This document shows, piece by piece, positions 1 to 64,000 of a stretch of 64,000 nt of DNA. The stretch covers positions 929-64,928 of the forward strand of contig JBBRDG010000003.1 of NCBI GenBank assembly GCA_038204165.1, read 5' to 3'. The notes beneath the pieces were generated by a model. The model saw only the letters and a list, made by a program, of their open reading frames with translations, had not been told where the DNA came from and ran no database searches. The position numbers were made by a program, and so were the translations under genes. Origin of the DNA: Elusimicrobiales bacterium (GTDB lineage Bacteria; Elusimicrobiota; Elusimicrobia; Elusimicrobiales; UBA9959). How positions within the stretch are numbered: position 1 is the stretch's first letter; each line of letters opens with the position of its first letter.

Positions 1-1245
1 GTGATATTAAACCCTGATATGTCTACAGAATTTTTTATTGCCCGCAGGTACTTGCTGGCGAAGAGGAAGGGCCTCTTCGCCATGATCACTACTTTTATAG
101 GCGTGGCGGGGGTGGCGCTGGGCGTGGCCGCGCTGATCGTGACGCTGGCCATCATGGACGGTTTCCAGTCCGACATCAAGAAGAAGATCATGGACGCGCA
201 GGCGCATATTACCGTGTACGGGCGCATGCAGCCGCGCGATATGGAAATAGCGCGGGCCGCCCTGGGCAAGGACAAGCGCATCGCCGCCGAATCACCTTTC
301 GTACTGGGCCAGGGCATCCTGACCTTCGAGAACCGCTCCACCGGAGTGGTGGTTAAGGGATTTGATCCCGCCGCCGAGTTCGCGGTTAACAATCTTGAAA
401 AGTCCCTGACCCGCGGTTCCTGGGACGCGCTGGAAAAGCCTGAGAAGGACGTTCCCCCGGCGGTGGTGCTGGGCGAGGAGTTGGCCAAAAATCTAGGGGT
501 CTGGGTGGGCGACGACGCCGTGCTTGTCTCCCCGCAGGGCGCTTCCACCGCCATGGGCCTGCTGCCCAAGATGCGGAAATTCAGGGTAGTCGGGCTGGTG
601 CGCACCGGTTATTACGAATTCGACAATACCATGGCCTACTGCTCCATCAAGTCCGCCGAGGATTTTTTCAACATGGGCGCCGGGGCCAACGGCTTCGGCC
701 TGAGGCTTAACGATATCGACGACGCCGGCCCGGCCGCCGCCGACCTGCGCAAGGCGCTGGGGTTCACCTATACAGTAAAAACCTACGCCGACATGAACCA
801 GACCCTGTTCGCCGCGCTGAAACTGGAGAAGTTCGTGATGTCTTTGGTGCTGGCGCTGATCATCCTGGTGGCCACTTTCAATATCGCCTCCAACCTGCTG
901 ATGATGAGCGTGGAGAAGCTGCGTGACATCGGCATCCTGCGGGCGATGGGCGCCGGCCCGGCTTTCATCCGCCGGGTCTTCTTCTGGGAGGGCAACCTTA
1001 TAGCGGTGACCGGCATTACGCTGGGCGTGCTGTTGGGCGTCGGCCTCTCCGTTTTCATCTCGGTCTACCCGGTGGTGGAGTTGCCGGCCGATATTTATTA
1101 CGTGACCAAGGTGCCGGTAGAACTTAAGTTTATCAACATTTTGTGGACCGTGCTGGTCAGCTATATCCTATGTATGCTGAGCGCGGTCTACCCCGCGCTG
1201 CGGGCTTCCAGGGTGAGCCCGGTGGACGCGATACGCTATGGATAA
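1..1245 (+). CDS. LolC/LolE-family lipoprotein-release ABC permease (MacB/FtsX-type)
   Basis: 414-aa ORF with an N-terminal FFIARRYL motif and TM helix, a large periplasmic loop, and three C-terminal TM helices. It overlaps the LolD-like ATPase by 8 nt. The ORF touches the window edge (GTG at 1); ATG at 19 (MSTEFFIARRYL) is an equally plausible start. Confidence 0.85.
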   Translation: MILNPDMSTEFFIARRYLLAKRKGLFAMITTFIGVAGVALGVAALIVTLAIMDGFQSDIKKKIMDAQAHITVYGRMQPRDMEIARAALGKDKRIAAESPFVLGQGILTFENRSTGVVVKGFDPAAEFAVNNLEKSLTRGSWDALEKPEKDVPPAVVLGEELAKNLGVWVGDDAVLVSPQGASTAMGLLPKMRKFRVVGLVRTGYYEFDNTMAYCSIKSAEDFFNMGAGANGFGLRLNDIDDAGPAAADLRKALGFTYTVKTYADMNQTLFAALKLEKFVMSLVLALIILVATFNIASNLLMMSVEKLRDIGILRAMGAGPAFIRRVFFWEGNLIAVTGITLGVLLGVGLSVFISVYPVVELPADIYYVTKVPVELKFINILWTVLVSYILCMLSAVYPALRASRVSPVDAIRYG

Positions 1246-1912
1246 AATAGTAGAGATCTCCGGCCTGAGCAAGGCTTATACCCAGGGACACGAGCAGATC
1301 CTCGTGCTCGAGAATCTCGATTTTTCCATTTCAAGAGGGGAGTTTATCTCTATCGTCGGCCCGTCGGGTTCGGGCAAGTCCACCTTTCTTAATATCATCG
1401 GCCTGCTGGACGACGTTTACAGCGGCGAGATCCGGCTTTTTGGCAGCCGTCTGGAAGACCTGGATGAGGCACAGAAAGCCGTGCTGCGCCTGAAGAATAT
1501 CGGTTTTGTTTTCCAGTTCGATTCGCTGCTGCCTGAGTTTACGGTGTTGGAGAATATAGAAATGCCGGCCCGCGTGCTTGGCGGCTATACCCCCGGCCGG
1601 GGCATGGAACTGTTGAAACGTTTTGAACTGGAAGTCATCGCCCACAAGTTCCCTATGGAGATCTCGGGCGGGGAGAAGCAGCGGGCCGCCATGCTGCGCG
1701 CGCTCCGCAACAATCCCGCGCTACTTATCGCCGACGAGCCCACCGGCAACCTGGACCGCCACAATTCAGGGGTGATCCTGGATGACCTGAAGCGCGCGGC
1801 GGCCTCCGGCACGGCCGTGCTGATGGTAACGCATAACGAAGAAGCTGCCCGCCGCGCAGACCGCATGCTGCGGATGGCGGGCGGGCGGCTGGAGAAACTG
1901 GGGGCGGTTTAA
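1238..1912 (+). CDS. lolD: Lipoprotein-releasing ABC transporter ATP-binding protein
   Basis: Walker A GPSGSGKST, ABC signature ISGGEKQR, Walker B LLIADEPTGNLD, H-loop VTHN. Translationally coupled to the upstream FtsX-type permease. Confidence 0.88.
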   Translation: MDKIVEISGLSKAYTQGHEQILVLENLDFSISRGEFISIVGPSGSGKSTFLNIIGLLDDVYSGEIRLFGSRLEDLDEAQKAVLRLKNIGFVFQFDSLLPEFTVLENIEMPARVLGGYTPGRGMELLKRFELEVIAHKFPMEISGGEKQRAAMLRALRNNPALLIADEPTGNLDRHNSGVILDDLKRAAASGTAVLMVTHNEEAARRADRMLRMAGGRLEKLGAV

Positions 1913-1941
1913 GCGCCGCTTCCGCGGACCTTTCGACTATC

Positions 1942-2460
1942 ATGAAACTTTGCGAAGAATGCAACAAGGCGGCCGCGTCCGTCTTTCTCAAACTCGCCGT
2001 TAACAATAAGGTGACGGAGACCCATCTTTGTCAGGCCTGCGCCGCAAAGAAAGGCATGGGCCTGGGGCTGGAGACCGGGGCTTTCAATATCTCCGATATT
2101 GTCGGCAACATTAACGGCTACTTTAAAGATTTCCTGCCGCCCGAGCGCCGGACGCTGCGCTGCGGTTCCTGCGGCCTGAAGTATTCCGAATTCAAGGAAA
2201 GCGGCAAACTGGGCTGCCTGGACTGCTATAAAAGTTTCGAGGCGCAGCTTACCGAGCTGATGACGCGCATCCACGGCGCCGCGCAGCACGCCGGCCGCGT
2301 TTACGACGGCGGCGCCAGGCTTAAGCTGTCGCGCGCCGAGACGGCCAGGCGGATGAAGGAACTGAAAGAGGCGCTGAAGGCGACATTGGCCAAAGAGGAT
2401 TTTGAAGGCGCGGCGCGCATTCGCGACGCTATGAAGGAGCTGGGCCCCCGCCATGGCTGA
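1942..2460 (+). CDS. mcsA: McsA-like protein arginine kinase activator (UvrB/UvrC-motif protein)
   Basis: 172 aa. Cys pairs CEEC...CQAC and CGSC...CLDC, plus a C-terminal UVR-like helix (EDFEGAARIRDAMKEL). Overlaps mcsB by 8 nt. Confidence 0.75.
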   Translation: MKLCEECNKAAASVFLKLAVNNKVTETHLCQACAAKKGMGLGLETGAFNISDIVGNINGYFKDFLPPERRTLRCGSCGLKYSEFKESGKLGCLDCYKSFEAQLTELMTRIHGAAQHAGRVYDGGARLKLSRAETARRMKELKEALKATLAKEDFEGAARIRDAMKELGPRHG

Positions 2461-3505
2461 CCTCGTAAAAGCTTTTCGTCCCTACATTACCTGGGCCAAC
2501 GCGCGCGGCGCCTGGCCCGACATGATTTTCTCCACGCGGGTCCGCTTCGCCCGCAACCTGGAGGGTTTCCCTTTTCCCAACCGCGCCGAACCGCGCCAGT
2601 TGGCGGAGATCCGCCGCCTGGCCCTGGCCGCCGCCCGGGACAGCGGGCTTTTTACGCGCGGGCATTTAATAAAGATTGAGGCGCTGGATCAGTTGGAAAA
2701 AAGATTTCTGGTGGAGCGGCATCATGTGTCGCACGCGCTGGCCGCCTCGGTGCTGCCCTCCGGCGCGGCGGTGTCTAACGACGAAGATTTTTCGGTGATG
2801 GTTAATGAAGAGGATCACCTGCGCCTGCAGTGCCTTAGCTCCGGTTTCGCCATTGAGGAAGCTTTCAGCGCCGCGTTGAAGCTGGACGAGACGCTGGGCC
2901 GGGCGCTGCCTTTCGCCTACCGCGCCAACTTCGGCTTCCTTACCGCCTGCCCCACCAATACCGGCACCGGCATGCGGGTCTCCTGCCTGGCCCACCTGCC
3001 GGCGCTTTCACGCCTGGGCAGGATGCCACAGGTGCTGGAAAGCCTGTCGCACCTGGGCGTGACCGCGCGCGGCATTTACGGCGAGGGCACCTACGTGCTG
3101 GGAGATTTCTACCAGATCTCCAACGCCGCCTGCCTGGGCCGCAGCGAAGAGGACTTCTGCCAGAACATCGACCGCGTGATCCGCAATCTGATCCGCCAGG
3201 AGATTTCCGCCCGCGAGGATATGCTTAAAGGGAGCATGAAGCTCAAGACCGAGGACGCGGTGTACCGGGCGCTCGGTCTGCTTAGACACGCCCGCTCCCT
3301 TTCCTACGAAGAATTCATGCAGAACCTCTCGCTGGCCCGCATGGGCGCCGCCATGGGTTGGGATATCGGAGTGGATTTCAGCACCTTCAACCAGATCACG
3401 CTGCTGCTGCAGCCGGCCCACCTGCAGGCCGCCGCGGGGCGCCCGCTGCCCCCGGAAGCCCGCGACGCTTTCCGCGCCGACTACCTAAGAAAAAAACTGG
3501 CCTGA
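2453..3505 (+). CDS. mcsB: Protein arginine kinase (ATP:guanido phosphotransferase)
   Basis: 350 aa. Guanidino-kinase signature CPTNTGTGMR and an EEDHLR motif; the length and pairing with McsA are typical. Confidence 0.9.
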   Translation: MADLVKAFRPYITWANARGAWPDMIFSTRVRFARNLEGFPFPNRAEPRQLAEIRRLALAAARDSGLFTRGHLIKIEALDQLEKRFLVERHHVSHALAASVLPSGAAVSNDEDFSVMVNEEDHLRLQCLSSGFAIEEAFSAALKLDETLGRALPFAYRANFGFLTACPTNTGTGMRVSCLAHLPALSRLGRMPQVLESLSHLGVTARGIYGEGTYVLGDFYQISNAACLGRSEEDFCQNIDRVIRNLIRQEISAREDMLKGSMKLKTEDAVYRALGLLRHARSLSYEEFMQNLSLARMGAAMGWDIGVDFSTFNQITLLLQPAHLQAAAGRPLPPEARDAFRADYLRKKLA

Positions 3506-3516
3506 CCTTTGGGCCC

Positions 3517-3544
3517 TTGACAATTATCTTTAATCTGCTAAAAA
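3517..3544 (+). promoter_or_regulatory. Sigma70-type promoter of the amylase gene (extended -10)
   Basis: TTGACA at 3517-3522, a 16-nt spacer, and TGc + TAAAAA at 3536-3544. Only 10 nt separate the -10 hexamer from the ATG at 3555. Confidence 0.5.
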
Positions 3545-3554
3545 ATAAGCAAGG

Positions 3555-4823
3555 ATGATAAAACGCCTCCTTGCGGTAATTATTTTTAGCGCGGGCCTGC
3601 TTTCGTGGCAGGGCCAGTCCCTTTGCGCCGCCACGGTTGGGTGGAGGCCCGAACAAACCAGGGGTGCCGGAGACCCTGCTGTTATGCTCCAGGGGTTCCA
3701 GTGGACTTCCTGGAAGACCGCTCCTTGGTGGGGGGAAGTTAAAAAGCGCGCCGGAGAAATTTCAAAGGCCGGGATAAGCCTGGTTTGGCTGCCGCCCTCC
3801 TCGGATTCAGCTTCTCCCGAAGGCTACATGCCGCGCAGGCTGGCGGTGCAGGATTCCAGCTACGGCACCGAAGAGCAGCTTGCGGCCGCCATAAAGGCCC
3901 TGCACGGCGGCGGGGTGAAAGTGCTGGCCGATATTGTGCTAAACCACAGGGTGGGAACCAAGGGCTGGGCGGATTTTACCGAGCCGGCCTGGGGCCCGGA
4001 CTCGGTTTGCTCGGACGATGAATGGGCCCAGGGCAAGGGCGCGGCGGATACCGGTAAGGGGGTGCCTTTCGCCCGCGACATCGACCATACCAGGGGTTAC
4101 GTGCAGAATTCTGTGAAAGCCTGGATGAATGGGCTTAAGAATACTACAGGTTACGACGGATGGCGCTACGATTACGCGCGCGGCTTCGCACCCGGCTACC
4201 TGCAGGCCTACAACAGGGCCACCAACCCTTCCTTTGCGGTGGCCGAGATCTGGGACGACCTGGACCTTAACAATACCGACGCGCACCGTCAGGCCTCGGT
4301 TAACTGGCTGGACTCGGTGAACGGTGAAATAAAGGTTTTCGATTTCACTACCAAGGGTATACTTCAGCAGGCCGTCGGTGCCGGGGAGTACTGGCGCCTG
4401 GCGGATTCCGTCGGCAAGCCTTCCGGCCTTATCGGCTGGTGGCCGGCCAACGCGGTGACCTTCATTGAGAATCACGATACCAGTCCCAGCTCCAAACCTG
4501 CGGCAAGGGCCTGGCCTTTTCCTTCGGACAAGGTGCTGGCGGGGTACGCTTACATCCTTACGCATCCCGGCATCCCCTGCATCTTCTGGCCGCATTTTTT
4601 CGACTGGGGTATTAAGGACTCTCTTTCCGCGCTGATAAAGATCCGCCGCGCTTCCGGCCTTACCTCCACCAGTTCCGTGAACATCCTTAAAGCCGAGCAG
4701 GGTTTGTATGCGGCCGTAATTGATGGTAAGGTGGCTATGAAGCTTGGTGATAAAACCTGGGATCCAGGCGCCGGCTGGAAGCCGGCCGCGGAAGGCCGAT
4801 CCTACACAGTTTGGACCAAATAA
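3555..4823 (+). CDS. Exported GH13 alpha-amylase (short, plant/archaeal-like type)
   Basis: Signal peptide MIKRLLAVIIFSAGLLSWQGQSLCA. GH13 regions DIVLNHR, GWRYDYARG, AEIWD, FIENHDT. Confidence 0.9.
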   Translation: MIKRLLAVIIFSAGLLSWQGQSLCAATVGWRPEQTRGAGDPAVMLQGFQWTSWKTAPWWGEVKKRAGEISKAGISLVWLPPSSDSASPEGYMPRRLAVQDSSYGTEEQLAAAIKALHGGGVKVLADIVLNHRVGTKGWADFTEPAWGPDSVCSDDEWAQGKGAADTGKGVPFARDIDHTRGYVQNSVKAWMNGLKNTTGYDGWRYDYARGFAPGYLQAYNRATNPSFAVAEIWDDLDLNNTDAHRQASVNWLDSVNGEIKVFDFTTKGILQQAVGAGEYWRLADSVGKPSGLIGWWPANAVTFIENHDTSPSSKPAARAWPFPSDKVLAGYAYILTHPGIPCIFWPHFFDWGIKDSLSALIKIRRASGLTSTSSVNILKAEQGLYAAVIDGKVAMKLGDKTWDPGAGWKPAAEGRSYTVWTK

Positions 4824-4894
4824 TCTGCCCTGCCCTGGCACAGAGCTCCACCTGCCAGTTGCATTGCGGCGCTATTTATAATTAAATAGTAACC

Positions 4895-5692
4895 ATGTAT
4901 CAGAAGCACTGGAACCTTAAGAAGCTGCCTTTCGAGAATACCCCCGACACCGAGTTCTTTTTCGAGTCAGAAGCGCACGAAGAAGCCTTCTCCAGGCTTT
5001 CTTACGTGATCGAGGAGAAAAAGGCCTGCGGCGTGCTGACCGGGGCCTACGGCACCGGCAAAACCCTTATCCTGAAATCACTCGAACGCCAGTTCAAGAA
5101 GAAAGGCTATGTGTTCTCCTCGGTCCAGAACCCGCGGCTCGACGACCTAGGGCTGCTGAAGATAATCCTGCACAATTTTACCGGCTACAACGTCCCGAAG
5201 AGCAAAGAGGACGTGCTGATGGGGATAGAGCGCTTCCTGCGCGATACTTTCCAGGACGGCAAGCACGTGGTGGTGGCTATCGACGAGGCCCAGCTGATCA
5301 ACGATGAAAACGTTTTCGAGGAGCTGCGCCTGCTGCTCAATTTTCAGACCGAGACCAGGTTCCTGCTCACGCTGATCCTCAGCGGCCAGCCCGAGCTCAG
5401 GGAAAAACTGGATTCCAACAAGCAGTTCAGCCAGCGTGTAACGCTGAGCTACCACCTGAAGCCTCTCAACTACGCAGAAACTGTGAAGTACCTGATGCAC
5501 AGGCTTGAGGTCGCCGGCTTGGCGGAGAATATCTTTGACGAAAAGGCCATGGAACTTATCTTTGAAAGATCAGGCGGCATTCCGCGCCAGATCAATAACC
5601 TGGCCAACATGAGTATGCTGGCCGCCTTCTCCAAGGGGGAGAAGGCGATTACCGAGGCGCTGGTGCAGGAAGGCTTTGAGAGCAGTAGGTAG
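4895..5692 (+). CDS. ExeA/GspA-like AAA ATPase
   Basis: 265 aa. Walker A GAYGTGKT and Walker B VVVAIDEAQ; the N-terminus (LPFENTPDTEFFFESEAHEEA) is typical of the ExeA family (COG3267). Confidence 0.75.
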   Translation: MYQKHWNLKKLPFENTPDTEFFFESEAHEEAFSRLSYVIEEKKACGVLTGAYGTGKTLILKSLERQFKKKGYVFSSVQNPRLDDLGLLKIILHNFTGYNVPKSKEDVLMGIERFLRDTFQDGKHVVVAIDEAQLINDENVFEELRLLLNFQTETRFLLTLILSGQPELREKLDSNKQFSQRVTLSYHLKPLNYAETVKYLMHRLEVAGLAENIFDEKAMELIFERSGGIPRQINNLANMSMLAAFSKGEKAITEALVQEGFESSR

Positions 5693-5707
5693 TTTGGGAA
5701 ATAAACT

Positions 5708-6337
5708 ATGAAAATACTCGGAATCGGCGCTCATCCTGACGACCTGGAATTCGGCTGCGGCGGCACTTTCTCTAAACTTTCGGCCGCCGGGCACAAGCTT
5801 CATATGCTGGTAATGACCCGCGGCTCCGTAGGCGGCGATCCGCGCCTGCGCCTGGCTGAACAGGAAAAGTCCGCCGCCGCGCTGAAGGCCAAGCTTTACT
5901 GGGGCGGGTTCGAGGATACCGGCGTAACGCTAACGCGGGAGCTGATCCGCGCCGTAGAGCTAAAGATAGACGCCATCCAGCCGGACATGGTCTTTGTGAA
6001 CCACGTCGCCGACACGCACCAGGACCACCGCAACGTTTCCCGCGCCGTAGAGACGGCCGCCCGCTATATGAAGAACCTCCTGTTCTACGAGGTTCCCACC
6101 ACAATGGGCTTCAACCCCTGCATCTTCGTGGACATTGGGCCGGTAATAACAAAAAAAGTGGCGCTGCTCAAGTGCCACCGCTCGCAGGTTTATAAGACGC
6201 GTGTAAAGAATCTTTCCATAGTTGAAAGCGCCAAGGCCGCGGCCATGTTCCGCGGCTATCAGGACCGGGTTAAATACGCCGAGGGTTTCGAAGCCCGCCG
6301 CCTGCTCCTTGATCAGGTGCTGGGTTCTAAAAAATGA
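5708..6337 (+). CDS. PIG-L/LmbE-family N-acetylglucosaminyl deacetylase
   Basis: 209 aa with the GAHPDDLEFGCGGT motif (AHPDD zinc site) and a downstream HQDH. Confidence 0.85.
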   Translation: MKILGIGAHPDDLEFGCGGTFSKLSAAGHKLHMLVMTRGSVGGDPRLRLAEQEKSAAALKAKLYWGGFEDTGVTLTRELIRAVELKIDAIQPDMVFVNHVADTHQDHRNVSRAVETAARYMKNLLFYEVPTTMGFNPCIFVDIGPVITKKVALLKCHRSQVYKTRVKNLSIVESAKAAAMFRGYQDRVKYAEGFEARRLLLDQVLGSKK

Positions 6338-7494
6338 CAAAGCGGCCGCCTGGTTTATTCTCCTTTTTCGTCTTGCTCGTTCTATTGGCCCTGCTGCCGC
6401 CGGGTGGTTTTTCGGCCTGGACCTGGACCGAGGGCCTGCGCTGGTTCTACCTTTTTCTTATAGCGATGTCCGCCGTGTTCGTGCTGGCCCCCGCCAGCGC
6501 CTGGCTAGCCGTGCGGATAGGCGCCATGGACATGCCCAACGCCAGGAAAGTGCACTCGGCCCCGGTGCCTCGCATCGGGGGCGCGGCGGTCTACCTGGCC
6601 TTCATGGCCGCCATGCTTCGCAATCAGCAGTTTCCGCGCGAGATCTTCGGCATCATGCTCGGCGGCACCATCATCTTCGCACTGGGGTTCATGGACGACT
6701 GGAAGGGCCTTTCAGCCGGAAAACGCCTCTTCTGGCAGGTTGCTGCGGCCCTCGTGGTCACGTTCTTCGGCCTCAAACTCAGCCTCCCGTCCTGGGTGCC
6801 TTTAGCCGACCTGGTATCCACCGTTCTTTCGGTGGTCTGGCTGGTGGGGATAGTTAACGCCTTCAACTTCATGGACGGTATCGACGGGCTGGCTTCCAGC
6901 ATGGGCGCGGTCTGCGCGCTGCTCTTCCTGGGCATAGGCTGGAATTCCAGCCAGTACCCGCTCTCCTTCATCTCGGCGGCGCTGGCCGGCTCCTGCGCCG
7001 GTTTCCTGCGCGTGAACTGGCGGCCAGCGCGCGTTTTCCTGGGCGATTCCGGGTCCACTTTTATCGGCTTTATCCTGGGCTGTCTGGCGCTTTACGGCAG
7101 CTGGGCTACCAATAACCCGGCCATTTCCCTGTCCACGCCGCTGCTGGTGCTGGGGATCCCGATCTTCGACATTATTTATACCACGGTGTCGCGAGTGCGC
7201 AACGGCAGCGTAACTAACGTTAAAGAGTGGCTGGAATACGCGGGCAAGGACCACTTTCACCACCGGCTGATGAAGCTGGGTTTGAATGTACAGCAGACCG
7301 TGGGTTTTATAGTGCTCCTGAATATCTGCCTGGGCCTGGGCGCGTGGACGATCCGCCACACCGTTTCCAGGCTGGGCACAGTGCTGCTGCTCACGCAGAG
7401 CGTGCTGATCTTCCTGATAGTGATCATACTGATGCTGCTCGGCCGGGAAAGGACCGAGCAAAAGGATAAACACCATGAAAGACTCGATCATTAA
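6334..7494 (+). CDS. MraY/WecA-family polyprenyl-phosphate N-acetylhexosamine-1-phosphate transferase (GT4)
   Basis: 386 aa, polytopic. Motifs NAFNFMDGIDGLA and FLGDSGSTFIGF. 4-nt ATGA overlap with the PIG-L gene. Confidence 0.85.
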   Translation: MTKRPPGLFSFFVLLVLLALLPPGGFSAWTWTEGLRWFYLFLIAMSAVFVLAPASAWLAVRIGAMDMPNARKVHSAPVPRIGGAAVYLAFMAAMLRNQQFPREIFGIMLGGTIIFALGFMDDWKGLSAGKRLFWQVAAALVVTFFGLKLSLPSWVPLADLVSTVLSVVWLVGIVNAFNFMDGIDGLASSMGAVCALLFLGIGWNSSQYPLSFISAALAGSCAGFLRVNWRPARVFLGDSGSTFIGFILGCLALYGSWATNNPAISLSTPLLVLGIPIFDIIYTTVSRVRNGSVTNVKEWLEYAGKDHFHHRLMKLGLNVQQTVGFIVLLNICLGLGAWTIRHTVSRLGTVLLLTQSVLIFLIVIILMLLGRERTEQKDKHHERLDH

Positions 7495-8560
7495 AAAATT
7501 CTCCGTTAAGGAGCTGGACGCCGAGCTGTTCACGCCGTTCACCATTTCTACCGGCAGCCACCGCAGCCTGGAAAACCTCGTGTTCACGCTGGAAGCGGCG
7601 GGCGGGGTGAAGGGTTACGGCGAAGCCGCCATCGCCACGCATATAACCGGCGAGACCCGCGAGCGCACCGCCAAAAGCCTGCGCCGGGCGGGGGAACTGC
7701 TGACCGGCCTGAATATGGATAATTACCTGGGCGCGCTCTGCAAACTGGAAGAAGCGCTCGACGGCAACAGGGCGGCCCTGGCGGCGGCGCAGATGGCCGT
7801 GCTGGACCTGACCTGCCGCCTGCAGGGCGTGTCGCTGTGGAAATTTTTCGGCGGCAGGACCCCCGCGCTGAAGACCGACATCACGGTAGTGATAGGCGGG
7901 GCGGACGCGGCCCTGAGCTTCACCAAAAAAATGCGCGCGCGCGGCTTCAAAATCTTCAAAGTAAAGACCGGCTCGGACATGGACGAGGACTTCAGGCGCC
8001 TGGAGGCCGTGAAGGCAGCGGCGCCCGGCTGTGCCATCTATCTGGACGCCAACTGCGCCTACGGGGCCAAAGAGGCGGAGAAGTTCATCGCCAAGCTGGC
8101 CGCTCGCGGCATCAGGCCCGCGGTGCTGGAGCAGCCCGTGGCCAAGGACGACCTGGACGGCCTCGCCTACCTTTCCCGCAAGCTCTCCATGCCGGTCTGC
8201 GCCGACGAGTCGGCCTATTCTCTCGACGACGTTTTTCGGATGATCCGCGCCGGAACCGTTACCGCGGTGAACATAAAACTTACGAAACTGGGCTTTCTGC
8301 GCGCCCGCGAGGTGTGGGCCCTGGCTCGCGCCAAAGGCGTGAAGCTGATGATGGGCGAGATGCTGGAGAGCGAGCTGGCCTCGGCCGCGGCCGCGGCTTT
8401 CGCCGGCGGGCTGGGCGGGATAGATTTTACCGATCTGGACACGCCGTTCTTCATCAAGGACAGCGGCATGACCGGCGCCGGCTTCCTTTCCCGGGACGGG
8501 GTTTATTCCCTGGACCGCGTTAAGGCCGGGATCGGCGTACTGCCCCGGGGAGAGAAATGA
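7475..8560 (+). CDS. Dipeptide epimerase (L-Ala-D/L-Glu epimerase-like, enolase superfamily)
   Basis: 361 aa. Enolase-superfamily metal and acid/base positions (KVKTG, YLDANCAY, LEQPV, CADES). The N-terminal capping domain is typical of MLE-subgroup epimerases. Confidence 0.8.
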   Translation: MKDSIIKKFSVKELDAELFTPFTISTGSHRSLENLVFTLEAAGGVKGYGEAAIATHITGETRERTAKSLRRAGELLTGLNMDNYLGALCKLEEALDGNRAALAAAQMAVLDLTCRLQGVSLWKFFGGRTPALKTDITVVIGGADAALSFTKKMRARGFKIFKVKTGSDMDEDFRRLEAVKAAAPGCAIYLDANCAYGAKEAEKFIAKLAARGIRPAVLEQPVAKDDLDGLAYLSRKLSMPVCADESAYSLDDVFRMIRAGTVTAVNIKLTKLGFLRAREVWALARAKGVKLMMGEMLESELASAAAAAFAGGLGGIDFTDLDTPFFIKDSGMTGAGFLSRDGVYSLDRVKAGIGVLPRGEK

Positions 8561-9216
8561 AGCTGACCCGGGCGCTTGCTTTCTTACTGGTCTGCGCCCT
8601 GGCGCGGGCCGCGGCGGCGCAGCCCGCCGCCCTGCCGGGGCTTGAGGACCTCCCCGAGCCCACCAGGTACCTGGCCGGGTACGTTACCGCCGGCGGAGGC
8701 GTGGCCGTGCCTTTCGCCGGGCACTGGGGGGACAAAGACGCCGGGTTCAAACCTTCCCGGGCTTTCAGCCTGGCCGCCTCGAAACGGGTAGACGAGGTGC
8801 TAAGCTACGGCGTAGAATCGGCGTATTCCCTGAAACACCAGAATCGCACCATTAAGGACCTGGAGCTCAGGCTGTTCTCCCTGACGCCTTTCGCCAGGGT
8901 CTCCTTTCCGCAGGGTGAGACGCTTTATTACGGCATCCTAGGCGCGGGTCTTTACCAGTGGCAGCAGCCGGCCTATACCGCCGCTGGCGCCAGGCACGCT
9001 TCGGATTCCGGCTCCAGCGCAGGGGTAAACCTCGGAGGCGGGGTTTCTTACCCGTTCTGGTGGGGGACAAGGCTGGGGCTTGACCTGCGCTGGCACCATG
9101 TCTTCAACATGAAGGGGAACACCTTCAACCTGAACGCCGCGGATAATATGACCGTCATGCTGGCCCTTCACTACGGGGTCTGGCGGAACAGGGCGGCGGC
9201 CGCCGCGGCGCAGTAG
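8557..9216 (+). CDS. Outer-membrane beta-barrel protein (small OMP)
   Basis: Signal peptide MKLTRALAFLLVCALARAAAA. Alternating amphipathic strands rich in G/Y/S/L; 4-nt overlap with the epimerase gene. Confidence 0.65.
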   Translation: MKLTRALAFLLVCALARAAAAQPAALPGLEDLPEPTRYLAGYVTAGGGVAVPFAGHWGDKDAGFKPSRAFSLAASKRVDEVLSYGVESAYSLKHQNRTIKDLELRLFSLTPFARVSFPQGETLYYGILGAGLYQWQQPAYTAAGARHASDSGSSAGVNLGGGVSYPFWWGTRLGLDLRWHHVFNMKGNTFNLNAADNMTVMLALHYGVWRNRAAAAAAQ

Positions 9217-9220
9217 CCCC

Positions 9221-9249
9221 TTGACAAGTCAAGGCTTTTGTGCTATACT
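9221..9249 (+). promoter_or_regulatory. Consensus sigma70 promoter with a palindromic -35 element
   Basis: TTGACA (9221-9226), a 17-nt spacer, TATACT (9244-9249). The -35 lies inside the inverted repeat CCTTGAC-aa-GTCAAGG, and the same palindrome plus promoter recurs at 28072. Confidence 0.6.
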
Positions 9250-9255
9250 ATCAGT

Positions 9256-9337
9256 GGACGCCAGCAAATGGCCTCCAAATGTGAACTCCTCGAAATAGAG
9301 GAAGCGAAAACCCGCCAAAAGCGGGTTTTCGATTTTA
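9256..9337 (+). ncRNA. Candidate ~80-nt small RNA (promoter-to-terminator unit)
   Basis: Bounded by the 9221 promoter and the 9305-9337 hairpin/U-tract. Three predicted hairpins: TGGAcGCC/GGCcTCCA, TCCTC/GAGGA, and the terminator. Exposed CCUCC and CUCCUC motifs are complementary to SD sequences. Confidence 0.35.
9305..9337 (+). terminator. Rho-independent terminator
   Basis: 11-bp stem CGAAAACCCGC / GCGGGTTTTCG with a 5-nt loop, followed by ATTTTAT. Confidence 0.6.
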
Positions 9338-9445
9338 TAGGCGTTTTATCGCCCTTTAGCCCCGGTTCTTCCAGTCCAACTCCCTAATTAGTATAATTAT
9401 CTATATTAAGGGCCTGCATGCCCGACTATTTTTGCTGGAGGACCT

Positions 9446-10936
9446 ATGGGTAAATTTGTTGAATGCGTGCCGAATTTCAGCGAAGGGCGCGATGTCGCCA
9501 AGATAAACGCCATAGTGGACGCGGCCAGGTCCGTGCCCGGGGTGCTGGTGCTGGACGTTGAGAAAGACGCTGACCACAACCGCACCGTACTTACTTTCAT
9601 AGCCCCGGTGGAAACCGCCGCCGACGCGATGTTCGCCGTCGCCAAGAAAGCCTCCCAGCTTATAGACCTTAACCACCATAAAGGCGAGCATCCCCGCATG
9701 GGCGCCACCGACGTGGCTCCCTTCATCCCGGTAATGGAATCCACGATAGAGGACTGCATAAAGCTTGCCGAAAAGGCCGGTGAACGGATAGGCCGCGAGC
9801 TGAATATCCCGGTCTACCTCTATGACCGCGCCGCCAAGTTTGAACACCGCCGCGATCTGGCCAAGGTGAGAAAGGGCCAGTTCGAGGGCCTGCGGGAAGT
9901 TATCGGCACGGACCCCGAGCGCGTGCCGGATTTCGGGCCCAATCATATCCACCCCACCGCCGGCGCCATAGCCGTGGGCGCCCGCAACCAGATCGTAAAT
10001 TTTAATGTGAACCTGGCCACCACCGACATGGAGTTCGCCAAGGGCCTGGCCAAGAAAATACGTACCTCCGGCGGCGGGCTGCCTGCCCTGCGCGCCAAGG
10101 AGATCTTCCTGGAATCCAAGGGCCAGGTGCAAATGTCCACCGTGCTGACCGACTACCATACCACCAGCATAAAGCGCGTGATGGACGAACTGGCCAAGGA
10201 GCTGGCCCCGAAGAACATCGCCATTACCGGCACCGAGCTTATCGGCCTCACCACGCAGGACGCCATAACCGACTACGCGGTGGAGTCGCTTAAGGTGCAG
10301 GATTTCAAGAAGGAAGAGCAGGTGCTGGAGACTAAGCTGCTGAAACTGCTCAGTTCCTGGCAGGCCGCGGCCAACCTGTTTGTGGACGCGCTCGCCAATA
10401 CCGACCCCACCCCCGGCGGCGGCTCGGCGGGGGCGGTTAATGGCGCCATGGGTTGCGCGCTGGGCCAGATGGCCCTGGGCATCAGCCTGAGGAGCAAAAA
10501 ACTCGACGAGGCGAAGAAGCCCGCGCTGCGCGACCTGGCCGAGCGCCTGGGCGCCCATAAAGTGGCGCTGCAGAACTGCGTGGCCGAGGATTCCTCTTCT
10601 TTCGACGGCTTCATGGAAGCCATGAAACTGCCCAAGGATAACCCGGAACGCAAGGTGAAGATGCAGGCGGCCCTTAAGCACGCTGCCGAAGTTCCCCTGA
10701 AGACCGCCAGGCTGGCTTCCGAGGCGCTGGCCGGGCTGCAGGTCTGCGCCGCCCACATCTCGCCGCAGGTCGTGTCCGATTACCGCAGCGCCGGTTACCA
10801 GCTGGAGGCGGCCATACGCTGCGCGGCAGAGAACGTTTTTATTAACGCGGAAGGCCTTGAGGACAAGGCTTACGCGGAAAAGATCATAGCCGAGGTAAAG
10901 GGCTACCTGCCCTCTTCCGAAGCGGTAAAGGCATAA
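9446..10936 (+). CDS. ftcD: Bifunctional glutamate formimidoyltransferase / formimidoyl-THF cyclodeaminase
   Basis: 496 aa. The N-terminus MGKFVECVPNFSEGRD is diagnostic of formiminotransferases, and the C-terminal ~170-aa helical domain is cyclodeaminase-like. SD GGAGGA lies upstream. Confidence 0.88.
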   Translation: MGKFVECVPNFSEGRDVAKINAIVDAARSVPGVLVLDVEKDADHNRTVLTFIAPVETAADAMFAVAKKASQLIDLNHHKGEHPRMGATDVAPFIPVMESTIEDCIKLAEKAGERIGRELNIPVYLYDRAAKFEHRRDLAKVRKGQFEGLREVIGTDPERVPDFGPNHIHPTAGAIAVGARNQIVNFNVNLATTDMEFAKGLAKKIRTSGGGLPALRAKEIFLESKGQVQMSTVLTDYHTTSIKRVMDELAKELAPKNIAITGTELIGLTTQDAITDYAVESLKVQDFKKEEQVLETKLLKLLSSWQAAANLFVDALANTDPTPGGGSAGAVNGAMGCALGQMALGISLRSKKLDEAKKPALRDLAERLGAHKVALQNCVAEDSSSFDGFMEAMKLPKDNPERKVKMQAALKHAAEVPLKTARLASEALAGLQVCAAHISPQVVSDYRSAGYQLEAAIRCAAENVFINAEGLEDKAYAEKIIAEVKGYLPSSEAVKA

Positions 10937-10946
10937 GGAGCACCGG

Positions 10947-12587
10947 ATGGCAAGCATCGACGCGATTTCACGTGGTTTAATGCTGGACAGTCTGAGGGAA
11001 TACGCCAAGCGGCGCATTCCGTTCGACCTGATCCGCGAGCTGGACGAGAAGAACGAGTTCCCGGCCGATATTCTTAAAGAGATGTACGACCCCGCGATTC
11101 TCGGCGTGCACCTGCTGATGATCCCGACCGAGTACGGCGGCGTTGCCGGCGGCAGCTTTGACATTTACAGGGTCTGCGAATTGCTGGCCCGGATAGACCT
11201 GGGGATAGCCACCGGCGTGTTCGCCACTTTCCTCGGCACCGACCCGCTCAATCAGGGGGGGACCGTGGAGCAGAAGGCCAAGTGGCTCACCCGTATAGCC
11301 AAAGAGAAGCTGCTGGTGGCCTACGGCGCCACCGAGGCCGACGCCGGCTCCGACCTGGTGAACCTACGCACCCGCGCCGAGCACGTGGTGAAGAACGGCA
11401 AGATCGTGGGCTACAATGTTACGGGCAACAAGCAGTGGATTTCCAACGGCGGCGTGGCCGACCTGTACACTATTCTCGCGCTGGCCCCCGGCGGCCCGTC
11501 CTGGTTCCTCGTGGAGAGGAATATGGAGGGCTTCTCACCCAACAAGCATGAGGACAAGCACGGCATAAGGCTTTCCAACACCGCCGGGCTGTCGCTCGAC
11601 AACGTTTACGTTCCCGCCGAGAACCTGATAGGTCTGGAAGAAGGCAAAGGCCTGCAGCAGGCCCAGGCCGTGTTCGGCTACACCCGCGTGATGGTGGCCG
11701 CTTTTGGCCTTGGCTGCGGTACCGAGGCGCTGGAACAGGCCGTGCGGTATAGTCAGCAGCGTATCCAGGGCGGCACCCCGCTTTCCGAAAAGCAGGGCTA
11801 TACCCACAAACTCATAGTGCCTAACGCCGTCAGGCTGGAGGCCTCACGCGCCTATATCGAGGAGACCGCCAACAGGCTGGACGCCGGCGACCACGGCCTG
11901 CAGACCGAGGGCGCCATTGCCAAGTATTCCGCTACCGAGGCCGGCAACAAGATGGCCGAGGACGCCATTCAGGCGCTGGGCGGCTACGGTTACACCAAGG
12001 ACTTTTCCGTAGAGAAGATAAAGCGCGACGTGAAAATCTGTCTAATTTACGAGGGGACCAGCGAGATCATGGAGATGACCATCTACCGCGGGCGCTGGCA
12101 GGAGCACCTTAAGAGCCGCGGCCGCTACTATCTGGAGCAGGCCGACAAACTGGACGAGCTGCACGCCAAGCAGCCCGGCACCGGGGCGCACGCCTCGGCG
12201 CTGGCCCTGCGCGCGCTCGGCGCCATCATGGAAGAGTGCCGCTTGCAGAAGCTGACCCGGCACCAGCATGTTACTTTTAAACTGGGCAAACTTATCGCCG
12301 CGGCTGAATGCGCCGCCTGCTTCTCCCGCGCCGCCGCGGCGGAAAGATACAGCGAAACCGTGCGTTTTGATAAGGCGGCCTGGCAGGCCATGGCCAGGAT
12401 TTTTGCCCGCGAAACCGCCCTCAGCGTCGCCACAGAAGGGCTGGCGCTGGTGCTCGGCGCCGCCGAGCAGGCCGGCAACCTGGCCGACGCTATGAACCTG
12501 GACGCGGTACAGGCCGAGCAGAAGGGCCTAGTTGCCGACATGGACCTCGTCGCGCTCAAGCTGAAACAGACGTTTAAGGCCAAGTGA
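10947..12587 (+). CDS. Acyl-CoA dehydrogenase with ~160-aa C-terminal extension
   Basis: 546 aa. ACAD core with catalytic-base motif IYEGTSEI (E369) and WISNGG. Residues ~386-546 are an extra Ala-rich helical domain. Confidence 0.85.
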   Translation: MASIDAISRGLMLDSLREYAKRRIPFDLIRELDEKNEFPADILKEMYDPAILGVHLLMIPTEYGGVAGGSFDIYRVCELLARIDLGIATGVFATFLGTDPLNQGGTVEQKAKWLTRIAKEKLLVAYGATEADAGSDLVNLRTRAEHVVKNGKIVGYNVTGNKQWISNGGVADLYTILALAPGGPSWFLVERNMEGFSPNKHEDKHGIRLSNTAGLSLDNVYVPAENLIGLEEGKGLQQAQAVFGYTRVMVAAFGLGCGTEALEQAVRYSQQRIQGGTPLSEKQGYTHKLIVPNAVRLEASRAYIEETANRLDAGDHGLQTEGAIAKYSATEAGNKMAEDAIQALGGYGYTKDFSVEKIKRDVKICLIYEGTSEIMEMTIYRGRWQEHLKSRGRYYLEQADKLDELHAKQPGTGAHASALALRALGAIMEECRLQKLTRHQHVTFKLGKLIAAAECAACFSRAAAAERYSETVRFDKAAWQAMARIFARETALSVATEGLALVLGAAEQAGNLADAMNLDAVQAEQKGLVADMDLVALKLKQTFKAK

Positions 12588-12603
12588 TTTTAAGGAGACA
12601 TCA

Positions 12604-13395
12604 ATGAATATCGTAGTCCTTGTAAAACAGGTTCCTGACACCACCGAGGTGAAGATAAACCCCGAGACCGGAACGCTGATCCGCGCCGGGGTGCCCAGCA
12701 TCATCAACCCTTACGACCATTTCGCTCTGGATGCGGCGCTGGAACTCAAGAAAAAGCACGATTTCAAGGTGACCATACTCTCAATGGGCCCTCCGCAGGC
12801 CAAGAGCGTGGTGCAGCTGGCTCTGGCACTCGGCGCGGACGAAGGCGTGCTGCTTTCCGACATGGCGTTCGCCGGTTCGGATACCTGGGCTACCGCTTAT
12901 GCGCTGGCCAAGGCCATCAATAAAATCGGCAAGGCGGACATTATCTTTGCCGGCATGCAGGCTATCGACGGCGATACTGCCCAGACCGGCCCCGGCGTGG
13001 CCCAGCAGCTGGGTATGCCCCAGATCACTTTCTGCGAGCATGTGGACGTGGACGGGAAGCGTGTGATAGCCCGCAAGCAGATCGACGGCGGCTATGAAGT
13101 GCTGGAGGCCAGGCCCCCGGTGCTGATCACGATGGTGATGACCAAGGACTATACACCCAAGTACCCTTCCTTCATGGCCGTGCACGCTTCGCTCAACAAG
13201 CCGTTCCACGTGTGGAGCGCGGCCGACATCGGCGCCGAGGCGCAGTACCTGGGGCTCAAGGGCTCGCCCACCCAGGTGAGCAAGATCTACCCGCCTCCCC
13301 AAAGGGAGAAAGCCACCATGTTCGCAGGCTCAGGCCAGGAGAGCGCCGAAAAGATACTCGAGCTGATGCGCAAGGAGCATTTCTTAGGGGAGTAA
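12604..13395 (+). CDS. etfB: Electron transfer flavoprotein beta subunit
   Basis: 263 aa. MNIVVLVKQVPD N-terminus. The AIDGDTAQTGP motif is associated, from memory, with bifurcating (two-FAD) Etfs. Confidence 0.9.
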   Translation: MNIVVLVKQVPDTTEVKINPETGTLIRAGVPSIINPYDHFALDAALELKKKHDFKVTILSMGPPQAKSVVQLALALGADEGVLLSDMAFAGSDTWATAYALAKAINKIGKADIIFAGMQAIDGDTAQTGPGVAQQLGMPQITFCEHVDVDGKRVIARKQIDGGYEVLEARPPVLITMVMTKDYTPKYPSFMAVHASLNKPFHVWSAADIGAEAQYLGLKGSPTQVSKIYPPPQREKATMFAGSGQESAEKILELMRKEHFLGE

Positions 13396-13437
13396 GCAGA
13401 GCGGTCGCGGATCTAAATTTTACTTCAGGAGAATACG

Positions 13438-14637
13438 ATGATAGAAGTTTCAAACAAGTGCATAGGCTGCAGCAAGTGCGTACCGGTCTGCCCTTTCGCC
13501 GCGATCAACATGATAGACAAGAAGGCCACCATGAACGAGGCCTGCACGCTCTGCGGCGTCTGCGTGCAGATCTGCCCGGTCAAGGCCATCACCATAACCC
13601 GCGAGGAAGCCTCAGCGCGGGATTTCTCCGGCTACAAGGGTGTTTGGGTTTACGTAGAACTTACCGAGACCGGCGACAAAACGCACCCGAAAAAGATAAA
13701 GCCCGTTACCTTCGAGCTGCTCTCAGAGGGGCGCAAACTGGCGGATGAACTTAAGGAAGACCTCTGCGCCGTGCTGCTGACGGATAAGAACCATAACTTC
13801 GAAAAAGAATTGGGCGCTTATGGCGCGGACAAGGTGTACATGGTAGAGCACGACGAGCTCTTTGAGTACAATACCGATATCTTTTCTACCGTGATCGTCT
13901 CCCTGGTGAACCGCCACAAGCCCTCCGCCATGCTTTATGGGGCCAGCATTCAGGGCCGTGACCTGGCCCCCCGGGTAGCTTCTACTTTGTACGTGGGCCT
14001 TACCGCCGACTGCACGGCGCTCGCTATTAAGGACGGTCTTATGCTGCAGTCCCGCCCGGCGTTCGGCGGCAATATCATGGCCGATATCCTCAGCCCCAAT
14101 TCCAGGCCTCAGCTGGCTACCGTGCGCCCCAATGTGATGAAACTGGCCGAGCCGGTGCACGGCCGCGCCGCGGTGGTGGTCCGCGAGGCCGCCAAACTCG
14201 ACAAGAGCCTGCGCCGCGTGAAAGTGCTGGAGCGCAAGATCGCCCGCGATTCCGGCGCGGTCAGGATAGAGAGCGCCGGCGTGATAGTTTCCGGCGGACG
14301 CGGCATGAAGACCAGGGATAAATTCAAGCAGCTGGAAGAACTCTCCGGGCTGCTGGGCGGCGTGGTGGGCGCTTCGCGCGCCGCGGTGGACCTGGGCTTC
14401 AAAGAAAAGACGCACCAGGTGGGCCAGAGCGGCACTACCGTGTCGCCCAAGCTGTACCTCTCTTTCGGCATTTCCGGCGCGGTGCAGCACGTAGTCGGCA
14501 TGAAAGCCTCCGACGTGATAATAGCCGTGAATAAGGATCCTAACGCGCCTATCTTCAACGTGGCCAAATACGGAATCGTCGGCGACGCGCATGAGATAGT
14601 GCCCAGGCTGATAGAGGCGCTGAAGAAGAATAAGTAG
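13438..14637 (+). CDS. etfA: Electron transfer flavoprotein alpha subunit with N-terminal 2x[4Fe-4S] ferredoxin domain
   Basis: 399 aa. CIGCSKCVPVCP and CTLCGVCVQICP motifs, then an EtfA core (GISGAVQHVVGM FAD motif). Confidence 0.9.
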   Translation: MIEVSNKCIGCSKCVPVCPFAAINMIDKKATMNEACTLCGVCVQICPVKAITITREEASARDFSGYKGVWVYVELTETGDKTHPKKIKPVTFELLSEGRKLADELKEDLCAVLLTDKNHNFEKELGAYGADKVYMVEHDELFEYNTDIFSTVIVSLVNRHKPSAMLYGASIQGRDLAPRVASTLYVGLTADCTALAIKDGLMLQSRPAFGGNIMADILSPNSRPQLATVRPNVMKLAEPVHGRAAVVVREAAKLDKSLRRVKVLERKIARDSGAVRIESAGVIVSGGRGMKTRDKFKQLEELSGLLGGVVGASRAAVDLGFKEKTHQVGQSGTTVSPKLYLSFGISGAVQHVVGMKASDVIIAVNKDPNAPIFNVAKYGIVGDAHEIVPRLIEALKKNK

Positions 14638-14698
14638 GCGTTTACAGCCGGCAGGCGTGGACGCCCCTGGTCCCCGTGCCAGCCGGACAGCGAATTTA

Positions 14699-16726
14699 AT
14701 GACCTTACTGAACAGACTACTCCTTATCGTCTTCGGGGCCGGGCTTATACCCATCATCCCCGCGGGAGTATTTTTATTCTATTTTCAGTCCCGCGCCAAG
14801 AGCGACATCTCCAGCCTGCAGCGGAACGTCTCGCAGATGGGTTCGCTGATGATGGAGCGCGAAGCTCAGGACCTCTCCCGCCGCTTCGAGAGAATGTGGG
14901 ACACCGACGCGTCTTACGTTAACAACGCCGCTCTCGAAAAGGCGCTGAAGCGCAACCCGGAATTTTTATACCTCGCTTTCACCGGCCCTGACGGCCGCGC
15001 GGTACTCAGCGGCGGAGCGCCGGAACTTAAAAGGCGCTTTGGCTTCCTGGACCTGCGCGGTGAGCCGCTATTTCTCAAGGCTTCCAGGGACGGCCGCGCC
15101 GCTCTGGGCCATTTCGAAATGATTTACGACATGCCGGTGTGCAGGCTGGTGTATCCGGTCGGCGGCGGTTACTACGCCTTCGCCGCGGTAAACCTCCGCG
15201 ACCTGTTCGAGAAGCTGCGCGCGCAGCGCCTCGGGGCCACCGGCGGCCTGCTGCTTTCCGACGCCGAAGGCAACGCGCTCCCGCTTTCTGGCGCCTTCGA
15301 GAAGTTTGACGGCAACGCGGTGCGGGACATGCTCAATAACGGCCAGGTCTTTGAACTGGGGGGGAAGAAAGGCGAGTATATCGGGGTTGCCGCTAAAGTG
15401 CGCGGGTTCGACTTGTTCGTGGTGGCGCTTGAGGACAAGGCCGAGGCTTTCTCGGGGATCAACCGCATTACCTGGCTGATGGCTTTCTTTCTGCTGGCTT
15501 TCGCCACGGCTTTTTATTTCTCCGCGCTGCTGTTCACCCGCAGGCTGGGCGTGCCGGTGGACGCGCTGATGGGCGGCGCAGTACGGGTTTCCGGCGGCGA
15601 TTTCAAGACCACTGTCAGCGAGGAGACCGAGTTCGCGGAACTGTCGGCGCTGCTGCGTTCCTTCAACTCCATGATGAGAGAAGTAGACCGCTACCACGGG
15701 ATCCAGGTGGAAAAAGTTTTCGAGGAAAAGCAGAAACTGGAACTACTGGTCAGCCTGATCCACGACGCCATCATTCTTTGCGATTTTCGCGGCGAACTGC
15801 TTTACGCCAACGCCGCCGCCAGGGCCTTACTGGAGACGGAGAACGGGGCGCCGGGCGAAGAGAACGAACTTCTGCGCCGGCGCATAGCCGAGCTGGTGTA
15901 TAAAAAAGCTCTTTCGAAGGGCGGCGTGGTAGAGTTGCAGGTGTCCGGGGAGAAGAAATATTACCGGGCCAGCGTGCAGACCCTTTCGGCCAGGACCCAG
16001 AACCCTGCCATCTTCATGGTGCTGCGCGATATAACGCTGGAACGCAAGATGCAGCAGATGAAGGAGGAGTTCTTCCACTCCGTGGCGCACGACCTGCGCG
16101 CGCCGCTGCTGACCATGCAGGGCTATATCAAGCTGCTCGAGAAGGAATTCCAGCCGGAAGCCCGGCAGGCGGGTTATGTCCGGAACGTTAAGGATTCCAG
16201 CGACCGGCTTTTTAAACTACTGGAGAATATTCTGGATATTTCGCGCATGGAGGCCGGCCAGCTGAAGCCCGACCTGCGCAAGGTTAACGCGGCGGAGTTC
16301 CTGTCTTCCTGCGCGGAAGGGTTCCGGGTATTGTTCGAAGAAAAGAAGATAACTCTAGCCGTGGAAACTTCCGGCGCGGAGAAAATAGAATTTGAGGCTG
16401 ACTCCTCCCTGCTGCGCCGGGTTATGGAAAACCTGCTGTCCAACGCCTGGAAGTTTACGCCAGAGGGCGGCAGCGTAACGGCCTCGGTCAAGGCAGATAA
16501 AGACGGGCTGGTCTTCTCGGTGGCCGATACCGGCCCCGGAGTCCAGACCGGGCAGCTGGAAGCGGTTTTCGAGAAGTACAAGCGGCTTAAGGACGGCGAG
16601 GGCGAGACAGGCTTCGGCCTGGGCCTGCCCATCGCCCGCAAGATAGTGGAGCTGCACGGCGGGAAGATCTGGGCGGAAGCCGCGCCCGGGGGGATGTTCA
16701 AGTTTACGGTGAATAGAGGGGTTTAA
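14699..16726 (+). CDS. Membrane sensor histidine kinase (periplasmic sensor, HAMP, HisKA, HATPase)
   Basis: H-box FFHSVAHDLRAPL, N-box LLSNAWKFT, G-boxes DTGPG and GFGLGLPIARKIVELHGG. Two TM helices flank a ~250-aa extracytoplasmic domain. The ORF opens at 14657, but ATG 14699 (MTLLNRLLL) precedes the first TM helix. Confidence 0.85.
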   Translation: MTLLNRLLLIVFGAGLIPIIPAGVFLFYFQSRAKSDISSLQRNVSQMGSLMMEREAQDLSRRFERMWDTDASYVNNAALEKALKRNPEFLYLAFTGPDGRAVLSGGAPELKRRFGFLDLRGEPLFLKASRDGRAALGHFEMIYDMPVCRLVYPVGGGYYAFAAVNLRDLFEKLRAQRLGATGGLLLSDAEGNALPLSGAFEKFDGNAVRDMLNNGQVFELGGKKGEYIGVAAKVRGFDLFVVALEDKAEAFSGINRITWLMAFFLLAFATAFYFSALLFTRRLGVPVDALMGGAVRVSGGDFKTTVSEETEFAELSALLRSFNSMMREVDRYHGIQVEKVFEEKQKLELLVSLIHDAIILCDFRGELLYANAAARALLETENGAPGEENELLRRRIAELVYKKALSKGGVVELQVSGEKKYYRASVQTLSARTQNPAIFMVLRDITLERKMQQMKEEFFHSVAHDLRAPLLTMQGYIKLLEKEFQPEARQAGYVRNVKDSSDRLFKLLENILDISRMEAGQLKPDLRKVNAAEFLSSCAEGFRVLFEEKKITLAVETSGAEKIEFEADSSLLRRVMENLLSNAWKFTPEGGSVTASVKADKDGLVFSVADTGPGVQTGQLEAVFEKYKRLKDGEGETGFGLGLPIARKIVELHGGKIWAEAAPGGMFKFTVNRGV

Positions 16727-16728
16727 AA

Positions 16729-18906
16729 ATGAGCAAAGAAAATAAAAAAACCAAAAAAAAATCGCTTTATATTATCGCCGCTATTTTTTCGGTAGTGTGG
16801 GTGTTCCTGGTGCAGTTGCCGGAGATTACAAAATCTTTCGACGATAAATGGAGCGATGCGCGCCTTATCCTTCCAATGTACCTTTCCGTCCCGTTCACCG
16901 CGGACGGCAATTATGCTTTTGCCTTCGGTAAGTATATAAACAAGCCGGCCGACCCGAGGATTACGGTAACAGCCATAGATGATTACACCGTCGATAAGTA
17001 TGGCTACCCTTTTAAGCGCAAATATTACGGCCAGCTTATTGAGAAACTAAAAGGCCTGGGCGTTAAAGCCATAGGAATGGATGTAATGTTCTTCGAGTCC
17101 GACAAGGATGAGCCTGCCAGTGACGCCAGGTTCCTTGCTGCTTCCGAAAAAGCCGGGATAGTTGTGAACCTGCTGGCCATAGAAAAAGACCGAATGACCA
17201 TTAAGAAACCCATGAAAGGAGTGGGGACGGCCAGCGCGTACATGGCTTATCCTAATTCCGACATTAGCCTTGACGGGGACGGGCATGCGCGCAAATTCTA
17301 TCTTTTCTTCCCGGGGCGGGATAATGATTTGGACGGGTTCGAGGACCAGCAGCTGCTTTACAAGAACCTGGAACTGGGCCGGCTAAAATGCAGCCCGTTG
17401 TGCGACGAGGTGAAGCTGGCGTCCCTGGGAATGGCTACCTACGCTGTTTATACCGGAAAGCCTCTTTTGGATTATGAACGGCTCTACAGTGAGAACCCGA
17501 TGACGCTGAACTACCGCTACCCTGTTTATAGAAAGGCGCATCCCGGTTGGGATAAAAATGCGCAGAACAGGACTGAATCCACGTTCCGGCATGTCTCTGT
17601 GGCAGATATCCTTGAAAACAGGCTTAGCCAGGAAGAAAAGGACAGCCTGAAAGGCGGTATGACACTGATTGGTTCCACGGCGCTGGGGGCATATGATCAT
17701 TTTCCCTCGCCTTTCTCCGCGCTTTTGCCCGGAGTAGAGATCCACGCGACCTGCATAGATAATCTTCTGCTTAAGGACTCGTTGCGCAGCGTTAGCGGCG
17801 GCTACCTTGCTCTGCTGATGCTTATCTTGCCCTGGATCCCGGTTTTCCTGAACCGGTACCCGCTCAACACCATGGTGGCGGTTTCCTCCGGGATAATGTT
17901 TTTAATGCTCGTGCTTGACTACGTCTTCCTCTGCAACCTTTATTCTGTCCCATTCATCTCAGTGGCCCTTTCTTTTCTGATCCCTTCCGTTTATGTAGCG
18001 GTCGACAAAGGGCTGTTGGAGGGCCGCGAGAAAAAGTGGATTAAGAACACTTTCGGCCAGTACCTGTCGCCCAAGGTGGTGGAGATCATTACTAAGGACC
18101 CGTCCAAGCTGTCGTTGGGCGGGGAAAAGCGCGACATGACGGCCATGTTCTGCGATATCGCCGGTTTCACCACCATCTCTGAACAGCTGACCCCCGAGCA
18201 GTTGACCGCGATGCTGAATACCTACCTGTCCGGGCTCACCGACGTAATCCTCCAGCAAGACGGTGTGGTGGACAAGTTTATCGGCGACTGTATTATGGCG
18301 TTCTGGAACGCGCCGTTGGACCTGAAGAACCACCGGACCAGCGCCCTGCTCGCCGCTGTGGACTGCCTGGCGGTTAACAATAAACTCAATGAACTGGGCA
18401 CGGACATGGTCGTAAAACCCTGTTTTCGCATAGGCCTTAACTCCGGGCCTATGACCGTCGGTAACATGGGATCTAAGAACCGCTTTTCTTACACGGTAAT
18501 CGGCGATGCCGTGAACCTGGCCTCGCGGCTGGAGGGCGCCAATAAATTCTTCCATTCGCGCATCATGGCCAGCGAAGATGTCTTTAACGAAGGCAAGGAC
18601 CAGTTAGAGGCGCGTTATTTGGGCCAGATCCGTGTGGTCGGCAAGGCTATTCCGGTGAAGGTCTATGAGCCCCTGACCCGCAAAGGCGGGGCTTCTCCGG
18701 AGATAATGAAGATGCTCCAACGCTATGGCGCGGGGGTGGAGAATTTCTCCGCAGGCAAATATATGGAATCTGCCAAGGATTTCAAGGCCGCGCTGGAGGC
18801 GAATCCTGGCGACGGTCCCTCGCAGTTCTACCTTGAGCTGGCGGAACAGTACAACAGGGAGATTCCAAAGGACTGGGACGGGGCGTTCAACCTGACCTCG
18901 AAATAA
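16729..18906 (+). CDS. CHASE2-domain class III adenylate/guanylate cyclase
   Basis: 725 aa. N-terminal TM helix, a large extracytoplasmic domain and a TM bundle, then the cyclase catalytic core (MFCDIAGFTTISE, GDCIMAFWNAP, VIGDAVNLASRLEG) and a C-terminal TPR-like tail. Confidence 0.85.
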   Translation: MSKENKKTKKKSLYIIAAIFSVVWVFLVQLPEITKSFDDKWSDARLILPMYLSVPFTADGNYAFAFGKYINKPADPRITVTAIDDYTVDKYGYPFKRKYYGQLIEKLKGLGVKAIGMDVMFFESDKDEPASDARFLAASEKAGIVVNLLAIEKDRMTIKKPMKGVGTASAYMAYPNSDISLDGDGHARKFYLFFPGRDNDLDGFEDQQLLYKNLELGRLKCSPLCDEVKLASLGMATYAVYTGKPLLDYERLYSENPMTLNYRYPVYRKAHPGWDKNAQNRTESTFRHVSVADILENRLSQEEKDSLKGGMTLIGSTALGAYDHFPSPFSALLPGVEIHATCIDNLLLKDSLRSVSGGYLALLMLILPWIPVFLNRYPLNTMVAVSSGIMFLMLVLDYVFLCNLYSVPFISVALSFLIPSVYVAVDKGLLEGREKKWIKNTFGQYLSPKVVEIITKDPSKLSLGGEKRDMTAMFCDIAGFTTISEQLTPEQLTAMLNTYLSGLTDVILQQDGVVDKFIGDCIMAFWNAPLDLKNHRTSALLAAVDCLAVNNKLNELGTDMVVKPCFRIGLNSGPMTVGNMGSKNRFSYTVIGDAVNLASRLEGANKFFHSRIMASEDVFNEGKDQLEARYLGQIRVVGKAIPVKVYEPLTRKGGASPEIMKMLQRYGAGVENFSAGKYMESAKDFKAALEANPGDGPSQFYLELAEQYNREIPKDWDGAFNLTSK

Positions 18907-18907
18907 C

Positions 18908-19621
18908 ATGATAATATTCTGGCGCCTCCTTCTCGCTCACCTGCTTTCGGACTTCACGCTACAGTTCGATGTAATCAACCGCATGAAGCGGGAGCATGTA
19001 TGGGGGATGTTGCTGCACTGCCTTACCCATTACGTGGTGTCGGCGGTCTTTACCTGGCCGTACCTGGGGCAGGTCTGGGTGCAGATAGGTCCGGCGGGAG
19101 TTACCGGCTGGTGGGCGCTGGCGCTGATGTTCGTGCTGCACTTCGTAGTGGACGAACTGCGTATTTACAGCATGAAGACCATGGGGTTCCGCGACGGGAC
19201 CGTCAGCTTCCTGGTGGACCAGTTCCTGCATTTCTACGTGCTGTTCATGATCGCGCCGATAGTAATCCCGGACCGGAATTTCCTGCTGGCGGAAAAATGG
19301 ACGGGCATAGCCGCCATGCTGGTGCTGGTCACCCATTTCACCACCGTACTGGTCTACTTCATCGAAAAGGACCTTTTCGGCAAGACCTTCCCCCATTTCG
19401 ACGAGAAGTATTTTCTTATCTTTGAGCGCGTGGTGCTCTGGGCTTTTTTTCTGACCGCGGGCTACTGGTGGATACTTTTTGCGGCGGCCTGGATCTACCA
19501 GATCTTCTATGTCAGGCACAAACGCGTCATAGATATGTCTCTGCTTAACGTGGTACTGAGCGTCGGGCTCACTGTCACGTTCGGTTTGTGGACGCGCTTT
19601 ATGTATTACGGTCATTTATAG
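18908..19621 (+). CDS. DUF3307-family polytopic membrane protein
   Basis: 237 aa, 6-7 TM helices. N-terminal LLAHLLSDFTLQ motif and several conserved-looking His/Asp. Begins 1 nt after the cyclase stop. Confidence 0.6.
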   Translation: MIIFWRLLLAHLLSDFTLQFDVINRMKREHVWGMLLHCLTHYVVSAVFTWPYLGQVWVQIGPAGVTGWWALALMFVLHFVVDELRIYSMKTMGFRDGTVSFLVDQFLHFYVLFMIAPIVIPDRNFLLAEKWTGIAAMLVLVTHFTTVLVYFIEKDLFGKTFPHFDEKYFLIFERVVLWAFFLTAGYWWILFAAAWIYQIFYVRHKRVIDMSLLNVVLSVGLTVTFGLWTRFMYYGHL

Positions 19622-19645
19622 CACGGTCGGGCTTTAAGGCATCAA

Positions 19646-20230
19646 ATGGGACAGACAGAGACTCTCAGGATAGAAGACGCGGTGTTTACCTTTATTGACG
19701 TGGAGACCACGGGGCTTTCCCCCAGGGCGGCGCGCGTCTGCGAAGTTGCCGCGGTAAGCTTCCGCGGCGAAGAGCGCGTGGGGACGCTGGCTGAACTTAT
19801 AAATCCCGGCCAGCCGATACCGGCTGAAGTCTCGAAGATTCACGGCATCACCGACGGGATGGTGAAGGACAGCCCCTCGTTCGACGCGGTGGCTCCCGGG
19901 CTGCTGGCTATCCTGGAAGGCGCCGTCATTGTGGCGCATAACGCCGAGTTCGACATCGGCTTCCTGTCGGCGGAGTTCGAGCGCGTGGGCTTGAAGTTTC
20001 CGTCGCTCCCCGTGGTGGACACGCTGGCGCTGGCCCGCAAGCACTGGAAGTTCAAGAGCAACAGGCTGGGCAGCATAGCGGCCGAACTGAATTTTTCTAA
20101 CGAGGGCTGGCATCGCGCGCTGAGCGACGTGGAGATGACCAGAAAGATCTTCGTGCATTTCATCACCGCCTTCCGGGCTGCCGGCGCGGTGACGGTTGCC
20201 GACCTAATCAAGAAAAGCGGAGGAAAATAA
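19646..20230 (+). CDS. DEDDh 3'-5' exonuclease (DnaQ/epsilon-like, stand-alone)
   Basis: 194 aa. ExoI FIDVETTGL, ExoII VAHNAEFDIGFL, ExoIII HRALSDVEMT. The stop overlaps the hutH start (TAATG). Confidence 0.85.
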   Translation: MGQTETLRIEDAVFTFIDVETTGLSPRAARVCEVAAVSFRGEERVGTLAELINPGQPIPAEVSKIHGITDGMVKDSPSFDAVAPGLLAILEGAVIVAHNAEFDIGFLSAEFERVGLKFPSLPVVDTLALARKHWKFKSNRLGSIAAELNFSNEGWHRALSDVEMTRKIFVHFITAFRAAGAVTVADLIKKSGGK

Positions 20231-21750
20231 TGAAGAATAAACCTTTTACCCTGGGCATGGCCCCGGACATCGTGGATTTCGCGGAAGTCGCGCACGGCTT
20301 CAGGAAAGTCGTGGTCCCTCCGAAGGCGCTTAAGCTGATAGAGTCCCGCAGGGCGCTGCTAGAGGGCATGCTCGCCGAGGACAAGGTGATGTACGGCATC
20401 AATACCGGCTTCGGCGAACTGGCCAGCCAGCGCGTTTCGCGCGAGAGCCTGAAAAGCCTGCAGGTGAACCTGATCCGCAGCCATGCCTGCGGCGTGGGCG
20501 CTCCCTTGGACGACGCGGAAGCCACGGCGCTGATGTTCGCCCGTGTGAACGAACTCGCGATGGGTAACTCCGGAGTAAGGCCCGTGCTGGTGAAAAGGCT
20601 CGCCGAACTGATAAACAAGAACGTAATACCTTTTATTCCTTCCAAGGGTTCCGTGGGCGCCAGCGGCGACCTGGCACCTTCCGCCCACATGGCGCTGGTG
20701 CTGATAGGCGAAGGTTTGGCCAAGTTCGCCGGTGAGCGCGACTGGCAGCCGGCCGAAACGGTGCTGAAAAAAGCCAAAATCAAGCCCATCGAACTTGCTG
20801 AAAAAGAGGGCCTGGCCCTGATCAACGGCACGCAGGCCATGAAGGCCGTAGGCGGGCTCGCGTTGTTCGAGGCGCTGAACCTGTTCTACTCCGCCGTGCT
20901 TACAGGCGCGATGAGCATGGAGGCCCTGAAGGGCACCCCGGTGGCCTTCGATCCCCGCATCCATGCGCTTAAGCCCCATGCCGGCCAGCTCGAGGTGGCC
21001 GAGATGCTGGAGGCCGTGCTCAAAGGCAGCAAGATCCGGGCGTCCCATTCCGCCAACGACAAACGCGTGCAGGACCCGTATTCCCTGCGCTGTATGCCGC
21101 AGGCCATGGGCGCCGCGCGCGACGCTATCGAGTACGCGCTGAACGTATTTGAGACCGAGTTCGGCAGCGTGACCGACAACCCCCTGGTGGTAGAGGGGAA
21201 GACCCGCGGCACCATAGACGTGCTTTCTGGCGGAAACTTCCACGGCCAGGCCGTCTCTTTCGCCTCCGACTTCGCGGCTATCGCTGTGACCTCGCTGGGC
21301 AATATCTCCGAGCGCCGCATAGCCCAGCTGGTCAGCGACTTCAAGATCCTGCCGCCCTTTCTGGCCCGCAACCCCGGCCTGGAATCCGGCTTCATGATCG
21401 CGCACGTCACCGCGGCCGCGCTCTGCAACGAGAACAAGATCCTGAGCCATCCCGCGAGCTGCGATTCCATCTCCACCTCCGCCAACAAGGAGGACTTCGT
21501 CAGCATGGGGATGAACGCCGCGCTCAAGTTCAAGACCGTAGTGAGGAACGTGGCCTGTATAATCGCCATAGAGATGATGGCGGCGGCGGAAGGCGTGGAA
21601 TTCCACCGCCCGCTGAAGTCCAGCGCCAGGATGGAAGCCGTCCTGGCCAAGCTGCGCGAGATCTCTCCCGCTTTCAAAGGCGACGAGGTATTCTCTGGCC
21701 GCATCGAGGCGGTGGCGGACGCCATCATGAGCGGCTACTTCGTGGACTAG
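20230..21750 (+). CDS. hutH: Histidine ammonia-lyase
   Basis: 506 aa with the MIO-forming [14 protein letters not shown] motif. Confidence 0.93.
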
Positions 21751-21763
21751 TTTTGGGAGGTCA

Positions 21764-23431
21764 TTGAAAATGAACCATAAGAACATACGCGCGGCGCGCG
21801 GCAATAAACTTTCGTGCAAGGGCTGGCAGCAGGAAGCGGCCCTGCGCATGCTGATGAACAATCTGGACCCCGAGGTGGCGGAACGCCCCGAGGAGCTGGT
21901 GGTTTACGGCGGGCGCGGCAAAGCGGCCCGTAATTGGGACTGCTACGATGAGATAGTTAATTCCCTCAGAAAGCTCGAGAACGACGAGACGCTGCTGGTG
22001 CAGTCCGGCAAGGCCGTCGGCATACTTAGAACGCACGAGTACTCCCCGCGCGTGATCATCGCAAATTCTAACCTGGTCGGCAACTGGGCCAACTGGGAGG
22101 TCTTCGACGAGCTGGAGAAGAAAGGCCTGATGATGTATGGTCAGATGACGGCCGGCTCGTGGATCTACATCGGCACTCAGGGCATCCTGCAAGGCACTTA
22201 CGAGACTTTCGCGGAATGCGCCCGCAAACATTTCAGGGGCGGCGATCTGTCTGGCAAGCTGACGGTAACCGGCGGGCTCGGCGGCATGAGCGGCGCCCAG
22301 CCGCTGGCCGTTACGATGAACGGCGGCGTGGCCATCGTGGTGGAAGCCGACGAGAGCCGCATCCAGATGCGCCTGAAGACCCGCTACGTGGACGTGATGA
22401 CCAGCAGCCTGGACGAAGCCCTTACCCTGGCCGGCAAGGCCATGAAGGCCAAACAGCCGCTTTCTATAGCGCTGCACGGCAACTGCGCCGAAGTGCTGCC
22501 GGAGCTGGTCCGGCGCGGCGTCAAGGTGGACGTGCTTACCGACCAGACCTCGGCCCACGACCCGCTCCGCGGCTACATCCCCAGGGGCTACACTATTAAG
22601 GCGGCCGACGAGCTGCGCCGCAGAGACCCCAAAAAGTACGTGCGGTTGGCGATGGAATCCATCGCGATCCACGTGGAGGCCATGCTGAAGCTGCAGAAGG
22701 CCGGCGCCGCCACTTTTGACTACGGCAATAATATCCGTACGATGGCCTTCAAGCAGGGCGTTAAGCACGCTTACGATTTCCCCGGCTTCGTGCCGGCCTA
22801 CATCCGCCCGTTGTTCTGCACCGGCAAGGGGCCGTTCCGCTGGGCCGCGCTATCCGGGGACCCCAAAGATATAGCCGTGACCGACGCGGCGATAAAGGAA
22901 ATGTTCCCCCGGGACGCCCACCTGAACCGTTGGCTGGACCTGGCCGCCAAAAAGGTGGCTTTCCAGGGCCTGCCGTCCAGGATCTGCTGGCTCGGTTACG
23001 GCGAGCGGCACCTGGCGGGACTGCGCTTTAACGACCTGGTTAAAAAGGGGAAGATATCGGCGCCAATTGTGATAGGCCGCGACCACCTGGATTCCGGCTC
23101 CGTGGCAAGCCCTTTCCGCGAGACCGAGTCCATGAAGGACGGCTCCGACGCTATAGCCGACTGGCCTATTCTTAATGCCCTGATTAACACGGCCTCGGGC
23201 GCCAGCTGGGTGTCTTTCCACCACGGCGGCGGGGTGGGCATGGGCTACTCGCTGCACGCCGGGCAGGTGACCGTGGCCGACGGCACCAAAGAGATGGCGC
23301 GGCGGCTGGAGCGCGTGCTGACCAACGATCCGGCCATGGGCGTACTGCGGCACGCGGACGCCGGCTATAAGATAGCTAAGGATTTCGCCAGGAAGACCGG
23401 GGTGAAGATCCCGATGCTGGGTAAAAAATAG
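21764..23431 (+). CDS. hutU: Urocanate hydratase
   Basis: 555 aa. The N-terminus [32 protein letters not shown] and the length are typical of HutU. Confidence 0.93.
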
Positions 23432-23453
23432 AATAATCTTTAAGGAGAAACTT

Positions 23454-23951
23454 ATGGCTTCAGAATTCAGCTTCGACGTGGTTTCCAAGGTGGAGTATAC
23501 CGTGGTGGACGAGGCTATCGCCATCGCCATGAAAGAAGTGATCAACCGCTACGACTTCAAGGATTCCAAATCCGAGATCAACTTCGACAAGAAGGCTAAC
23601 ACCATCATGCTGCAGTCTTCCGACGATTACAAGGTGAAGGCTCTCAACGAAGTGTTGATGATGAAGATCTCGAAGCGCGGCCTTCCGGTTAAGAATTTCA
23701 CCGGAGAGAAAGTGCAGAGCGCGCTTGGCGGGACGGCCAAAATGGTCGTAAAGGTGCAGCAGGGCATTCCGCAGGAGAAGGCCAAGGAGATAAGCAGGGC
23801 CATCAAGGATCAGAAACTGAAGGCCAACACCTCTATTCAGGGCGACACGCTGCGTGTTACTTCCAAGTCGAAGGACGAGCTGCAGAACGTGATGACGCTG
23901 CTCCGCGGCGGCGATTACGGCATTACGCTGCAGTTCGAGAACTTCAGATAG
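23454..23951 (+). CDS. yajQ: YajQ-family nucleotide / cyclic-di-GMP-binding protein (UPF0234)
   Basis: 165 aa. The N-terminus SFDVVSKV...EVDNA-like and the tandem ferredoxin-like repeats are typical of YajQ. Confidence 0.8.
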   Translation: MASEFSFDVVSKVEYTVVDEAIAIAMKEVINRYDFKDSKSEINFDKKANTIMLQSSDDYKVKALNEVLMMKISKRGLPVKNFTGEKVQSALGGTAKMVVKVQQGIPQEKAKEISRAIKDQKLKANTSIQGDTLRVTSKSKDELQNVMTLLRGGDYGITLQFENFR

Positions 23952-23976
23952 AAAGCCCTCGGGCTCCTTACTAAAT

Positions 23977-25227
23977 ATGGCGATATTGTTTACCAACATA
24001 AAGCAGCTGCTTACTTTCTCCGGCGAAGCGGGCCCCCGCGCCGGCGCGGCCATGCGCGAGATCGGGCTGGTCAGGAACGCCGCGGTGCTGGTGAACGACG
24101 GGATCATAGAAGCCGCGGGGCCCAGGGCTTCCGTAGCGCGCCATCCTTTGGCAAAGAAAGCCAGGACGGTGGAGGTGAACGGGGTCTGCCTGCCGGGTTT
24201 TGTGGACAGCCATACCCACGCGGTCTTTGCCGAGCCGCGCCTTAAGGATTTTTCGATGCGCACCGCCGGCGCCTCCTACCAGGAGATCAAGGCCGCGGGC
24301 GGGGGAATAATCTCCAGCATCGGCGCGGTGCGGGCCCAGGGCCAGAAAACCATGGCGGCTCAGCTGGCCGCGCGGGCAGTCCGCTTCCTCGAATGCGGCA
24401 CGACCACCGCGGAGGTGAAGAGCGGTTACGGGCTTAGCCTGGAGTCGGAACTGAAGATGCTCCGGGCCGTGCGCGACGCCCGGGGCTTTACTCCGTTGGA
24501 AATGATCCCCACCCTGCTGGCCGCCCACAGCGTGCCTCCTGAATTTAAAGGCGACGCGCAGGCCTACCTGGATTATGTTACCGCCGAGATCCTGCCAAAG
24601 GTTGCGGCTGAAAAGCTGGCCGTCTTCGCCGATATCTTCTGCGAGAAAGGCTACTTCACTCCCGAACAGACTACGGCTTATCTGAAAGAGGCCGCCCGCC
24701 TGGGTCTGAAGCCCAAGGTGCATTCCGAGCAGCTTTCCAATTACGGCGGTACCCGGGCCGGCGCGGCAGCGGGCGCCGTCAGCGCCGACCACGCCGACCA
24801 CGTTTTCGCCGAGGATATCGCCGCCATGCGCGACTCCGGGACTATCGCCACGCTGCTGCCGGCCTCAAATTATTATCTGGGACTGACCAAGTACCCGCCC
24901 GCGCGGGAGCTCATCGCCTCGGGCGTGCCCGTAGCGCTGGCCACCGACTTTAACCCCGGCACCTGCCCCTGCTGGAACATGCAGTTCGTGCTTTCTGTAG
25001 CCTGCACCCATTGCGGCATGACACCCGAGGAGGCCATCTGCGCCGCCACGGTGAACGGCGCCTGCGCGCTAGCCATAGGCGACAAGGTGGGCCGCGTGGT
25101 TCCCGGCATGCAGGCCGACCTGGCCTTTTTCGCCGCCGACGATTACCGGGAGCTGGCCTACTATTTCGGCGCCAGCCAGACCTTGCTGACGGTGAAAAAA
25201 GGGCATATCGTTCACCCGATTTTTTAG
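23977..25227 (+). CDS. hutI: Imidazolonepropionase
   Basis: 416 aa. Amidohydrolase with GFVDSHTHAVF and the EVKSGYGL motif typical of HutI. Confidence 0.9.
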   Translation: MAILFTNIKQLLTFSGEAGPRAGAAMREIGLVRNAAVLVNDGIIEAAGPRASVARHPLAKKARTVEVNGVCLPGFVDSHTHAVFAEPRLKDFSMRTAGASYQEIKAAGGGIISSIGAVRAQGQKTMAAQLAARAVRFLECGTTTAEVKSGYGLSLESELKMLRAVRDARGFTPLEMIPTLLAAHSVPPEFKGDAQAYLDYVTAEILPKVAAEKLAVFADIFCEKGYFTPEQTTAYLKEAARLGLKPKVHSEQLSNYGGTRAGAAAGAVSADHADHVFAEDIAAMRDSGTIATLLPASNYYLGLTKYPPARELIASGVPVALATDFNPGTCPCWNMQFVLSVACTHCGMTPEEAICAATVNGACALAIGDKVGRVVPGMQADLAFFAADDYRELAYYFGASQTLLTVKKGHIVHPIF

Positions 25228-25239
25228 TGGAGAATCACT

Positions 25240-26112
25240 ATGAAAATAATACTTTTTGACATAGACGGCACTCTGGTTAAAGCAGGCGGGGCCGGAGTGC
25301 GCGCGCTGAATCACGCCGTGCGGGCGATGACGGGCCATCCTAAAGCCTGCGACACGGTGGAGATTCAGGGCGCCACCGACAAAGCCAACTTCGCGAACGC
25401 CTTTAAGGTGGGGAAAGGCCGTCAGCCCGGCAAGAAAGAACTGGCGGAGCTTACGGCTAAGTACGTGGCGCGCCTGCCGGCTGAGTTGGAAGCCTCGTTA
25501 AAGGAAAAAAAATATTTAAAGGTGAAAGGTGTAGAGAAATTCCTCGAAAAACTTTCCGGCCTTCCCGGGGTCATGCTAGGCCTGGGCACCGGTAATCTGA
25601 AGGAGGGCGCCTTTATAAAACTGGGACCCTCCGGCCTGCTGAAGTATTTCGCGTTTGGCGGCTACGGCTGCGATTCGCACCACCGGAGCGAAGTGCTGCA
25701 GAAGGCGGTGCAGCGCGCCGCGAAACTGGCGAAGGCCGGAATTAAGCCGGGAGAGGTTTATGTGATAGGCGACACGCACCGCGACGTGGAAGCGGCCAAA
25801 GAAGCCGGCTATCATTCCGGCGCGGTTATGGACGGGTACGGCGAGCCGCGGGCCCTGATGCGCTCCAACCCCGAGCTGATGGCGAAGGATTTTTCCGATC
25901 TGAAACCGTGGTTCATCTGGCTGGGGCTTAAGGCGGACCCGCGCGGGATCAGCCGCGGCACTTATATCTGCCCAGACTCGCCGATAGAGCACGCCCATTA
26001 CGGCAGGACCGGCATGGACCTGAACGATATAGAGATTGGTATTCAGCGCCTGCGCGCCGAAAAGAACAAGATAACCGGCGGGAAGCGCCTGTCACCCAGG
26101 AAAAATAAATGA
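25240..26112 (+). CDS. HAD-superfamily hydrolase with C-terminal extension
   Basis: Motif I LFDIDGTLV, motif IV GDTHRDVEAAKEAG, plus ~80 extra C-terminal residues. Confidence 0.75.
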   Translation: MKIILFDIDGTLVKAGGAGVRALNHAVRAMTGHPKACDTVEIQGATDKANFANAFKVGKGRQPGKKELAELTAKYVARLPAELEASLKEKKYLKVKGVEKFLEKLSGLPGVMLGLGTGNLKEGAFIKLGPSGLLKYFAFGGYGCDSHHRSEVLQKAVQRAAKLAKAGIKPGEVYVIGDTHRDVEAAKEAGYHSGAVMDGYGEPRALMRSNPELMAKDFSDLKPWFIWLGLKADPRGISRGTYICPDSPIEHAHYGRTGMDLNDIEIGIQRLRAEKNKITGGKRLSPRKNK

Positions 26113-27107
26113 AAATAGAAGATACCCTTACCTACAAAGACATCGCCGAGATCCCCGCGCTGCTCGAGAAATTCTCGGCCGGGGCGGAGTCCCTTGTGAA
26201 ACTGGCCGCCAGGTCGAAGGAAAAAAGCGTCTACCTGGTGGGCCGCGGCTCCTCCGGCACGGCCACGCTGTTCGCCAAGTATATCTGGGAAGGTTATGCC
26301 GGCACCATCACCAATTTTATCCATCCGCACTCCATCTTTGAAGCGCACAAGCCGCTAAATTTCAAGGGCCAGGCCGCCTGGGCCTTCTCCCAGTCCGGCC
26401 GCAGCCACGACATTACCGCCTGCCTGGAGAAGCTGATAAAGTGGGGGGCAAAGGGTGTTGCCGTCACCAACGAGGCCGACCTTAAGAATAACCCCTTGGC
26501 CCGCCTGGCCGGTCGGCACATCCTGCTCTCTAATTCCAAAGAGCTGCCGGTGGCCGCCACAAAGAGCTTCGAACTTCAACTCTGGGCGGTGCTTTGGACC
26601 GCGCAGGTGTGGAGCCGCTGTTTCAGGTCTTCGGACTTCAAGGCCACAGTAGCCGGCGCGCGGGCCGAGCTGGCTTTGCGGCGTACCGATGAAAAACTGC
26701 TCCCGGTCCTGGCCAAGGCGGGCATGCTCGGCTTCGTCGGGCGCGGCGCGTATAACGCCATAGCGGAAGATTCCGCGCTTAAGTTCAGGGAGATGTCCCG
26801 CACGCACGCCCTGGGCTATTCCGCCGCGGAATTCCTTCACGGCCCCGTGGGCGCCTTCACGGCCAGGGATTTCGCTTTCCTGTTCTCGCCTTCTGATAAG
26901 GTGCCGGAGGATATTATGAAGGTGAAAAAGGCCCTGGACGAGCGCGGGACCGCCTACCTGATCGTTAAGCCGGGCAAGCTCAGGTTCCCTTTTAACTGCC
27001 TGCCGGTGGATATGAGGATGAAGACCCTGGCGCTCAGGCTGGCTCTGCATAAAGGGCTTAACCCTGACAGCCCTAAAGGGCTAAATAAGGTTACCCAGAC
27101 TTTCTAG
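26109..27107 (+). CDS. SIS-domain sugar-phosphate isomerase/deglycase-like protein
   Basis: 332 aa with two SIS repeats (VYLVGRGSSGTA; FVGRGAYNAIAEDSALKFREM), resembling the GlmS isomerase half/AgaS/FrlB. 4-nt overlap with the HAD gene. Confidence 0.75.
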   Translation: MKIEDTLTYKDIAEIPALLEKFSAGAESLVKLAARSKEKSVYLVGRGSSGTATLFAKYIWEGYAGTITNFIHPHSIFEAHKPLNFKGQAAWAFSQSGRSHDITACLEKLIKWGAKGVAVTNEADLKNNPLARLAGRHILLSNSKELPVAATKSFELQLWAVLWTAQVWSRCFRSSDFKATVAGARAELALRRTDEKLLPVLAKAGMLGFVGRGAYNAIAEDSALKFREMSRTHALGYSAAEFLHGPVGAFTARDFAFLFSPSDKVPEDIMKVKKALDERGTAYLIVKPGKLRFPFNCLPVDMRMKTLALRLALHKGLNPDSPKGLNKVTQTF

Positions 27108-27125
27108 CCTTCCGTACGGGAACTT

Positions 27126-27162
27126 CGCCGCCCCGCGGTCCTGACCGGACCGCGGGGCGGCG
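27126..27162 (+). terminator. GC-rich stem-loop ending the long + strand gene string
   Basis: Perfect 16-bp stem CGCCGCCCCGCGGTCC / GGACCGCGGGGCGGCG with a 5-nt loop. No clear U-tract follows. Confidence 0.4.
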
Positions 27163-27310
27163 TGTATTGCGGGCTAAAAGACCTACGTGGAGCGGTCCAA
27201 AAGATCCCGCCGCGGTAGTTCTTTCGCTCCATTCGCGGGTTAGTGTTTTTTTGATTAAATATCCTTAATCAAGATCTGTATCCCTCAGCCGGGATACCCG
27301 GAGAACGCTA

Positions 27311-28012
27311 ATGAAAAGAGTCCACCTGGCCGTCGGCGCGGCGCTGCTTGTTTTTGCCTGCAATACCGGTTTTGCTTTTGACCTGCCCGGCCTTAATAAG
27401 GATCAGGACCCGGTCGATCTTCCTTTTGTCAGCCTTCCCCGACCCGTAGGACCTGGCCTGACCGCGCTGGACGCGGAGCTTGAAGCGCTGCGCGCCGAAG
27501 CCGCAGCCGACCCCGACAAGTTTCTGGATGAGCGTACGCCCGAAGAGGTAAGCCTGGCTTTCGGCCTGCCGGCGCAGGAAGCAGAACTTTTTCCGTCCCG
27601 CGCCCTGATCGCCAACGCGCTGGCCCAGGCCGCAGAGGTCCGTATAACAGTGGACCTTTCAGCTCAGCGCCTGACCATGGAGACCGACACCTCGTCGCAG
27701 GCCTTTATGATCTCATCCGGCCTGGCCCCGGAACATGCCACCCCCGGCAGCGGCAAATGCTTCAGGCCTGATTTCATGGAGTCCATGCACTATTCCAGCC
27801 TGTACAATAAGGCGCCCATGCCTAATTCCGTTTTCTTCAACGGCAATATAGCCATGCACGCCACCGAGGCGGTAAAACTGCTGGGGAAGCCCGCCTCCCA
27901 CGGCTGCGTCCGCCTGTCCAAGACAGATTCCCGGATTATCTTTGAGGCTGTTTTGGCGCACGGACGGGCCAACACCAGCGTATGTGTGGTCGGAAAAACT
28001 CCGTTAAAGTAG
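27311..28012 (+). CDS. Exported L,D-transpeptidase (YkuD fold)
   Basis: Signal peptide, then the catalytic motif HATEAVKLLGKPASHGCVRLS. Confidence 0.85.
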   Translation: MKRVHLAVGAALLVFACNTGFAFDLPGLNKDQDPVDLPFVSLPRPVGPGLTALDAELEALRAEAAADPDKFLDERTPEEVSLAFGLPAQEAELFPSRALIANALAQAAEVRITVDLSAQRLTMETDTSSQAFMISSGLAPEHATPGSGKCFRPDFMESMHYSSLYNKAPMPNSVFFNGNIAMHATEAVKLLGKPASHGCVRLSKTDSRIIFEAVLAHGRANTSVCVVGKTPLK

Positions 28013-28032
28013 GACATCAAATTTATTTTAGC

Positions 28033-28070
28033 AAGGCCGGGTCCAAGAAAGGGCGCCGGCCTTTTATTTT
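28033..28070 (+). terminator. Rho-independent terminator
   Basis: Stem AAGGCCGG / CCGGCCTT with a 15-nt loop, followed by TTATTTT. Confidence 0.5.
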
Positions 28071-28071
28071 A

Positions 28072-28103
28072 CCCTTGACAAGTCAAGGGCCTGCGCGTAC
28101 ACT
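28072..28103 (+). promoter_or_regulatory. Sigma70 promoter with a palindromic -35 element (second copy)
   Basis: CCCTTGAC-aa-GTCAAGGG (28072-28089) contains TTGACA (28075-28080), followed by a 17-nt spacer and TACACT (28098-28103). Confidence 0.55.
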
Positions 28104-28131
28104 ATGGTAGTGGTTTATTAATGGTAACTAT

Positions 28132-29067
28132 ATGTCTTTTAAATATTTAGTCCCCTTATCTGCTTTGTTGCTCTGTCTGGCCGTTCCGGCTTTCAGCGAA
28201 GATAGTTTTTTCTCCGAACTGGAGGGGATACAGACAGAAAGCCGCGACCAGGGTGCGGCGATGCGGGCAGAGAACGTTAAGAGCCAGGCCGCGCTTAAAG
28301 TCGCCCCGCCCAAGGACGATATAAAGGCTTCGGTGATACGCCACCTGGACAGGGCCATAGCCTATTGTGATAAGAACAAGAAGGACTGCGACGGCGCGAA
28401 CGAGAGTATCCGGGATTTTTCAAAAGGCATAGGCGGCGGGCGCTGCAATAACCGCGGTTTTAACTGCGTGCACGAGGTGCTCGAGACCTGCCGCCAAGAG
28501 ATAAGCCGCAAAGAGATCACTCCCATGTACTACATGGCCTGCGCAGCCATGCTGGGCAAGATAGGCGAGCGCGACTGCGCCGAGGGGCGGGCTACTTGCG
28601 CCGCGCAACTGCAGGGGTCGGTCTATTTCGCGCTTCGCGCCGCGGCTGGCTGCCACAAGAGCTTCGAAGGAAACAAGGCCAGGCTGGCTGAGGCGGACGC
28701 TCTTGCCAAACGGTTTGCGGTCAAGGCCGGCCAGGATATAAAGGCTGTTTACGTGCAGGACGCGGAGGCGGAACAGGCACAGACCATCGGCCACCACCTG
28801 ATCTGGCATGTCGGCAAGGAAGGCGGCGTTATCGGCACTGAGAAAGTGTTGGAGTTCGCTTTTGAAAAACTCGCTCTGCACGGTGCTTCGGCGGCGGTAG
28901 AGGTTGCCGGCGGGCCGCTGTTCATCTTTTCTACTTTTATGCTGTTCCACGAGATAGCCGCTTCGGAGATGAACGACCAGGTTTGCACCGAGTGGAGTCA
29001 TTCATACAACGGCAGTTACGCCAATGCGGCCTCTTCGCTGGATAAGATGACCCGCAATATAAAGTAA
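28132..29067 (+). CDS. Hypothetical secreted Cys-rich protein
   Basis: 311 aa. Signal peptide MSFKYLVPLSALLLCLAVPAFS, at least 12 Cys in the N-terminal half, and a hydrophobic segment near the C-terminus. No family recognised. Confidence 0.6.
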   Translation: MSFKYLVPLSALLLCLAVPAFSEDSFFSELEGIQTESRDQGAAMRAENVKSQAALKVAPPKDDIKASVIRHLDRAIAYCDKNKKDCDGANESIRDFSKGIGGGRCNNRGFNCVHEVLETCRQEISRKEITPMYYMACAAMLGKIGERDCAEGRATCAAQLQGSVYFALRAAAGCHKSFEGNKARLAEADALAKRFAVKAGQDIKAVYVQDAEAEQAQTIGHHLIWHVGKEGGVIGTEKVLEFAFEKLALHGASAAVEVAGGPLFIFSTFMLFHEIAASEMNDQVCTEWSHSYNGSYANAASSLDKMTRNIK

Positions 29068-29081
29068 ATCAGTACGGGCAT

Positions 29082-29118
29082 AAAAAAACCGCGGCTTTTA
29101 AGGGCCGCGGTTTTTTTT
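29082..29118. terminator. Bidirectional rho-independent terminator
   Basis: A7 + CCGCGGC / GCCGCGG stem + T8, between convergent genes. Confidence 0.8.
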
Positions 29119-29130
29119 ACGTTAGTCCGG

Positions 29131-30456
29131 TTAGAATTTCTTCCAGAGTTTCTTTGCCAGTTCCAGGGACTTGCGCGAGATTTCCTCCTCGTCCAGGTCC
29201 AGCTTCAGCACTTTCTTCTCCATCAGTACTTTGCCGGCGGCTATAGTGGTGTCCACCGTGCTCTGGCTGATGCCGAACACCAGGTGGCCAAGGAAAGAGC
29301 CCTCGTCCAGCGGCGTAGGCGGCAGATAGTCGATTATCGCTATGTCGGCCGCGAAGCCTGCCGTAAGCTCGCCCAGTCCTTTAAAGTAGCGGTTGGCGAT
29401 AACGGCGTTATTAGTTACCAGCGCGCCGGCTTCTTCCATGAAGCCCTGAGAGGGGTCGGTCTTCAGGTGTTGCAGCCAGAGGCCGCAGCGCACTTCCTCC
29501 AGCATGTTCACGGTCATGGCGTCGGTGCCGAGGCCTACCAACACGCCCCGGGCGGCCATGCCCGTAACGTCTGCTATGCCCACGGAGTTGTTGGCGTTGG
29601 ACTGCGGGTTATGCACCACCGCGGTCCCGGTTTCCCTGAGGATCTCAATTTCCTGTTCGTTAATGTGCACGCAGTGCGCGGCGATGGACTTGCGGCCAAG
29701 TACGCCGTAGTCGCGCAGGCGCTCCACCACGCGCACCTTGTGCTGGGCTTCACAATCCAACTGGTCCGCCTGGGATTCGGCGGTGTGCACGTGGAACCCG
29801 GCCCCCAGTTTATGGCCGCGGTAGGCGGCTTCTTCCAGGGTTTTGTCCGAAAGCGTGAAGGAGGCGTGCAGGCCGAACAGGCCCTTTATGGTGTTGTCGT
29901 CTTTGGCCTGGGCCGCGGCGATAAAAGCCGCGTTCTCCTCTATGCCTTCCTTAGCTTTTTCCTCGCCGTCGCGGTCGGAAACCTCGTAGCAGAGAGCGGC
30001 GCGCAGGCCGGTCTCCCGCACCCCCTTCTCGATGGCGGCTAGCGAGCCGGTGATAGCGAAGGGGCTGGCATGATGGTCGATGATGGTGGTGGTGCCCTTT
30101 CTGATGGCGTTTATCAGCGGAATTACAGCGCTGTAGTAAGAATCGGCGTTTGTGAGGTGCTTGTCCAGCTTCCACCACAGGTTATTCAGTATCTCCAGGA
30201 AGTTCTTGGAAGGCGCGGCTTTGCCGAGCCCGCGCGCGAACGTGCTGTAGAAGTGCATGTGGGCGTTGATGAAGCCCGGCATCACTATTTTGCCGGCCGC
30301 GTCTATAACCTTGCTGTACTTGCCCCTGAAGGTTTTCTGCGGGGCTATCTTTTTAATCAACCCGTCCTCTATCAGCAGCGCGTTGCCGTACAGCACCTTG
30401 TTCTTCGCGCCGAGCGTGGCGATGATGCCGTTTTTGATCAGTATAGTTTTAGCCAT
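29131..30456 (-). CDS. ssnA: SsnA-family aminohydrolase (amidohydrolase superfamily)
   Basis: 441 aa. Motifs PGFINAHMHFYS, LNNLWWKLDKHL and IDHHASPFAITGSL match my recollection of E. coli SsnA. Confidence 0.8.
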   Translation of the reverse strand: MAKTILIKNGIIATLGAKNKVLYGNALLIEDGLIKKIAPQKTFRGKYSKVIDAAGKIVMPGFINAHMHFYSTFARGLGKAAPSKNFLEILNNLWWKLDKHLTNADSYYSAVIPLINAIRKGTTTIIDHHASPFAITGSLAAIEKGVRETGLRAALCYEVSDRDGEEKAKEGIEENAAFIAAAQAKDDNTIKGLFGLHASFTLSDKTLEEAAYRGHKLGAGFHVHTAESQADQLDCEAQHKVRVVERLRDYGVLGRKSIAAHCVHINEQEIEILRETGTAVVHNPQSNANNSVGIADVTGMAARGVLVGLGTDAMTVNMLEEVRCGLWLQHLKTDPSQGFMEEAGALVTNNAVIANRYFKGLGELTAGFAADIAIIDYLPPTPLDEGSFLGHLVFGISQSTVDTTIAAGKVLMEKKVLKLDLDEEEISRKSLELAKKLWKKF

Positions 30457-30459
30457 AGT

Positions 30460-33018
30460 TTATTCCGGGCAGACCTTGAGTTCGGCCGCCGTGCGTTTGC
30501 GCATCTTTATCGCCCCGGCGAAACATTTTTTGGCGCAGAGCGAGCAACCTACGCACTTTGAAGCGTCGAAGTGCGGGATCTTGTCGCCGTCGAGCTTTAC
30601 GGCCAGATAGCCGCAGCGTTCGCAGTTGCCGCAATGCTGGCACAGGTCAGCGTCCACAGAGGGGAGGCCTTTTACCGGGGTGAGTCCCATGAAACCTGTC
30701 ACGGGGTCAGGCAGCGCGCAGCCGATGAATTCTTCCACCGACTTATAGCCTTTCTCCTCCAGCATATGGCTCAGGCCCCAGTTAAGTTCGTCGATGACGC
30801 CGTAGCCATACTTCATCACTACGGTGCAGAACTGCACGGATTTGGCGCCCAGCGCCAGAAAATGCGCCGCGGCCTTGTAGTCCATTGGCCCGCCGTTGCC
30901 AGAGATAGGCACGCCGAGGTTCACGGCCTTGGCGATGGTCAGGTTGCTGATCGGGGCCACGCCCTCGCCGCTCATGCCCACTATCATGCCTTCTTCCCAG
31001 TCGCCCTTGCCGGAAAGACGCTCGCGGAAGGCCAGCGCCGGGAAAGAATTGGCGAGCGTGATGCCGGCCTTCTTGTGCGGGTACTTGGCGTACACCTGCT
31101 TTATGGCGTTTACCACCTGCCAGATGGCGGTGACGGCGCCGGTCAGCTTGAAGAGCTTCGGAATCTCGGGGTTGGAGACTTCCATCACCCAGCCTATAAT
31201 CTTGGCGGTAAGTTCCGGGTCCTGGGAAACAATGTCGCCCTTGGTCCCGTCGCCGCCCTGCGGGCAGGAGAGGGAGTACTCTATGGCCATAGCGCCGGCT
31301 TTCTCCAGCTTAAGGGTATTGGACTGCCAGCCCTTCCGGTCAAACTCGTCGTTGCCGGTTACGGGGCCGCCGGTGGAAGCGGCGGTAAGGCGGTCGGGGT
31401 ATTCCTTCACCAGTTTCGCTACTTCTTTGCAGACGCGGTCGAGCGAGTGGCCCGAGACGTTGTCCGAATTCCCGTAGGTGTTTTGGTCGAAGGTCACCAT
31501 GTATTCGGCGGGGATGTGTATGTCGAGCCCGTCAAAGGCGGTCTTCATCACCACGCCGGGCCAGCCAGCCTCATAGGCTTTTTTCACCTGTTCGTACCCG
31601 TCCGAATGGGGGGAGGCGGATATAATGAAGGGTGAGCTGAGCTTGCGGCCGAAGAAGTCGGTGGCGAGGTCTACCGGCAGCATGTTTCTGCCTTTCAGGA
31701 TCACCGCGCTCTTTTTGTCGGTGGACCAGGCGTCGGTAAGGCCGCACACTTTTTTTGTGTAGGTGAGTTCGCCGTCTATAATGCTCCGTTCGTAGGCGCT
31801 GACACTTTCCGGGAAGAGCTCGGCGCGCGGTCCTTTGCCGCCCATAAAAGCGTGCGCGGTCAGCGCGGCGTTCTTGGCGGAGGCGACAGATTCCACCACG
31901 GTGGAGGCGCCGTTGCGGCAGTCACCGGCAAGGAAGACGCCTTTGGTCTGCTCGTCTTTAAAGACCGGGATATTCTTTATCGCCAGTACCACAAAGTCTA
32001 TGTCGGAGCGGACCTGGCCGGAGCCTTTGATGTCGTTGGCTTTCTCGTCCAGGCGGGCTACGGTGATGCCCTTTACCTTTTTGCCATCGGCCAGTATGCC
32101 GGTGATGCGCGACTTGGCGTTGATGTTGATGCCTGAGCTGAGGATGTCATGCAGCTCTTTTTTTGGCAGCTGGATGTGGCCGATGTTCTTGCGGGTGAAG
32201 ATTTCCGCCTTATGCGCGCCGGCTTTCAGCGCTATCACGGCGCAGTCGGCCGCTACTGCGCCGCCGCCTATTACGGCCACGTTCTTCCCCTTAAGGGGGT
32301 ATTTTTTTATATTTGCCAGGAATTCAAGGCCTTCCACGCCCAGGTTCTCGTTCGGGATGTTCAGCTTGATCTGGTCCGCCACGCCGGCGGTAACGATGAC
32401 CGCGCCGTACTTCTTCAGCAGCGCGGCCGGGTCTTTAACCGCGGAACCGGTTTTAATGGCGATGTCACCCAGGGTTTTAACCCATTCAATCTCGGTGCGG
32501 AGGACTTCTTTCGGAAATCGTTTTTCCGGGATCAGGCCCGCGGCGCCGCCGGCTTTTTTATCCTTCTCGAACACGTCCACTTTATAGCCCAGCTGCGCCA
32601 GCACTCCCGCCGCGGCTAGCCCTGCGGGGCCCGCGCCGATTACGGCGGCTTTCTTGCCGTTGGGTTTGGCTTTTTTGAACTTCGGCATAACGCCCAGTTC
32701 TTTGGCCTTCTGCACTATGGCGGCCTGGGCGGCGGGGATGTTTATCGGATTATCGAAAATTTTACGGGAGCAGGCTTTAACGCAGAACCAGTCGGGGCAG
32801 ATAGCGCCGCATACACCGCCGAAAGTGTTATGCCCCATGATCAGGGCGGCTGAACGCTTAATGTCGGACTTGGCCATGCCGCGCGCGGCCATCAGGAAGT
32901 CAGCCGGAGAGCAGTCAGCGGGGCAGGCCGTTTTGCAGGGCTTCTCCTCGCAGTACAGGCAGCGCTCCGCCTCGGCTTTAAGCTGGGCGTCCGACAGGAA
33001 GGTTATTTTTCTGGTCAT
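30460..33018 (-). CDS. Fused dihydropyrimidine-dehydrogenase-like flavoenzyme (PreT/GltD-like + PreA/DHOD-like TIM barrel + 2x[4Fe-4S])
   Basis: 852 aa. N-terminal FeS helical domain (CLYCEEKPCKTACP), FAD (VIGAGPAGLAAAG) and NADPH (VIGGGAVAADCA) folds, a TIM barrel with the SLSCPQGG catalytic-Cys loop, and C-terminal CQHCGNCERC / CVGCSLCAKKC. Confidence 0.8.
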   Translation of the reverse strand: MTRKITFLSDAQLKAEAERCLYCEEKPCKTACPADCSPADFLMAARGMAKSDIKRSAALIMGHNTFGGVCGAICPDWFCVKACSRKIFDNPINIPAAQAAIVQKAKELGVMPKFKKAKPNGKKAAVIGAGPAGLAAAGVLAQLGYKVDVFEKDKKAGGAAGLIPEKRFPKEVLRTEIEWVKTLGDIAIKTGSAVKDPAALLKKYGAVIVTAGVADQIKLNIPNENLGVEGLEFLANIKKYPLKGKNVAVIGGGAVAADCAVIALKAGAHKAEIFTRKNIGHIQLPKKELHDILSSGININAKSRITGILADGKKVKGITVARLDEKANDIKGSGQVRSDIDFVVLAIKNIPVFKDEQTKGVFLAGDCRNGASTVVESVASAKNAALTAHAFMGGKGPRAELFPESVSAYERSIIDGELTYTKKVCGLTDAWSTDKKSAVILKGRNMLPVDLATDFFGRKLSSPFIISASPHSDGYEQVKKAYEAGWPGVVMKTAFDGLDIHIPAEYMVTFDQNTYGNSDNVSGHSLDRVCKEVAKLVKEYPDRLTAASTGGPVTGNDEFDRKGWQSNTLKLEKAGAMAIEYSLSCPQGGDGTKGDIVSQDPELTAKIIGWVMEVSNPEIPKLFKLTGAVTAIWQVVNAIKQVYAKYPHKKAGITLANSFPALAFRERLSGKGDWEEGMIVGMSGEGVAPISNLTIAKAVNLGVPISGNGGPMDYKAAAHFLALGAKSVQFCTVVMKYGYGVIDELNWGLSHMLEEKGYKSVEEFIGCALPDPVTGFMGLTPVKGLPSVDADLCQHCGNCERCGYLAVKLDGDKIPHFDASKCVGCSLCAKKCFAGAIKMRKRTAAELKVCPE

Positions 33019-33064
33019 GTTGCGTCTCCGTGGCTCATGGAATGCTGATAATAGATTCTATAAT

Positions 33065-34000
33065 TTATCGTGCCGCGAAATTAAGCAGCGAAAAAGGCCT
33101 GGCGGAATTTACCGTGCAAAGGAGTTTTTTGTCCCTGAAGGCTGAAACCCCGTTTTTGCCTGCGGCAAGGGCGTTGCCGGCCGCCAGCTTTTTTACTATC
33201 GAGCCGGGCAGCAGGCTGTATGGAGCGGCCAGGCGGCTATAGCGGGCTTTGCCGTTCTTTGCCGTCCCGTCCAGGACCACGTATTCATATTTGTCCCTGA
33301 ATAGCACCGGCTTCGCCAGGTATTCACGCAGCACGGCCGCTCGCCCGGGAAGGTACTCCTGCAAGAAGGCAAAAATTTCTTTAGCCACTGCCACGCTGTG
33401 CCGGCAGTCGTAGGCGCAGGGGTGCCAGCTGATTACCTGCAGGGCGGCAAGGTCTAGGCCCTTATTGGCAGCCCTTATACGGGCGAAGGCGTCCATGTCC
33501 GCGGGTTTACCCGTAAGGCGGGAAAAATAATTAAAGACATTGTTCAAACCAAAATACAATTTTTTGTTGGCCTGCGTATTGGCTGAAGTGTGGTTCACCA
33601 GGTCGGTGGTCTCCGCCACGGAACGCCAGCCTATATACGCTTTTACGCAGCATTCCGGATAGCCGAGCAGCACGCCCCAGTCCGGATCGGTGGGGGAACG
33701 GTACCAACTCTTTGCTGCCTGTTTCAGGGCGGAGAGAGTTTTTCCTATGAGCAACATCCGCTTGCCGGCCCGGGGGATGGCTTTGAAGCCTTCCCTTCCG
33801 TAGAGCGCCTCCGGCATCAGGTATTTAAGTTTTAAAACTTCGCACAGGTTCTTTATGTAAGGCCAGCTGTCAGCGGTAAAATCCGTATAGAGCACCGGTT
33901 TGCGGCCTATCAGCAGGGCTGAAAGATCGGCCAGGCCGGGGTCGAAGTCGCGGAGTTCTTTAAGACCGTTAAGCGGTTTTCGTAATTTCAGATATGGCAT
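33065..34000 (-). CDS. Hypothetical protein with GYPECC and WHPCAYDC motifs
   Basis: 311-aa ORF and first gene of the minus-strand operon, 46 nt upstream of the DPD-like gene. No family confidently recognised. Confidence 0.6.
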   Translation of the reverse strand: MPYLKLRKPLNGLKELRDFDPGLADLSALLIGRKPVLYTDFTADSWPYIKNLCEVLKLKYLMPEALYGREGFKAIPRAGKRMLLIGKTLSALKQAAKSWYRSPTDPDWGVLLGYPECCVKAYIGWRSVAETTDLVNHTSANTQANKKLYFGLNNVFNYFSRLTGKPADMDAFARIRAANKGLDLAALQVISWHPCAYDCRHSVAVAKEIFAFLQEYLPGRAAVLREYLAKPVLFRDKYEYVVLDGTAKNGKARYSRLAAPYSLLPGSIVKKLAAGNALAAGKNGVSAFRDKKLLCTVNSARPFSLLNFAAR

Positions 34001-34105
34001 AGTACCCGCGTATTATTTTACAACAATTAGACAGGGTTCAAATCCGTCTCAAAATTTTAGATAATATTAGTACAAACTCTGAATTCAGCAGCGAAGGCCC
34101 GAGGA

Positions 34106-35488
34106 ATGACAATGGCTAACAAATCTATGCTTATCCGCAACGCCCTGGTCCTGGCCACCATGGACGGTCAGGGACGTGAAATAAAGGGCGGCGATGTCTA
34201 CATCGAAGGCCCGGAGATAAAAAAAGTCGGAAAAAACCTCAGGGTGAAGGCCGATACCGTCATTGACGCCAAGGGCTGCGTAGTGCTGCCCGGCTTTGTG
34301 AACACCCACCACCACCTATACCAGACCCTGACGCGCAACCTGCCCAAGGCGCAGGATTCCAAGCTTTTCGACTGGCTGATCTACCTTTACGACATCTGGA
34401 AACACATCAACCCCGAGGCTGTGTACGCCAGCACGCAGGTGGGCCTGGGCGAGCTGCTACTGACCGGCTGCACCACCAGCACCGATCACCTGTACCTGTT
34501 CCCCAAGCAGAACAGCGGCCTCTTCATCGACACCCAGATTGAGGCGGCCAGGGAACTCGGCATGCGCTTTCACCCGACGCGCGGTTCAATGTCGCGCGGG
34601 CGCTCCAAGGGCGGCCTGCCGCCTGACAGCGTAGTGCAGAGTGAAGATTTTATTATGAAGGATTGCGAGCGCCTGGTGCATAAGTACCACGACGCTAAAG
34701 ATTTTGCCATGACCCGGGTGGCGCTGGCGCCGTGCTCGCCATTTTCCGTAACCACCGAGCTTCTGAAGCTTACCGCGGTGATGGCCAAGAAATGGGGCGT
34801 GCGGATGCATACCCACCTGGCCGAAACTATCGACGAAGAGGACTTCTGCAAAAAGCTCTTCAAGATGCGGCCGCTGGACTACATGGAATCCGTAGGCTGG
34901 GTGAGCGAAGGCAATGCCTGGTTCGCTCATTGCGTTTATATTAACGAGGCCGAAGCTAAAAGGATGGGGAAAACCCATACCGGCGTGGCGCATTGCCCCT
35001 GCTCCAACCTGCGCCTCGGTTCCGGCATAGCTCCCATACGGATGTTCATGGAGCACAATGTGCCTGTGGGCATTGCCGTGGACGGCTCCGCCTCCAACGA
35101 TTCTTCCGACATGCTGGGCGAAATACGCCAGGCCATGCTGGTGCAGCGCGTTAAGGCGGGCGTGGAAGCCATGCCGGCGCGCGACGCTTTTAAGCTCGCT
35201 ACCCTGGGCGGCGCTTCCGTGCTGGGCCGCACGGATATCGGCTCTATCGAACCGGGTAAAGCCGCCGACCTCGCCATCTTCGACGTGAGCGGGCTGGATT
35301 TTGCGGGCTCCAAGTCGGACCCGCTGGCCTCGCTGCTGTTCTGCGGCGCCTCGCACCGGACCAAGTACACCGTAGTGAACGGCAAGGTGGTGGTGAAGAA
35401 CGGCCGCCTGGTCAACGTGGACGAATTCAAACTGGCCGAGCGCGCCAACAAAGCCGCCGCCTCGCTTTACAGAAAGGGCGGCTGCTGA
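34106..35488 (+). CDS. Amidohydrolase of the 8-oxoguanine deaminase / ATZ-TRZ family
   Basis: 460 aa. The N-terminus LIRNALVLATMD...GDVYIEG...VLPGFVNTHHHLYQTL is typical of this deaminase subgroup. Confidence 0.8.
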   Translation: MTMANKSMLIRNALVLATMDGQGREIKGGDVYIEGPEIKKVGKNLRVKADTVIDAKGCVVLPGFVNTHHHLYQTLTRNLPKAQDSKLFDWLIYLYDIWKHINPEAVYASTQVGLGELLLTGCTTSTDHLYLFPKQNSGLFIDTQIEAARELGMRFHPTRGSMSRGRSKGGLPPDSVVQSEDFIMKDCERLVHKYHDAKDFAMTRVALAPCSPFSVTTELLKLTAVMAKKWGVRMHTHLAETIDEEDFCKKLFKMRPLDYMESVGWVSEGNAWFAHCVYINEAEAKRMGKTHTGVAHCPCSNLRLGSGIAPIRMFMEHNVPVGIAVDGSASNDSSDMLGEIRQAMLVQRVKAGVEAMPARDAFKLATLGGASVLGRTDIGSIEPGKAADLAIFDVSGLDFAGSKSDPLASLLFCGASHRTKYTVVNGKVVVKNGRLVNVDEFKLAERANKAAASLYRKGGC

Positions 35489-35511
35489 GAAAACTGTACT
35501 AACGGAATATC

Positions 35512-36462
35512 ATGTCAGGCTTAATGCTGAGGTCACTTCTTATAATGCTTTTCTGCTCGCCCCTGGCGGCGCAGGGCGGTACGCGCGCCGCCGATTCCGA
35601 GCTGCTTAACTATATCCGGAGCAACAGCGCCGACCCCTCCTGCGGTGTCTGTCTTAACTCCGCGCACAAGCAGACCGCTAAAGCTGAACCGGCCATACAG
35701 CCGGAGAAATATCCAGGCATGGCGCTGGTGCCGGGCGGGGCCTACCGTCTCGGTTCCCCGGCCGGGACCGGCGACCCGGACGAACTACCCGCGGCAGATA
35801 TCAAGCTGGCCGCTTTCTACATGGACAAGACGGAGGTTACCATCGGGGAATACCTGAAGTTTTCCAGCGCCACCGGCGACAATTATCCAGAATGGAAAAA
35901 ACCGGGCGACAAGTTTAACGTCGATACCGGTAAAGATAAATACTACGAGCATCTTGAAGGGCTCATCCTGACCTGCCCCGGCTGCCCGGTGTTCGGCGTG
36001 AATTGGGAAGACGCCGACGCGTACTGCCGTTGGAAGAACAAACGCCTGCCCACGGAGGCCGAATGGGAGGCCGCCGCCCGCGCGGGGTCCGCGGATAAAT
36101 ATTCTTTCGGCAATTCTGCCGCCAGGGCTGAGGATTACGCTTGGCTGGAGACTAATTCAGATAAGACCCCGCACCCGGTGGGGACCAGAAAACCCAACAA
36201 GTACAGCCTCAGCGACATGCACGGCAATGTTTGGGAATGGGTGTCCGACTTTTATGACAAGGCCTATTACGCCCAGCGCCCGGCTATGGGGCCGGAAGGT
36301 CCTGAAAAGGGTAAAGAGCATGTTATACGCGGCGGCTCCTGGAATTTTGACGCCGACTCTGCGAGGTCCGGCAATCGGGCCAGCACGGACAGCCCTAACG
36401 ACGACATCGGTTTCCGCTGTGCCCAGTCCGAGGGCGGCCGTTCGAAAGATATTAAGCTGTAA
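35512..36462 (+). CDS. Exported formylglycine-generating-enzyme (SUMF1) family protein
   Basis: Signal peptide, then motifs MHGNVWEWVSDFY and IRGGSW. Confidence 0.8.
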   Translation: MSGLMLRSLLIMLFCSPLAAQGGTRAADSELLNYIRSNSADPSCGVCLNSAHKQTAKAEPAIQPEKYPGMALVPGGAYRLGSPAGTGDPDELPAADIKLAAFYMDKTEVTIGEYLKFSSATGDNYPEWKKPGDKFNVDTGKDKYYEHLEGLILTCPGCPVFGVNWEDADAYCRWKNKRLPTEAEWEAAARAGSADKYSFGNSAARAEDYAWLETNSDKTPHPVGTRKPNKYSLSDMHGNVWEWVSDFYDKAYYAQRPAMGPEGPEKGKEHVIRGGSWNFDADSARSGNRASTDSPNDDIGFRCAQSEGGRSKDIKL

Positions 36463-36594
36463 CCCTGGTATACCACCATTCCCTAACTATCGAAAGTTTT
36501 ATCCGGGCTGAAAGGTCTGATGAACCGCGGTTAAAATTTATAATAGTTCGCTCATTTTGTTATCATAGATTACTGGGGAGTAAACCATTTCGCT

Positions 36595-37197
36595 ATGCTT
36601 TCAGCAATCATACTTGCGGCGGGTGAATCTAACAGGATGGGGAAGCCCAAGGCGCTGCTCCCGTGGCGGGGCCGCCCTTTCCTGGAACATGTCTGCGATT
36701 CGCTCCGCCGGGCCGGGGTAGAGGACCGGGTGGTAGTGCTTGGCCAGTCCTCGCACGAGATCCTGGGCGGCTGGGTGCCGGCCGGGGAGAAAGTGGCAGT
36801 AAATCCGCAACCGGAGCACGGCCAGCTTTCTTCGCTGCGCACCGGGCTTGCCGACATTTCCGAATTTTCCGAAGGCTTCATGGTCTGCCTGGCCGACCAG
36901 CCTACTATCGATCCCGACACCTACAGTAAGCTCATAGCCTGCTGGCTTTCCAACAGGGAGTCCATCGTAATTCCGCGCGTTTTCAGAGCTTCAGATTCCC
37001 GCCTGAAGCGCGGGCATCCCATCATCATCCCGGCCGCTTATAAAGCGCTCTGCTTTGAAGGGCCGCTGGACAAGGGCCTGCACTGGGTAACCCACCATCC
37101 CTCCGTTAAGGTCACCGACCTGGAAGTTAAAGACTCCGGCATCATCCGCGACTTCGACACGCCGGAAGAGTACGAGGCGCTCGTTAAGGCCGGCTGA
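36595..37197 (+). CDS. mocA: Molybdenum cofactor cytidylyltransferase (MobA-like NTP transferase)
   Basis: 200 aa. The N-terminus LSAIILAAGESNRMGKPKALLPW is typical of MocA/YgfJ. Confidence 0.8.
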   Translation: MLSAIILAAGESNRMGKPKALLPWRGRPFLEHVCDSLRRAGVEDRVVVLGQSSHEILGGWVPAGEKVAVNPQPEHGQLSSLRTGLADISEFSEGFMVCLADQPTIDPDTYSKLIACWLSNRESIVIPRVFRASDSRLKRGHPIIIPAAYKALCFEGPLDKGLHWVTHHPSVKVTDLEVKDSGIIRDFDTPEEYEALVKAG

Positions 37198-38432
37198 TGT
37201 TGACGCTGCTTATCCTCCTGGCCGTTTTTCTGCTGATCGCCGTGCGGGAAGTGGGGCGCTTCCGTTTTGAGATCTGGCAGGTGATGTCCGCCGGCGCCGC
37301 CGCCGCGCTGCTGACCGGCGGAATAAAGCCGGCCGCGGCCCTCAGGGCTATCGACCCCGACGTGATGCTCTTCTTGTTCGGCATGTTCGCGGCGGGCCAG
37401 GTGCTGGAACTCAGCGGTTGGCTGGCGCACGCCAAATACGAAATTTTCAAGCGCGTTAACACCGAGAGGTCGCTCCTGCTGCTGTTGGTGTTCTTCATGG
37501 GTATCGCTTCGGCTTTCCTGATGAATGATACGCTGGCTATCATCGGCACGCCGGTAGTGCTGCTAATCGCCCGGAAACACGACATCTCTCCCAAGGCGCT
37601 GCTGCTGGCGCTCGCTTTCTCCATAACCGTGGGCAGCGTTATGAGCCCGATAGGCAACCCGCAGAACCTGCTGGTGGCCGTTAACGGGGCGATACAGTCG
37701 CCTTTCCTGACCTTCCTGAAATATTTGGCAGTGCCAACGCTACTGAACCTCGCCGCGGTCTTTGTGCTGGTGCGCCGCTTTTACCCGGAGGAATTTACCA
37801 GCTGCCCGCTTAAGAATTCCCGGGAGCCGGTTAAAGACAAAGAGCTGGCCCGGCTGGCGAAAGTGACGGTGTTTATCCTGGCGGTGATGATCGCCGCTAA
37901 AATAAGCCTGGTGTGGCTGGACCCGGCGCTGGATTTCGGGCTTATCTGGATAGCGCTGGCCGCGGCGGCGCCCGGCCTGCTGTTCAGCCCGCGCCGCGTC
38001 GAGATCCTTAAGAAAATAGATTGGAGCACGCTGGCTTTCTTCGCCGCCATGTTCGTGCTGACGCGGGCGGCCTGGGATACCGGCTTTTTCCAGGGACTGA
38101 TAGCCGGTTCGGGGGCGGACATAACCGGTTTGGGCGCGGTAATGGTGGTAAGCGTGGCGCTTAGCCAGCTAATCTCCAACGTGCCGCTGGTGGCGCTCTA
38201 CCTGCCCGTGCTGAAGCAAGCGGGCGCGGGGACCCCGGCCTTTATGGCGTTGGCCGCGGCTTCTACTTTCGCCGGCAACCTTTTCATCCTGGGCGCGGCC
38301 AGCAACGTGATAATAATCCAGGCCGCGGAAAAAAAGGCCGGAGTCACCATTACGTTCCGCGAGTTCGCCCGCATAGGAATACCGCTTACTTTTATAAATG
38401 CCATAATATACTGGATTTACCTGAAAATATAA
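37197..38432 (+). CDS. ArsB/NhaD-superfamily (SLC13-like) anion permease
   Basis: 411 aa, ~10-12 TM helices with repeated MSPIGNPQNL-type re-entrant motifs. The start overlaps the mocA stop (TGATG). Confidence 0.7.
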   Translation: MLTLLILLAVFLLIAVREVGRFRFEIWQVMSAGAAAALLTGGIKPAAALRAIDPDVMLFLFGMFAAGQVLELSGWLAHAKYEIFKRVNTERSLLLLLVFFMGIASAFLMNDTLAIIGTPVVLLIARKHDISPKALLLALAFSITVGSVMSPIGNPQNLLVAVNGAIQSPFLTFLKYLAVPTLLNLAAVFVLVRRFYPEEFTSCPLKNSREPVKDKELARLAKVTVFILAVMIAAKISLVWLDPALDFGLIWIALAAAAPGLLFSPRRVEILKKIDWSTLAFFAAMFVLTRAAWDTGFFQGLIAGSGADITGLGAVMVVSVALSQLISNVPLVALYLPVLKQAGAGTPAFMALAAASTFAGNLFILGAASNVIIIQAAEKKAGVTITFREFARIGIPLTFINAIIYWIYLKI

Positions 38433-38440
38433 GAGGGGAC

Positions 38441-39967
38441 ATGCTGAAAACCAGCACTAAAAACGAAAGGCGGACCAAGCTTAAAGGGCTTACTTCTATA
38501 GCCGTAATTCCGATCTATCTGCAGTTCGTGGATGGCGCCTTTTTTAATATGTACACGGCAGTTTTCGGCGACCCGGCTGGTACGGCGGCGGCCCGCCACG
38601 GGTTCAGCGTCATGCTGACCTCAGGGCGTTTCCTGTCCGCAGGCCTGATGACGCTGCTGATGTACCTGTGGGTTAGGCCGGCCATCCTGTATCCGGCCGA
38701 TCCCCGGCCTCGCTACCTGGAAACAATGCGCCGGCGCATAGGGAACCTCTACCGTGACGCCGGCATCATGCTGGGGGCCGCGCTGACGGCGCGCCTGCTC
38801 TTGCTCTTTTTCAGCGGAACTGCGGGGGGAGCGCTTACGCAGGTTCTGCCCGCCTTGCTGGTCTCCTACGTGGCGCAGGCCTGCGCGCTGCTGATCTACG
38901 TGGATTTTAACTTCTCGATGAACCAGGATTTTATGGAGCTGCTGTTCACGAGGGAAGAACTCTACTCGCCGCGCAGAGGCGGCTATGTGCCCCTGTATGT
39001 TAAAGTCGGGGGCCTGGTGTTCTCTTTTGCGCTGCTGCCGTTCGTGTTCGTTTACGCGGCCCTGCATAAAAGCATAGCCGCGGATTCGCTCGTGGAGCCC
39101 GCCAGCTCGCTGCTCTTCCTGTCCGCTATCACTCTCTTTGTCGGGCTTAGGTTCGTGTTCCACGGCATCCAGAAACCGCTGAACGGGCTTATAGACAAGA
39201 TGCGCCGGGTTTCCGAAGGCGATTTCGATGTTAAGACGCGGGTGTATTTCTCTGACGAAGTGGCCAGGTTGAAAGCCGGTTTCAATGAAATGGTGGACGG
39301 GCTCAAGGAGCGCGCCGAACTGCAGGATACCTTCGGCAAGTATATGTCCATAGAGATCGCGCGCGAACTCATCAAGAACAAGAAGGTTAACCTTGGCGGC
39401 GAGGACATGGAAGCGGCGGTGATGTTCTGCGACATCCGCAACTTCACTTCGCTAAGCGAGAAGATGAGTGCCTCCATGCTGGTTGAATTTCTTAACGGTT
39501 ATTTCCACTATATTACCCCGCCCATCGCCGCGCATCACGGCGTGATAAGCAAGTTTATGGGCGACGCGGTGATGGCAATTTATACGCCGCTGATGGGGTC
39601 CGGCGACTACGCCGCCGATGCGGTGCGCGCGGCCGTGGACATGCGCAAGGCCCTGTCGGAATATAACGATTCTGGCAAGCTGCACGGGCGGGTGGAGTTC
39701 GGCATAGGCGTACACTGTGGCAAGCTCGTGGCCGGGAATATCGGTACCGCGGCCCGGCTCGAATACACTTTTATCGGCGACACGGTCAATATCGCCTCGC
39801 GCCTGGAGTCAAAGACCAAGGATTTTAACACCGACATCATCGTCAGCGAGGCCGCCGTAGTAAAAGCGAGCGGGTCGCTGGGCGGCTCCGTGGCCTTTGA
39901 GCCCCTGGGCAAAGCCGCCCTGAAGGGGAAGAGCGAAATGATGGAACTTTACAAGGTGGCAAATTAA
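38441..39967 (+). CDS. Membrane-bound HAMP-domain class III adenylate/guanylate cyclase
   Basis: 508 aa. Polytopic N-terminus, a HAMP linker, and the catalytic motifs VMFCDIRNFTSLSE, GDAVMAIYTP, FIGDTVNIASRLES. Confidence 0.85.
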   Translation: MLKTSTKNERRTKLKGLTSIAVIPIYLQFVDGAFFNMYTAVFGDPAGTAAARHGFSVMLTSGRFLSAGLMTLLMYLWVRPAILYPADPRPRYLETMRRRIGNLYRDAGIMLGAALTARLLLLFFSGTAGGALTQVLPALLVSYVAQACALLIYVDFNFSMNQDFMELLFTREELYSPRRGGYVPLYVKVGGLVFSFALLPFVFVYAALHKSIAADSLVEPASSLLFLSAITLFVGLRFVFHGIQKPLNGLIDKMRRVSEGDFDVKTRVYFSDEVARLKAGFNEMVDGLKERAELQDTFGKYMSIEIARELIKNKKVNLGGEDMEAAVMFCDIRNFTSLSEKMSASMLVEFLNGYFHYITPPIAAHHGVISKFMGDAVMAIYTPLMGSGDYAADAVRAAVDMRKALSEYNDSGKLHGRVEFGIGVHCGKLVAGNIGTAARLEYTFIGDTVNIASRLESKTKDFNTDIIVSEAAVVKASGSLGGSVAFEPLGKAALKGKSEMMELYKVAN

Positions 39968-39983
39968 GTAAAATTATAATGTT

Positions 39984-40811
39984 ATGAAAGAACAAAAAAA
40001 CCTGATAAAAATGCTTTCCGAGGCCATAGACTCGGGCCGCGGGGCGGCCTTCGTCACCGTGATTTCCGTGGGTGGTTCGACTCCGCGCGAAGCCGGCGCC
40101 AGAATGCTGGTCTACGCCGACGGCTCCATAGAGGGCACGGTGGGCGGCGGCACTATCGAGATGCTGACCATAAAGAAGGCGGTCGAGTGCATAGCTAAAG
40201 GCGAGGGCGGAAAATTTAATTTCGAACTTAAGCCCGGCGGCAATACCGGCATGATCTGCATGGGCAGCATGGAAGTGTATATCGACGTATATACCAACCC
40301 GCTCAAGGTGCTGATCCTGGGCGGCGGCCACGTGGGTTTGAAGATCGCCGAGGCCTGCCGGCTGGCCGGCTATCCCTATTGCGTGGCGGACGACCGTAAG
40401 GAGTTCGCCAACGCCGAGCGGTTTCCCGGAGCTATAGCCGTTATAAACCAGGAACCGCATAAGGCGGTAGCCGCGGCGGGTGTGGATAAGGACACTTACG
40501 TGGTGATAGTCACTCGCGGGCACTCGCTGGACCGGGAATGCCTGGAAGCCGTAATGCGCACCCCTGCCGCCTACATCGGCATGATAGGCAGCGCCGATAA
40601 GGTGCGCGAGATCTTCCGCCTGCTCGGCAAGAAGAAGCTTTATCCGCACAAGGACCAGCGCGTGCATTCGCCCGTCGGGCTCAACCTGGGCGGCAAGTCG
40701 CCGGGCGAGATAGCCGTTTCCGTGCTGGCCGAGATCATACAGCTGCACTACAAGCGCGACGCCAGGCATATGCGCGTAACCGACGCCGGTCCCGCTAAAG
40801 CCGGTAAGTAA
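39984..40811 (+). CDS. xdhC: XdhC/CoxI-family molybdenum-hydroxylase maturation factor
   Basis: 275 aa. N-terminal XdhC_CoxI region (FVTVISVGGSTPREAGARMLV) plus a Rossmann-like half (VLILGGGHVG). Confidence 0.85.
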   Translation: MKEQKNLIKMLSEAIDSGRGAAFVTVISVGGSTPREAGARMLVYADGSIEGTVGGGTIEMLTIKKAVECIAKGEGGKFNFELKPGGNTGMICMGSMEVYIDVYTNPLKVLILGGGHVGLKIAEACRLAGYPYCVADDRKEFANAERFPGAIAVINQEPHKAVAAAGVDKDTYVVIVTRGHSLDRECLEAVMRTPAAYIGMIGSADKVREIFRLLGKKKLYPHKDQRVHSPVGLNLGGKSPGEIAVSVLAEIIQLHYKRDARHMRVTDAGPAKAGK

Positions 40812-40865
40812 GCGGTTAACTTTAAAATAGAAGGCGGTTTTTCTTGCAATGACCGGGTCCGCGCT

Positions 40866-41639
40866 ATGACAGATATTCAGGACCGCTACCGGCGGCAGGC
40901 CGCGCTGCGCGTGGTCGGGCCGGAGGGCCAGCGCAAGCTAGCCGCCAGCACCGTGCTGGTGGTCGGCTGCGGCGGCCTGGGTAGCGCGCAGGCACAATTC
41001 CTGGCCCGGGCCGGCGTAGGCCGGCTCATCCTGGCCGACAGGGATATAATCCAGCTTTACAACTTGCCTTACCAGTTCATCTACGACGAGAAAGACGTGA
41101 CGGAGCGCATGCCCAAGGCCGAGGCCGCCGCGCGCCGCCTGCGGGCGGTGAATTCCGGCATTACCATTGAACCGGTCGTGGTTAACGTCACCGCCGCTAA
41201 TGTGGAGGAGCTGCTGGCGCGGGCCGACCTGCTGATGGACGCCACGGACAATTTTGAGACCCGCTACCTTCTGAACGACGCGGCTGTTAAGGCTGGTAAA
41301 CCCTGGGTTTACGGCGGGGTGCTGGGCACCGACGGCACGGTGATGGCCGTGCGCCCGGGCGGGCCCTGCCTGCGCTGCCTCTTCCCGGAGCAGCCCGCCG
41401 AAGGTCTGCTGCCCAATTGCGACGCGTACGGGGTGTTGAACACCGCCGTGGCCTGGGCGGCCGCGCTGCAGGTTACCGAGGCGCTCAAATTTCTTACGGG
41501 CGCGCCCGACAAAGATTTTAAGTTCCATACGCTGGACATCTGGCAGGGTTCGGTCTCGGCGGTCTCGGCAGAGCGCCGCGCGGACTGCGTCTGCTGCGGC
41601 CAGCGCCGCTTCGAGTTTCTCAAAAAGGATCAAGTATGA
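40866..41639 (+). CDS. ThiF/MoeB/HesA-family E1-like adenylyltransferase
   Basis: 257 aa. RYRRQ, VVGCGGLGS nucleotide loop, DATDN, two CxxC pairs (CLRC, CVCC), and a conserved active-site-region Cys (NCDAYGV). No rhodanese domain. NLPYQ replaces the canonical NLQRQ. Confidence 0.85.
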   Translation: MTDIQDRYRRQAALRVVGPEGQRKLAASTVLVVGCGGLGSAQAQFLARAGVGRLILADRDIIQLYNLPYQFIYDEKDVTERMPKAEAAARRLRAVNSGITIEPVVVNVTAANVEELLARADLLMDATDNFETRYLLNDAAVKAGKPWVYGGVLGTDGTVMAVRPGGPCLRCLFPEQPAEGLLPNCDAYGVLNTAVAWAAALQVTEALKFLTGAPDKDFKFHTLDIWQGSVSAVSAERRADCVCCGQRRFEFLKKDQV

Positions 41640-43030
41640 CGAGTTTTATTCTTAATCAACGCGTGGTACATACTGACGAGCGCCCAGGCATGGTCCTGCT
41701 GGAATATATCCGTGGCGTGGCCTGTCTGTCCGGCACCAAGGAAGCCTGCCGTGAGGGCGAATGCGGCGCCTGCACCGTGCTGGTTGGAACGCGACAAGCG
41801 GACGGCACCGTGGCTTACAAGGCCTGCGCCTCCTGCCTGCTACCCATCGGCGACGTGGATGGCTGCCATATTGTTACCGTGGAGGGCCTTATCGGCGAGC
41901 CCCTTACGCTGGTGCAGCGGCTTATCGTCGAGAACAACGCCTCGCAGTGCGGGTTCTGCACCCCCGGCATAGTGCTGTCGCTTACCGGGTTCTGCCTTGG
42001 CAGTTCCACGCTTTCTTACGAACACGCTGTTGATGCGCTGGATGGCAATATCTGCCGCTGCACGGGTTATGTTTCCATCCGTAACGCGGCGCGCACGCTG
42101 TGCGAAAAATTAGCTTCAGTGGGTTCCGACCCGGCCGAACGGCTGGGCGCGCTTGTGTCCGCCGGAGTGGTGCCCGAGTACTTCCGCGCTATCCCGGACC
42201 AGTTGGCGCAGCTCCACGCCGACCCGCGGCCTGCCTGCGAGGGCGCGGTGCTGGTGGCCGGTGGCACGGACCTGTTCGCGCAGCGCCCCGAGCAATTGCT
42301 GGAAAGCGACCTTTGCTTCTTATCCGATCGCTGCGATCTAAATTATATCCGTGTAGATGGCGAGTTCCTGCGTGTTGGCGGGGGGGTAACTATCGAAGAT
42401 TTCCGCCGGTCTGCCCCGGTGCTTAAGCATTTTACTGAAGTAGCGCAGGACCTCCTGCGGCATTCCTCCACGATTTTGCGCAACAAGGCCACGCTCACCG
42501 GCAATATCGTAAACGCTTCTCCCATCGGCGACGCCAGCATCATTCTGCTGGCGCTCGGTGCGCGGCTCATTATCGAGGGTCGTGGCGGAGCCAAACGGGA
42601 AGTGCCGCTCTCGAAGTTCTTCCTAGGCTATAAGAAAACTGATCTTGCATGCGGTGAGCTTGTGGCCGAGATTATAATTCCGCTGCTGCCGGCCGGCGCC
42701 AGCTACCATTTTGAGAAGGTCTCCAACCGGGCCACGCTCGATATTGCGGCGGTAAACACCGCGCTGCGTCTGGCCATCGGGCCAGACGGGGCCATCACCG
42801 GCCTGAGTCTTGCCGCCGGAGGCGTGGGGCCGACCCCGCTCCTGATAGGCGGCCTTGAGGTTTTTTACGGCCGCAAGCCGGACGCTGGCACTGTAGATGC
42901 TATAGCCAAGACTGCCGAGGCCGCGGCTAAACCTATAGACGATATCCGCGGCTCCGCCGCTTACAAGAAATTACTGTTGGGCCAATTGGTGCGCGCTCAT
43001 TTTACCGCCACCGCCGGGGAGGCCGTATGA
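41636..43030 (+). CDS. xdhA: Xanthine dehydrogenase small subunit (2x[2Fe-2S] + FAD domain)
   Basis: 464 aa. Motifs CREGECGACTV, CGFCTPG, CRCTGY and the FAD domain LVAGGTDL. 4-nt overlaps on both sides. Confidence 0.88.
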   Translation: MTSFILNQRVVHTDERPGMVLLEYIRGVACLSGTKEACREGECGACTVLVGTRQADGTVAYKACASCLLPIGDVDGCHIVTVEGLIGEPLTLVQRLIVENNASQCGFCTPGIVLSLTGFCLGSSTLSYEHAVDALDGNICRCTGYVSIRNAARTLCEKLASVGSDPAERLGALVSAGVVPEYFRAIPDQLAQLHADPRPACEGAVLVAGGTDLFAQRPEQLLESDLCFLSDRCDLNYIRVDGEFLRVGGGVTIEDFRRSAPVLKHFTEVAQDLLRHSSTILRNKATLTGNIVNASPIGDASIILLALGARLIIEGRGGAKREVPLSKFFLGYKKTDLACGELVAEIIIPLLPAGASYHFEKVSNRATLDIAAVNTALRLAIGPDGAITGLSLAAGGVGPTPLLIGGLEVFYGRKPDAGTVDAIAKTAEAAAKPIDDIRGSAAYKKLLLGQLVRAHFTATAGEAV

Positions 43031-45270
43031 AGAACGAAGACATGAACATGCACGTGCGCGGCACTTCGCGCTTTGTGGACGATATCCCGGTTGCCGAGAA
43101 CTGCCTGCACGCCGTTCTTTATGCGTCGCCTGTGGCCCGCGGTAAAATAATTTTACTGGACGTCTCCAGGGCCGCCGCCGCCGAGGGCGTGGCCGCGGTC
43201 TATACGCACCGCGACGTGCCCGGCCTTAACCAGGTTGGGCATGTGCTTAAAGATCAGCCTTTGCTGGCCATCGATAGTGTGGAGTACATAGGTCAGCCCA
43301 TAGCTTTGGTGGTGGCCGATACGGAGCGCAACGCCCAGCGCGCCGTTAAACTTATCAGCGCCGACATTGAGAAGCTCCCGGCGGTCTTCGACCCGCGCGA
43401 AGCGGCAGCCAAAGGGCTGGTCCACGGGGCCAAACGCGTCCTCGTGAACGGCCAGCCGGAAGCGGCTTTCGCTAAATGTAAGTATATCGCCGAGGGGCGG
43501 CTTTCGAGCGGTCCGCAGGAACACTTCTATTTTGAAACCCAGCGCGCGCTGGCGGTGCCCGGTGAGCATGACACCATCAAGGTGCATGCCAGCGCCCAGT
43601 CGCCCGGCGCTTACCACCGGCACCTCGCCGAAGTGCTGGGCATCCCCATGCACAAGGTGGAACTGGATATCCGCAGGCTCGGCGGCGGGTTCGGCGGCAA
43701 GGAATCTACGGCGGTCTGGATAGTAGCGCCGGCCATGGCCGCTTTCCTTCTAAAACGCCCGGTTAAACTTGTATTGAGTCGCAACGAAGATATAGCCACT
43801 AGCGGCAAACGCCACGCCTACGAGTATGACTATAAATTGGGCCTGGACGCCGAGGGCAACATACTTGCCTACCAGATAGACCTGTTCCAGCATGCCGGCG
43901 CTTGCGCCGATATTTCGCTGGCCGTGCTCGGCCGCTCGTTTCTGCATGTTTCGGGTTCTTATAATATCCCCAATATTCGCGTAACCGCACTAAGCTGCCG
44001 CACCAACATTCCGCCGAACAATGCCTTCCGCGGTTTCGGCGTGCCTCAGGGCACTTTCTCAATCGAAGCGGCGCTGCACCATGCCGCCGAACTGATGGGC
44101 GTGGACGCGGAAACCCTTAAACGCAGGAACCTGCTGCGCGACGGGGACACATTACCGTACGGCGTTAAGCTGGACGGCGTGAACGCCGTGCGCTGCTGGG
44201 AAACGCTGGATAAGAATATTAATATCGCCGGGCGCCGCGCGGCGGTTGAGGAATACAACCGGACGCATACGGACACCCGGCGCGGGCTTTCGGTGGTGCC
44301 GGTCTGCTTCGGCATCTCTTTCGCGCAGATGGCGCTTAACCAGGCGAGCGCGCTGGTGAATATTTACGTCGACGGCAGCGTTGCGGTAAGCACCGGCGCG
44401 GTGGAGATGGGTCAGGGGGTCAACGCCAAGATCCGTATTGTCGCCGCGCGCACGCTGGGCATTCCCGTAGAGAAGGTGCGGGTGGACACCACCAACACTT
44501 CCCGCATCCCTAACGCTTCTCCTACTTCGGCCAGTACCGGGGCCGATCTTAACGGCATGGCCACCAAGCTGGCTTGCGAAAAGCTCCGCGACCGCCTGCG
44601 CGAGTTCGCCGCCCGGCACCTGGCCTGCGGCGACCCCGCCTCCGTCGCTATCCGCGACGGAGACGTCTGCGTGGCCGAAAAGCGCTCGGACCTTGGCTGG
44701 GAAAAGCTGGTGGCGGCCGCGCAGTGGGCGCGCGTGGATCTGTCCGAACACGCTTTCTACGCCACGCCTAACCTTAGCTACGATCTAAAGACCGAACGCG
44801 GACAGCCTTTCGCCTACTACAGTTACGGCACCTCGCTTACCGAAGTGCTGCTGGACTGCGTGCGCGGCACCTATGTTGTAGAGTCGGTAGATGTTGTGCA
44901 AGATGTAGGCGAGTCGCTTTCCCCGGAGATAGACCTGGGCCAGATACATGGCGCGGTGATCCAGGGCATCGGCTGGGCCACGCTGGAGCAAATCCGCTAC
45001 GGCGCCGAAGGCAAAGTACTCACCGGCGTTAACGCCTACAAAGTGCCGGACATCAAATTCTGCCCGAAGCGCTTCGAGGTCACCCTTCTGAAAGACTCCG
45101 TGAACCCTTACGCCGTGTGCAACAGCAAGGCCATCGGCGAGCCCCCGTTCGTGCACGGGCTCGGTTCATACTTCGCCATCTTGCAGGCGCTCCGCAGCGT
45201 GCGCCAAGACAAGCCCGCCCCGTCGCTCCCCATCACCCCCGAAAAAGCCTTCATGTACCTGCACGAATAG
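43027..45270 (+). CDS. xdhB: Xanthine dehydrogenase molybdopterin-binding subunit
   Basis: 747 aa with LGGGFGGKE, FRGFGVPQG and the catalytic-Glu loop SKAIGEPPF. Confidence 0.88.
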   Translation: MKNEDMNMHVRGTSRFVDDIPVAENCLHAVLYASPVARGKIILLDVSRAAAAEGVAAVYTHRDVPGLNQVGHVLKDQPLLAIDSVEYIGQPIALVVADTERNAQRAVKLISADIEKLPAVFDPREAAAKGLVHGAKRVLVNGQPEAAFAKCKYIAEGRLSSGPQEHFYFETQRALAVPGEHDTIKVHASAQSPGAYHRHLAEVLGIPMHKVELDIRRLGGGFGGKESTAVWIVAPAMAAFLLKRPVKLVLSRNEDIATSGKRHAYEYDYKLGLDAEGNILAYQIDLFQHAGACADISLAVLGRSFLHVSGSYNIPNIRVTALSCRTNIPPNNAFRGFGVPQGTFSIEAALHHAAELMGVDAETLKRRNLLRDGDTLPYGVKLDGVNAVRCWETLDKNINIAGRRAAVEEYNRTHTDTRRGLSVVPVCFGISFAQMALNQASALVNIYVDGSVAVSTGAVEMGQGVNAKIRIVAARTLGIPVEKVRVDTTNTSRIPNASPTSASTGADLNGMATKLACEKLRDRLREFAARHLACGDPASVAIRDGDVCVAEKRSDLGWEKLVAAAQWARVDLSEHAFYATPNLSYDLKTERGQPFAYYSYGTSLTEVLLDCVRGTYVVESVDVVQDVGESLSPEIDLGQIHGAVIQGIGWATLEQIRYGAEGKVLTGVNAYKVPDIKFCPKRFEVTLLKDSVNPYAVCNSKAIGEPPFVHGLGSYFAILQALRSVRQDKPAPSLPITPEKAFMYLHE

Positions 45271-45300
45271 GGGAAGGGGAATCTGATTGGAGGAAAGGGG

Positions 45301-45351
45301 AAATAGGGGACAGCGCCCTATATTTCCGAAATAGGGCGCTGTCCCCTATTT
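45301..45351 (+). terminator. Strong hairpin terminator after xdhB
   Basis: Perfect 21-bp stem AAATAGGGGACAGCGCCCTAT / ATAGGGCGCTGTCCCCTATTT with a 9-nt loop, followed by TTTT. Confidence 0.7.
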
Positions 45352-45386
45352 TTCCCCGGAGTTTAGTCCAGTAGCAACTTCAATCC

Positions 45387-45416
45387 TTGACAGGCTTGAG
45401 CGGCCGCTGATACAAT
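45387..45416 (+). promoter_or_regulatory. Sigma70 promoter abutting the moaD start codon
   Basis: TTGACA (45387-45392), an 18-nt spacer, TACAAT (45411-45416). Only 7 nt lie between the -10 and the ATG at 45424, with no SD. Confidence 0.6.
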
Positions 45417-45423
45417 TCTTAAG

Positions 45424-45669
45424 ATGAAAAAGAAAATTATGGTCCGCTATTTTGCGCTTATCGGCGAGCGGCGCGGCACGCAGACCGAGGCCTATGAGAC
45501 CTGCGCCGAGACGGCGCGGGAGCTGCTGCACGAGCTGCAGGCCGGCAAAGTTATTCCCCTTACCACCAACATCTCCAAGGCCTCCATAAACGACAAGTTC
45601 GTGGACTGGGACGCCCCCATCCAAGACGGCGACCTGGTCACCCTGCTCTCCCCGTTCTCCGGCGGTTGA
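45424..45669 (+). CDS. moaD: MoaD/ThiS-family ubiquitin-like sulfur carrier
   Basis: 81 aa ending in ...LLSPFSGG (C-terminal Gly-Gly). MVRYFALIGERRG aligns with MoaD N-termini, so an alternative start is the ATG at 45439. Confidence 0.85.
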   Translation: MKKKIMVRYFALIGERRGTQTEAYETCAETARELLHELQAGKVIPLTTNISKASINDKFVDWDAPIQDGDLVTLLSPFSGG

Positions 45670-45684
45670 GACAATCCGGATAAA

Positions 45685-45726
45685 AGAAAACCGCCGCCGC
45701 ATAGGGATATGCGGCGGCGGTTTTCT
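45685..45726. terminator. Bidirectional rho-independent terminator
   Basis: 19-bp stem AGAAAACCGCCGCCGCATA / TATGCGGCGGCGGTTTTCT with a 4-nt loop, between convergent moaD and the minus-strand Mo subunit. Confidence 0.8.
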
Positions 45727-45741
45727 GTTGTTCCAGGTCTG

Positions 45742-48078
45742 TTACTTCTTGCCTACGGCCTGGATGGCCTTCAACACTCTTTCGGGGGTGAAGGGGAACT
45801 CGCGCACGCGGGCGCCGGTGGCATTGTATAGGGCGTTAGCCAGAACTGGGGCCGCGCCGTTGATGGAGATCTCCGACACGCTCTTGGCGCCGAAGGGGCC
45901 GGTGTCCTCATAGGAGGGCACCAGGATGGACTTCACCGGCGGGCGGTCGCGCATGGAGTAGATGTGGTAGTCGGCGAAGGACGCGTTCATCATCTTCCCG
46001 TTCTCGAACAGGTACTCCTCGGTCAGCGCGTAGCTGATGCCGTTCAGGGTGCCGCCGTCGGTTTGCCCCTCGCAGAGCTGCGGGTTGATGGCGGTGCCGC
46101 AGTCTATGGTGGAGATATAGTTCAGTACCTTGATGAAGCCGGTCAGCGTGTCCACTTCTATCTCGGCGAAGTGGGCGGCGAACGGCGGGGGGGACTTCTT
46201 GGTGATATGCGAGGCCGTGCCGATAATCTGGTACTGGTTCTTCTGGTACAGCGTGTACTTTGCTATGTCGCCGTAAGAGACCTGCTTGCTGCCGTCGGCA
46301 TTGCGCACGGAGGAATCCTCGCAATGCACTTCGGAGACGGAGAGCCCGAGCATTTCCGCGCCGGAGGCCAGAATCTGCCGCTTGGCGTCGGCCGCGGCCT
46401 TGCGGGCGGCTTCGCCCGACAGGTAGGTGGTGGACGAAGCGTAGGCGCCCACGTCGAACGGCGTCATGTCCGTATCGGAAGAGTACACGATCATCTTGTC
46501 GGTAGTGGTCTCCAACTCTTCGGCGGCTATCTGCGCCAGTACGGTGTCCGAGCCGGTGCCCAGGTCGGTGGCCCCGACGTTAAGGTTGAAAGAGCCGTCG
46601 TCGTTTATCTTTATCATCGCGCCGCCCATGTCGATGTCCGGAATGGACGAGCCCTGCATCAGGCAGGCCATGCCGAAGCCGCGGCGGAAACGGCCGGTCT
46701 TGCCGCGCCAGTCGGCGCGGTTCTTCCAGCCCACGGCTTCCGCGCCCTGCACTATACATTCGGCTAGCGCGTTGGACCCTACGGTCATCGGGGTGCCTTC
46801 GCGGCCTTCGCCGAGCGCCGCGAAGATGGGCGAGCCCTCGCCCGACTTAATATGGTTCATCTGGCGGAAAGCCATGGGGTTCATGCCTATGGCCTCGGCC
46901 ATTTCGTCCATGACGGATTCCATAGCAAAGAAGGCCTGCGTGGCGCCGAAGCCGCGGTAGGCGCCGCCCACGGGCAGGTTGGTGTAATAGGACTTGCCGT
47001 CAAAGTGAATGTTGTCACAATGGTAGAGCGGCAACACTTTGGAGCCCGCGCAGGACACCACGGTGAGGCCGTGGCCGCCGTAGGCCCCGGTGTTATTGGC
47101 GCAGTCCATGCCAATAGCGGTAATGGTGCCGTCCTTCTTAACGCCGGCGCGGATGCGCACGCGGAAAGGGTGGCGGGTGCGGCCGGTGCGGAACATCTCT
47201 TCTCTGTTAAACTGCCAGAAGCAGGGGCGGCCGGTGCGCAGGGCGAACATGGCCACCACGTCTTCCAGCAGAATCTCCTGCTTGCAGCCGAAGCCGCCGC
47301 CGATTCTGGGTTTTATAACACGAATCTGCTGTACCGGGATGCCCAGGGTCAGCGCCACGATGCGGCGGCAATGAAAGGGAACCTGAGTTGAAGTGGTGAT
47401 GACGATGCGCCCCGAAGGAGCTCTCTGGGCCAGTGATGTGTAAGGCTCGATGGGGCAATGCTGGGCGTAGGGAGTCTCGAAGGATTCGTCGAAGGTGAAG
47501 TCCGCGGCCTTCATGCCCTTCTCAAAGTCGCCGGCTTCGCAGCCCACCTGGGCCACCAGGTTCTTTTTGGGCTCGTAGGGAATAGGGATGGGGACGTGGG
47601 CTTCTTTCTCGTCGTGGATGATGGGGGCGTTCGGGGCCATGGCCTCGTCCAGCGAGAAGACCGGCTGGAGCACTTCGTACTCCACCTTTATCGCTGCGAG
47701 CGCGGCCAGGGCCTGTTCCTCGGTCTCGGCGGCTACGGCGGCCACGCGGTCGCCCACAAAGCGCACCTTGCTGTCGAACATGAAAGTGTCGTAGGGAGAG
47801 GGCTCGGGAAAGCCCTGGCCGGCGGTGCAGTGCACTATGCGCGGCACATTGCCATGCCACAACACGCCTTTCACCCCGGGCATCTTCTCGGCGGCCGAGA
47901 TGTCCAGTGACTTAATGCGGGCGTGAGCGTGCGGGCTCCAGAGCATCTTTACTATAAGAGTGTTGCGCGGTACGAAGTCGGCCACGTACGAGTCCTTGCC
48001 GAGAGCGAGCTGGAGGGCGTCGATCTTGGTGACGGAATGATTTACCTGCTTAAATTTGCTGGTGCGTTCGTCTTTCAT
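45742..48078 (-). CDS. Xanthine-dehydrogenase-family molybdopterin subunit (XdhD / purine-hydroxylase-like)
   Basis: 778 aa with IGGGFGCKQE, YRGFGATQ and the C-terminal loop FGAKSVSEISINGAAP. Confidence 0.85.
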   Translation of the reverse strand: MKDERTSKFKQVNHSVTKIDALQLALGKDSYVADFVPRNTLIVKMLWSPHAHARIKSLDISAAEKMPGVKGVLWHGNVPRIVHCTAGQGFPEPSPYDTFMFDSKVRFVGDRVAAVAAETEEQALAALAAIKVEYEVLQPVFSLDEAMAPNAPIIHDEKEAHVPIPIPYEPKKNLVAQVGCEAGDFEKGMKAADFTFDESFETPYAQHCPIEPYTSLAQRAPSGRIVITTSTQVPFHCRRIVALTLGIPVQQIRVIKPRIGGGFGCKQEILLEDVVAMFALRTGRPCFWQFNREEMFRTGRTRHPFRVRIRAGVKKDGTITAIGMDCANNTGAYGGHGLTVVSCAGSKVLPLYHCDNIHFDGKSYYTNLPVGGAYRGFGATQAFFAMESVMDEMAEAIGMNPMAFRQMNHIKSGEGSPIFAALGEGREGTPMTVGSNALAECIVQGAEAVGWKNRADWRGKTGRFRRGFGMACLMQGSSIPDIDMGGAMIKINDDGSFNLNVGATDLGTGSDTVLAQIAAEELETTTDKMIVYSSDTDMTPFDVGAYASSTTYLSGEAARKAAADAKRQILASGAEMLGLSVSEVHCEDSSVRNADGSKQVSYGDIAKYTLYQKNQYQIIGTASHITKKSPPPFAAHFAEIEVDTLTGFIKVLNYISTIDCGTAINPQLCEGQTDGGTLNGISYALTEEYLFENGKMMNASFADYHIYSMRDRPPVKSILVPSYEDTGPFGAKSVSEISINGAAPVLANALYNATGARVREFPFTPERVLKAIQAVGKK

Positions 48079-48090
48079 GTATTACCTCGG

Positions 48091-48603
48091 TTAATGCTTG
48101 TGATCGTGGGGTTCGGGTACGGGTTTGCCGGCTTCGCGGCGGTCCAGCACCTTGCGCAGCGCTATCCAGATCTTCTCGTAGCCGGTGCAGCGGCACAGGT
48201 TTCCGTCCATATATTCTCGGACAATCTCGTCCTCGAACACGGTCTCGGTCTCCATCAGCGCGGTAGCGCTCATTACCATGCCGGGGATGCAGTAGCCGCA
48301 CTGCACGGCGCCGGCCGCTATAAGTTCCTTCTGGAATTCGGCGGGCTCTTCGAAGGTGCCGGCGCTTTCGATGGTGCGCACACTGCGGCCTTCGGCCTGC
48401 TTGGCGTAAAGAAGGCAGGAGTAGACGGCCCGGCCGTCCATGATCATGGTGCAGGCGCCGCAGGTACCCTGGCCGCAGCCGAACTTGGTGCCGCGGTAGC
48501 CTTCGCGGCGCAGCAGCGCTAGCAGCTTCTCGTCTGGCTCGGTGACAAAGGTCTTAACCTCGCCGTTAAGGGTAAAGGTGACGGTGTTGGGATTCTCTTT
48601 CAT
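48091..48603 (-). CDS. (2Fe-2S)-binding small subunit of Mo hydroxylase
   Basis: 170 aa with CGQGTCGACTMIMDG, CGYCIPG and CRCTGYEKI. Confidence 0.9.
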   Translation of the reverse strand: MKENPNTVTFTLNGEVKTFVTEPDEKLLALLRREGYRGTKFGCGQGTCGACTMIMDGRAVYSCLLYAKQAEGRSVRTIESAGTFEEPAEFQKELIAAGAVQCGYCIPGMVMSATALMETETVFEDEIVREYMDGNLCRCTGYEKIWIALRKVLDRREAGKPVPEPHDHKH

Positions 48604-49454
48604 TATTCGGCCCTCTCTTTGGCGAACGCCGCGGCTTTTTCCAGCGCGTCTACCAGCGAAACTTCAGCCAGCTGTTTAATGTAGTCCGCGCTCATCCCTT
48701 CGCGCACGCACCAGCGGGCGTCGGCGGAGGCCACGTTGGCGGCTTCCTTGAAGACCTCGGTTGTGGCCTCGCGGCCGACCAGCGCGGCCTCTACGGAGGG
48801 CAGGCGGTGGGGAAAGGGGATGGCGCTGCCGGCGGAGACGCGCGCGGACTTTATTTTGCCGTTCTGCAACTCAAGCAGGGCGGCGATTGTAACCAGCGAG
48901 AAAGCTGCGGCGTTGCGCGTGGCTTTTACCGCACCGAAGCCCTGGTGCGCTTTCAGCACGGGCACTTTAACGGCGGTAAGTAGGTTGCCGCCCTGGAAGC
49001 GTTTGGCGGGCTGGGCCGCGAAGTAATCGTCGGCGGCTACTTCCTCTTCTTTCTCGGAGCCGGTGTAGATCAGCATGCGCGCGTTCAGGGCCAGCAGCAC
49101 CACGGGCAGGTCGGCCCAGGGGAAGATGCGGCAGATATTGCCGCCTATGGTGGAAACGTTGCGGATCTGGTGGGTGGAAATGTTGCGGGCTATCTCGTGC
49201 ATCACCCAGCCGTGGCCGCGGTGGCGCTGCAGGTCGGAAAGCGGGGTGGTGGCGCCTATGGCGAAGAAATCGCCTTCCTGGCGGATGAAGGAAAGGCCCA
49301 GGCGGGTAATGTCAACCGCGGTGACGGGGGTCTTGGTCGGCATGAAATGCAGCGCCGTGCCGCCGGCGAGGGGCATACCTTTGGGACCCAGTTCGCGCAG
49401 CGTATCGCGCGCCTCTGACAGGCTGGCGGGACGGATAAATTCACATAGCTTCAT
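48603..49454 (-). CDS. FAD-binding medium subunit of Mo hydroxylase (CoxM/YgfM-like)
   Basis: 283 aa with PLAGGTALHF and the TIGGNI motif. The stop overlaps the start of the 2Fe-2S subunit. Confidence 0.85.
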   Translation of the reverse strand: MKLCEFIRPASLSEARDTLRELGPKGMPLAGGTALHFMPTKTPVTAVDITRLGLSFIRQEGDFFAIGATTPLSDLQRHRGHGWVMHEIARNISTHQIRNVSTIGGNICRIFPWADLPVVLLALNARMLIYTGSEKEEEVAADDYFAAQPAKRFQGGNLLTAVKVPVLKAHQGFGAVKATRNAAAFSLVTIAALLELQNGKIKSARVSAGSAIPFPHRLPSVEAALVGREATTEVFKEAANVASADARWCVREGMSADYIKQLAEVSLVDALEKAAAFAKERAE

Positions 49455-49772
49455 AGACGTTCCTTAAGGTGACGGTTTAATTTCCTAATTAAAAATATAG
49501 CAGATTCTGCGCCGCCCATAAAGCGCCTTTTTTAACCGGGAATAAAAGTAAAGCGCGCTGACCCACGGGGAGGCGCAGAAAGTCTCAACCACAGCACTAC
49601 CACAAACAAACCAGAATATGATATATTTTTACTATGCAAATATAAGCGGGGCTTATCGTGCTCAGGGGCATGAGCCGGTCCCGGTTACAGGTGGCTGCTG
49701 TGGCGGCCGATACTGTATCAGGAAAAAGATTTTGGTTGGGAACTAATAGGGTTAAATAAGAGGGGAGCGAAA

Positions 49773-51068
49773 ATGAAAAATATAACAAAAACCTTGGCCA
49801 CAATGCTGTTGTTCATGGCTTTTACGTCAGCCGCGCATGCTGTAGACGGCTACCAGCAGCTGGCGAACGAGATCAGCGAGGCCGGCGCCTCGATCCAGGG
49901 GAAGAAAATAGCGATTATCCCTTTCTCCTACGCCGACGGGCGCACCGGGGCCACCAAGGATGGCGCGGTAATCTCCGAACGTCTTACCATCAAGATGATC
50001 AACATGCACAAGTTCGAAATCATCGAACGCTCCGTGCTGGACAAGGTGATGGCAGAACTCAAGCTCCAGGCTTCCGGCATGATAGACGCTTCCAGCGCGC
50101 AGCAACTGGGCAAGGTGCTCGGTGTTGAAGCCATAGTGACCGGCACACTGGTCGAGACTTCCGGCGGCCAGATAGAGGTTAACGCCCGCCTGATCAAGAC
50201 CGAGACCGCGCAGGCCATAGGCGCCTCGCAGGTCGCGCTGGATAAAAACTGGATAGGCGACGCCGCCACCGCCCAGCAGCAGCCCGCGTACCAGCAGGCG
50301 GCCTACCAGCAGCCCGCTTACGAGGCGCCGGTAAAGCAGCATCCTCCCTACGCGCGCGGCAAGAATGAATACGGTTTTTTCGATATTTTCATGGGGTTTG
50401 GTTCCCCCAAAATGGATATGGAGTTCAGCAATTCTAACGGCAATATCACTCTGGACAGCACCTATGGCAACGACCTTGGCATAGCGGTCAGCGGCCTGAT
50501 TATTCCCAAGGATTATAAGACCGTTACCTGGAAGGGGCTTAAGACCGAGGGCGTAGGCCCGATAGCTTTCCGAGTTGGCGGTTTCGGCAAGCAGGCGCTG
50601 GGCGGCGACCTGGAAATATCATATGAGAAGCGCAACATAGCGGTGCAGGATACCACTTGGTCTCTCAACGGCGGTGCCGCGAATAAATTCAAGTTCGACA
50701 CCAACGATTACGCCACGGTTAAGACCTTCGGCATCAGCGGCGATCTGCTTATCAGGCACGCCGGAAATAAAGTGGACCCGTACTTCGGCATCGGGCTCGG
50801 AATGTCGCTCAACGCTATTGAACTTCCCTATGTCAAAGGGTTTACAGACGGCTCTTTTGTGCGGCCTACGAATGATCTTGGGCTGGGGCTGATGTTCAGG
50901 ATCCCCGTCGGTTTGCGCATACGGATTGGTGACAAGACTCAACTGGTCGCGGAAGCGCGTTATGAGATTAATTCTATACATTTTAACCGCGGCAGCATCA
51001 GCGGCGAGTCGGATAATATAACCCTTAGCGGGGTTAAATTCAACGTGGGCATGGGCTTCCTGTTCTAA
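49773..51068 (+). CDS. Outer-membrane protein: FlgO/CsgG-like N-terminal domain + Q/P/A/Y linker + beta-barrel
   Basis: Signal peptide ending AHA. The N-domain (KKIAIIPFSY...IERSVLDKVMAELKLQASG...VEAIVTGTL) resembles FlgO/LpoB/CsgG-type lipoprotein folds. Tandem PAYQQ-like repeats follow, then a C-terminal barrel ending GMGFLF. Confidence 0.55.
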   Translation: MKNITKTLATMLLFMAFTSAAHAVDGYQQLANEISEAGASIQGKKIAIIPFSYADGRTGATKDGAVISERLTIKMINMHKFEIIERSVLDKVMAELKLQASGMIDASSAQQLGKVLGVEAIVTGTLVETSGGQIEVNARLIKTETAQAIGASQVALDKNWIGDAATAQQQPAYQQAAYQQPAYEAPVKQHPPYARGKNEYGFFDIFMGFGSPKMDMEFSNSNGNITLDSTYGNDLGIAVSGLIIPKDYKTVTWKGLKTEGVGPIAFRVGGFGKQALGGDLEISYEKRNIAVQDTTWSLNGGAANKFKFDTNDYATVKTFGISGDLLIRHAGNKVDPYFGIGLGMSLNAIELPYVKGFTDGSFVRPTNDLGLGLMFRIPVGLRIRIGDKTQLVAEARYEINSIHFNRGSISGESDNITLSGVKFNVGMGFLF

Positions 51069-51174
51069 AACACAAGGTGTTTGGGCTGCTGGTACGCCGC
51101 TGCGCGATGGGCGGCGTGCCGTTAGGGTGCGCCCGCACCTCTTTCAAGCCTTGAGTATTATCGGAGATAAAAAA

Positions 51175-52860
51175 ATGAAAAAAATTATTGCCGCCGCATT
51201 GCTGGTTTTTCCCTGCGCGCTCGCCGCACAGACGGCTACCGCCGACCCGCTGCTGGACGCCATGAAAACGGAGCTGAACCGCTCCGCGCAGAAGCTTAAG
51301 AACGCGGAAGCCACCCCGCTCTATTACATCGGCTACGAGGCTTACGACAAGACCTCCTACAGCCTGTCCGCACAGGAAGGTTCCGTTTACAGCGAGGACG
51401 ACCGCCGCGGCAGGACGCTGGACGTGGACGTGCGCGTCGGCTCTACGTCCCTCGATAATACCCACGAAATAAAAGGCAACAACTCTTCCGGAAACTCCAG
51501 CCGCCAGGAGGCTTTCAGTCTGCCGGTAGAGAACGACCCCGCCCCGCTCCGGGCCGAGCTCTGGAACCTAACTGACCGCGCCTATAAGGCCGCCGAGGAC
51601 CAGTACGCCAAAGTGAAAATGAACAAGAGCGTCACGGCCGAGGAGGAGGACAAGTCGGACGATTTCTCCAAAGCGCGGGCCGACAATTTTTATGAGAAAT
51701 CCTTTTTTCCGGCCATCGACAAGGCCAAGTTCCGCGGCATGGCGCGCAGGCTTTCCGATAAGTTCAAGGCTTCCGACTTTATCTATGATTCCAGTGTGCG
51801 CTTTACCGTGGATACCGTGAACCGCTATATGGTCAACTCCGATGGTGCCAGCATTGTGACCGGCAATACCTACGTGCGCTTCGTCTATTCCCTCTATACG
51901 CGCACCAAGGACGGCATGGACCTTTCCCGCGTGAAGATCTACGACTCCGACACTCCCGACGAAATTCCTTCCGAGGCTGTAATCGCCAAAGACATCGACG
52001 TTTCGATCGCGGAGCTTAAGGCCCTGCGGAACGCCCCGCCCGAGCAGCCTTATAGCGGCCCGGTGCTGATTGAAAGCCGCGCCGCCGGAGTTTTCTTTCA
52101 CGAGATCCTGGGCCACCGCCTGGAAGGGCACCGCCAGAAGAGCGAGGAGTCCGGCCAGACCTTCGCCAAGAAAGTGGGGCAGCCGATTATGCCCGCCTTC
52201 CTTTCTATCTACGACGACCCCACCCAGTACCGGTTCGGCGGTCAGTTCCTGCGCGGGTCCTACCGTTACGACGACGAGACCGCGCCCGCCACGAAAGCGG
52301 TGCTGGTTGAGAGCGGCGTGCTGAAGGGCTTCCTGATGGGTCGCTCGCCGATCAAGAATTTCCCGGAGTCCAACGGGCACGGGCGCAGGTCGGAGGGCCA
52401 CGTCTCCGTGGCGCGCATGGGGAACCTGATCGCCGTGTCTACCAAGATGGTTCCTTACGCGGAACTCCGCAAGCGACTTGTAGAAGAGGTAAAGAAGGCA
52501 GGCAAGCCTTACGGCCTTATAGTGACCGATATCGCCGGCGGCTTCACCATTACCCAGCGCTACCTGCCGCAGAGCTTTTCCGTGAATGTGACGATGGGCT
52601 ATAAGGTGTTTCCCGACGGCCGGCCGGACGAGGCCGTGCGCGGCCTGAACCTGATCGGCACCCCGCTGCAGACCTTCTCAAGGATCCTGGAGACCGGCGA
52701 CGATTACGCGGTCTTTAACGGCTCCTGCGGCGCGGAGTCCGGCTGGGTGCCGGTTTCTTCCGTGGCCCCTAGCCTGCTATTCTCCGAGATGGAAACCGAA
52801 AAGGTGCAGAAATCCAATACCAAGCCCCCGGTGCTCAAGCCGCCGTTCACGGATAAATAG
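51175..52860 (+). CDS. Exported TldD-family metalloprotease
   Basis: Signal peptide MKKIIAAALLVFPCALAAQTA. HEILGH zinc motif and GHGRRSEG typical of TldD. The ORF opens at 51127, but ATG 51175 has an SD (GGAGA) and begins the signal peptide. Confidence 0.8.
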   Translation: MKKIIAAALLVFPCALAAQTATADPLLDAMKTELNRSAQKLKNAEATPLYYIGYEAYDKTSYSLSAQEGSVYSEDDRRGRTLDVDVRVGSTSLDNTHEIKGNNSSGNSSRQEAFSLPVENDPAPLRAELWNLTDRAYKAAEDQYAKVKMNKSVTAEEEDKSDDFSKARADNFYEKSFFPAIDKAKFRGMARRLSDKFKASDFIYDSSVRFTVDTVNRYMVNSDGASIVTGNTYVRFVYSLYTRTKDGMDLSRVKIYDSDTPDEIPSEAVIAKDIDVSIAELKALRNAPPEQPYSGPVLIESRAAGVFFHEILGHRLEGHRQKSEESGQTFAKKVGQPIMPAFLSIYDDPTQYRFGGQFLRGSYRYDDETAPATKAVLVESGVLKGFLMGRSPIKNFPESNGHGRRSEGHVSVARMGNLIAVSTKMVPYAELRKRLVEEVKKAGKPYGLIVTDIAGGFTITQRYLPQSFSVNVTMGYKVFPDGRPDEAVRGLNLIGTPLQTFSRILETGDDYAVFNGSCGAESGWVPVSSVAPSLLFSEMETEKVQKSNTKPPVLKPPFTDK

Positions 52861-52874
52861 GACGGGAGAAAACC

Positions 52875-54584
52875 ATGAAAAATATATTTAACCTTATATG
52901 CGTTCTTTTCCTGGCGGCGGCGCCCGCGGCGGCCGGGGATACCGTGCTTAAGGCCATGACCGACGAGATGCAGCGCACCGCGCAGCGCCTCCGGATGGAT
53001 AATCTCGATAGGCCGTACTTTGCTTCTTACTACGTCACCGACTCCACCGACACGTCCCTCTCGGCCGTATTCGGTTCGCTGCAGAACGACAAGTCCTCCA
53101 TTACGCGCTCCGCTTCGGTGGACCTGCGCGTGGGGGGTATGGACTTCGACAGCTCCGGCTACGTGGGGCAGGATTTTAACGGCTATGAGCCCGGCAACGA
53201 CCAGCTGAACGAAGAGGACGGCTACGACGCGCTCCGCTTCTCGCTCTGGTCGCTGACCGACGACGCTTACAAGAAAGCGCTGGAAAAATATTCACAGAAG
53301 AAGGCCTACCAGAAAAAGAAGAACATCACCGAGCTGTACGGCGACCTTTCCCCCGAAAAGAAAGTGTCTTTTTTCGAGGACCGCAAGTCGGTGGAGCCGC
53401 TGGACGTGCCGGCCTGGAGGGAGACCGTAAAGAAGCTTTCTGCCGTATTCCGGAAGTATCCAAAGATACAGTCTTCCCATGTGGGCTTCAACCGCTCGCT
53501 GCGCACTGTGCGTTTTGTAAATAGCGAGGGAACTGCCTATCGCTACTGGTGGGACAATATAAGCCTTGATATCAGCGCCAATATACAGGATAAGGCAGGC
53601 CTGAAAATAGGGGACGAAAGGAATTTCGCCTGGCGCTCGCTGGCCGCAGTGCCGTCGTACGAAAAGCTGGAAGCCGTGGCCGAGGCCTTCGCCAGCGACA
53701 TGAGCTACCTGGTGGACACCTCCACCGCCGAGGTTTACCTGGGGCCGGTGCTCTTTGAAAACCAGGCAGCCGCCGAGTTCCTGAACCAGCTGTTCGTCAG
53801 CAATATCTCTTTTGCGCGCACCCCCTGGGCCGATCACGAGGACTGGATCCGCTATTACATAGCTTCCGGCGATCTTACCAAGAAGTTGAATATGCGCGTG
53901 CTTCCCGGTTTTATCGGAGTGAGCGACAACCCGCTGCTTACCGCCTACGACGGGCAGCAGCTTAACGGCAGCTACCCGATAGATAACGAAGGCGTGCGCC
54001 CCGGGCCGCTGGACCTGGTAAAGAATGGTAGGCTGGTTAACTTTTACATGAGCCGCGCCCCGGTGAAAGAATTCCGTAAATCCAACGGCCACGCCCGCGG
54101 CGCCACGGGCGAGTTCGCCACGCCGCGCCCCGGCAATGTGCTGTTCACCGTGCAGCCGGAGAAGCGCGCCCCGCTGGCCGAGCTTAAGAAAAAGCTCCTC
54201 CAGATGGCCGCCGAGAACGGTCTGGAATACGCCGTGATCGTCCGCCGCCTGGACGGGGCGGGCGAAAAGAAGACCGAGGACCTGCTGGCCGGGCCGGTGC
54301 TGGCCTATAAGGTCAGCGTTAAGGACGGCTCGGAGACCCTGATAGGCGGGTCGGAATGGACCGGCGTGACCTTCCGCGCGCTGCGCGACATCCTGCTGAC
54401 CTCGGACGCAGACCAGGTATACAACTATTATCAGCCCGGCCCCTTCTACTACAACCGCGGCTACGTGCCGGCTTCCATTGTGGCCCCGTCCGCGCTGCTG
54501 GTGCAGGAGATGGAGCTTAAGCCTACCGACAGGAAGCCTGACCGCCAGCCTTACCTGCCGCATCCGTATTTCGAGAAAAATTAG
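52875..54584 (+). CDS. Exported TldD/PmbA-family protein (non-catalytic PmbA-like partner)
   Basis: Signal peptide MKNIFNLICVLFLAAAPAAAG. Shares the NGHARG motif and overall layout with the upstream paralogue, but no HExxxH motif was seen. Confidence 0.7.
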   Translation: MKNIFNLICVLFLAAAPAAAGDTVLKAMTDEMQRTAQRLRMDNLDRPYFASYYVTDSTDTSLSAVFGSLQNDKSSITRSASVDLRVGGMDFDSSGYVGQDFNGYEPGNDQLNEEDGYDALRFSLWSLTDDAYKKALEKYSQKKAYQKKKNITELYGDLSPEKKVSFFEDRKSVEPLDVPAWRETVKKLSAVFRKYPKIQSSHVGFNRSLRTVRFVNSEGTAYRYWWDNISLDISANIQDKAGLKIGDERNFAWRSLAAVPSYEKLEAVAEAFASDMSYLVDTSTAEVYLGPVLFENQAAAEFLNQLFVSNISFARTPWADHEDWIRYYIASGDLTKKLNMRVLPGFIGVSDNPLLTAYDGQQLNGSYPIDNEGVRPGPLDLVKNGRLVNFYMSRAPVKEFRKSNGHARGATGEFATPRPGNVLFTVQPEKRAPLAELKKKLLQMAAENGLEYAVIVRRLDGAGEKKTEDLLAGPVLAYKVSVKDGSETLIGGSEWTGVTFRALRDILLTSDADQVYNYYQPGPFYYNRGYVPASIVAPSALLVQEMELKPTDRKPDRQPYLPHPYFEKN

Positions 54585-54630
54585 TGACGGCGCGTGTTGC
54601 AAGCGCTTAGCCATAAAACTTAAACAATCC

Positions 54631-54678
54631 TCAAACTAGTCTAAAAGTGTTGACTTTTAGGCTAGTTTGATGTATATT
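54631..54678 (+). promoter_or_regulatory. Glutamine synthetase promoter embedded in a 40-bp AT-rich palindrome (candidate operator)
   Basis: TCAAACTAGTCTAAAAGT-gttg-ACTTTTAGGCTAGTTTGA (17 of 20 arm positions pair). Within it, TTGACT at 54650-54655, a 17-nt spacer, TATATT at 54673-54678. Confidence 0.5.
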
Positions 54679-54713
54679 TACTGTATAAGCACTACTAATA
54701 GGAGAAATGACCT

Positions 54714-56165
54714 ATGAAAAATGATGCGTCCGGAGACTGCGCCCCTCTGAAGAACTTTCTCGAGATTCCTTACGATGAACTGGAAACCCTGAACCTTGAG
54801 GCCGCGGAGGCCGCCGAAAAGCTTTCTCCCGCGGAGCTGGAAAAGAAGTACTGCGCCTACCTGCAGAAAGAAAAACGCCTTAAGGCGGTAACGGTCTGCT
54901 TTACCGATATCGAGGGCCGCTTCCAGATGCTGGACTACGATAAGCAGTATTTCCTGCGCTCCAACGACAACCTTACTTTCGACGGCTCTTCCATTCGCGG
55001 TTTCTCCGCGCAGAAAGAATCTGACCTGCGCCTGGGGATAGACTGGGGGAGCATCGTCTGGCTGCCGTCCGACGTGTTCGGCCCCGGCAAGGTCATCATG
55101 TTCGGCACGGTGCTCGGCCGCGACAAGACCATGTACGAGTCCGATTTTCGCGCGCGTCTGGTAGCCCTGGCGGCGGAGATGAAGAAGACCCGGGGTATTA
55201 CCGCCAACGTGGCGGGCGAAGTGGAAGGCTTTGTGGTGAAAGGGCCCAACGCTGAGCAGGCATACAACGAGGTAAGCGGGTTTGAACTTATCTCCACCGG
55301 CGGCTACTTCCATTCACTGCCGCTGGCCCCGCTTAAGATCTTCATCGACACCGCGGCCGAGGCACAGCGCGCGATGGGCTTCCGCAACGAGAAAGATCAC
55401 CCAGAAGTGGCCCCTTCGCAGTTCGAGCTGAATTTTTCCCATGCCGGTGTGGTGCGCGCTTGCGACCTGGTGCAGCTCTACAAACTGGTCTGCCGGCAGG
55501 TTGCCGCCAACATGGGCATGACCGCCACGTTCCTGCCTAAGCCTGTTTCGGGAGTTAACGGCAGCGGCATGCACCTGAACCTGTCTTTCTCCAAAGGGGG
55601 GAAGAACATTTTTTACGACGCCAAGGGCGAGGACGGTCTTTCCAAAGCGGCGTGGGAAGTTGTCTCCCGCATCCTCAACCACGCGCAGGAACTCTCGCTG
55701 ATCCTGAACCCCAGCGTGAACGCCTACCGCCGCCTGGACCCGCATTTTGAGGCGCCCAACCAGATAAAGGTCTCGTCGGTAGACCGCGGCGCCATGATCC
55801 GCATTCCGGCGGGCAATGAGAAATCCGCCCGGCTGGAGATCCGCTCAGTTGCTCCGGACGCCAACCCCTACCTGGCGCTGTACGCGCTGCTGCGCACCGC
55901 GCTGGACGGCGAGCCCGTTACCAAAGACGAAGGCAAGCGCGACCGCGTGCGCTTTCTGCCCGGGAATATTTACGACGCGCTGCGCATTTTCCGTGGCAGC
56001 GACTTTATCAAGAATATCCTGGGAGCGGCCCCGCACGAGAAGTACGCGGCGCACAAGCAGGCGGCCGCGGACCGCAGCCCAAGGGAGCTGGGCACCATAG
56101 TGAAAACCTCCGAGGTCCTGTTTCATCACGACGTGACCACGCAAATGCTCTGGCATAAGTTCTAG
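54714..56165 (+). CDS. glnA: Glutamine synthetase family protein (type I-like)
   Basis: 483 aa. Motifs FTDIEGRF, NGSGMHLNLSF, VDRGAMIRIP and RLEIRSVAPDANPYLA. SD AGGAGA lies upstream. Confidence 0.85.
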   Translation: MKNDASGDCAPLKNFLEIPYDELETLNLEAAEAAEKLSPAELEKKYCAYLQKEKRLKAVTVCFTDIEGRFQMLDYDKQYFLRSNDNLTFDGSSIRGFSAQKESDLRLGIDWGSIVWLPSDVFGPGKVIMFGTVLGRDKTMYESDFRARLVALAAEMKKTRGITANVAGEVEGFVVKGPNAEQAYNEVSGFELISTGGYFHSLPLAPLKIFIDTAAEAQRAMGFRNEKDHPEVAPSQFELNFSHAGVVRACDLVQLYKLVCRQVAANMGMTATFLPKPVSGVNGSGMHLNLSFSKGGKNIFYDAKGEDGLSKAAWEVVSRILNHAQELSLILNPSVNAYRRLDPHFEAPNQIKVSSVDRGAMIRIPAGNEKSARLEIRSVAPDANPYLALYALLRTALDGEPVTKDEGKRDRVRFLPGNIYDALRIFRGSDFIKNILGAAPHEKYAAHKQAAADRSPRELGTIVKTSEVLFHHDVTTQMLWHKF

Positions 56166-56230
56166 AAGCTGGGCCCGGGAGGCCCTGCAAGCCTGACCCG
56201 GTGAAGGCGCAGAGTCGCGAATAGTTCCGT

Positions 56231-56261
56231 AAAAAAAGCCCGCTCTTCGGCGGGCTTTTTT
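56231..56261. terminator. Bidirectional rho-independent terminator
   Basis: A7 + GCCCGC / GCGGGC stem (TCTTCG loop) + T6, between convergent glnA and the rhodanese gene. Confidence 0.8.
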
Positions 56262-56275
56262 ATTTCTAAGTGTAT

Positions 56276-56749
56276 TTACTTTGCGACGGGCAGCCCAGCC
56301 GCGGCCCAGGCTGTTATGCCGCCCTCGATGTCGTGGATATCTGTAAAGCCAAGTTCCTTCATAATGCCAAGGGCCAGGCCGCTGCGGTGGCCGCTGCGGC
56401 AATAGATCAGGTAAGTCGCGCCCTTGTCTAGCTTGGCCAGCTGTTCTTTGAAATCAGGGGCGTAGTAATCCAGCTGCCTGGTGGCCGCTTCCAGGTGGCC
56501 GGCGGCGTACTCTTCGGGTCTGCGGATGTCTATTACCACCGGTTTCACGGCAGCCAGAAAAGATTTTGCTTCGATAGGTTTTATGTTCAGCGGGAAGTCC
56601 GCTCTAGCGGGGGCGGAAGCCGCCGGTATCTGGGCCGTGGTCAGTTCTTTAAGGGCCGCCGGTTTTATTCCCAAAAGGGAGGAGAAATCGAAGGCGTGGG
56701 CGCCTGCGCCCGGGAAAATTAAAAGGGCGATAACCAATAGTGTCTTCAT
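56276..56749 (-). CDS. Exported single-domain rhodanese sulfurtransferase
   Basis: Signal peptide MKTLLVIALLIFPGAGAHA and active-site loop YCRSGHRSG. Confidence 0.85.
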   Translation of the reverse strand: MKTLLVIALLIFPGAGAHAFDFSSLLGIKPAALKELTTAQIPAASAPARADFPLNIKPIEAKSFLAAVKPVVIDIRRPEEYAAGHLEAATRQLDYYAPDFKEQLAKLDKGATYLIYCRSGHRSGLALGIMKELGFTDIHDIEGGITAWAAAGLPVAK

Positions 56750-56829
56750 AAGGTTATTTTATCAAAATATCAAGACTGCTAATACCACGGAGGGGGGGAT
56801 TTGTTTTTTTTGTATTATATTTACAAGAT

Positions 56830-58536
56830 ATGGTACAAAAACACAGGCTTTACGTGATCCTGGCCGCCGCGGCGCTGGTTTTTCACCTGTTCGAGGGGTT
56901 CGGATTTATAAATTCCGCTTCGCCCACTTACGACGAGACGGTGCACCTGTCCAGCGGCTACTCCTACCTGGCCACCGGCCTTTACCGGATGAACGTGATG
57001 GACCATCCGCCTTTTTCCGAGATGCTCTCGGCGCTGCCGCTGCTGGCCCTTAAGCCGCAGTCTTTTGCCGGGCACCCTTTCTTTCTGAACCTCCAGGCCT
57101 ATCATTACGGCGACTTGTTCCTGTATCACAACAACAGCCCCGCCGAACGCCTGCTCAACACCGCCAGGCGCTTCACTTTCGTGATCTGGACGGTCCTGCT
57201 GGCCATTTTCATCTGGCTGTTCGCCTCCAGGCTGGAATCGGCGGAGGCGGCGGGGCTTTCCATAGCGGTCTTCTGCCTGATGCCGGTCTTTATTTCCAAC
57301 GACGCGCTGGTAACTACCGACGCCGCGGCCGCGGTGTTCTATTTTGGTTCTTTTGCGCTGGCCTGGCGTTTTGTCGACGCCGGTACTGAAGCCGGCAAGG
57401 GTGGTAAACACCCCGCGCTCCCTGAAGGCAAACTGCGGCTCTGGGCCTGCCTCTCCGGCGCGGCGGCCGGGCTGGGCATGGTCTCCAAGTTCAGCCTGTT
57501 CATTATCCCGCCCCTGGTGGCCGTTTTCTGGATAGCAGACAACCTGCGCTGGCCGCGGATGAAATTTTCAAAGCTCGCCGGCTATCTCGGTCTGTTCGCC
57601 GCGGCCTGCCTGCTTACGGTGCTGCTGGTCTACAAGTTCGACCTGAAGCTTTATTACGACGGCCTTTACGCTACGCTGACGCGCCTGGACGCAGGCCGCT
57701 CTTCGTTCGCCATGGGCCGCCACACGCTGAAGGGGGTCTGGTGGTACTTCCCCTTCGCCCTGGCGGTAAAAACCCCGCTGCTGGCGCTTCTTGGCGCCGC
57801 CGCGGGGCTTGTGCTTATTTTTAAGAACTTCCGCAAAGGCTATCTGTGGCTGCTGGTGCCGCCGGCTATCTTCTTAGCGGCTTCGTTTACCGTGAAGGTG
57901 CAGATAGGCTACAGGCACATCATGCCGGTGATGCCTTTCCTGGCCGTGCTGGCCGGTATAGCGCTGGCGCGGCTGCTGCAGGTTAAGAAAGGCGCCTGGC
58001 TCGCCTGCGGGCTGCTGGGGCTTACCGCGGTTTCCGTTTCACGCGCGCACCCTTACTACCTCGCTTATTTCAACGAACTGGCCGGCGGGCCGGCCGGGGG
58101 CTACAAACTGTTCGTGGATTCGAACCTGGATTGGGGGCAGGACGTGAAGGGCGTGGCGGAGTATCTGCGTTCGCGCGGCAACCCGCCGGCGATCTTCTCC
58201 TATTTCGGCGTGGCCCGCCCGGAGAGCTACGGCGTGGATTATGTGCCCCTGGGCATTGTTTCCAACGTGGAATTCCCAGGCAGCGGCGCGCAGGTCTGCG
58301 CTATGAAGGAAATGCTGCTGGCGGTTTCGGCCACCAATCTGCAGGGGACCTATTATTCCGACCATAACACCTTCTCCTGGCTGAAAGACAGGAAGCCTGT
58401 CTACACGGCCGGCTATTCTATCTTCGTTTACGACCTAACCGCGGATAAGGATGGATTGGAAAAACTCGCGGCGCTGTTCGACCGCGAAGGCCGTAACGTC
58501 GAGGCCGACTGCCTTTACGCCCGCGCCGGTAAATAA
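56830..58536 (+). CDS. GT39/ArnT-PMT-family glycosyltransferase
   Basis: 568 aa, polytopic. First-loop YDETVH (DE motif) and a large C-terminal periplasmic domain. Confidence 0.75.
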   Translation: MVQKHRLYVILAAAALVFHLFEGFGFINSASPTYDETVHLSSGYSYLATGLYRMNVMDHPPFSEMLSALPLLALKPQSFAGHPFFLNLQAYHYGDLFLYHNNSPAERLLNTARRFTFVIWTVLLAIFIWLFASRLESAEAAGLSIAVFCLMPVFISNDALVTTDAAAAVFYFGSFALAWRFVDAGTEAGKGGKHPALPEGKLRLWACLSGAAAGLGMVSKFSLFIIPPLVAVFWIADNLRWPRMKFSKLAGYLGLFAAACLLTVLLVYKFDLKLYYDGLYATLTRLDAGRSSFAMGRHTLKGVWWYFPFALAVKTPLLALLGAAAGLVLIFKNFRKGYLWLLVPPAIFLAASFTVKVQIGYRHIMPVMPFLAVLAGIALARLLQVKKGAWLACGLLGLTAVSVSRAHPYYLAYFNELAGGPAGGYKLFVDSNLDWGQDVKGVAEYLRSRGNPPAIFSYFGVARPESYGVDYVPLGIVSNVEFPGSGAQVCAMKEMLLAVSATNLQGTYYSDHNTFSWLKDRKPVYTAGYSIFVYDLTADKDGLEKLAALFDREGRNVEADCLYARAGK

Positions 58537-58540
58537 AGAG

Positions 58541-58565
58541 GGCCGGGACTCCCCGGCCTTCTTTC
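58541..58565. terminator. Hairpin terminator between convergent genes
   Basis: GGCCGGG / CCCGGCC stem with a 4-nt loop, followed by TTCTTTC. Confidence 0.6.
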
Positions 58566-58579
58566 TGATCTAAGCCGCT

Positions 58580-58741
58580 TTAATTCACTACTTCGAACTC
58601 TTCCTTACCCGCTCCGCAGACGGGGCAGACCCAGGCTTCGGGCAGCTTGTCGAAGGCGGTGCCGGCGGGGATATTGGCGTCAGGATCGCCCACGGCGGGG
58701 TCGTAGATGTAACCGCAGAGTTTGCAGACGTATTTATTCAT
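58580..58741 (-). CDS. Rubredoxin
   Basis: Hand-translated 53-aa ORF, below the track's length cut-off: [53 protein letters not shown]. It has both CxxCG knuckles. Its ATG directly follows the stop of the upstream gene (TAAATG). Confidence 0.92.
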
Positions 58742-59245
58742 TTAGTTCTCCTGGCTGGCTTTCATTCTTTTGAGCAGGGCAGCAAGGATGGAAATGTGGC
58801 GCATCTCTTCCTTTATGATCCCGCCCAGTTTGTCGGCTTCTTCCCTGTCTACCACAGCTTCCTGAAGTCCCAGGTAGAAGATAACTGAATCTTTCTCGAT
58901 GCCTAGCGCGAATTCAACGGCTTCTTTGGACGAACGCTTGCCGCCGAAGAAGGAGGCATAGTCGGCGCTCAGGCTGTAGACCCCGGCGTCGGCCATTTCC
59001 CTGATGGAGGCGGCGTACTTCCCTTGAGGGTCGTTCAGGAAAAGGCTTTCCCGCTGCTCCAGGGCGAGGGACAGGGCTTTGAAGTAGCCTCTGTGCTCCT
59101 CTTCCATGGCTGCCAACTTCAGGAAGATATCTGCGGCATAGGGATCAGTAGACCCCTCTGCCGCCTTCCTGTAGAAAAGCGCGCCGTTCTCCTCTACCCT
59201 GACGGCGGCCGCCAGGGCTTCGGCGAAGGACAGCGAAAAACCCAT
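58742..59245 (-). CDS. Ferritin-like (rubrerythrin-family diiron domain) protein
   Basis: 167 aa. Paired E...ExxH-type helices (AAMEEEHRGYF; IKEEMRHISIL); no rubredoxin domain. Confidence 0.7.
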   Translation of the reverse strand: MGFSLSFAEALAAAVRVEENGALFYRKAAEGSTDPYAADIFLKLAAMEEEHRGYFKALSLALEQRESLFLNDPQGKYAASIREMADAGVYSLSADYASFFGGKRSSKEAVEFALGIEKDSVIFYLGLQEAVVDREEADKLGGIIKEEMRHISILAALLKRMKASQEN

Positions 59246-59625
59246 CAGGCCTTCCAGAGCCCGTGCAGGTTGCAGTATTCGCGGGCTTCCAGGGTCTTGG
59301 GCGTGAAGCAGAGGCAGAAGGTGGCTTCGGGCGCCATACCGGGCTTCAGGAACTCCCTGAAGATCTTGCCGTCAGCGACCAGCTCGATCCATTCTATGAA
59401 ATGTTTATCTTCCATAGGGTGGGGGATGGAGCCTATCTTTACCGTTATGCCCTTCTCGGTCTTCTCTATAACCGGTACATGTTTTTCTTTAGCGGCGTCG
59501 GTAGTGTTCTCTTTCATCAGTTTCATGTCCTGACCGCAGCAGACCAGTGTGCCTTCGCCGCCGTGCAGTAACTCAACAATGTTTCCGCAAAGTTCGCATT
59601 TGTAAACTTCTCTTCTTTCAGCCAT
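59245..59625 (-). CDS. dfx: Desulfoferrodoxin (2Fe superoxide reductase)
   Basis: 126 aa. N-terminal desulforedoxin motif CELCGN...VCCG and the SOR centre residues ([26 protein letters not shown]). Confidence 0.92.
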
Positions 59626-59661
59626 AAATATTGTCTCCTTTAATTTAACTTCGACCTTAGC

Positions 59662-60210
59662 TTATATCAGAGCCTTAAGCGCGTTGAGTATATCCTCATA
59701 GTTGGGCTCGGACGCCACTTCCGGCACTATCTGCGCGTACTTCACTATGCCGTCTTTGTCTACAATAAAGACCGCCCTGGCCAGCAGGCGCAGGTCCTTT
59801 ATCAGGACGCCCCAGGTCTTGCCGAATTCGGCCTTCTGGTAGTCCGAGAAAGTGCGCACTGCCTTAACTCCGGCGGCTCCGCACCAGCGCTTCTGCGCGA
59901 AAGGCAGGTCCATGCTGATGGTCAGCACTCCCACGTCGGGGCCGAGGGCTTCGGCTTCCTTGTTAAACCGGCGGGTCTCCAGGTCACAGACCGGCGTGTC
60001 CAGCGACGGCACCGCGATAATTACCGCCAGTTTGCCGCCGTAGGTGCGGGAGAACTTCATGGGCAGCATATCGTTGTCGATCACTTTGAAGTCAGGGGCG
60101 GTCATGCCCACCTTGATCTCGTCGCCGGCAAGGACCATCGGGCGGCCCTGCATGGTGACGGTTCGCTTTACGGCTTCTTTCTTGGTCTCATCGTTGATAT
60201 TTTCTTCCAT
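59662..60210 (-). CDS. tpx: Thiol peroxidase
   Basis: 182 aa. Peroxidatic Cys motif PSLDTPVC and resolving Cys context FAQKRWCGA. Confidence 0.88.
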   Translation of the reverse strand: MEENINDETKKEAVKRTVTMQGRPMVLAGDEIKVGMTAPDFKVIDNDMLPMKFSRTYGGKLAVIIAVPSLDTPVCDLETRRFNKEAEALGPDVGVLTISMDLPFAQKRWCGAAGVKAVRTFSDYQKAEFGKTWGVLIKDLRLLARAVFIVDKDGIVKYAQIVPEVASEPNYEDILNALKALI

Positions 60211-60231
60211 AGTGTCCTTTTGTTTCCGGAT

Positions 60232-60804
60232 TTACCAGTTCTCGGCCAGCACTTCGAAGTAAGCCTTGGGGTGGGCGCAGGCCGGGCAGTTTTCCGGGGC
60301 CTCTTCGCCTTCGTGCACGTAACCGCAGTTTATGCAGCGCCATTTGGTTTTCTGGGCCTTCTTGAAAACCTTGCCTTCCTCGAGGTTCTTCAGGAAGCCG
60401 AGGTAGCGGGCCTCATGCTGTTTCTCTGCCACGGAAACTGCTTCGAAAGTTTTTGCTACCGGCTCAAAGCCCTCTTCGCGGGCTATCTTGGCGAAATCGG
60501 GGTACATGGAGCCCCATTCATGGTTCTCGCCGGCGGCGGAGTTCTTAAGGTTGGTCTTGGTGTCGGCGATAGTGCCGGCCGGAAAAGTAGCGGTAATCTC
60601 AACATCTCCGCCCTCGAGGAACTTGAAGAAGCGCTTGGCGTGCTCCTTCTCCTGATTCGCGGTCTCTTCGAAAGCCATGCTTATCTGTTCGTAGCCCTCT
60701 TTCTTGGCTGCGCTGGCGAAATAGGTGTAACGGTTGCGGGCCTGCGACTCTCCCGCGAAAGCGGCAAGCAGGTTTTTTTCGGTCTTCGAACCTTTAATTT
60801 TCAT
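60232..60804 (-). CDS. rbr: Rubrerythrin
   Basis: 190 aa. N-terminus GSKTEKNLLAAFAGESQARNRY, diiron EExH motifs, and a C-terminal rubredoxin-like domain CINCGY...CPAC. Confidence 0.93.
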   Translation of the reverse strand: MKIKGSKTEKNLLAAFAGESQARNRYTYFASAAKKEGYEQISMAFEETANQEKEHAKRFFKFLEGGDVEITATFPAGTIADTKTNLKNSAAGENHEWGSMYPDFAKIAREEGFEPVAKTFEAVSVAEKQHEARYLGFLKNLEEGKVFKKAQKTKWRCINCGYVHEGEEAPENCPACAHPKAYFEVLAENW

Positions 60805-60871
60805 GTTTCCTCCTGTAGTTTGCTGGCACCGCCGGACCCCACCGGACAGCGTTTAGAGAACTTATATTCTA

Positions 60872-61633
60872 CTAAATCCTTACATTGTTTCTGCGTATAC
60901 CGGCACGGGTGAGCGCGAAGTCATACTTCACCGGGTCCGCCGGCTCGATCCTTCGGAAAAAAGCGGTTATCTCGGCGGCGGTCTTCATTGAAGTGTCCTT
61001 CCTGCGCGTGATCCCTGCGTTCATGGAAACTTGCCGCATGTGGGTGTCGAGCGGGATCAGCAGTTTGGCCGGGGAGACTCCCTTCCACACCCCCGGGTCC
61101 ACGGAATCATTGCGGACCATCCAGCGCAGGAAGAGGTTGAGTCTCTTGAAGGAACTCTTGTGCTCCGGGCAGGGGGTTAGCGAGGGCGCGCAGCCTAGCG
61201 CATTGAAAGCGTTTATGAACTTGTAGAGCGCCTCTTCCACCGTGGGGGCGGCCGGGTCGTAGCCCAGCAGGAAAAGTTTCTCCAGCGAACCGTGTTTTTC
61301 TCTGGCCTGCTTGATGTTCTGCAGGAAGACCGCCATTTCGGAGCCGGTGGTGAAGCGGTGCTTGAACGCGGTGAAGGTTTTTTTAATAAGAGCCTTGTCG
61401 GCTTTCTTCAGCCAGGCCGCGGGGGACGGGCCCATCGGGCCGAGCACTTTCTCCACGCTCTTGAGGATCTGCGTAACGTTGCCGTAGGCCAGGCAGCCCG
61501 CCACCAGTCCCGCTATCTCCCGGTCGGCTCCGCTCTTGTAGCGCCAGACGAATTCAAGCGGGTCGGGGTGGATGAACTCCGGCCTGTTGAAATCCTTGTA
61601 AGTCTTCTCTAATTCGGTCTTGGTTGGCAGCAT
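60872..61633 (-). CDS. TIGR02757/DUF2400-family protein (HhH-GPD-like fold)
   Basis: 253 aa. The FIHPDPLEFV and GLVAGCLAYGN motifs match my recollection of DUF2400; not verified by search. Confidence 0.5.
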   Translation of the reverse strand: MLPTKTELEKTYKDFNRPEFIHPDPLEFVWRYKSGADREIAGLVAGCLAYGNVTQILKSVEKVLGPMGPSPAAWLKKADKALIKKTFTAFKHRFTTGSEMAVFLQNIKQAREKHGSLEKLFLLGYDPAAPTVEEALYKFINAFNALGCAPSLTPCPEHKSSFKRLNLFLRWMVRNDSVDPGVWKGVSPAKLLIPLDTHMRQVSMNAGITRRKDTSMKTAAEITAFFRRIEPADPVKYDFALTRAGIRRNNVRI

Positions 61634-61639
61634 AGGTGG

Positions 61640-61668
61640 ATTATAGCCGTAAAAACGTACGTTGTGAA
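61640..61668 (-). promoter_or_regulatory. Sigma70 promoter abutting the DUF2400 start codon
   Basis: On the minus strand: TTCACA (61668-61663), a 17-nt spacer, TATAAT (61645-61640), then 6 nt (CCACCT) and the ATG (61633-61631). Confidence 0.55.
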
Positions 61669-61710
61669 GAGGGCTGGGGGAGAGCGGCCCGCCGCCAGCC
61701 TTTATTTAGC

Positions 61711-62139
61711 TCAAATTTTCTTCGGTACTTGTTTCTTGCCACGTTTCGCTAAGTCCGAGATCTTTTGGTTCAACACAACCTCGAACCGATGATTGGTTTC
61801 CTCAAGGAAGCGGCCCAGCATGCAGGCGCGGCCCAGGCAGACCTTGGCCTTCATAAGGCAGTTGTGCGTAGAGTGGGGGGCGTCTATGGCTCCTATGAAA
61901 TCCCGTACGCTCGCTTTTTTACCGGCGGCGGAAAGTTCGAACCCGCCTTTGGGCCCGCGCGCCGGCCGTATTAGCCCGGCACGGGTAAGCTGCTGCAGCA
62001 CCTTGGAAAGGTGATTGTAGGAAACGTTCAGGTCGTCCGCTATGGTGGCCGCGGAGCTTAGCCCTTTGCGACAGGCGAGGTAGTCGGCGGCGTGCAGCGC
62101 TATGGCCGCTGCTTCCGAGATGTTAACAATGCTGTGCAT
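61711..62139 (-). CDS. Rrf2-family transcriptional regulator (probable Fe-S cluster binding)
   Basis: 142 aa. N-terminal wHTH (SYNHLSKVLQQLTRAGLIRPARGPKGGFEL) and a Cys triad C-x6-C-x4-C (NCLMKAKVCLGRAC). Confidence 0.85.
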   Translation of the reverse strand: MHSIVNISEAAAIALHAADYLACRKGLSSAATIADDLNVSYNHLSKVLQQLTRAGLIRPARGPKGGFELSAAGKKASVRDFIGAIDAPHSTHNCLMKAKVCLGRACMLGRFLEETNHRFEVVLNQKISDLAKRGKKQVPKKI

Positions 62140-62168
62140 GTTGGTCGTCCTTAAGGTAATGTGGTACT

Positions 62169-62197
62169 ACTATACCAGAACATGCCGGTTCTGTCAA
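62169..62197 (-). promoter_or_regulatory. Promoter of rrf2 with an inverted repeat in the spacer
   Basis: On the minus strand: TTGACA (62197-62192), a 17-nt spacer containing CAGAAC-cggcat-GTTCTG, and TATAGT (62174-62169). SD AAGGA precedes the ATG. Confidence 0.6.
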
Positions 62198-62219
62198 GTT
62201 CTGCGTCAGCGGTGGGGGG

Positions 62220-63326
62220 TCAGTGCTGCGCGGCTGCGGGGAAATAAATGGTAAAGACCGCGCCGCCCTCGGGGCGGTTGGCGGCGAAAATATGGCCGTT
62301 GTTCTGGTGTACTATGCCGTATACGGTGGAAAGGCCCAGACCTGTTCCCTTGCCTTTGGGTTTGGTGGTGAAAAAGGGCTCGAAGATGCGCGGCAGGACC
62401 TGTTTGGGGATGCCTGGACCGGTATCGGAGATCTCGAACGCTGCGTAGCGGCCGGCCGGCATAGAAGAGGGCAGTCCTTCAGGGCCGGCGTTGAACGTGC
62501 GGACCATAATCCCGCCGGTACCGTTCATCGCGTCCCTGGAATTGACCGCCAGGTTCATGATGGATTGCTTGAAGTGCTCCGCCTCCAGCTTTACCTGCGC
62601 CAGGTCTTCTTCCAACGAATAGGTCACGCTGATATTGCGGCCCAGAAGTTTGTCGAAAAGGATTTTCATCTCCCGGACAGGTTCATTTAGCTGGGTGACT
62701 ACCGGGTTGGACTCTTGCCTGCGCGCGAAAATAAGGAGCTGCTTGATAAGGTTTGCGGACTCCCTGGAAGACCGCAAGGTTTCCGTGGCCAGCTTGAGAG
62801 CAACGCTGTCAGGCTTGAGTTCTTCGGAGATGAGCTCCATGGAACCTATTACTATGGTCAGGAGGTTGTTGAAGTCGTGGGCAAGCTGTCCGGCCAGCAG
62901 GCCCATTGATTCCATTTTTTGGCTGTGCGAAAGCTGCGCTTCCAGCTGTTCTTCCCGGGCGATGTCGTGGCGTACCGCCAGGAAGGACTTAATCTTTCCG
63001 TCGGGGCCGGTGATGGGCGTGATTCTGACCTCTTCGGCGTAGAGCGCTCCGTTCTTGTGTCGGTTCACGAGGCGGCCGCTCCAGTGCCGGCCCGCCTTAA
63101 TGGTCGTCCACATTTCCGCGTAAAATTCAGCGGTATTTTCGCCGCTCTTAAGGATGCTGGGTTTCTTCCCAATAACCTCTTCACGGGAATAGCCGCTTAA
63201 CCGCTCGAACCCCGGGTTTACATAAAGGATAGTGCCGTCGGGTGCGGTAAGGAAAAAGGTTTCTTCGGTTTGCTCTATGGCTTCTAGCAGAATGGCACTG
63301 GTTTCGGTAGAGATTCCCATGGGCAT
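62220..63326 (-). CDS. Cytoplasmic PAS-domain sensor histidine kinase
   Basis: 368 aa. PAS ([21 protein letters not shown]), H-box [10 protein letters not shown]-boxes DTGPGI and [11 protein letters not shown]. No TM helix. Confidence 0.88.
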
Positions 63327-63419
63327 ATTGTAGCAAAACTTTCATTGAGCGCAGACAAGAACTGTTAACAGGTTTTTCAAAAAATGCTATTATTAAAAGC
63401 GCAGTACTTACCACCTTTT

Positions 63420-63491
63420 GCCGCGGTAGCTCAGTGGTAGAGCACTGGTCTGAAAAACCAGGTGTCGTTGGTTCGATCCCAACCCGCGGCA
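63420..63491 (+). tRNA. tRNA-Phe (GAA)
   Basis: Hand-folded cloverleaf: acceptor GCCGCGG/CCGCGGC, D arm GCTC-AGTGGTA-GAGC, anticodon arm CTGGT-CTGAAAA-ACCAG (anticodon GAA), variable GTGTC, T arm GTTGG-TTCGATC-CCAAC, discriminator A. CCA is not encoded. Confidence 0.93.
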
Positions 63492-63562
63492 AATTCTTTT
63501 TAAAGCCAAGGCTAGCGTCAGATTCACTCCCTCGTTTTTAATCCTCTGTCCTGTTTAACTAT

Positions 63563-63934
63563 ATGCCTCTTCACAATAAAATCCTTATCGCCGACGATGA
63601 TACCGAAATGCTTGAGATCCTCAGCGCCATGCTCGAGGAGGAAGGCTACGCCATCATACGCGCGGAGAACGGGCAGGAAGCCGTGGACCTGGCCCGCAAG
63701 GAATTGCCGGCCCTGGTCATGTTGGACATCCACATGCCCAAGATGGACGGCCTGACCGCCTGTAAGGAAATCAAGTCCGACAAAGTCACCAAGGGCGTGC
63801 CTGTGGTGATGCTGACCGTAGAGGGCAGCATAAACGAAATCCAGCAGGCCATTAGCTACGGCGCCAAGACCTATATAACCAAGCCTTCAAGCAAGGCCGA
63901 GATCCTGAAAGTGGTAAACAGCATACTTTACTAG
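63563..63934 (+). CDS. Single-domain (CheY-like) response regulator receiver
   Basis: 123 aa with ADDD, phospho-acceptor LDIHMPKMDG, and the conserved T and K (KP). Confidence 0.9.
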   Translation: MPLHNKILIADDDTEMLEILSAMLEEEGYAIIRAENGQEAVDLARKELPALVMLDIHMPKMDGLTACKEIKSDKVTKGVPVVMLTVEGSINEIQQAISYGAKTYITKPSSKAEILKVVNSILY

Positions 63935-63956
63935 GGTTCCCCGCGTTAGCGGGAAA

Positions 63957-63991
63957 TAAAAAAACCGGGGCCGTGAGGCTCCGGTTTTTTT
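63957..63991 (+). terminator. Rho-independent terminator
   Basis: A-tract + ACCGGGGCC / GGCTCCGGT stem (one mismatch) + T7. Confidence 0.75.
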
Positions 63992-64000
63992 ATGCTTCCT

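Follow-up and report, generated by a model that had tools for sequence, protein, structure and literature searches.

A covariation-supported candidate small RNA family of uncultured Elusimicrobiales with a palindromic promoter element shared by a putative secreted-protein gene

Small RNAs (sRNAs) of the RsaE family are under transcription-factor control and carry a C-rich element that could pair with G-rich Shine-Dalgarno regions. RsaE/RoxS (RF01820) and comparable C-rich sRNAs known from Firmicutes are approximately 80–100 nt long and possess their own sigma-A/70-type promoter, an intrinsic terminator and a conserved C-rich element. Further points of comparison are the type I 3'UTR sRNAs of enterobacteria (MicL, DapZ), the envelope sRNAs MicA, RybB and MicF, and the attenuating leaders and riboswitches, in which a promoter, a structured RNA and a terminator precede a metabolic gene. 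For the Elusimicrobiota, a phylum known almost entirely from metagenomes, a full-text literature search found no study of regulatory RNAs of Elusimicrobia.

The locus described here lies within a window of 64,000 nucleotides (the whole stretch of DNA analyzed) from an Elusimicrobiales bacterium. Positions 9221–9336 of the plus strand are best read, from their sequence, as a stand-alone gene whose product would be a structured non-coding RNA as short as about 81 nt, extending from G9256 to a U tract near 9336. In size, promoter type, terminator and possession of a conserved C-rich element it resembles RsaE/RoxS; however, it belongs to a different phylum, has no sequence or covariance-model similarity to them, and carries its UCCCC as a helix arm rather than in a loop or an unpaired stretch. 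As in MicL and DapZ, its promoter abuts the end of a gene, here an OMP gene whose stop codon precedes the −35 box by 5 nt, and the terminator would be shared, but no part of the promoter overlaps the coding sequence, and it is sigma-70-like, not sigma-E-type. With MicA, RybB and MicF it has in common that it usually sits beside OMP and envelope-biogenesis genes and that its putative partner is secreted, whereas there is no homology, and its complementarity to the adjacent OMP mRNA is no greater than that of shuffled controls. The layout recalls leaders and riboswitches in that a metabolic gene follows, in most genomes with the same orientation, yet that gene is preceded by a conserved promoter of its own, the element is also found ahead of convergent genes, an antiterminator is not seen and Rfam has no matching family.

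The stop codon of the OMP gene (9214–9216) and the ATG of ftcD (9446) delimit an intergenic gap of 229 nt (9217–9445). In this gap, the original prediction had placed a near-perfect promoter, an 11-bp hairpin with a U-rich tail, an RNA folding into three hairpins and, apart from these, a TATAAT and a Shine-Dalgarno sequence belonging to ftcD. The gap, the signals and the fold were all recovered in our analysis. The predicted sigma-70-type promoter (9221–9249, plus strand) comprises a −35 box TTGACA (9221–9226), a 17-bp spacer and an extended −10 element TGcTATACT (9241–9249; TG at 9241–9242, TATACT at 9244–9249), which amounts to 11 of 12 matches plus the extended −10. Only four promoters as good as this one are present in the 64-kb window when both strands are considered (0.18 in shuffles). 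In relatives (about 45 genomes), it is found at a fixed distance of 34–35 nt from the first hairpin, and the sequence of its spacer varies.

At the opposite end, hairpin P3 (9304–9336, plus strand) has the form of an intrinsic terminator, GCGAAAACCCGC-CAAAA-GCGGGUUUUCG(c) plus a U tract. A terminator scan of the window returned an 11-bp stem at 9305–9331 followed by ATTTTAT; the stem has 12 bp in the family. Since no terminator separates the OMP stop codon from the RNA promoter, which starts 5 nt past it, the terminator of the RNA would also end the PIG-L/GT4/epimerase/OMP operon in this genome, and as the sole terminator of the operon it would leave the operon transcripts with the sRNA as their 3' end. 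The unit is also found without a co-oriented upstream gene (genomes L020, L046 and L057), and thus the RNA is not tied to a host mRNA.

The signals of ftcD lie outside the RNA gene. Its promoter block (9385–9411, plus strand) contains TAATTAGTATAAT with a −10 element TATAAT (9392–9397), followed by an AT-rich stretch; the −35 element is weak, and the Shine-Dalgarno GGAGG is located at 9436–9440. The block is kept in nearly all loci, including those in which the RNA gene is absent (L036) or other genes intervene (L020, L024 and L041).

Folding of positions 9256–9340 gave three hairpins with a free energy of −36.8 kcal/mol, compared to a mean of −17.1 kcal/mol for shuffled sequences (z = −6.4), and none of 200 shuffles folded as well. 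The minimum free energy (MFE) and centroid structures were identical. Hairpin P1 (9256–9276, plus strand) begins at the presumed transcription start G9256, 7 nt past the −10 element, and is built from a 3-bp outer stem, a 1×1 C·C mismatch (C9259/C9273), a 4-bp inner stem (4–8 bp in relatives) and a variable loop. The two mismatch columns hold C in 86% and 96% of copies. This hairpin shows the strongest covariation of the RNA: every one of its 7 pairs is variable, in 6 both partners have changed, and columns 3/40 read AU in 25, CG in 15 and UA in 7 copies. Hairpin P2 (9287–9302, plus strand), which is UCCUC/GAGGA in the window and UCCCC/GGGGA in the family, has a variable loop and two pairs with compensatory changes, one of them the window's own exchange of C-G for U-A; 95.9% of its cells are paired. 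The stem and CAAAA loop of P3 are nearly invariant (80–100% identity across copies). Its covarying pairs change from A-U to U-A in 12 copies, from G-C to C-G in 5 and from C-G to G-C in 1, and the remaining core positions are 100% conserved.

Over the whole RNA, in an alignment that was itself fitted to the covariance model, 97.4% of cells are paired, in comparison with 87.4% in shuffles and 38–52% in slid controls. Eleven pairs changed on both sides (99 cells), and none of 500 shuffles reached the real alignment in any of five measures. When MAFFT and RNAalifold were employed, the terminator alone was recovered, because indels in the loop misaligned the first hairpin; building the covariance model from 13 copies of equal length and then realigning overcame this. 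Loop lengths differ by numbers that are not multiples of three and the unit holds no conserved open reading frame, indicating that it is not coding. The recurrence of the whole unit in relatives, together with the covariation, therefore argues for a real gene and not for a chance arrangement.

Hairpins P1 and P2 are connected by a single-stranded linker (9277–9286, plus strand; AAAUGUGAAC in the window, family consensus AAMUGWGAAC), unpaired in both the MFE and the centroid structure. Its conservation reaches 94% at U9280, 92% at G9281, 100% at A9284, 88% at A9285 and 98% at C9286; in a divergent clade (L031–L033 and L051–L054) it reads GUUGAAACCCCCC. Together with the UCCCC that follows it, the linker is a candidate seed, with UGWGAAC plus UCCCC as the conserved core.

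This differs from the original prediction, according to which the RNA exposes two anti-Shine-Dalgarno motifs, CCUCC and CUCCUC, complementary to the GGAGG-type Shine-Dalgarno sequences of the neighbouring genes. In the MFE structure, the centroid and the covariation consensus alike, CCUCC (9272–9276) is the 3' arm of the first hairpin and CUCCUC (9286–9291) the 5' arm of the second, and the idea of exposed motifs fails since both are arms of covariation-supported helices. CCUCC is not even a conserved motif, because its middle base covaries with its partner (the AU, CG and UA counts of 25, 15 and 7). CUCCUC is the window's variant of the family's CUCCCC, arising from the compensatory change within the second hairpin. 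The C-rich motifs of the RNA are thus not found in unpaired regions or loops: CUCCYC is conserved but paired. The proposed complementarity to the neighbours fared no better, in that the 5' regions of PIG-L, GT4, epimerase, OMP, FTCD and ACAD genes (26–48 genomes, or about 45 overall) showed no stronger pairing to the RNA than to shuffled seeds. A scan of 56 gene 5' regions within the 64-kb window against the RNA likewise gave no outlier. When the whole window was searched for duplexes, one strong site was detected at 56881–56910 (−28.5 kcal/mol; 17 of 18 positions paired, including two G·U wobbles), located inside an ArnT/PMT_2-like gene. As a family-wide target this site was rejected, since the encoded FEGFGF is not conserved at the protein level and reads FAGFSF in most homologs, where the pairing would be lost.

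The search of relatives for conservation and covariation, by contrast, went in favour of the original prediction. A covariance-model search retrieved 50 copies at E ≤ 1.1e-6, a single one of them in the window, and a pattern scan of metagenomes added 25 further copies, each scoring at least 77 bits. Of about 56 Elusimicrobiales genomes that could be evaluated, 48 carry the whole unit, as do 25 metagenome contigs (about 75 copies); eight genomes have no copy near ftcD (L019, L025, L035, L036, L043, L048, L050 and L055). In blastn comparisons, the segment spanning promoter and RNA was approximately 70–91% identical upstream of ftcD in most of 59 Elusimicrobial ftcD loci, and from the RNA to ftcD the alignment persisted at the ftcD promoter block alone. 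All carriers are uncultured, being metagenome-assembled genomes (MAGs) or metagenomes, and in the data searched the family appears confined to one clade of uncultured Elusimicrobiales. Neither a blastn search of plasmids nor a pattern scan of viral contigs matched the element, which is therefore not regarded as mobile or phage-borne.

In most genomes, the −35 box lies 5–30 nt past the stop codon of the OMP gene and no terminator intervenes, and the RNA is found directly upstream of ftcD, on the same strand and about 80–250 nt away. Its usual neighbours are the OMP beta-barrel gene and envelope-biogenesis genes (PIG-L deacetylase, GT4, epimerase). The unit also occurs elsewhere. In L020 and L046 it stands, on the plus strand, between a TPR gene and a Peptidase_M28 gene that are both on the minus strand; in L040 it follows a PAD_porph gene and is succeeded by a convergent 428-aa ORF; and in L057 it is present without the upstream OMP operon. 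The upstream gene is divergent from the unit in L020, L046 and L057. In L024, two copies flank an epimerase gene, one on each side. Conversely, L036 lacks the unit and has a simple terminator in its place, with the OMP gene and the ftcD promoter kept. One conserved block in about 75 copies, with compensatory changes and also detached from OMP and ftcD, supports the independent promoter-to-terminator unit for a candidate sRNA of about 80 nt that had been proposed, as far as can be judged from sequence. The strong synteny with ftcD leaves room for read-through, which may make some contribution to ftcD expression.

The RNA was compared with the 4227 covariance models of Rfam 15, including RsaE and the THF riboswitches. 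At the gathering threshold, the window gave tRNA-Phe alone; at E ≤ 10, the RNA region gave terminator-driven matches alone (12–25 bits, with thresholds of 40–114); and at E ≤ 0.01, no match was obtained for six other RNA-carrying loci. The element has its own conserved promoter, an intrinsic terminator, a covariation-backed non-coding structure and independence from its flanks, as is generic for trans-encoded sRNAs. We regard it as founding a new family of otherwise ordinary sRNAs. Since its design is that of a typical bacterial sRNA, it is of use for annotating genomes and for raising hypotheses, not for any novelty of concept: a well-supported sRNA family, backed by covariation, becomes available for the annotation of these MAGs.

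An operator-like palindrome, CCTTGAC-AA-GTCAAGG (9219–9234, plus strand), covers the −35 box of the RNA promoter, with TTGACAAGTCAA (9221–9232) as its conserved core. The original prediction had noticed that this inverted repeat recurs near 28072 with the same promoter geometry, and had suggested a shared regulator. Indeed, CCTTGACAAGTCAAGG is present exactly at 9219–9234 and at 28073–28088 (4 strand matches, with 0.39 in shuffles), and at the second site it forms an operator-promoter module (28073–28103, plus strand) with a 17-bp spacer between the −35 box and TACACT (28098–28103). In the window and L001–L060, 41 promoters of the RNA gene begin with the 12-mer TTGACAAGTCAA without a mismatch, and the spacer behind it is not conserved. 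The second module is likewise conserved: CCTTGAC-(AA/TT/AT)-GTCAAGG plus TATACT precedes homologs of the gene at 28132 in five further genomes (L086, L089, L090, L092 and L093), in which the flanking genes differ, so that the dyad marks this promoter in six genomes including the window. In 745 kb, 72 sites matching TTGACNNGTCAA (TTGAC-NN-GTCAA) were found, all of them at a promoter of the RNA or of the 28132 gene family. This restriction of the dyad to two kinds of promoter supports the suggested shared regulator, as does the conservation of dyad and geometry upstream of the 28132 homologs. The palindrome was also considered as a terminator of the OMP operon and was rejected, as the T run behind it is found in the window alone and has no counterpart in relatives.

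A dimeric DNA-binding protein probably controls the RNA through CTTGAC-NN-GTCAAG, and would control the 28132–29067 unit as well. This putative regulator is most likely a repressor, because the dyad covers the −35 box of an otherwise very strong promoter. Comparison of the dyad with known operator consensus sequences (HAIR, CtsR, the CopY/BlaI cop box, Rex and GntR-type) gave none that fits. No transcription-factor gene is consistently adjacent; two-component or LuxR-type genes lie near the 311-aa gene only in some genomes. The predicted promoter-operator module is unusually clean, and would place E. coli-like sigma-70 signals at work in an Elusimicrobiales lineage.

The gene of the second module (28132–29067, plus strand) encodes a Cys-rich, all-helical protein of 311 aa with a signal peptide, a putatively secreted and co-regulated partner of the RNA. 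The protein has 42 homologs, and every source name given is Elusimicrobia, Elusimicrobiales or Elusimicrobiota. It has no Pfam match, and its AF2 model, of moderate confidence (mean pLDDT 72.5), gave no fold match in the PDB at E ≤ 0.001.

Taken as a whole, the reading we favour, and hold to be likely though well short of certain, is that of a new-family sRNA gene controlled through the dyad together with the 311-aa gene and acting in trans by pairing. The RNA would be transcribed from the near-consensus extended −10 promoter, whose −35 box lies inside the conserved dyad CTTGAC-NN-GTCAAG, and a dimeric protein at the dyad, most likely a repressor, would control both the RNA and the unit for the secreted 311-aa protein. 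The predicted transcript would start at +1 with the 5' hairpin and its C·C mismatch, continue with the 10-nt linker AAMUGWGAAC and the C-rich hairpin UCCCC/GGGGA, and end with the invariant terminator hairpin. Most likely, UGWGAACUCCCC would base-pair with mRNAs encoded elsewhere in the genome, at G-rich sites resembling Shine-Dalgarno sequences. The C-rich element sits paired in P2, which counts against pairing in trans.

Alternatively, the RNA might bind or sequester a protein, or serve as a scaffold, with the P3 hairpin and loop, the C·C mismatch and the linker as recognition elements. We regard this as unlikely. The P3 stem and CAAAA loop are more conserved than termination requires if structure alone mattered, the mismatch is kept in most copies, and no mRNA target was detected in the 5' regions of the window or of six neighbouring genes; that search, however, covered just 64 kb plus the six genes. 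Moreover, the RNA has no repeated binding motifs like the GGA loops of CsrB-type RNAs, since its P2 loop is variable and shows GGA in some copies, and a length of about 81 nt with a conserved single strand beside a C-rich segment is the usual architecture of base-pairing sRNAs. A role as a cis-acting 5' leader or attenuator, with ftcD-ACAD expressed from the strong promoter and termination at the hairpin subject to regulation, agrees with the co-oriented position directly upstream of ftcD in most genomes and with the weak −35 element of ftcD itself. Genomic context largely refutes it, and we consider it very improbable: a minus-strand peptidase gene separates the element from ftcD in L020 and L046, the next gene is convergent in L040, other genes intervene in L024 and L041, and the ftcD promoter block, present at almost all loci, is kept in L036 without the element. 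In addition, the MFE structure equals the centroid, no Rfam riboswitch or leader family matches, and nothing upstream of P3 complements either terminator arm, so that no antiterminator is visible.

Slightly less probable still is that the hairpin is a mere terminator of the OMP operon and that the promoter-like sequence is fortuitous or serves something else. There is no other terminator from the OMP stop codon at 9216 to the hairpin in the window, a plain terminator occupies the same place in L036, and the partial copy in L041 (P2 plus P3, behind an inserted gene) looks like a mere terminator. However, promoter, dyad and P1 are conserved with the hairpin at fixed spacing, the strongest covariation is in P1, where a terminator does not explain it, and the unit is present where the upstream gene is divergent. 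A tiny protein was rejected as scarcely credible. The window does contain such a frame, an ATG at 9270 opening 39 codons within a 49-aa ORF that starts with TTG (9238–9387), but most relatives lack the ATG, the loops of P1 and P2 carry indels of 1, 2 and 4 nt, the frame would cross the terminator, and it has neither a Shine-Dalgarno sequence nor a Pfam match.

Returning to the sRNA gene under dyad control, a broader and distinctly more tentative suggestion, which we think possible but doubtful, is that one dimeric repressor binding CTTGAC-NN-GTCAAG governs a minimal regulon of just two units, specific to this Elusimicrobiales clade: the RNA and the secreted, Cys-rich helical protein. The RNA would then serve an envelope or extracytoplasmic response at the post-transcriptional level, acting via the linker and C-rich segment or via a protein that recognizes P3 and the C·C mismatch. 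Such a two-member regulon can be tested and would tie the RNA to an uncharacterized secreted protein; if true, the phylum Elusimicrobiota would gain its first defined circuit built on a regulatory RNA.

Finally, the P3 hairpin is symmetric and therefore potentially a bidirectional terminator, and in L020 and L046 convergent genes end at this hairpin.

The 229-nt gap between the OMP_b-brl gene (8557–9216) and the ftcD ATG (9446) was found to hold a promoter, a terminator and a three-hairpin RNA, all as described in the original prediction. The promoter, taken there to be near-perfect, consists of TTGACA (9221–9226), a 17-bp spacer and TATACT (9244–9249), with 11/12 matching positions and an extended -10 TG at 9241–9242; counting both strands, only four sites in the 64-kb window reached 11/12 vs. 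0.18 in shuffles. Near-consensus extended -10 promoters (11/12 plus TG) were also noted at 45387–45416 (+), before a small ORF starting at 45426, and at 62197–62169 (-), before gene 62139–61711 (-), the product of which, judged by eye, would be of the Rrf2 type.

The unit ends in a G+C-rich 11-bp stem (9305–9331) followed by ATTTTAT, the hairpin and U-rich tail previously proposed. The RNA from 9256 to 9340 folded at -36.8 kcal/mol into hairpins P1 (9256–9276), P2 (9287–9302) and P3, the terminator (9304–9336), compared to a shuffle mean of -17.1 (z = -6.4); none of 200 shuffles folded as well, and the centroid and MFE structures were the same. As P1 begins at a constant 34–35 nt from the -35 box across copies, transcription likely starts at G9256, 7 nt past the -10, and P1 would hence begin at +1.

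Relatives were sought with the FTCD protein as query against 185,579 species genomes, which gave 59 loci in uncultured Elusimicrobia/Elusimicrobiales MAGs (67–96% protein identity) and one further, unrelated match. With the intergenic region as blastn query, the promoter-plus-RNA segment (query positions 1–120) was kept at approximately 70–91% identity in most of the 59 loci, while the sole part of the RNA-to-ftcD stretch that aligned was a short one surrounding the -10 of ftcD. Copies were located by a regular expression and then by a covariance model, R1, built from 13 copies of equal length with the three-hairpin structure. R1 returned 50 copies at E <= 1.1e-6 (38.8–110.9 bits), the window holding only one, and 25 further copies, every one at 77–109 bits, came from pattern-scanning 241 million metagenome records. 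The RNA gene was found neither in viral contigs (pattern scan) nor in plasmids (blastn). The original prediction had called for conservation of the segment in relatives, and by blastn and R1 it is retained in most of these loci.

Compensatory changes, the covariation that it had proposed to look for, were present in all three helices. In an alignment of 49 distinct copies and 24 pairs, which was fitted to the model and is thus biased toward the structure, standard pairs made up 97.4% of pair cells, compared to 87.4% in shuffles and 38–52% in slid controls; 11 of the 24 pairs changed on both sides (99 cells), and 0/500 shuffles reached the observed value on any of five covariation measures. The raw sequences are also plainly compensatory (GGACGCC...GGCCUCC, GGUCGCC...GGCCACC, AGCCGCC...GGCCGCU, GGCCGCAGGCCC...GGGCCUGCCGCC). 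Every pair of P1 is variable, and a conserved 1x1 C.C mismatch (occasionally U.C) separates its 3-bp outer stem from an inner stem of 4–8 bp. Two pairs covary in P2 (UCCCC/GGGGA), one of them owing to the C-G to U-A change of the window itself. The P3 stem is preserved by replacement of A-U with U-A in 12 copies and of G-C with C-G in 5, its sequence being otherwise near-invariant, CAAAA loop included. The best-conserved unpaired bases are U9280, G9281, A9284, A9285 and C9286 of the linker (88–100%), and the family core reads UGWGAAC, then UCCCC and G. Since loop lengths vary by 1, 2 and 4 nt and the copies share no ORF, the RNA is non-coding.

The RNA lies within 4 kb of ftcD in 48 of the approximately 56 loci having enough upstream sequence, most commonly in the order PIG-L deacetylase, GT4, MR/MLE epimerase, OMP, RNA, ftcD, acyl-CoA dehydrogenase. 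This placement would suit a leader or attenuator of ftcD, or a hairpin that merely terminates the OMP operon. In the window, the -35 box begins 5 nt past the OMP stop codon and no terminator separates the two, so the RNA terminator must also end the OMP operon, as likewise in 3'-end-embedded sRNAs with their own promoter. Both readings were nevertheless rejected on the exceptional neighbourhoods. In loci L020 and L046 the RNA has a divergent TPR gene upstream and a convergent Peptidase_M28 gene downstream, the latter with its stop codon adjoining the RNA terminator, and L057, a close relative of L020, lacks both the peptidase gene and the upstream OMP operon. In L040, a PAD_porph gene precedes the RNA, a convergent 428-aa ORF faces it and ftcD is 3 kb away. 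Conversely, L036 (3660–3730) lacks the RNA gene between OMP and ftcD, either by natural deletion or because it was never inserted there: the OMP stop codon is overlapped by a plain terminator, CCCGGC...GCCGGG-TTTTATTT, and the ftcD promoter block follows directly.

That block (9385–9411; TAATTAGTATAAT-TTATATATATAA, AT-rich, with a TTTCCA-like -35) also counts against a leader, since ftcD, as originally proposed, has its own promoter: TAATTAGTATAAT and the AT-rich stretch are kept in almost all loci regardless of upstream content, although their distance to the start codon varies among Elusimicrobiales loci. Conservation reaches past the -10, and a regulatory site might lie within the block. 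Local duplication of the independent unit is shown by L024, where two full copies (852–944, 2210–2300) flank the epimerase gene, and by L041 (1212–1295, 2379–2469), with a full copy between two FGE-sulfatase paralogs and a partial one (P2 and P3 only) just before ftcD.

The palindrome over the -35 box had been thought to recur, and the 16-mer CCTTGACAAGTCAAGG indeed occurs exactly twice in the window, at 9219 and 28073, each copy overlying the -35 element of a promoter whose spacer is 17 bp. The second belongs to the promoter (28073–28103) of gene 28132–29067, which encodes a 311-aa, Cys-rich, all-helical protein with a signal peptide; it has no Pfam domain, its AF2 model (mean pLDDT 72.5) had no PDB fold match, and all those of its 42 homologs with a source name are from Elusimicrobia, Elusimicrobiales or Elusimicrobiota. 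All five homologous genes fetched carry CCTTGAC-(TT or AT)-GTCAAGG followed by TATACT at the same spacing, approximately 20–45 nt upstream of the start codon, with differing neighbours (for some of them a Transglut_core gene, for others a ThiF gene). In the window and 60 compared loci, 41 promoters of the RNA gene open with the exact 12-mer TTGACAAGTCAA, the spacer after it being unconserved; in L012, L013, L029 and L053 the second half-site is lost and the -10 box is altered to TAAAAC.

Both half-sites of the dyad are kept while the central dinucleotide varies, as would be expected of a symmetric protein-binding site rather than of a lone -35 box. Across the 745 kb compared, TTGACNNGTCAA occurred 72 times (approximately 1.4 expected by chance), with 63 occurrences at the promoter of the RNA and 9 at promoters of the 28132-gene family. 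With the dyad restricted to these two promoter types and its half-sites kept in homologs, the putative shared regulator already suspected is well supported. Because the dyad covers the -35 of a near-consensus promoter, the natural reading is that this regulator would be a repressor.

With regard to mechanism, the two anti-Shine-Dalgarno motifs were not exposed as had been supposed: in the fold, CCUCC (9272–9276) is the 3' arm of P1 and CUCCUC (9286–9291) the 5' arm of P2. CCUCC covaries within P1 and was excluded as a conserved element; the CUCCUC region is conserved yet paired, the motif itself arising from the window's C-G to U-A change in P2. The RNA is built like a base-pairing sRNA: a protective hairpin at its 5' end, then a conserved unpaired stretch adjoining a C-rich segment, and lastly the terminator. 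UGWGAACUCCCC is the likeliest candidate for its seed and would pair with G-rich Shine-Dalgarno-like sites. The RNA would act in trans by base-pairing and would itself be repressed through the dyad. The C.C mismatch, together with a P3 sequence that varies unusually little, would also be compatible with a protein-binding role.

No target stood out among the gene 5' regions of the window. The neighbouring genes had been suggested as targets, but for six syntenic neighbours, ftcD and OMP included, pairing with the RNA of the same genome did not exceed that with shuffled seeds. The sole long match in the window was an 18-nt near-perfect complement to the linker and P2 arm (56881–56910 (+), -28.5 kcal/mol), corresponding to codons 18–23 of an ArnT/PMT_2-like glycosyltransferase gene (56830–58536). 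The site encodes FEGFGF where most homologs have FAGFSF; it was rejected as a family-wide target and is probably fortuitous or lineage-specific.

It is highly probable that the unit is a genuine RNA gene, structured and independent; the full statement, including base-pairing in trans and repression via the dyad, we regard as reasonably probable. The putative transcript represents a new but conventional family, and support for the gene itself is good. No Rfam 15 family matched the window RNA or those of six other loci, and a full-text literature search found no study of Elusimicrobia regulatory RNA. Its closest functional analogues include the C-rich sRNAs RsaE/RoxS and the 3'-end-embedded MicL and DapZ, membership of either group being unsupported. 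A 587-aa ORF (9401–11164 (-)) runs antisense to ftcD and, like many other long antisense ORFs in the window, was taken as a typical artefact of the approximately 59% G+C and not counted as a gene. The window's only Rfam or ARAGORN match is tRNA-Phe (GAA) at 63419–63492 (+).

Follow-up and report, generated by a model that had tools for sequence, protein, structure and literature searches.

Genes of the histidine-degradation operon

The window, which is the whole stretch of 64,000 nucleotides analyzed here, comes from an Elusimicrobiota genome and contains a histidine-degradation (hut) operon. The genes of the operon and its surroundings are the following:

9446..10936, + strand: formiminotransferase-cyclodeaminase (FTCD), the first operon gene in the window's clade; Pfam FTCD_N, FTCD, FTCD_C
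10947..12587, + strand: acyl-CoA dehydrogenase (ACAD), 546 aa; Pfam Acyl-CoA_dh_N, _M, _1
12604..13395, + strand: etfB, electron-transfer flavoprotein beta subunit; Pfam ETF
13438..14637, + strand: etfA, electron-transfer flavoprotein alpha subunit with an N-terminal 2x[4Fe-4S] ferredoxin domain; Pfam Fer4 families, ETF, ETF_alpha
14699..16726, + strand: sensor histidine kinase, 675 aa; Pfam dCache_1 (weak), HAMP, PAS_8, HisKA, HATPase_c
16729..18906, + strand: predicted CHASE2 receptor adenylate cyclase, class IIIb; Pfam CHASE2, Guanylate_cyc
18908..19621, + strand: DUF3307 membrane protein, long 237-aa form; Pfam PF11750 at residues 3–118
19646..20230, + strand: predicted stand-alone DnaQ/PolC-type DEDDh 3'-5' exonuclease, 194 aa; Pfam RNase_T
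20230..21750, + strand: hutH, histidine ammonia-lyase; Pfam Lyase_aromatic, E 1e-178
21764..23431, + strand: hutU, urocanase; Pfam Urocanase_N, Urocanase, Urocanase_C
23454..23951, + strand: YajQ-family nucleotide-binding protein, between hutU and hutI; Pfam DUF520
23977..25227, + strand: hutI, imidazolonepropionase-like amidohydrolase; Pfam Amidohydro_1, Amidohydro_3
25240–26112, + strand: HAD hydrolase (Pfam), a distal operon gene conserved in clade I
26109–27107, + strand: double-SIS protein (Pfam), a distal operon gene conserved in clade I

The Hut pathway set in the window is complete: Lyase_aromatic, Urocanase, Amidohydro_1, and FTCD were all matched, corresponding to hutH, hutU, hutI, and the formiminoglutamate-processing enzyme. 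The top NCBIfam similarities of ACAD were to acryloyl-CoA reductase and cyclohexane-1-carbonyl-CoA dehydrogenase, both under the cut-off. No recognized transporter was found among the Pfam-annotated genes of the conserved operon core in the window and its clade relatives. Elsewhere in the window, within a xanthine-dehydrogenase cluster, a second class IIIb cyclase gene at 38441–39967 encodes a HAMP-cyclase and begins 8 nt after a CitMHS transporter gene; we treat CitMHS and the HAMP-cyclase as a parallel to the cyclase and DUF3307.

The original prediction for this DNA described the kinase, cyclase, DUF3307, and exonuclease genes as a single unit inserted between etfA and hutH. Its genes, domains, and close packing on the + strand were borne out, with gaps of 2 nt between kinase and cyclase, 1 nt between cyclase and DUF3307, and 24 nt between DUF3307 and exonuclease. 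The TAATG overlap, in which the hutH ATG at 20230 overlaps the exonuclease stop codon, was also present.

Conservation of the gene order in Elusimicrobia

The window was compared with approximately 100 related Elusimicrobia loci. All of the loci compared belong to one phylum; therefore, part of the conservation reflects shared ancestry. A metagenome scan covered at least 600 stretches, and two further Elusimicrobia loci were among the matches listed. The full order FTCD-ACAD-etfBA-kinase-cyclase-DUF3307-exonuclease-(hutH)-hutU-yajQ-hutI-HAD-SIS recurred in relatives whose DUF3307 proteins were 59–79% identical to that of the window. The upstream position of FTCD was kept in the loci of the window's clade (clade I), and the placement of hutI after yajQ was conserved. 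Over about 70 species-level genomes, the position of the genes within a conserved hut operon is constant; this histidine-fermentation operon is widespread in the Elusimicrobiota and is old. Because the order kinase-cyclase-DUF3307-exonuclease was repeated in 15/15 to 16/16 species-level genomes of clade I, the four-gene arrangement is beyond chance. A co-occurrence check of the linkage proposed for other genomes thus had a divided outcome: the order was intact throughout the window's clade and was split beyond it.

When presence and absence were scored over the approximately 100 loci, the proposed single unit separated into three modules. The first would consist of FTCD-ACAD-etfB-etfA and the dCache/HAMP/PAS histidine kinase and appears only in the window's clade. 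The second, the CHASE2 class IIIb adenylate cyclase plus the eight-helix DUF3307 protein, is widely conserved and is the probable signalling core. The third would be the DnaQ-type DEDDh exonuclease followed by hutH, hutU, yajQ, hutI, and the HAD hydrolase gene.

The kinase travels with ACAD-etfBA. It was seen only where ACAD-etf lies upstream, that is, in 15/15 clade I loci and in loci L092 and L174; in L174 it was kept though the cyclase was lost, and it was not found beside the clade II cyclase, though the cyclase is present there. The gene runs from the ATG at 14699 to a stop at 16726; a GTG at 14657 is an alternative start, but the 675-aa form given by the ATG agrees with the NCBI gene call of the L001 orthologue. 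The protein is laid out as a transmembrane (TM) segment (residues 7–25), a periplasmic dCache-like domain, a second TM segment (residues 260–278), and HAMP, PAS, HisKA, and HATPase_c domains. The domains of a two-component sensor kinase are present (HisKA PF00512, 56.7 bits; HATPase_c PF02518, 86.2 bits), and the translation shows the H-box 'SVAHDLRAP' and the G boxes. As originally noted, no response regulator is adjacent; since no Response_reg domain was detected by Pfam in any of the approximately 45 large ORFs scanned across the 64-kb window, we regard the kinase as an orphan.

The exonuclease is linked to hutH rather than to the signalling genes. The next gene was hutH or hutU in 27/27 loci, and this junction was kept across lineages in which exonuclease identity falls to 45–50%, while the upstream gene was DUF3307, a thiolase, a helicase, or an unknown 263-aa protein. 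The predicted tie to DUF3307 did not hold: a thiolase gene separates the two in L046, L048, L089, and L090, and in L088 and L091 the exonuclease persists, with hutH/hutU still next, without either cyclase or DUF3307. In every Elusimicrobia locus examined, the exonuclease gene appeared to be translationally coupled to hutH, whereas this linkage was absent among 78 more distant relatives.

Judged by its motifs, the exonuclease resembles DNA polymerase III epsilon and has an intact catalytic site. It matched Pfam RNase_T/DEDDh (E 7.9e-36) and NCBIfam TIGR00573 dnaq (105 bits vs. a cut-off of 71.5), and its closest solved relative was Thermotoga maritima 2p1j, a PolC-type exonuclease (E 9e-30). 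Exo I (D18/E20, 'IDVETTG'), Exo II (D103, 'HNAEFD'), and Exo III (H156/D161, 'WHRALSD') are all present, and their D, E, D, H, and D residues were invariant in 19 orthologues. The DEDDh fold, intact Exo I–III, and similar size (186–194 aa) are shared with 2p1j and with the N-terminal domain of Escherichia coli DnaQ (1j53/2gui). Unlike E. coli epsilon, the protein has no C-terminal polymerase-binding tail and ends at residue 194. Assignment as DnaQ proper (Pol III epsilon) was rejected: the protein stops about 20 residues past Exo III, without the C-terminal alpha-binding extension and clamp-binding motif of that subunit, and scored well under the cut-offs of TIGR01406 (102 vs. 222.7) and PRK05711 (103.6 vs. 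196). Assignment as oligoribonuclease (Orn) was also rejected. No Orn chain in the PDB matched at E ≤ 0.001, the Orn model was absent from the 25 best of 29 NCBIfam matches, and RNase T chains matched weakly (E ~1e-7 to 1e-8). The nearest relatives being DnaQ/PolC proofreading domains, the nucleotide-turnover role first suggested for this protein found no backing.

YajQ passed the NCBIfam equivalog NF003819 (182.6 bits vs. a cut-off of 146) and may bind c-di-GMP. It was present together with hutU in 37/42 loci and followed hutU even in loci without the cyclase. Its proposed use as a read-out of the cyclase is contradicted by this distribution and by the lack of detectable cAMP or cGMP binding in the characterized YajQ-family protein XC_3703 (PMC4199771). 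In comparison with XC_3703 and other c-di-GMP effectors of the family (PMC4199771, PMC6988422), the YajQ gene of the window differs in being embedded between hutU and hutI; as to a LysR-type partner, no such gene was seen among the scanned ORFs of the 64-kb window.

These distributions bear directly on the function originally proposed, a single nucleotide-signalling or turnover unit. Worked out in full, it would have the kinase and cyclase respond to a cue by producing a cyclic nucleotide. This nucleotide or its linear products would be broken down by DUF3307 (as a His/Asp-rich hydrolase) and/or the exonuclease, with YajQ as the read-out of the signal. Such a unit would account for the tight spacing and for the four-gene order throughout clade I, and a His/Asp-rich DUF3307 could in principle hold catalytic metals. 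The DEDDh superfamily also includes oligoribonuclease and RNase T; the exonuclease at this locus matches DnaQ/PolC instead. To our knowledge, cAMP is not a substrate class of 3'-5' exonucleases. YajQ-family proteins do bind nucleotides (PMC4199771); however, XC_3703 did not detectably bind cAMP or cGMP, and both YajQ and the exonuclease persist in cyclase-less loci. With the four genes divided among three modules, we consider this proposal quite improbable.

The cyclase and DUF3307 pair

Among the four genes, only the cyclase and DUF3307 make a near-constant pair. For 75 distinct loci at the species level, the DNA reached far enough upstream to score adjacency, and the cyclase was directly 5' of DUF3307 in 69 of them (clade I, 16/16; clade II, 53/59). 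Between the cyclase stop and the DUF3307 start, the median distance was 8 nt for clade I and 1 nt for clade II, and overlaps of 1–4 nt were common; the two genes are apparently translationally coupled. Both flanks of the pair vary. The preceding gene was the kinase in 15/15 clade I loci, a HEAT-repeat protein gene in 28/41 clade II loci, and DsbD in L087, L089, and L090; the following gene was the exonuclease, a thiolase (44/54 clade II loci), hutH, or hutU. DUF3307 occurred without the cyclase in L055, L068, L069, L071, L085, L086, and L174, and the cyclase occurred without DUF3307 in L087 and L093. In L174, which has lost the cyclase, the remaining DUF3307 has diverged strongly and carries Tyr in place of H11.

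The TM and CHASE2 half of the cyclase evolves discordantly with DUF3307. In L001, TM identity of the cyclase to that of the window was 29% and DUF3307 was 79% identical; in L080 and L072 the corresponding values were 52–55% and 67–70%. This discordance argues against tight helix-to-helix co-evolution of the two proteins. Fusions of the two were found in none of the 150 best representatives, whose lengths were 60–295 aa.

The cyclase matched CHASE2 PF05226 at residues 74–357 (E 1.7e-32, 113.4 bits vs. a cut-off of 26.3) and Guanylate_cyc PF00211 (E 1.3e-18, 67.7 bits vs. 21.9). Its layout is a TM segment (12–30), CHASE2, three TM segments (355–373, 383–401, and 407–425), the cyclase domain, and a tail of about 85 aa; the CHASE2 domain is thus flanked by an N-terminal TM segment and a C-terminal three-segment TM cluster, which is the topology of CHASE2 receptors. 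The closest solved relative of the cyclase domain was the catalytic domain of Pseudomonas aeruginosa CyaB (PDB 3r5g; E 1.7e-33 over about 185 residues). In the alignment to 3r5g, six residues were kept in 71–72 of 72 orthologues: D476 and D520, the metal Asp pair; K516 and T589, the IIIb substrate-specifying pair; and N596 and R600, the transition-state pair. From these residues, the protein is assigned as a class IIIb adenylate cyclase with an intact catalytic site, and its predicted product is cAMP. Neither a cNMP-binding domain (Pfam, approximately 45 large ORFs scanned within the 64-kb window) nor a CRP-like protein (tblastn) was found.

A cyclase followed by a membrane-protein gene and a nuclease gene could also be an anti-phage cyclic-nucleotide defence of the Pycsar or CBASS type, with DUF3307 as transmembrane effector and the exonuclease as nuclease effector. 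The cyclase domain did match PADLOC PycC models (best E 2.8e-30), but these matches span only the shared class III cyclase fold, and its Lys/Thr pair is of the IIIb adenylate type with CyaB as best solved relative. The exonuclease matched PDC-S48 and Cas-associated DEDDh models; DUF3307, in contrast, had no cyclic-nucleotide-binding domain (Pfam) and no PADLOC match. Pycsar thus shares with the window the class III fold and the membrane-protein gene directly 3' of the cyclase, and differs in its cNMP-binding effector. Because the periplasmic CHASE2 sensor is typical of environmental receptors and the genes lie in a core-metabolic operon that the phylum conserves rather than in a variable island, we regard a defence function as extremely improbable.

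DUF3307 matched PF11750 with E 2.5e-12 (47.4 bits vs. a cut-off of 23); its C-terminal half (about residues 120–237) lies outside the Pfam model, which also matched 41/44 diverse relatives. All of the named members of the long 237-aa subfamily are from Elusimicrobiota, and a full-text search returned essentially no literature on the family, only a passing mention. Orthologues were 59–88% identical, with 65 invariant columns in 26 sequences, including H11, D15, H37, H41, H78, D82, D104, H108, and H143. The AlphaFold model is an eight-helix bundle (pLDDT 95.6, pTM 0.90) with no structural relative in the PDB (best E 0.65, TM 0.26). One DUF3307 subclade, without cyclase or hut genes, adjoins a PMT_2/GT-C-like membrane glycosyltransferase.

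Since no transporter was recognized in the operon core, where DUF3307 is the only polytopic non-sensor membrane protein, it might be the missing hut permease, for histidine, urocanate, or a metal. The cyclase would then be its neighbor as another membrane protein of the same regulon, working independently or monitoring transport flux. The conserved HxxxD, HxxxH, and DxxxH motifs lie within predicted helices 1–5, and in small secondary transporters, ions or substrates are bound at intramembrane sites of this type; the CitMHS transporter and HAMP-cyclase genes also form an analogous pair in the same window. The model of DUF3307, however, has no fold similarity to solved transporters, and no Pfam transporter family matched even at E ≤ 5 across 44 members. 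Moreover, L087, L088, L091, and L093 retain hutHU without DUF3307, and the L174 operon has two EamA transporters besides it. A permease function therefore seems doubtful.

Conserved synteny without functional coupling must also be weighed. Genes with no relation to one another may have been gathered in a catabolic operon that is long, stable, and highly expressed, where inheritance and compaction keep them adjacent; the exonuclease would serve the cell as its DnaQ-like housekeeping enzyme, and DUF3307 would be some envelope or membrane enzyme with no tie to its neighbors. The single-phylum origin of the loci, the capacity of each gene to vanish from the locus alone, the generic DnaQ/PolC family of the exonuclease, the DUF3307 subclade beside a glycosyltransferase, and the lack of co-variation between the cyclase sensor half and DUF3307 all fit this explanation. 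So does the finding that, in 78 metagenome loci, none of the window's operon genes lay beside the relatives of 31–47% identity in other organisms. It accounts poorly for the cyclase-DUF3307 junction, which stays between −4 and +12 nt in 58 of the 69 adjacent pairs while both flanks are replaced, and for the constancy of the exonuclease-hutH/hutU junction despite sequence divergence and differing upstream genes. Junctions that survive selectively while their surroundings rearrange usually signify functional coupling, and we consider synteny alone rather unlikely to be the whole explanation. Part of the conservation may nevertheless be operon inertia, and the exonuclease may be a housekeeping gene merely carried in the operon.

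A proposed membrane signalling pair in histidine fermentation

We conclude, with a probability of about one-half, that this region is not an inserted four-gene module but the meeting point of three separately inherited modules in an old histidine-fermentation operon, and that the most likely role of the cyclase and DUF3307 is that of a signalling pair at the membrane whose cAMP would tune histidine fermentation. With its periplasmic CHASE2 domain the cyclase would sense an outside cue, and with its intact catalytic domain it would make cAMP at the membrane. DUF3307 would be the membrane partner of the cyclase, most likely a co-sensor coupled to its intramembrane His/Asp site, where a small solute or metal would be bound or transported. 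A receptor encoded elsewhere would read the cAMP and adjust expression or flux of the pathway from histidine through glutamate to acyl-CoA. In the window's clade, the kinase could add a second, independent sensory input via a response regulator encoded elsewhere. The link to histidine catabolism raised in the original prediction remains plausible because the CHASE2 cyclase-DUF3307 pair stands before hut genes in much of the phylum.

Taken one by one, the genes fall into known families, and nothing suggests a system of a new kind. The sensor of CyaB is a membrane sensor domain. The window's cyclase has the same metal Asp, Lys/Thr, and Asn/Arg pairs as the CyaB catalytic domain (3r5g) and differs in its periplasmic CHASE2 sensor, hut-operon setting, and DUF3307 gene partner. 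The CHASE2 receptor adenylate cyclases of Sinorhizobium meliloti, which make cAMP on an external cue so that a cAMP-dependent regulator acts, have the same architecture of CHASE2 followed by a class III cyclase; unlike that of the window, they are not described with a DUF3307 partner or in a catabolic operon (PMC13001267). In Bacillus subtilis hutP-hutHUIGM, a small non-catabolic gene likewise lies directly 5' of hutH and is co-transcribed with it (PMC2425495). The analogy is positional only, because HutP is an RNA-binding antiterminator, to which the DEDDh exonuclease has no similarity.

The near-constant and apparently translationally coupled pairing with a CHASE2 cyclase provides the first testable functional context for DUF3307. 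The signals and partners of CHASE2 receptors are poorly understood, and a conserved accessory membrane protein would be a useful lead. A puzzle of its own, in a phylum from which few members have been cultured, is the strict tie between a DnaQ-type exonuclease and hutH. A more elaborate arrangement, which we think unlikely, would be a private Elusimicrobiota apparatus for regulation within the histidine-fermentation operon. In it, the CHASE2 cyclase and an eight-helix DUF3307 subunit, whose fold is as yet unsolved, would form a two-protein membrane receptor, with DUF3307 binding or transporting the cue, and the exonuclease and YajQ, which bind nucleic acids or nucleotides and flank hutHU, would act on hut expression at the RNA or nucleotide level. 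If this is true, DUF3307 would acquire a function for the first time, and a DEDDh exonuclease would take part in regulating amino-acid catabolism.

Gene structure of the window

The open reading frames of the window were read again, and the domain content of each product was determined with Pfam. The coordinates and spacings that the original prediction had given for all four genes held, and its domain assignments were borne out by Pfam, as listed below.

Genes of the four-gene block (window positions)
14699 (ATG) to 16726, + strand: histidine kinase (HK); Pfam dCache_1 (weak), HAMP, PAS, HisKA, HATPase_c
16729 to 18906, + strand: CHASE2 cyclase (CYC); Pfam CHASE2, Guanylate_cyc
18908 to 19621, + strand: DUF3307 membrane protein, long 237-aa form; Pfam PF11750
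19646 to 20230, + strand: DEDDh exonuclease (EXO); Pfam RNase_T

The gaps within the block are 2, 1, and 24 nt, and the EXO stop overlaps the hutH start in the sequence TAATG (20228–20232). On the same strand, the block is preceded by genes for formiminotransferase-cyclodeaminase (FTCD) and a 546-aa acyl-CoA dehydrogenase (ACAD), etfB, and a ferredoxin-fused etfA; it is followed by hutH, hutU, yajQ, hutI, and genes for a HAD hydrolase and a SIS protein. A simple terminator scan from 9.4 to 27.1 kb gave none that was convincing inside the operon. When the window was compared with Rfam, a tRNA was the sole match, and the operon leader gave only sub-threshold noise. This leader, the 229 nt that precede FTCD (9217–9445), contains a near-consensus promoter-like sequence (TTGACA-17 nt-TATACT, 9221–9249), then a strong hairpin resembling a terminator (11-bp stem, T run; 9305–9331), and then a TATAAT box at approximately 9392. 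Such an arrangement might represent an attenuator or a small RNA.

HK has intact HisKA and HATPase_c domains and is an orphan. The absence of a response regulator beside it, already remarked on in the original prediction, was upheld: a scan of approximately 45 large ORFs across the 64 kb revealed neither a response regulator nor a cNMP-binding protein. The minus strand encodes another orphan histidine kinase at 62220–63326 (PAS, HisKA, HATPase_c), also with no adjacent response regulator.

Three linkage patterns across related loci

DUF3307 and EXO each belong to a set of hundreds of close homologues (59–93% identical), of which the named ones are from Elusimicrobia MAGs. When 1.84 billion cluster representatives were searched with a DUF3307 profile, only 523 related clusters emerged, mostly full-length (~235 aa); distant clusters with names were again from Elusimicrobiota, e.g., Avelusimicrobium and Parelusimicrobium, as were all named members of the long subfamily. 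Loci for comparison were collected by scanning one genome per GTDB species (80 loci; alignment A3) and by exact-protein look-ups (14 further loci). A metagenome scan with the EXO alignment, in which the matches listed were mostly generic DnaQ-like genes of other organisms, added at least two Elusimicrobia loci. To annotate the loci, we compared their ORFs by blastp with the window proteins, supplemented by three proteins of distant loci (thiolase, HEAT, and giant protein). A neighbor-joining tree divided the DUF3307 proteins into two clades, clade I (that of the window) and clade II, with 16 and 59 loci, respectively, assessable for upstream DNA.

Linkage of the four genes, which had been proposed to form one tight unit, was only partly conserved. 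CYC lies directly 5' of DUF3307 in 16/16 clade I and 53/59 clade II loci, with a median distance from CYC stop to DUF3307 start of 8 nt and 1 nt, respectively; in clade II the gap is 12 nt or less in 48 of the 53 adjoining pairs, many with an overlap of 1–4 nt. The other two genes keep different company, HK staying with ACAD-etf and EXO with hutH/hutU. The gene before CYC is the kinase in all 15 clade I cases, and in clade II it is the HEAT protein in 28 of 41, without an adjacent kinase. The gene after DUF3307 is EXO in 15/16 clade I loci; in clade II (n = 54) it is a thiolase gene in 44, hutH in 4, and hutU in 2. The clade I order, ACAD-etfBA-HK-CYC-DUF3307-EXO-hutH/hutU, was found with DUF3307 identities to the window protein down to 40%. 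Wherever an EXO locus had downstream sequence, the next gene was hutH or hutU (27/27). EXO homologues seeded from the clade II locus L046 had hutH-hutU-yajQ directly after them in nine of nine further contexts, two of which (L088 and L091) had neither CYC nor DUF3307; the order in L091 is REC domain, 263-aa protein, EXO, hutH. At greater distance, yajQ accompanies hutU in 37 of the 42 loci that extend far enough.

These presence/absence and neighbor patterns demonstrate three evolutionary modules: HK with the ACAD-etf block, the CYC and DUF3307 pair, and EXO with hutH/hutU-yajQ. Because the linkage patterns give three modules, the four genes were not inserted as a block between etfA and hutH, as had been supposed; the widespread arrangement is CYC-DUF3307 followed by hut genes. 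The FTCD-ACAD-etfBA-HK block either became attached upstream in the clade of the window or was lost elsewhere.

Individual loci showed further features. In many clade II loci, e.g., L009 (2–7930), a gene for an approximately 360-aa HEAT-repeat protein overlaps CYC by 4 nt, and is itself preceded by a giant ORF of approximately 2250 aa. In three more clade II-type loci DsbD precedes CYC, and sucCD precedes DsbD. In L174 (6094–9591) CYC has been lost, and HK, beside etfA, is directly followed by a very divergent DUF3307 gene (P0260), EXO, and hutH; in P0260, for which no Pfam match is recorded, Tyr replaces H11. At this locus two genes for EamA transporters separate yajQ from hutI. Several clade I genomes (L003, L005, L062, L073, and L077) lack hutH from its usual place, so that hutU directly follows EXO; L005 has an aromatic ammonia-lyase paralogue, 37% identical, on the opposite strand approximately 6 kb downstream. 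In L088 (4794–16585), genes for a HEAT protein and an SF1 helicase come first, then EXO, hutH, hutU, and yajQ; next are genes for a CHASE2-Ser/Thr protein kinase, a PP2C phosphatase, and an FHA protein. At this locus the same hut block is linked to a CHASE2 sensor whose output domain differs.

Properties of the encoded proteins

The predicted topology of CYC is a TM segment, a periplasmic CHASE2 domain, three TM segments, and the cyclase domain. Its catalytic domain is closest to that of the Pseudomonas aeruginosa adenylate cyclase CyaB (3r5g, E = 1.7e-33), and D476/D520, K516/T589, and N596/R600 are kept in 71–72 of 72 orthologues. As far as sequence can tell, this residue set marks CYC as an active adenylate cyclase of class IIIb, and catalytic competence is firmly predicted; by domains and residues, CYC can be assigned to the class IIIb and CHASE2 receptor cyclases. 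NCBIfam gave no match for CYC or DUF3307. No part of the operon evolves faster than the sensor/TM half of CYC, whose similarity is discordant with that of neighboring genes. GC content is approximately 0.52 in the CHASE2/TM part (16850–18020) versus 0.60–0.63 in the flanks. Between the window and L001, CHASE2 identity is only 46% and that of the neighboring genes 79–92%; the CHASE2 domains of L080 and L072, both more distant by other genes, share 68–69% identity with that of the window. This discordance suggests exchange of a sensor cassette or the presence of two sensor types within the clade.

DUF3307 (237 aa) has 65 invariant columns in 26 orthologues, with conserved His and Asp residues in helices 1–5 (H11/D15, H37/H41, H78/D82, D104/H108, and H143). 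From loop charges we infer an N-out topology with eight TM segments, which would place these residues toward the cytoplasmic membrane half. The sequence matched no solved structure even at E ≤ 10, and no weak secondary Pfam family recurred in 44 diverse relatives at E ≤ 5. Fold searches gave no match for a first, shallow model (pLDDT 74) and nothing significant in the PDB for a second model built from a deep alignment of 126 sequences (pLDDT 95.6, pTM 0.90); its top matches, terpene synthases and GPCRs (TM ≤ 0.28), were taken as noise.

EXO retains all DEDDh catalytic residues, which are invariant, and its best relatives are the PolC and DnaQ proofreading domains (2p1j, E = 9e-30). It belongs to the DnaQ-like DEDDh family. 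The C-terminal tail present in Escherichia coli epsilon is missing, scores fall short of the cut-offs of the epsilon equivalog models, and there is no match to oligoribonuclease; EXO was assigned neither to epsilon proper nor to Orn. These relatives weigh against the suggested role in nucleotide turnover. Most likely EXO is a housekeeping enzyme of DNA type whose gene is carried along in the operon; a role specific to hut is a possible but less likely alternative.

In enteric bacteria, CAP-cAMP is a regulator of hut. Other known regulators are HutP (PMC2425495) and HutC (PMC12977541); none of the three is encoded here, and EXO-hutH resembles hutP-hutH in position only (PMC2425495). YajQ passes its NCBIfam equivalog model. 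As a cAMP receptor it was downgraded, because cAMP binding could not be detected for the characterized member XC_3703, which binds c-di-GMP (PMC4199771). A tblastn search of limited sensitivity, with E. coli CRP as query, gave no CRP-like receptor in the window or in L001–L093. PADLOC matches to PycC and DEDDh models were at the fold level only. Pycsar-type defense was rejected because there is no cNMP-binding effector, CYC has adenylate-type specificity residues, and the genes belong to a conserved core operon.

A proposed membrane cyclase pair in a catabolic operon

Two conserved linkages remain, that of CHASE2 CYC with DUF3307 and that of DnaQ-like EXO with hutH. For the first, our tentative reading, with a probability of about 0.4, is that CYC and DUF3307 act jointly at the membrane, where CHASE2 would sense an external cue and DUF3307 would serve as co-sensor or transport-coupled partner; cAMP from the pair could then act through a receptor encoded elsewhere to tune the pathway from His through Glu to acyl-CoA. 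Against such pairing, each partner is found alone: CYC without DUF3307 in L087 and L093, and DUF3307 without CYC in L055, L174, and a derived subclade, with no hut genes nearby, that includes Ca. Obscuribacterium magneticum.

DUF3307 genes of the derived subclade
~10001 to 10700 in L068, L069, L085, and L086
~2316 to 2990 in L071

In L069 the next gene after DUF3307 encodes a PMT_2/GT-C-like membrane glycosyltransferase. This neighbor and the derived subclade hint that DUF3307 proteins are able to function in an envelope or lipid setting. Also against pairing, there were no CYC-DUF3307 fusions among the 150 best representatives, and the CYC TM region and DUF3307 do not co-vary. Apparent fusions in L024 and L031 proved to be artefacts, long open frames of the kind that GC-rich DNA produces.

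Just past the operon (29131–35488) are genes for a dihydropyrimidine-dehydrogenase-like protein (852 aa, minus strand) and two amidohydrolases, neighbors found also in L005 and one further locus; the wider region is therefore devoted to nitrogen-heterocycle catabolism. A second class IIIb adenylate cyclase (38441–39967; TM, HAMP, and cyclase domain; motifs FCDIRNF, KFMGD, and YTFIGDTVNIASR), with a CitMHS transporter gene 8 nt before it, is set in line among the MobA-like, XdhC, ThiF, and xanthine-dehydrogenase genes of one cluster (36595–45270). A second N-heterocycle catabolic operon of the window therefore has its own membrane cyclase beside a polytopic membrane protein, a parallel that supports the idea of catabolic operons containing local sensor cyclases. 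The locus as a whole can be described as a catabolic operon with a built-in second-messenger sensor and an uncharacterized membrane partner.

Follow-up and report, generated by a model that had tools for sequence, protein, structure and literature searches.

The locus

The gene analysed here lies in a 64-kb stretch of DNA, which as a whole is called the window. It shares its strand with a DPD-like gene and ssnA, and a gap of 46 nt separates it from the former (Table 1). No terminator-like site was seen after it. The purine island of the window consists of two XDH-family MoCo subunits, an FAD/2Fe-2S subunit, XdhC, ThiF, a MobA-like protein and an 8-oxoguanine deaminase.

Table 1. Genes and sequence features at and around the DUF483 locus (window coordinates)
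Feature	Position	Strand	Remarks
SsnA aminohydrolase, ring-opening partner	29131..30456	-	NF005540, 526 bits vs cutoff 444
DPD-like Fe-S flavoprotein, 852 aa	30460..33018	-	Fer4_20, FAD/NAD(P)H module, DHO_dh/PreA-type barrel and 2x[4Fe-4S]
AT-rich element AAATTATAGAATCTAT	33051..33066	-	Overlaps the DUF483 stop codon, in the 46-nt gap
DUF483-family gene	33065..34000	-	311 aa, ATG start, three-domain model
14-nt direct repeat TTCGCTGCT[T/G]AATT, copy 1	33079..33092	-	Encodes conserved C-terminal SLLNF
SWHPCAYDC motif	33404..33430	-	Residues 191-199, read from sequence
GYPECC motif	33647..33664	-	Residues 113-118, read from sequence
Divergent intergenic region, DUF483/deaminase-like	34001..34105		Two promoter-like sites
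Promoter-like sites preceding DUF483	34083-34054, 34041-34012	-	Prediction
14-nt direct repeat, copy 2	34082..34095	-	Adjoins the deaminase start codon
8-oxoguanine-deaminase-like amidohydrolase, divergent	34106..35488	+	NF006055, 649 bits vs cutoff 532

A first-pass annotation had described the gene product as a protein of 311 aa with two short Cys motifs, without a signal peptide or transmembrane helix, and slightly richer in AT than its neighbours. This description was borne out. The open reading frame and both motifs are present, and the motifs are far above chance expectation. The N-terminus is not hydrophobic, and the AlphaFold model is entirely globular. The G+C content is 0.550 with a GC3 of 0.647, against 0.587-0.595 and 0.76-0.79 in the three adjacent genes. 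Since the alignments of homologues begin at residue 1 of the window protein, the ATG start is supported. The ssnA-linked copies of the gene are under purifying selection, with dN/dS of 0.10-0.36 (0.03-0.2 for the operon partners).

The same annotation had placed the gene at the head of the ssnA operon. This is doubtful because a promoter-like element stands between it and the DPD-like gene. An element of the form TATA(G/A)AAT, related to the AT-rich element of the window, is found 30-45 nt upstream of the DPD-like start in nearly all arrangements, and it is kept whether DUF483, a kinase gene or nothing precedes the DPD-like gene. Only locus L025 has a gap of 18 nt between DUF483 and the reductase gene, and this gap is free of it. 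Thus, the reductase/ssnA unit probably has its own promoter, and we infer that the AT-rich element is the -10 region or an operator of this unit. An Rfam search of the window and of loci L005, L012 and L025 gave one tRNA only and no riboswitch or leader RNA.

The 14-nt direct repeat that flanks the gene is rare by chance in the window (1 in 500 shuffles), and a mobile cassette was considered for this region. The repeat is missing from the other loci, and the idea was therefore not adopted.

Family assignment

The sole Pfam match of the window protein is DUF483 (PF04467), at 24.5 bits and E 2.9e-5 over residues 99-141, against a gathering cutoff of 25. Relatives score above this cutoff (for example P0116 with 32.2 bits and P0215 with 29.3 bits), and PF04467 is recorded among the precomputed annotations of P0017 and P0018, which are 59-65% identical to the window protein. 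DUF483 is also the only family matched in 101 of 126 diverse homologues, and NCBI uses the name "DUF483 domain-containing protein" for P0018, P0207, P0208 and P0220, including one relative with 59% identity. The core LGYPxCC ... PCxYxC is present in the window protein and invariant across 188 representatives; in the form LGYPxCC plus PCxxxC it agrees with the 122-position Pfam model, although that model covers just residues 99-141 here. From the single Pfam match and the homologues that match DUF483 only, it follows that the window protein is, on sequence grounds, a member of DUF483, a family already known yet uncharacterised. The first-pass annotation had found no family to assign with confidence, and in this respect it is superseded. 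Its label "uncharacterised" is upheld, as literature searches for DUF483 or PF04467 returned nothing, or only word matches to DUF4830-4839. Because DUF483 has no known function, membership gives no mechanism.

Homologues numbered 49 in a word-indexed search and 378 among 50% representatives. The close ones come nearly all from Elusimicrobia MAGs, under the names "hypothetical" or "DUF483 domain-containing". The family as a whole is distributed in Elusimicrobia, Myxococcales/Polyangiaceae, CPR bacteria and DPANN archaea, and the relatives annotated as DUF483 domain-containing are found in archaea and Elusimicrobia.

Other assignments were examined with the following results. The window protein had no match in NCBIfam, and PDB sequence and profile searches gave nothing below E 0.4. 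It has neither a PF04055 match nor the CxxxCxxC motif of radical SAM proteins; its own Cys spacing is CC-x76-C-x3-C. No SPASM/twitch domain (PF13186 or related, with a C-terminal CxxCx5Cx3C-type motif) was matched in any of the 126 members, and PADLOC defence-system models had no matches among 7 diverse members. Pfam, NCBIfam and PDB comparisons gave no similarity to XdhD, YgfK/UacX, SsnA, HyuA, YgeW/UacY, YgeY or YgeX.

Invariant cysteines and the predicted structure

Residue conservation was counted over the 188 family representatives. C117 is present in 181/181 sequences, C118 in 180/181, C195 in 182/184 (the other two have His) and C199 in 184/184. Further conserved positions are Y114 (180/181) and N153 (182/182), and P115, S202 and K34 are essentially invariant. 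A His alternates between positions 192 and 193 family-wide ("WH-PC" versus "H[IV]-PC"). E116, which precedes the CC pair, occurs in only 70 of 181 sequences.

Four invariant Cys with an occasional Cys-to-His exchange are, as far as the alignments tell, the signature of metal or cluster ligands, and not of a disulfide or a single nucleophile. This fits the metal or Fe-S site that had been suggested in the first-pass annotation, and the window protein probably binds a metal or an Fe-S cluster via C117, C118, C195 and C199. The adjacent CC pair is unusual in a single Zn site, and it counts against this best explanation. The other invariant polar residues (K34, Y114, N153, S202 and the His at 192/193) suggest a putative catalytic pocket over a simple carrier.

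An AlphaFold2 model built from a 30-sequence alignment has a pLDDT of 93.7 and a pTM of 0.91, and is divided into three domains: an N-terminal alpha/beta domain (approximately residues 1-100) with the invariant K34, a central helical Cys-rich core (approximately residues 100-230) in the region of the Pfam match, and a C-terminal beta domain (approximately residues 231-311). In this model, helix 116-126 begins with the CC pair at its N-terminus, and helix 200-216 has C199 there. A structure search had been proposed in the first-pass annotation. Foldseek with the model against PDB and BFVD gave no match at E <= 1e-3; the best matches, none of them significant, were 2guk (function unknown), NleE and uncharacterised phage proteins. 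The predicted DUF483 fold thus appears as a confident model without a solved relative in the PDB.

The lack of a significant match told against papain-like, transglutaminase, CDA-like, NleE-like and ferredoxin-like assignments, and all of them were rejected. For an NleE-like cysteine methyltransferase, the comparison with 4r29 gave a TM score of 0.25 (query-normalised) or 0.37 (target-normalised) and E of 0.5-3, where fold similarity called for a TM above 0.5. Cytidine-deaminase-like Zn enzymes have the motif (H/C)xE ... PCxxC. This assignment was dismissed on the motif, which is PCx3C in DUF483, on the unconserved Glu before the CC pair, and on the lack of a CDA-fold match.

Association with radical SAM genes

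The genomic contexts of the family were taken from a six-frame census of 88 DUF483 loci, in which radical SAM genes were detected via phmmer seeds. There were 174 radical SAM matches in 1338 kb of DUF483 loci versus 1 in 747 kb of control loci, an enrichment of about 97-fold. A radical SAM ORF lies on the same strand within 400 nt of DUF483 in 27 of 86 copies, and at least three such ORFs lie within 5 kb in 25 of 86. The radical SAM partner upstream is HxsC-like, with a 4-nt stop/start overlap with DUF483 in L003 (partner gene at 9099-10004) and L009 (9102-10004), and in L003 three radical SAM/DUF483 pairs stand in alternation. Natural fusions are also found: DUF483 C-terminal to a radical SAM domain (P0137, P0177), DUF483 with a class I SAM methyltransferase (P0243, P0246, P0248), and TPR with DUF483. 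Relatives such as P0017/P0018, P0044, P0031 and P0046 are encoded in clusters of 7-15 radical SAM genes, together with B12-radical SAM, HemN-like, TP_methylase, peptidase U32 and fused NifH/NifD-like genes; in several radical SAM clusters a SufS-like cysteine desulfurase gene is near DUF483. Group VI nitrogenase-like genes have been reported amid the same taxa and clusters (10.1101/765248, Meheust et al. 2020), and a 2026 review still calls these multi-radical-SAM/group VI nitrogenase-like clusters uncharacterised (PMC13474568).

Thus, the dominant linkage of the family is to radical SAM genes rather than to heterocycle metabolism. The 64-kb window itself contains no radical SAM gene. About a quarter of the family copies are in unrelated contexts (citrate synthase, HtrA, KAS, glycosyltransferases), and comparison of these "other" contexts yielded no common theme, so adjacency is a weak predictor for DUF483. 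As to the role of the family, we put the chance that DUF483 is an accessory partner of Fe-S/SAM enzymes at about even.

A variable slot upstream of the urate pair

The arrangement of the window, in which DUF483 is followed by the DPD-like gene and ssnA and faces a divergent deaminase gene, recurs in 11 GTDB Elusimicrobia species, namely that of the window and ten others (loci L005, L012, L013, L022-L026, L029 and L042), and in 8 metagenomic loci. The first-pass annotation had asked about co-occurrence with ssnA or DPD-like genes, and this recurrence answers it in part only. Among 18 informative close relatives of the reductase (71-86% identity), DUF483 is present in 8 and absent from 10; the two closest (L089 and L090, 86% identity, both metagenomic) are without it. 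It was found in none of 45 informative distant relatives (51-61% identity). Thus, DUF483 is an optional, lineage-specific neighbour of the urate pair, and not one that obligatorily co-occurs with it. The slot between the deaminase and reductase genes is either empty (60-80 nt) or holds a Ser/Thr kinase-TPR gene, DUF483, or both. The deaminase-like gene marks the other boundary of this slot.

The sharing of this promoter-proximal slot with a kinase-TPR gene would fit a redox/metal sensor or regulatory adaptor that acts on the neighbouring operon via protein-protein contacts. TPR-DUF483 fusions and a fast-evolving surface around a fixed core point in the same direction. However, Pfam finds no DNA-binding or signalling domain, and an enzyme subunit better fits a gene that alternates 1:1 with radical SAM genes and is fused to catalytic domains. 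A sensor or adaptor is therefore scarcely probable.

Across the ssnA-linked loci, the operon partners are 73-98% identical and the DUF483 copies 38-95%. Bootstrapped neighbour-joining (NJ) trees of the reductase and of DUF483 are incongruent. The window reductase pairs with that of L025 (100% bootstrap). In the DUF483 tree, the window copy groups with the L005 lineage (84%, within a 96-98% clade), and the L025 copy falls outside, beside a radical-SAM-linked copy (81%). The ssnA-linked copy of L092 is sister to copies from radical SAM clusters (L001/L007, 100%), and the L022 group nests among copies not linked to ssnA (99%). In total, the ssnA-linked copies come from at least four DUF483 subclades.

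Sliding nucleotide comparisons localise the discrepancy. Against L025, the identity of the window is 82-93% over both flanking genes and drops to approximately 40-57% exactly over the intergenic region and DUF483; the slot of L025 holds a paralogue of 39% identity, and the breakpoints coincide with the ends of the gene. Against L005, the identity is uniform, at 72-82% throughout. The uniform identity with L005 together with the local drop against L025 is consistent with vertical descent of the window DUF483 with its operon, and it is the copy of L025 that was overwritten by another paralogue. Lateral acquisition of the window copy, considered from the tree and the composition, was dropped in view of the uniform divergence from L005. 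The remaining subclades could have arisen by separate recruitment, or by duplication outwards from a copy that was linked to ssnA in the ancestor; the NJ trees fit either.

Such a slot invites the view that DUF483 is a passenger, a scattered paralogue in a recombination-prone intergenic region whose product has its function elsewhere, such as with radical SAM enzymes encoded outside the window. The changing content of the slot, the absence from 10/18 close and 45/45 distant relatives, the promoter-like element that the DPD-like gene retains for itself, and the quarter of family copies in unrelated contexts all speak for this view, and the genomes STC_50 and GWC2_64_44 each have three DUF483 copies. 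However, the gene has stayed in place at 19 loci, under purifying selection, and several subclades occupy the one slot. In L025 one paralogue gave way to another instead of being lost, and the new one is tightly coupled to the reductase gene, at a distance of 18 nt. In several MAGs, which are incomplete, the ssnA-linked copy is the only family member detected. A passenger is rather unlikely, but it is the main rival of the reading preferred below.

Purine contexts and the urate pathway

The neighbouring genes match the reductive uric-acid (2,8-dioxopurine) pathway, which was worked out in two studies of 2025. XdhD-type enzymes reduce urate to 2,8-dioxopurine, which is dearomatised by YgfK or the DHO_dh-type UacX before SsnA opens the ring; active YgfK requires Fe-S reconstitution or suf co-expression (10.1101/2025.05.19.654654, 10.1101/2025.04.24.650524). 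The complete urate-to-pyruvate pathway was rebuilt in vitro without a DUF483-like protein, and the reductase/SsnA pair functions in E. coli and Clostridium without DUF483 (10.1101/2025.05.19.654654, 10.1101/2025.04.24.650524). We infer that the DPD-like gene is the counterpart of the YgfK/UacX 2,8-dioxopurine reductase. Since the pathway is complete in vitro without DUF483 and the window carries a matching island, a missing catalytic step is unlikely. The first-pass annotation had proposed a missing enzymatic or maturation step. The enzymatic half is made unlikely by the in vitro pathway and by the 10 close and 45 distant loci that do without DUF483, and the other half may still hold, with DUF483 as a maturation factor or accessory of the Fe-S reductase.

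A second purine context, guaA-guaB-DUF483 in three species, keeps purine-related readings alive. One of these is the earlier idea in its full form, a thiol- or metal-dependent enzyme for an added step on purine or hydantoin intermediates of the ssnA pathway. The position on the same strand upstream of the reductase and the ring hydrolase, the invariant polar residues beyond the Cys, which suggest an active site, and the guaAB context can be cited for it. Apart from the reconstituted pathway, most reductase/SsnA loci are against it, as they have no DUF483, and no similarity in fold or sequence to a known hydrolase or transferase was found. In addition, the 35 copies of the clade, some linked to ssnA and others to guaAB or radical SAM genes, agree without exception at about 20 key positions, which argues for the same molecular activity in every context; identical core residues thus recur in radical SAM clusters that have no purine genes. 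An enzyme for an added step is improbable.

Another purine-related reading would make DUF483 an enzyme for adenosyl by-products, which passes 5'-deoxyadenosine, SAH or MTA from SAM enzymes to guaAB salvage or to Xdh/reductase/SsnA catabolism. Radical SAM activity needs by-product removal. Such an enzyme would account for the SAM-enzyme contexts as well as for the two separate purine contexts; radical SAM and class I methyltransferase domains occur in the fusions and neighbourhoods, and the neighbouring amidohydrolases share a superfamily with 5'-deoxyadenosine deaminase. However, the argument is drawn from gene context, a hydrolytic metal would have no free coordination position in a Cys4 site, and DUF483 resembles no nucleosidase, phosphorylase or deaminase. 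The by-product idea does not account for the TPR fusions or the many copies in unrelated surroundings either. This reading is highly improbable.

Proposed role

The reading that we prefer, with a probability of roughly 0.4, is that DUF483 is a soluble three-domain Cys4 metal or Fe-S accessory of SAM-dependent Fe-S enzymes, which is optionally attached to the urate reductase. The four invariant Cys would form the metal or iron-sulfur site. The protein would pair, probably 1:1, with Fe-S enzymes that depend on SAM, chiefly the HxsC-like radical SAM proteins, and most likely give them an auxiliary redox or metal centre, or help to load or maintain their clusters. One sub-lineage of the Elusimicrobia has a copy, unchanged in its core residues, just upstream of the 2,8-dioxopurine-reductase-like gene and ssnA. 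There it would be an optional add-on, probably aiding the reductase via electron entry or cluster maturation, and not an extra catalytic step in urate breakdown. The functional tie of the window DUF483 to the DPD-like reductase is tentative, and leans towards the doubtful side. A more far-reaching version is unlikely: DUF483 would be a new class of auxiliary metallocluster subunit with a new fold, the 1:1 partner of HxsC-like enzymes in the multi-radical-SAM/group VI nitrogenase-like clusters, which Elusimicrobia would have re-used for electron entry or cluster maturation in the 2,8-dioxopurine reductase, or else an Fe-S enzyme that links SAM adenosyl by-products to purines.

Comparison with known systems

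Several known systems resemble DUF483 in part. SPASM/twitch domains are, like DUF483, rich in Cys and either joined to a radical SAM core or next to one, and the analogy is one of role only. DUF483, with its CC...C-x3-C pattern, approximately 300 aa and three domains, has neither their sequence signature nor a fold match to them, and the HxsC-like enzymes beside it are without SPASM. In the Hxs systems (HxsB/HxsC/HxsD), HxsC is nearest to the coupled partner of DUF483 (TIGR03977, 152-164 bits), and HxsD-like genes are in the same clusters. However, these partners do not reach 268 bits, the cutoff for HxsC. DUF483 does not belong to the Hxs components as defined, and an HxsA repeat peptide was not identified.

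The group VI NFL clusters (Meheust et al. 2020) share their taxa with DUF483, with up to 12-15 radical SAM genes and fused NifH/NifD-like genes (L009, L028, L043). The DUF483 copy of the window is outside any such cluster, and DUF483 is not mentioned in 10.1101/765248. With the YgfK/UacX-SsnA module, the window has in common an Fe-S flavoprotein with a DHO_dh-type barrel, a bona fide SsnA and an XDH-family island. The Elusimicrobia reductase differs from YgfK in being a fusion of GltD-like and PreA-like parts, and its match to TIGR03315 is confined to residues 23-305.

Dph3/Kti11 offers a precedent for the proposed role. In this small protein a Cys4 site binds iron, and it passes electrons to the radical-SAM-like Dph1-Dph2, an Fe-S enzyme that cleaves SAM and has Dph3 as its dedicated redox partner. 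Dph3 is a CSL zinc-ribbon of approximately 80 aa with CxxC knuckles, and we know of no sequence or fold relation between it and DUF483.

Significance

For the window, the annotation is corrected from a missing pathway enzyme to an optional, lineage-specific neighbour, and the value of the result is a testable role and an assayable context for DUF483, not a new pathway step. The family gains three handles, namely a putative metal site of four invariant Cys, a confident model, and a strong tie to HxsC-like radical SAM enzymes that is seen in both statistics and fusions. This tie is found in the large gene clusters of Elusimicrobia, Myxococcales, CPR bacteria and DPANN archaea. The copy in the urate operon may serve as a simpler test bed, since the chemistry of the reductase and SsnA is known and can be assayed, so that the effect of adding DUF483 on Fe-S loading and activity is directly testable.

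Genes upstream of the reductase gene

The slot upstream of the DPD-like reductase gene, which is occupied by DUF483 in the window, is also used by a gene for a Ser/Thr kinase with TPR repeats (about 880 aa), which is found there instead of DUF483 or alongside it in compared loci from other genomes and metagenomes (L-numbers in the table). The window has no such kinase gene in the slot. Another occupant is the DUF483 paralogue of L025, which is only 39% identical to that of the window; the genes flanking the slot share 83-93% protein identity with their window counterparts. The breakpoints match the ends of the gene, and just 18 nt separate the paralogue from the reductase gene.

An AT-rich element, TATA(G/A)AAT, is conserved 30-45 nt 5′ of the reductase start codon, regardless of the preceding gene. 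Its window copy includes a 5-1-5 palindrome (ATAGA-A-TCTAT), and the element probably serves the reductase/ssnA unit as a promoter -10 region or as an operator.

In the window, a 14-nt direct repeat (13/14 identical) lies on both sides of the DUF483 gene, and is unusual against shuffles (1/500). One copy codes for SLLNF, which is conserved at the C-terminus, and the other lies right next to the start codon of the divergent deaminase gene; no such flanking repeat was seen in other loci. In L012, the leader that runs from DUF483 to the reductase start codon contains about 47 nt (GTTTGATGAGCATAGCTCTTGATACGGCACCGGCATAGCCTGG...) that are perfectly duplicated in tandem, and L098 carries the same duplicated sequence, for which Rfam gave no match.

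Coordinates of the features in the window and in compared loci
Feature	Locus	Position (strand)
Kinase-TPR gene	L005	7126-9777
Kinase-TPR gene	L023, L024, L026, L029, L042, L089, L090, L093, L102, L103, L108, L109, L126	
DUF483 paralogue	L025	9953-10945
TATA(G/A)AAT element	window	33051-33066
TATA(G/A)AAT element, equivalent positions	L005, L022-L024, L026, L029, L042, L089, L090, L092-L094, L096, L097, L101, L104, L109, L126	
14-nt repeat	window	33079-33092, 34082-34095
Tandem duplication	L012	~10990-11085
Purine-catabolic island	window	29131-48078
ORF adjoining ssnA	window	28132-29067 (+)
FGE-sulfatase domain gene	window	35512-36462 (+)
tRNA gene	window	63420-63491 (+)
Radical SAM/DUF483 pairs	L003	7269-14083
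Radical SAM/DUF483 cluster	L053	6287-16833
guaA-guaB-DUF483	L008	6944-10846
guaA-guaB-DUF483	L019	6992-10891
guaA-guaB-DUF483	L020	
Antitoxin-like gene neighbourhood	L016	8906-10602

Purine-related and other contexts of DUF483

The purine-catabolic island of the window matches the reductive uric-acid (2,8-dioxopurine) pathway, which was characterised recently. It encodes SsnA, the DPD-like reductase, an 8-oxoguanine-deaminase-like protein, MobA-like, XdhC and ThiF proteins, and XDH parts, namely one FAD/2Fe-2S subunit and two MoCo subunits, the latter on opposite strands. Its reductase differs from YgfK proper, being a fusion of GltD-like and PreA/UacX-like parts. Between the deaminase and MobA-like genes lies a gene for an FGE-sulfatase (SUMF1-like) domain protein with a signal-peptide-like N-terminus. 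The ORF adjoining ssnA encodes a Cys-rich 311-aa protein, also with a signal-peptide-like N-terminus, and has no Pfam match. The tRNA gene is the sole Rfam match of the window at the gathering threshold.

Elsewhere, HxsC-like radical SAM and DUF483 genes alternate in tandem as three pairs (L003), and a DPANN-type archaeal contig (L053) holds four DUF483 copies amid ten radical SAM genes; both arrangements suggest 1:1 enzyme-partner pairs. In L016, genes for an AbiEi_2-type antitoxin-like protein and for a hybrid histidine kinase lie directly 5′ of a close homologue (69% identity). Since PADLOC gave no match for the DUF483 family, this adjacency is probably coincidental. In three Elusimicrobia species, DUF483 follows guaA and guaB with abutting stop and start codons, and this is a second purine-related context of the family.
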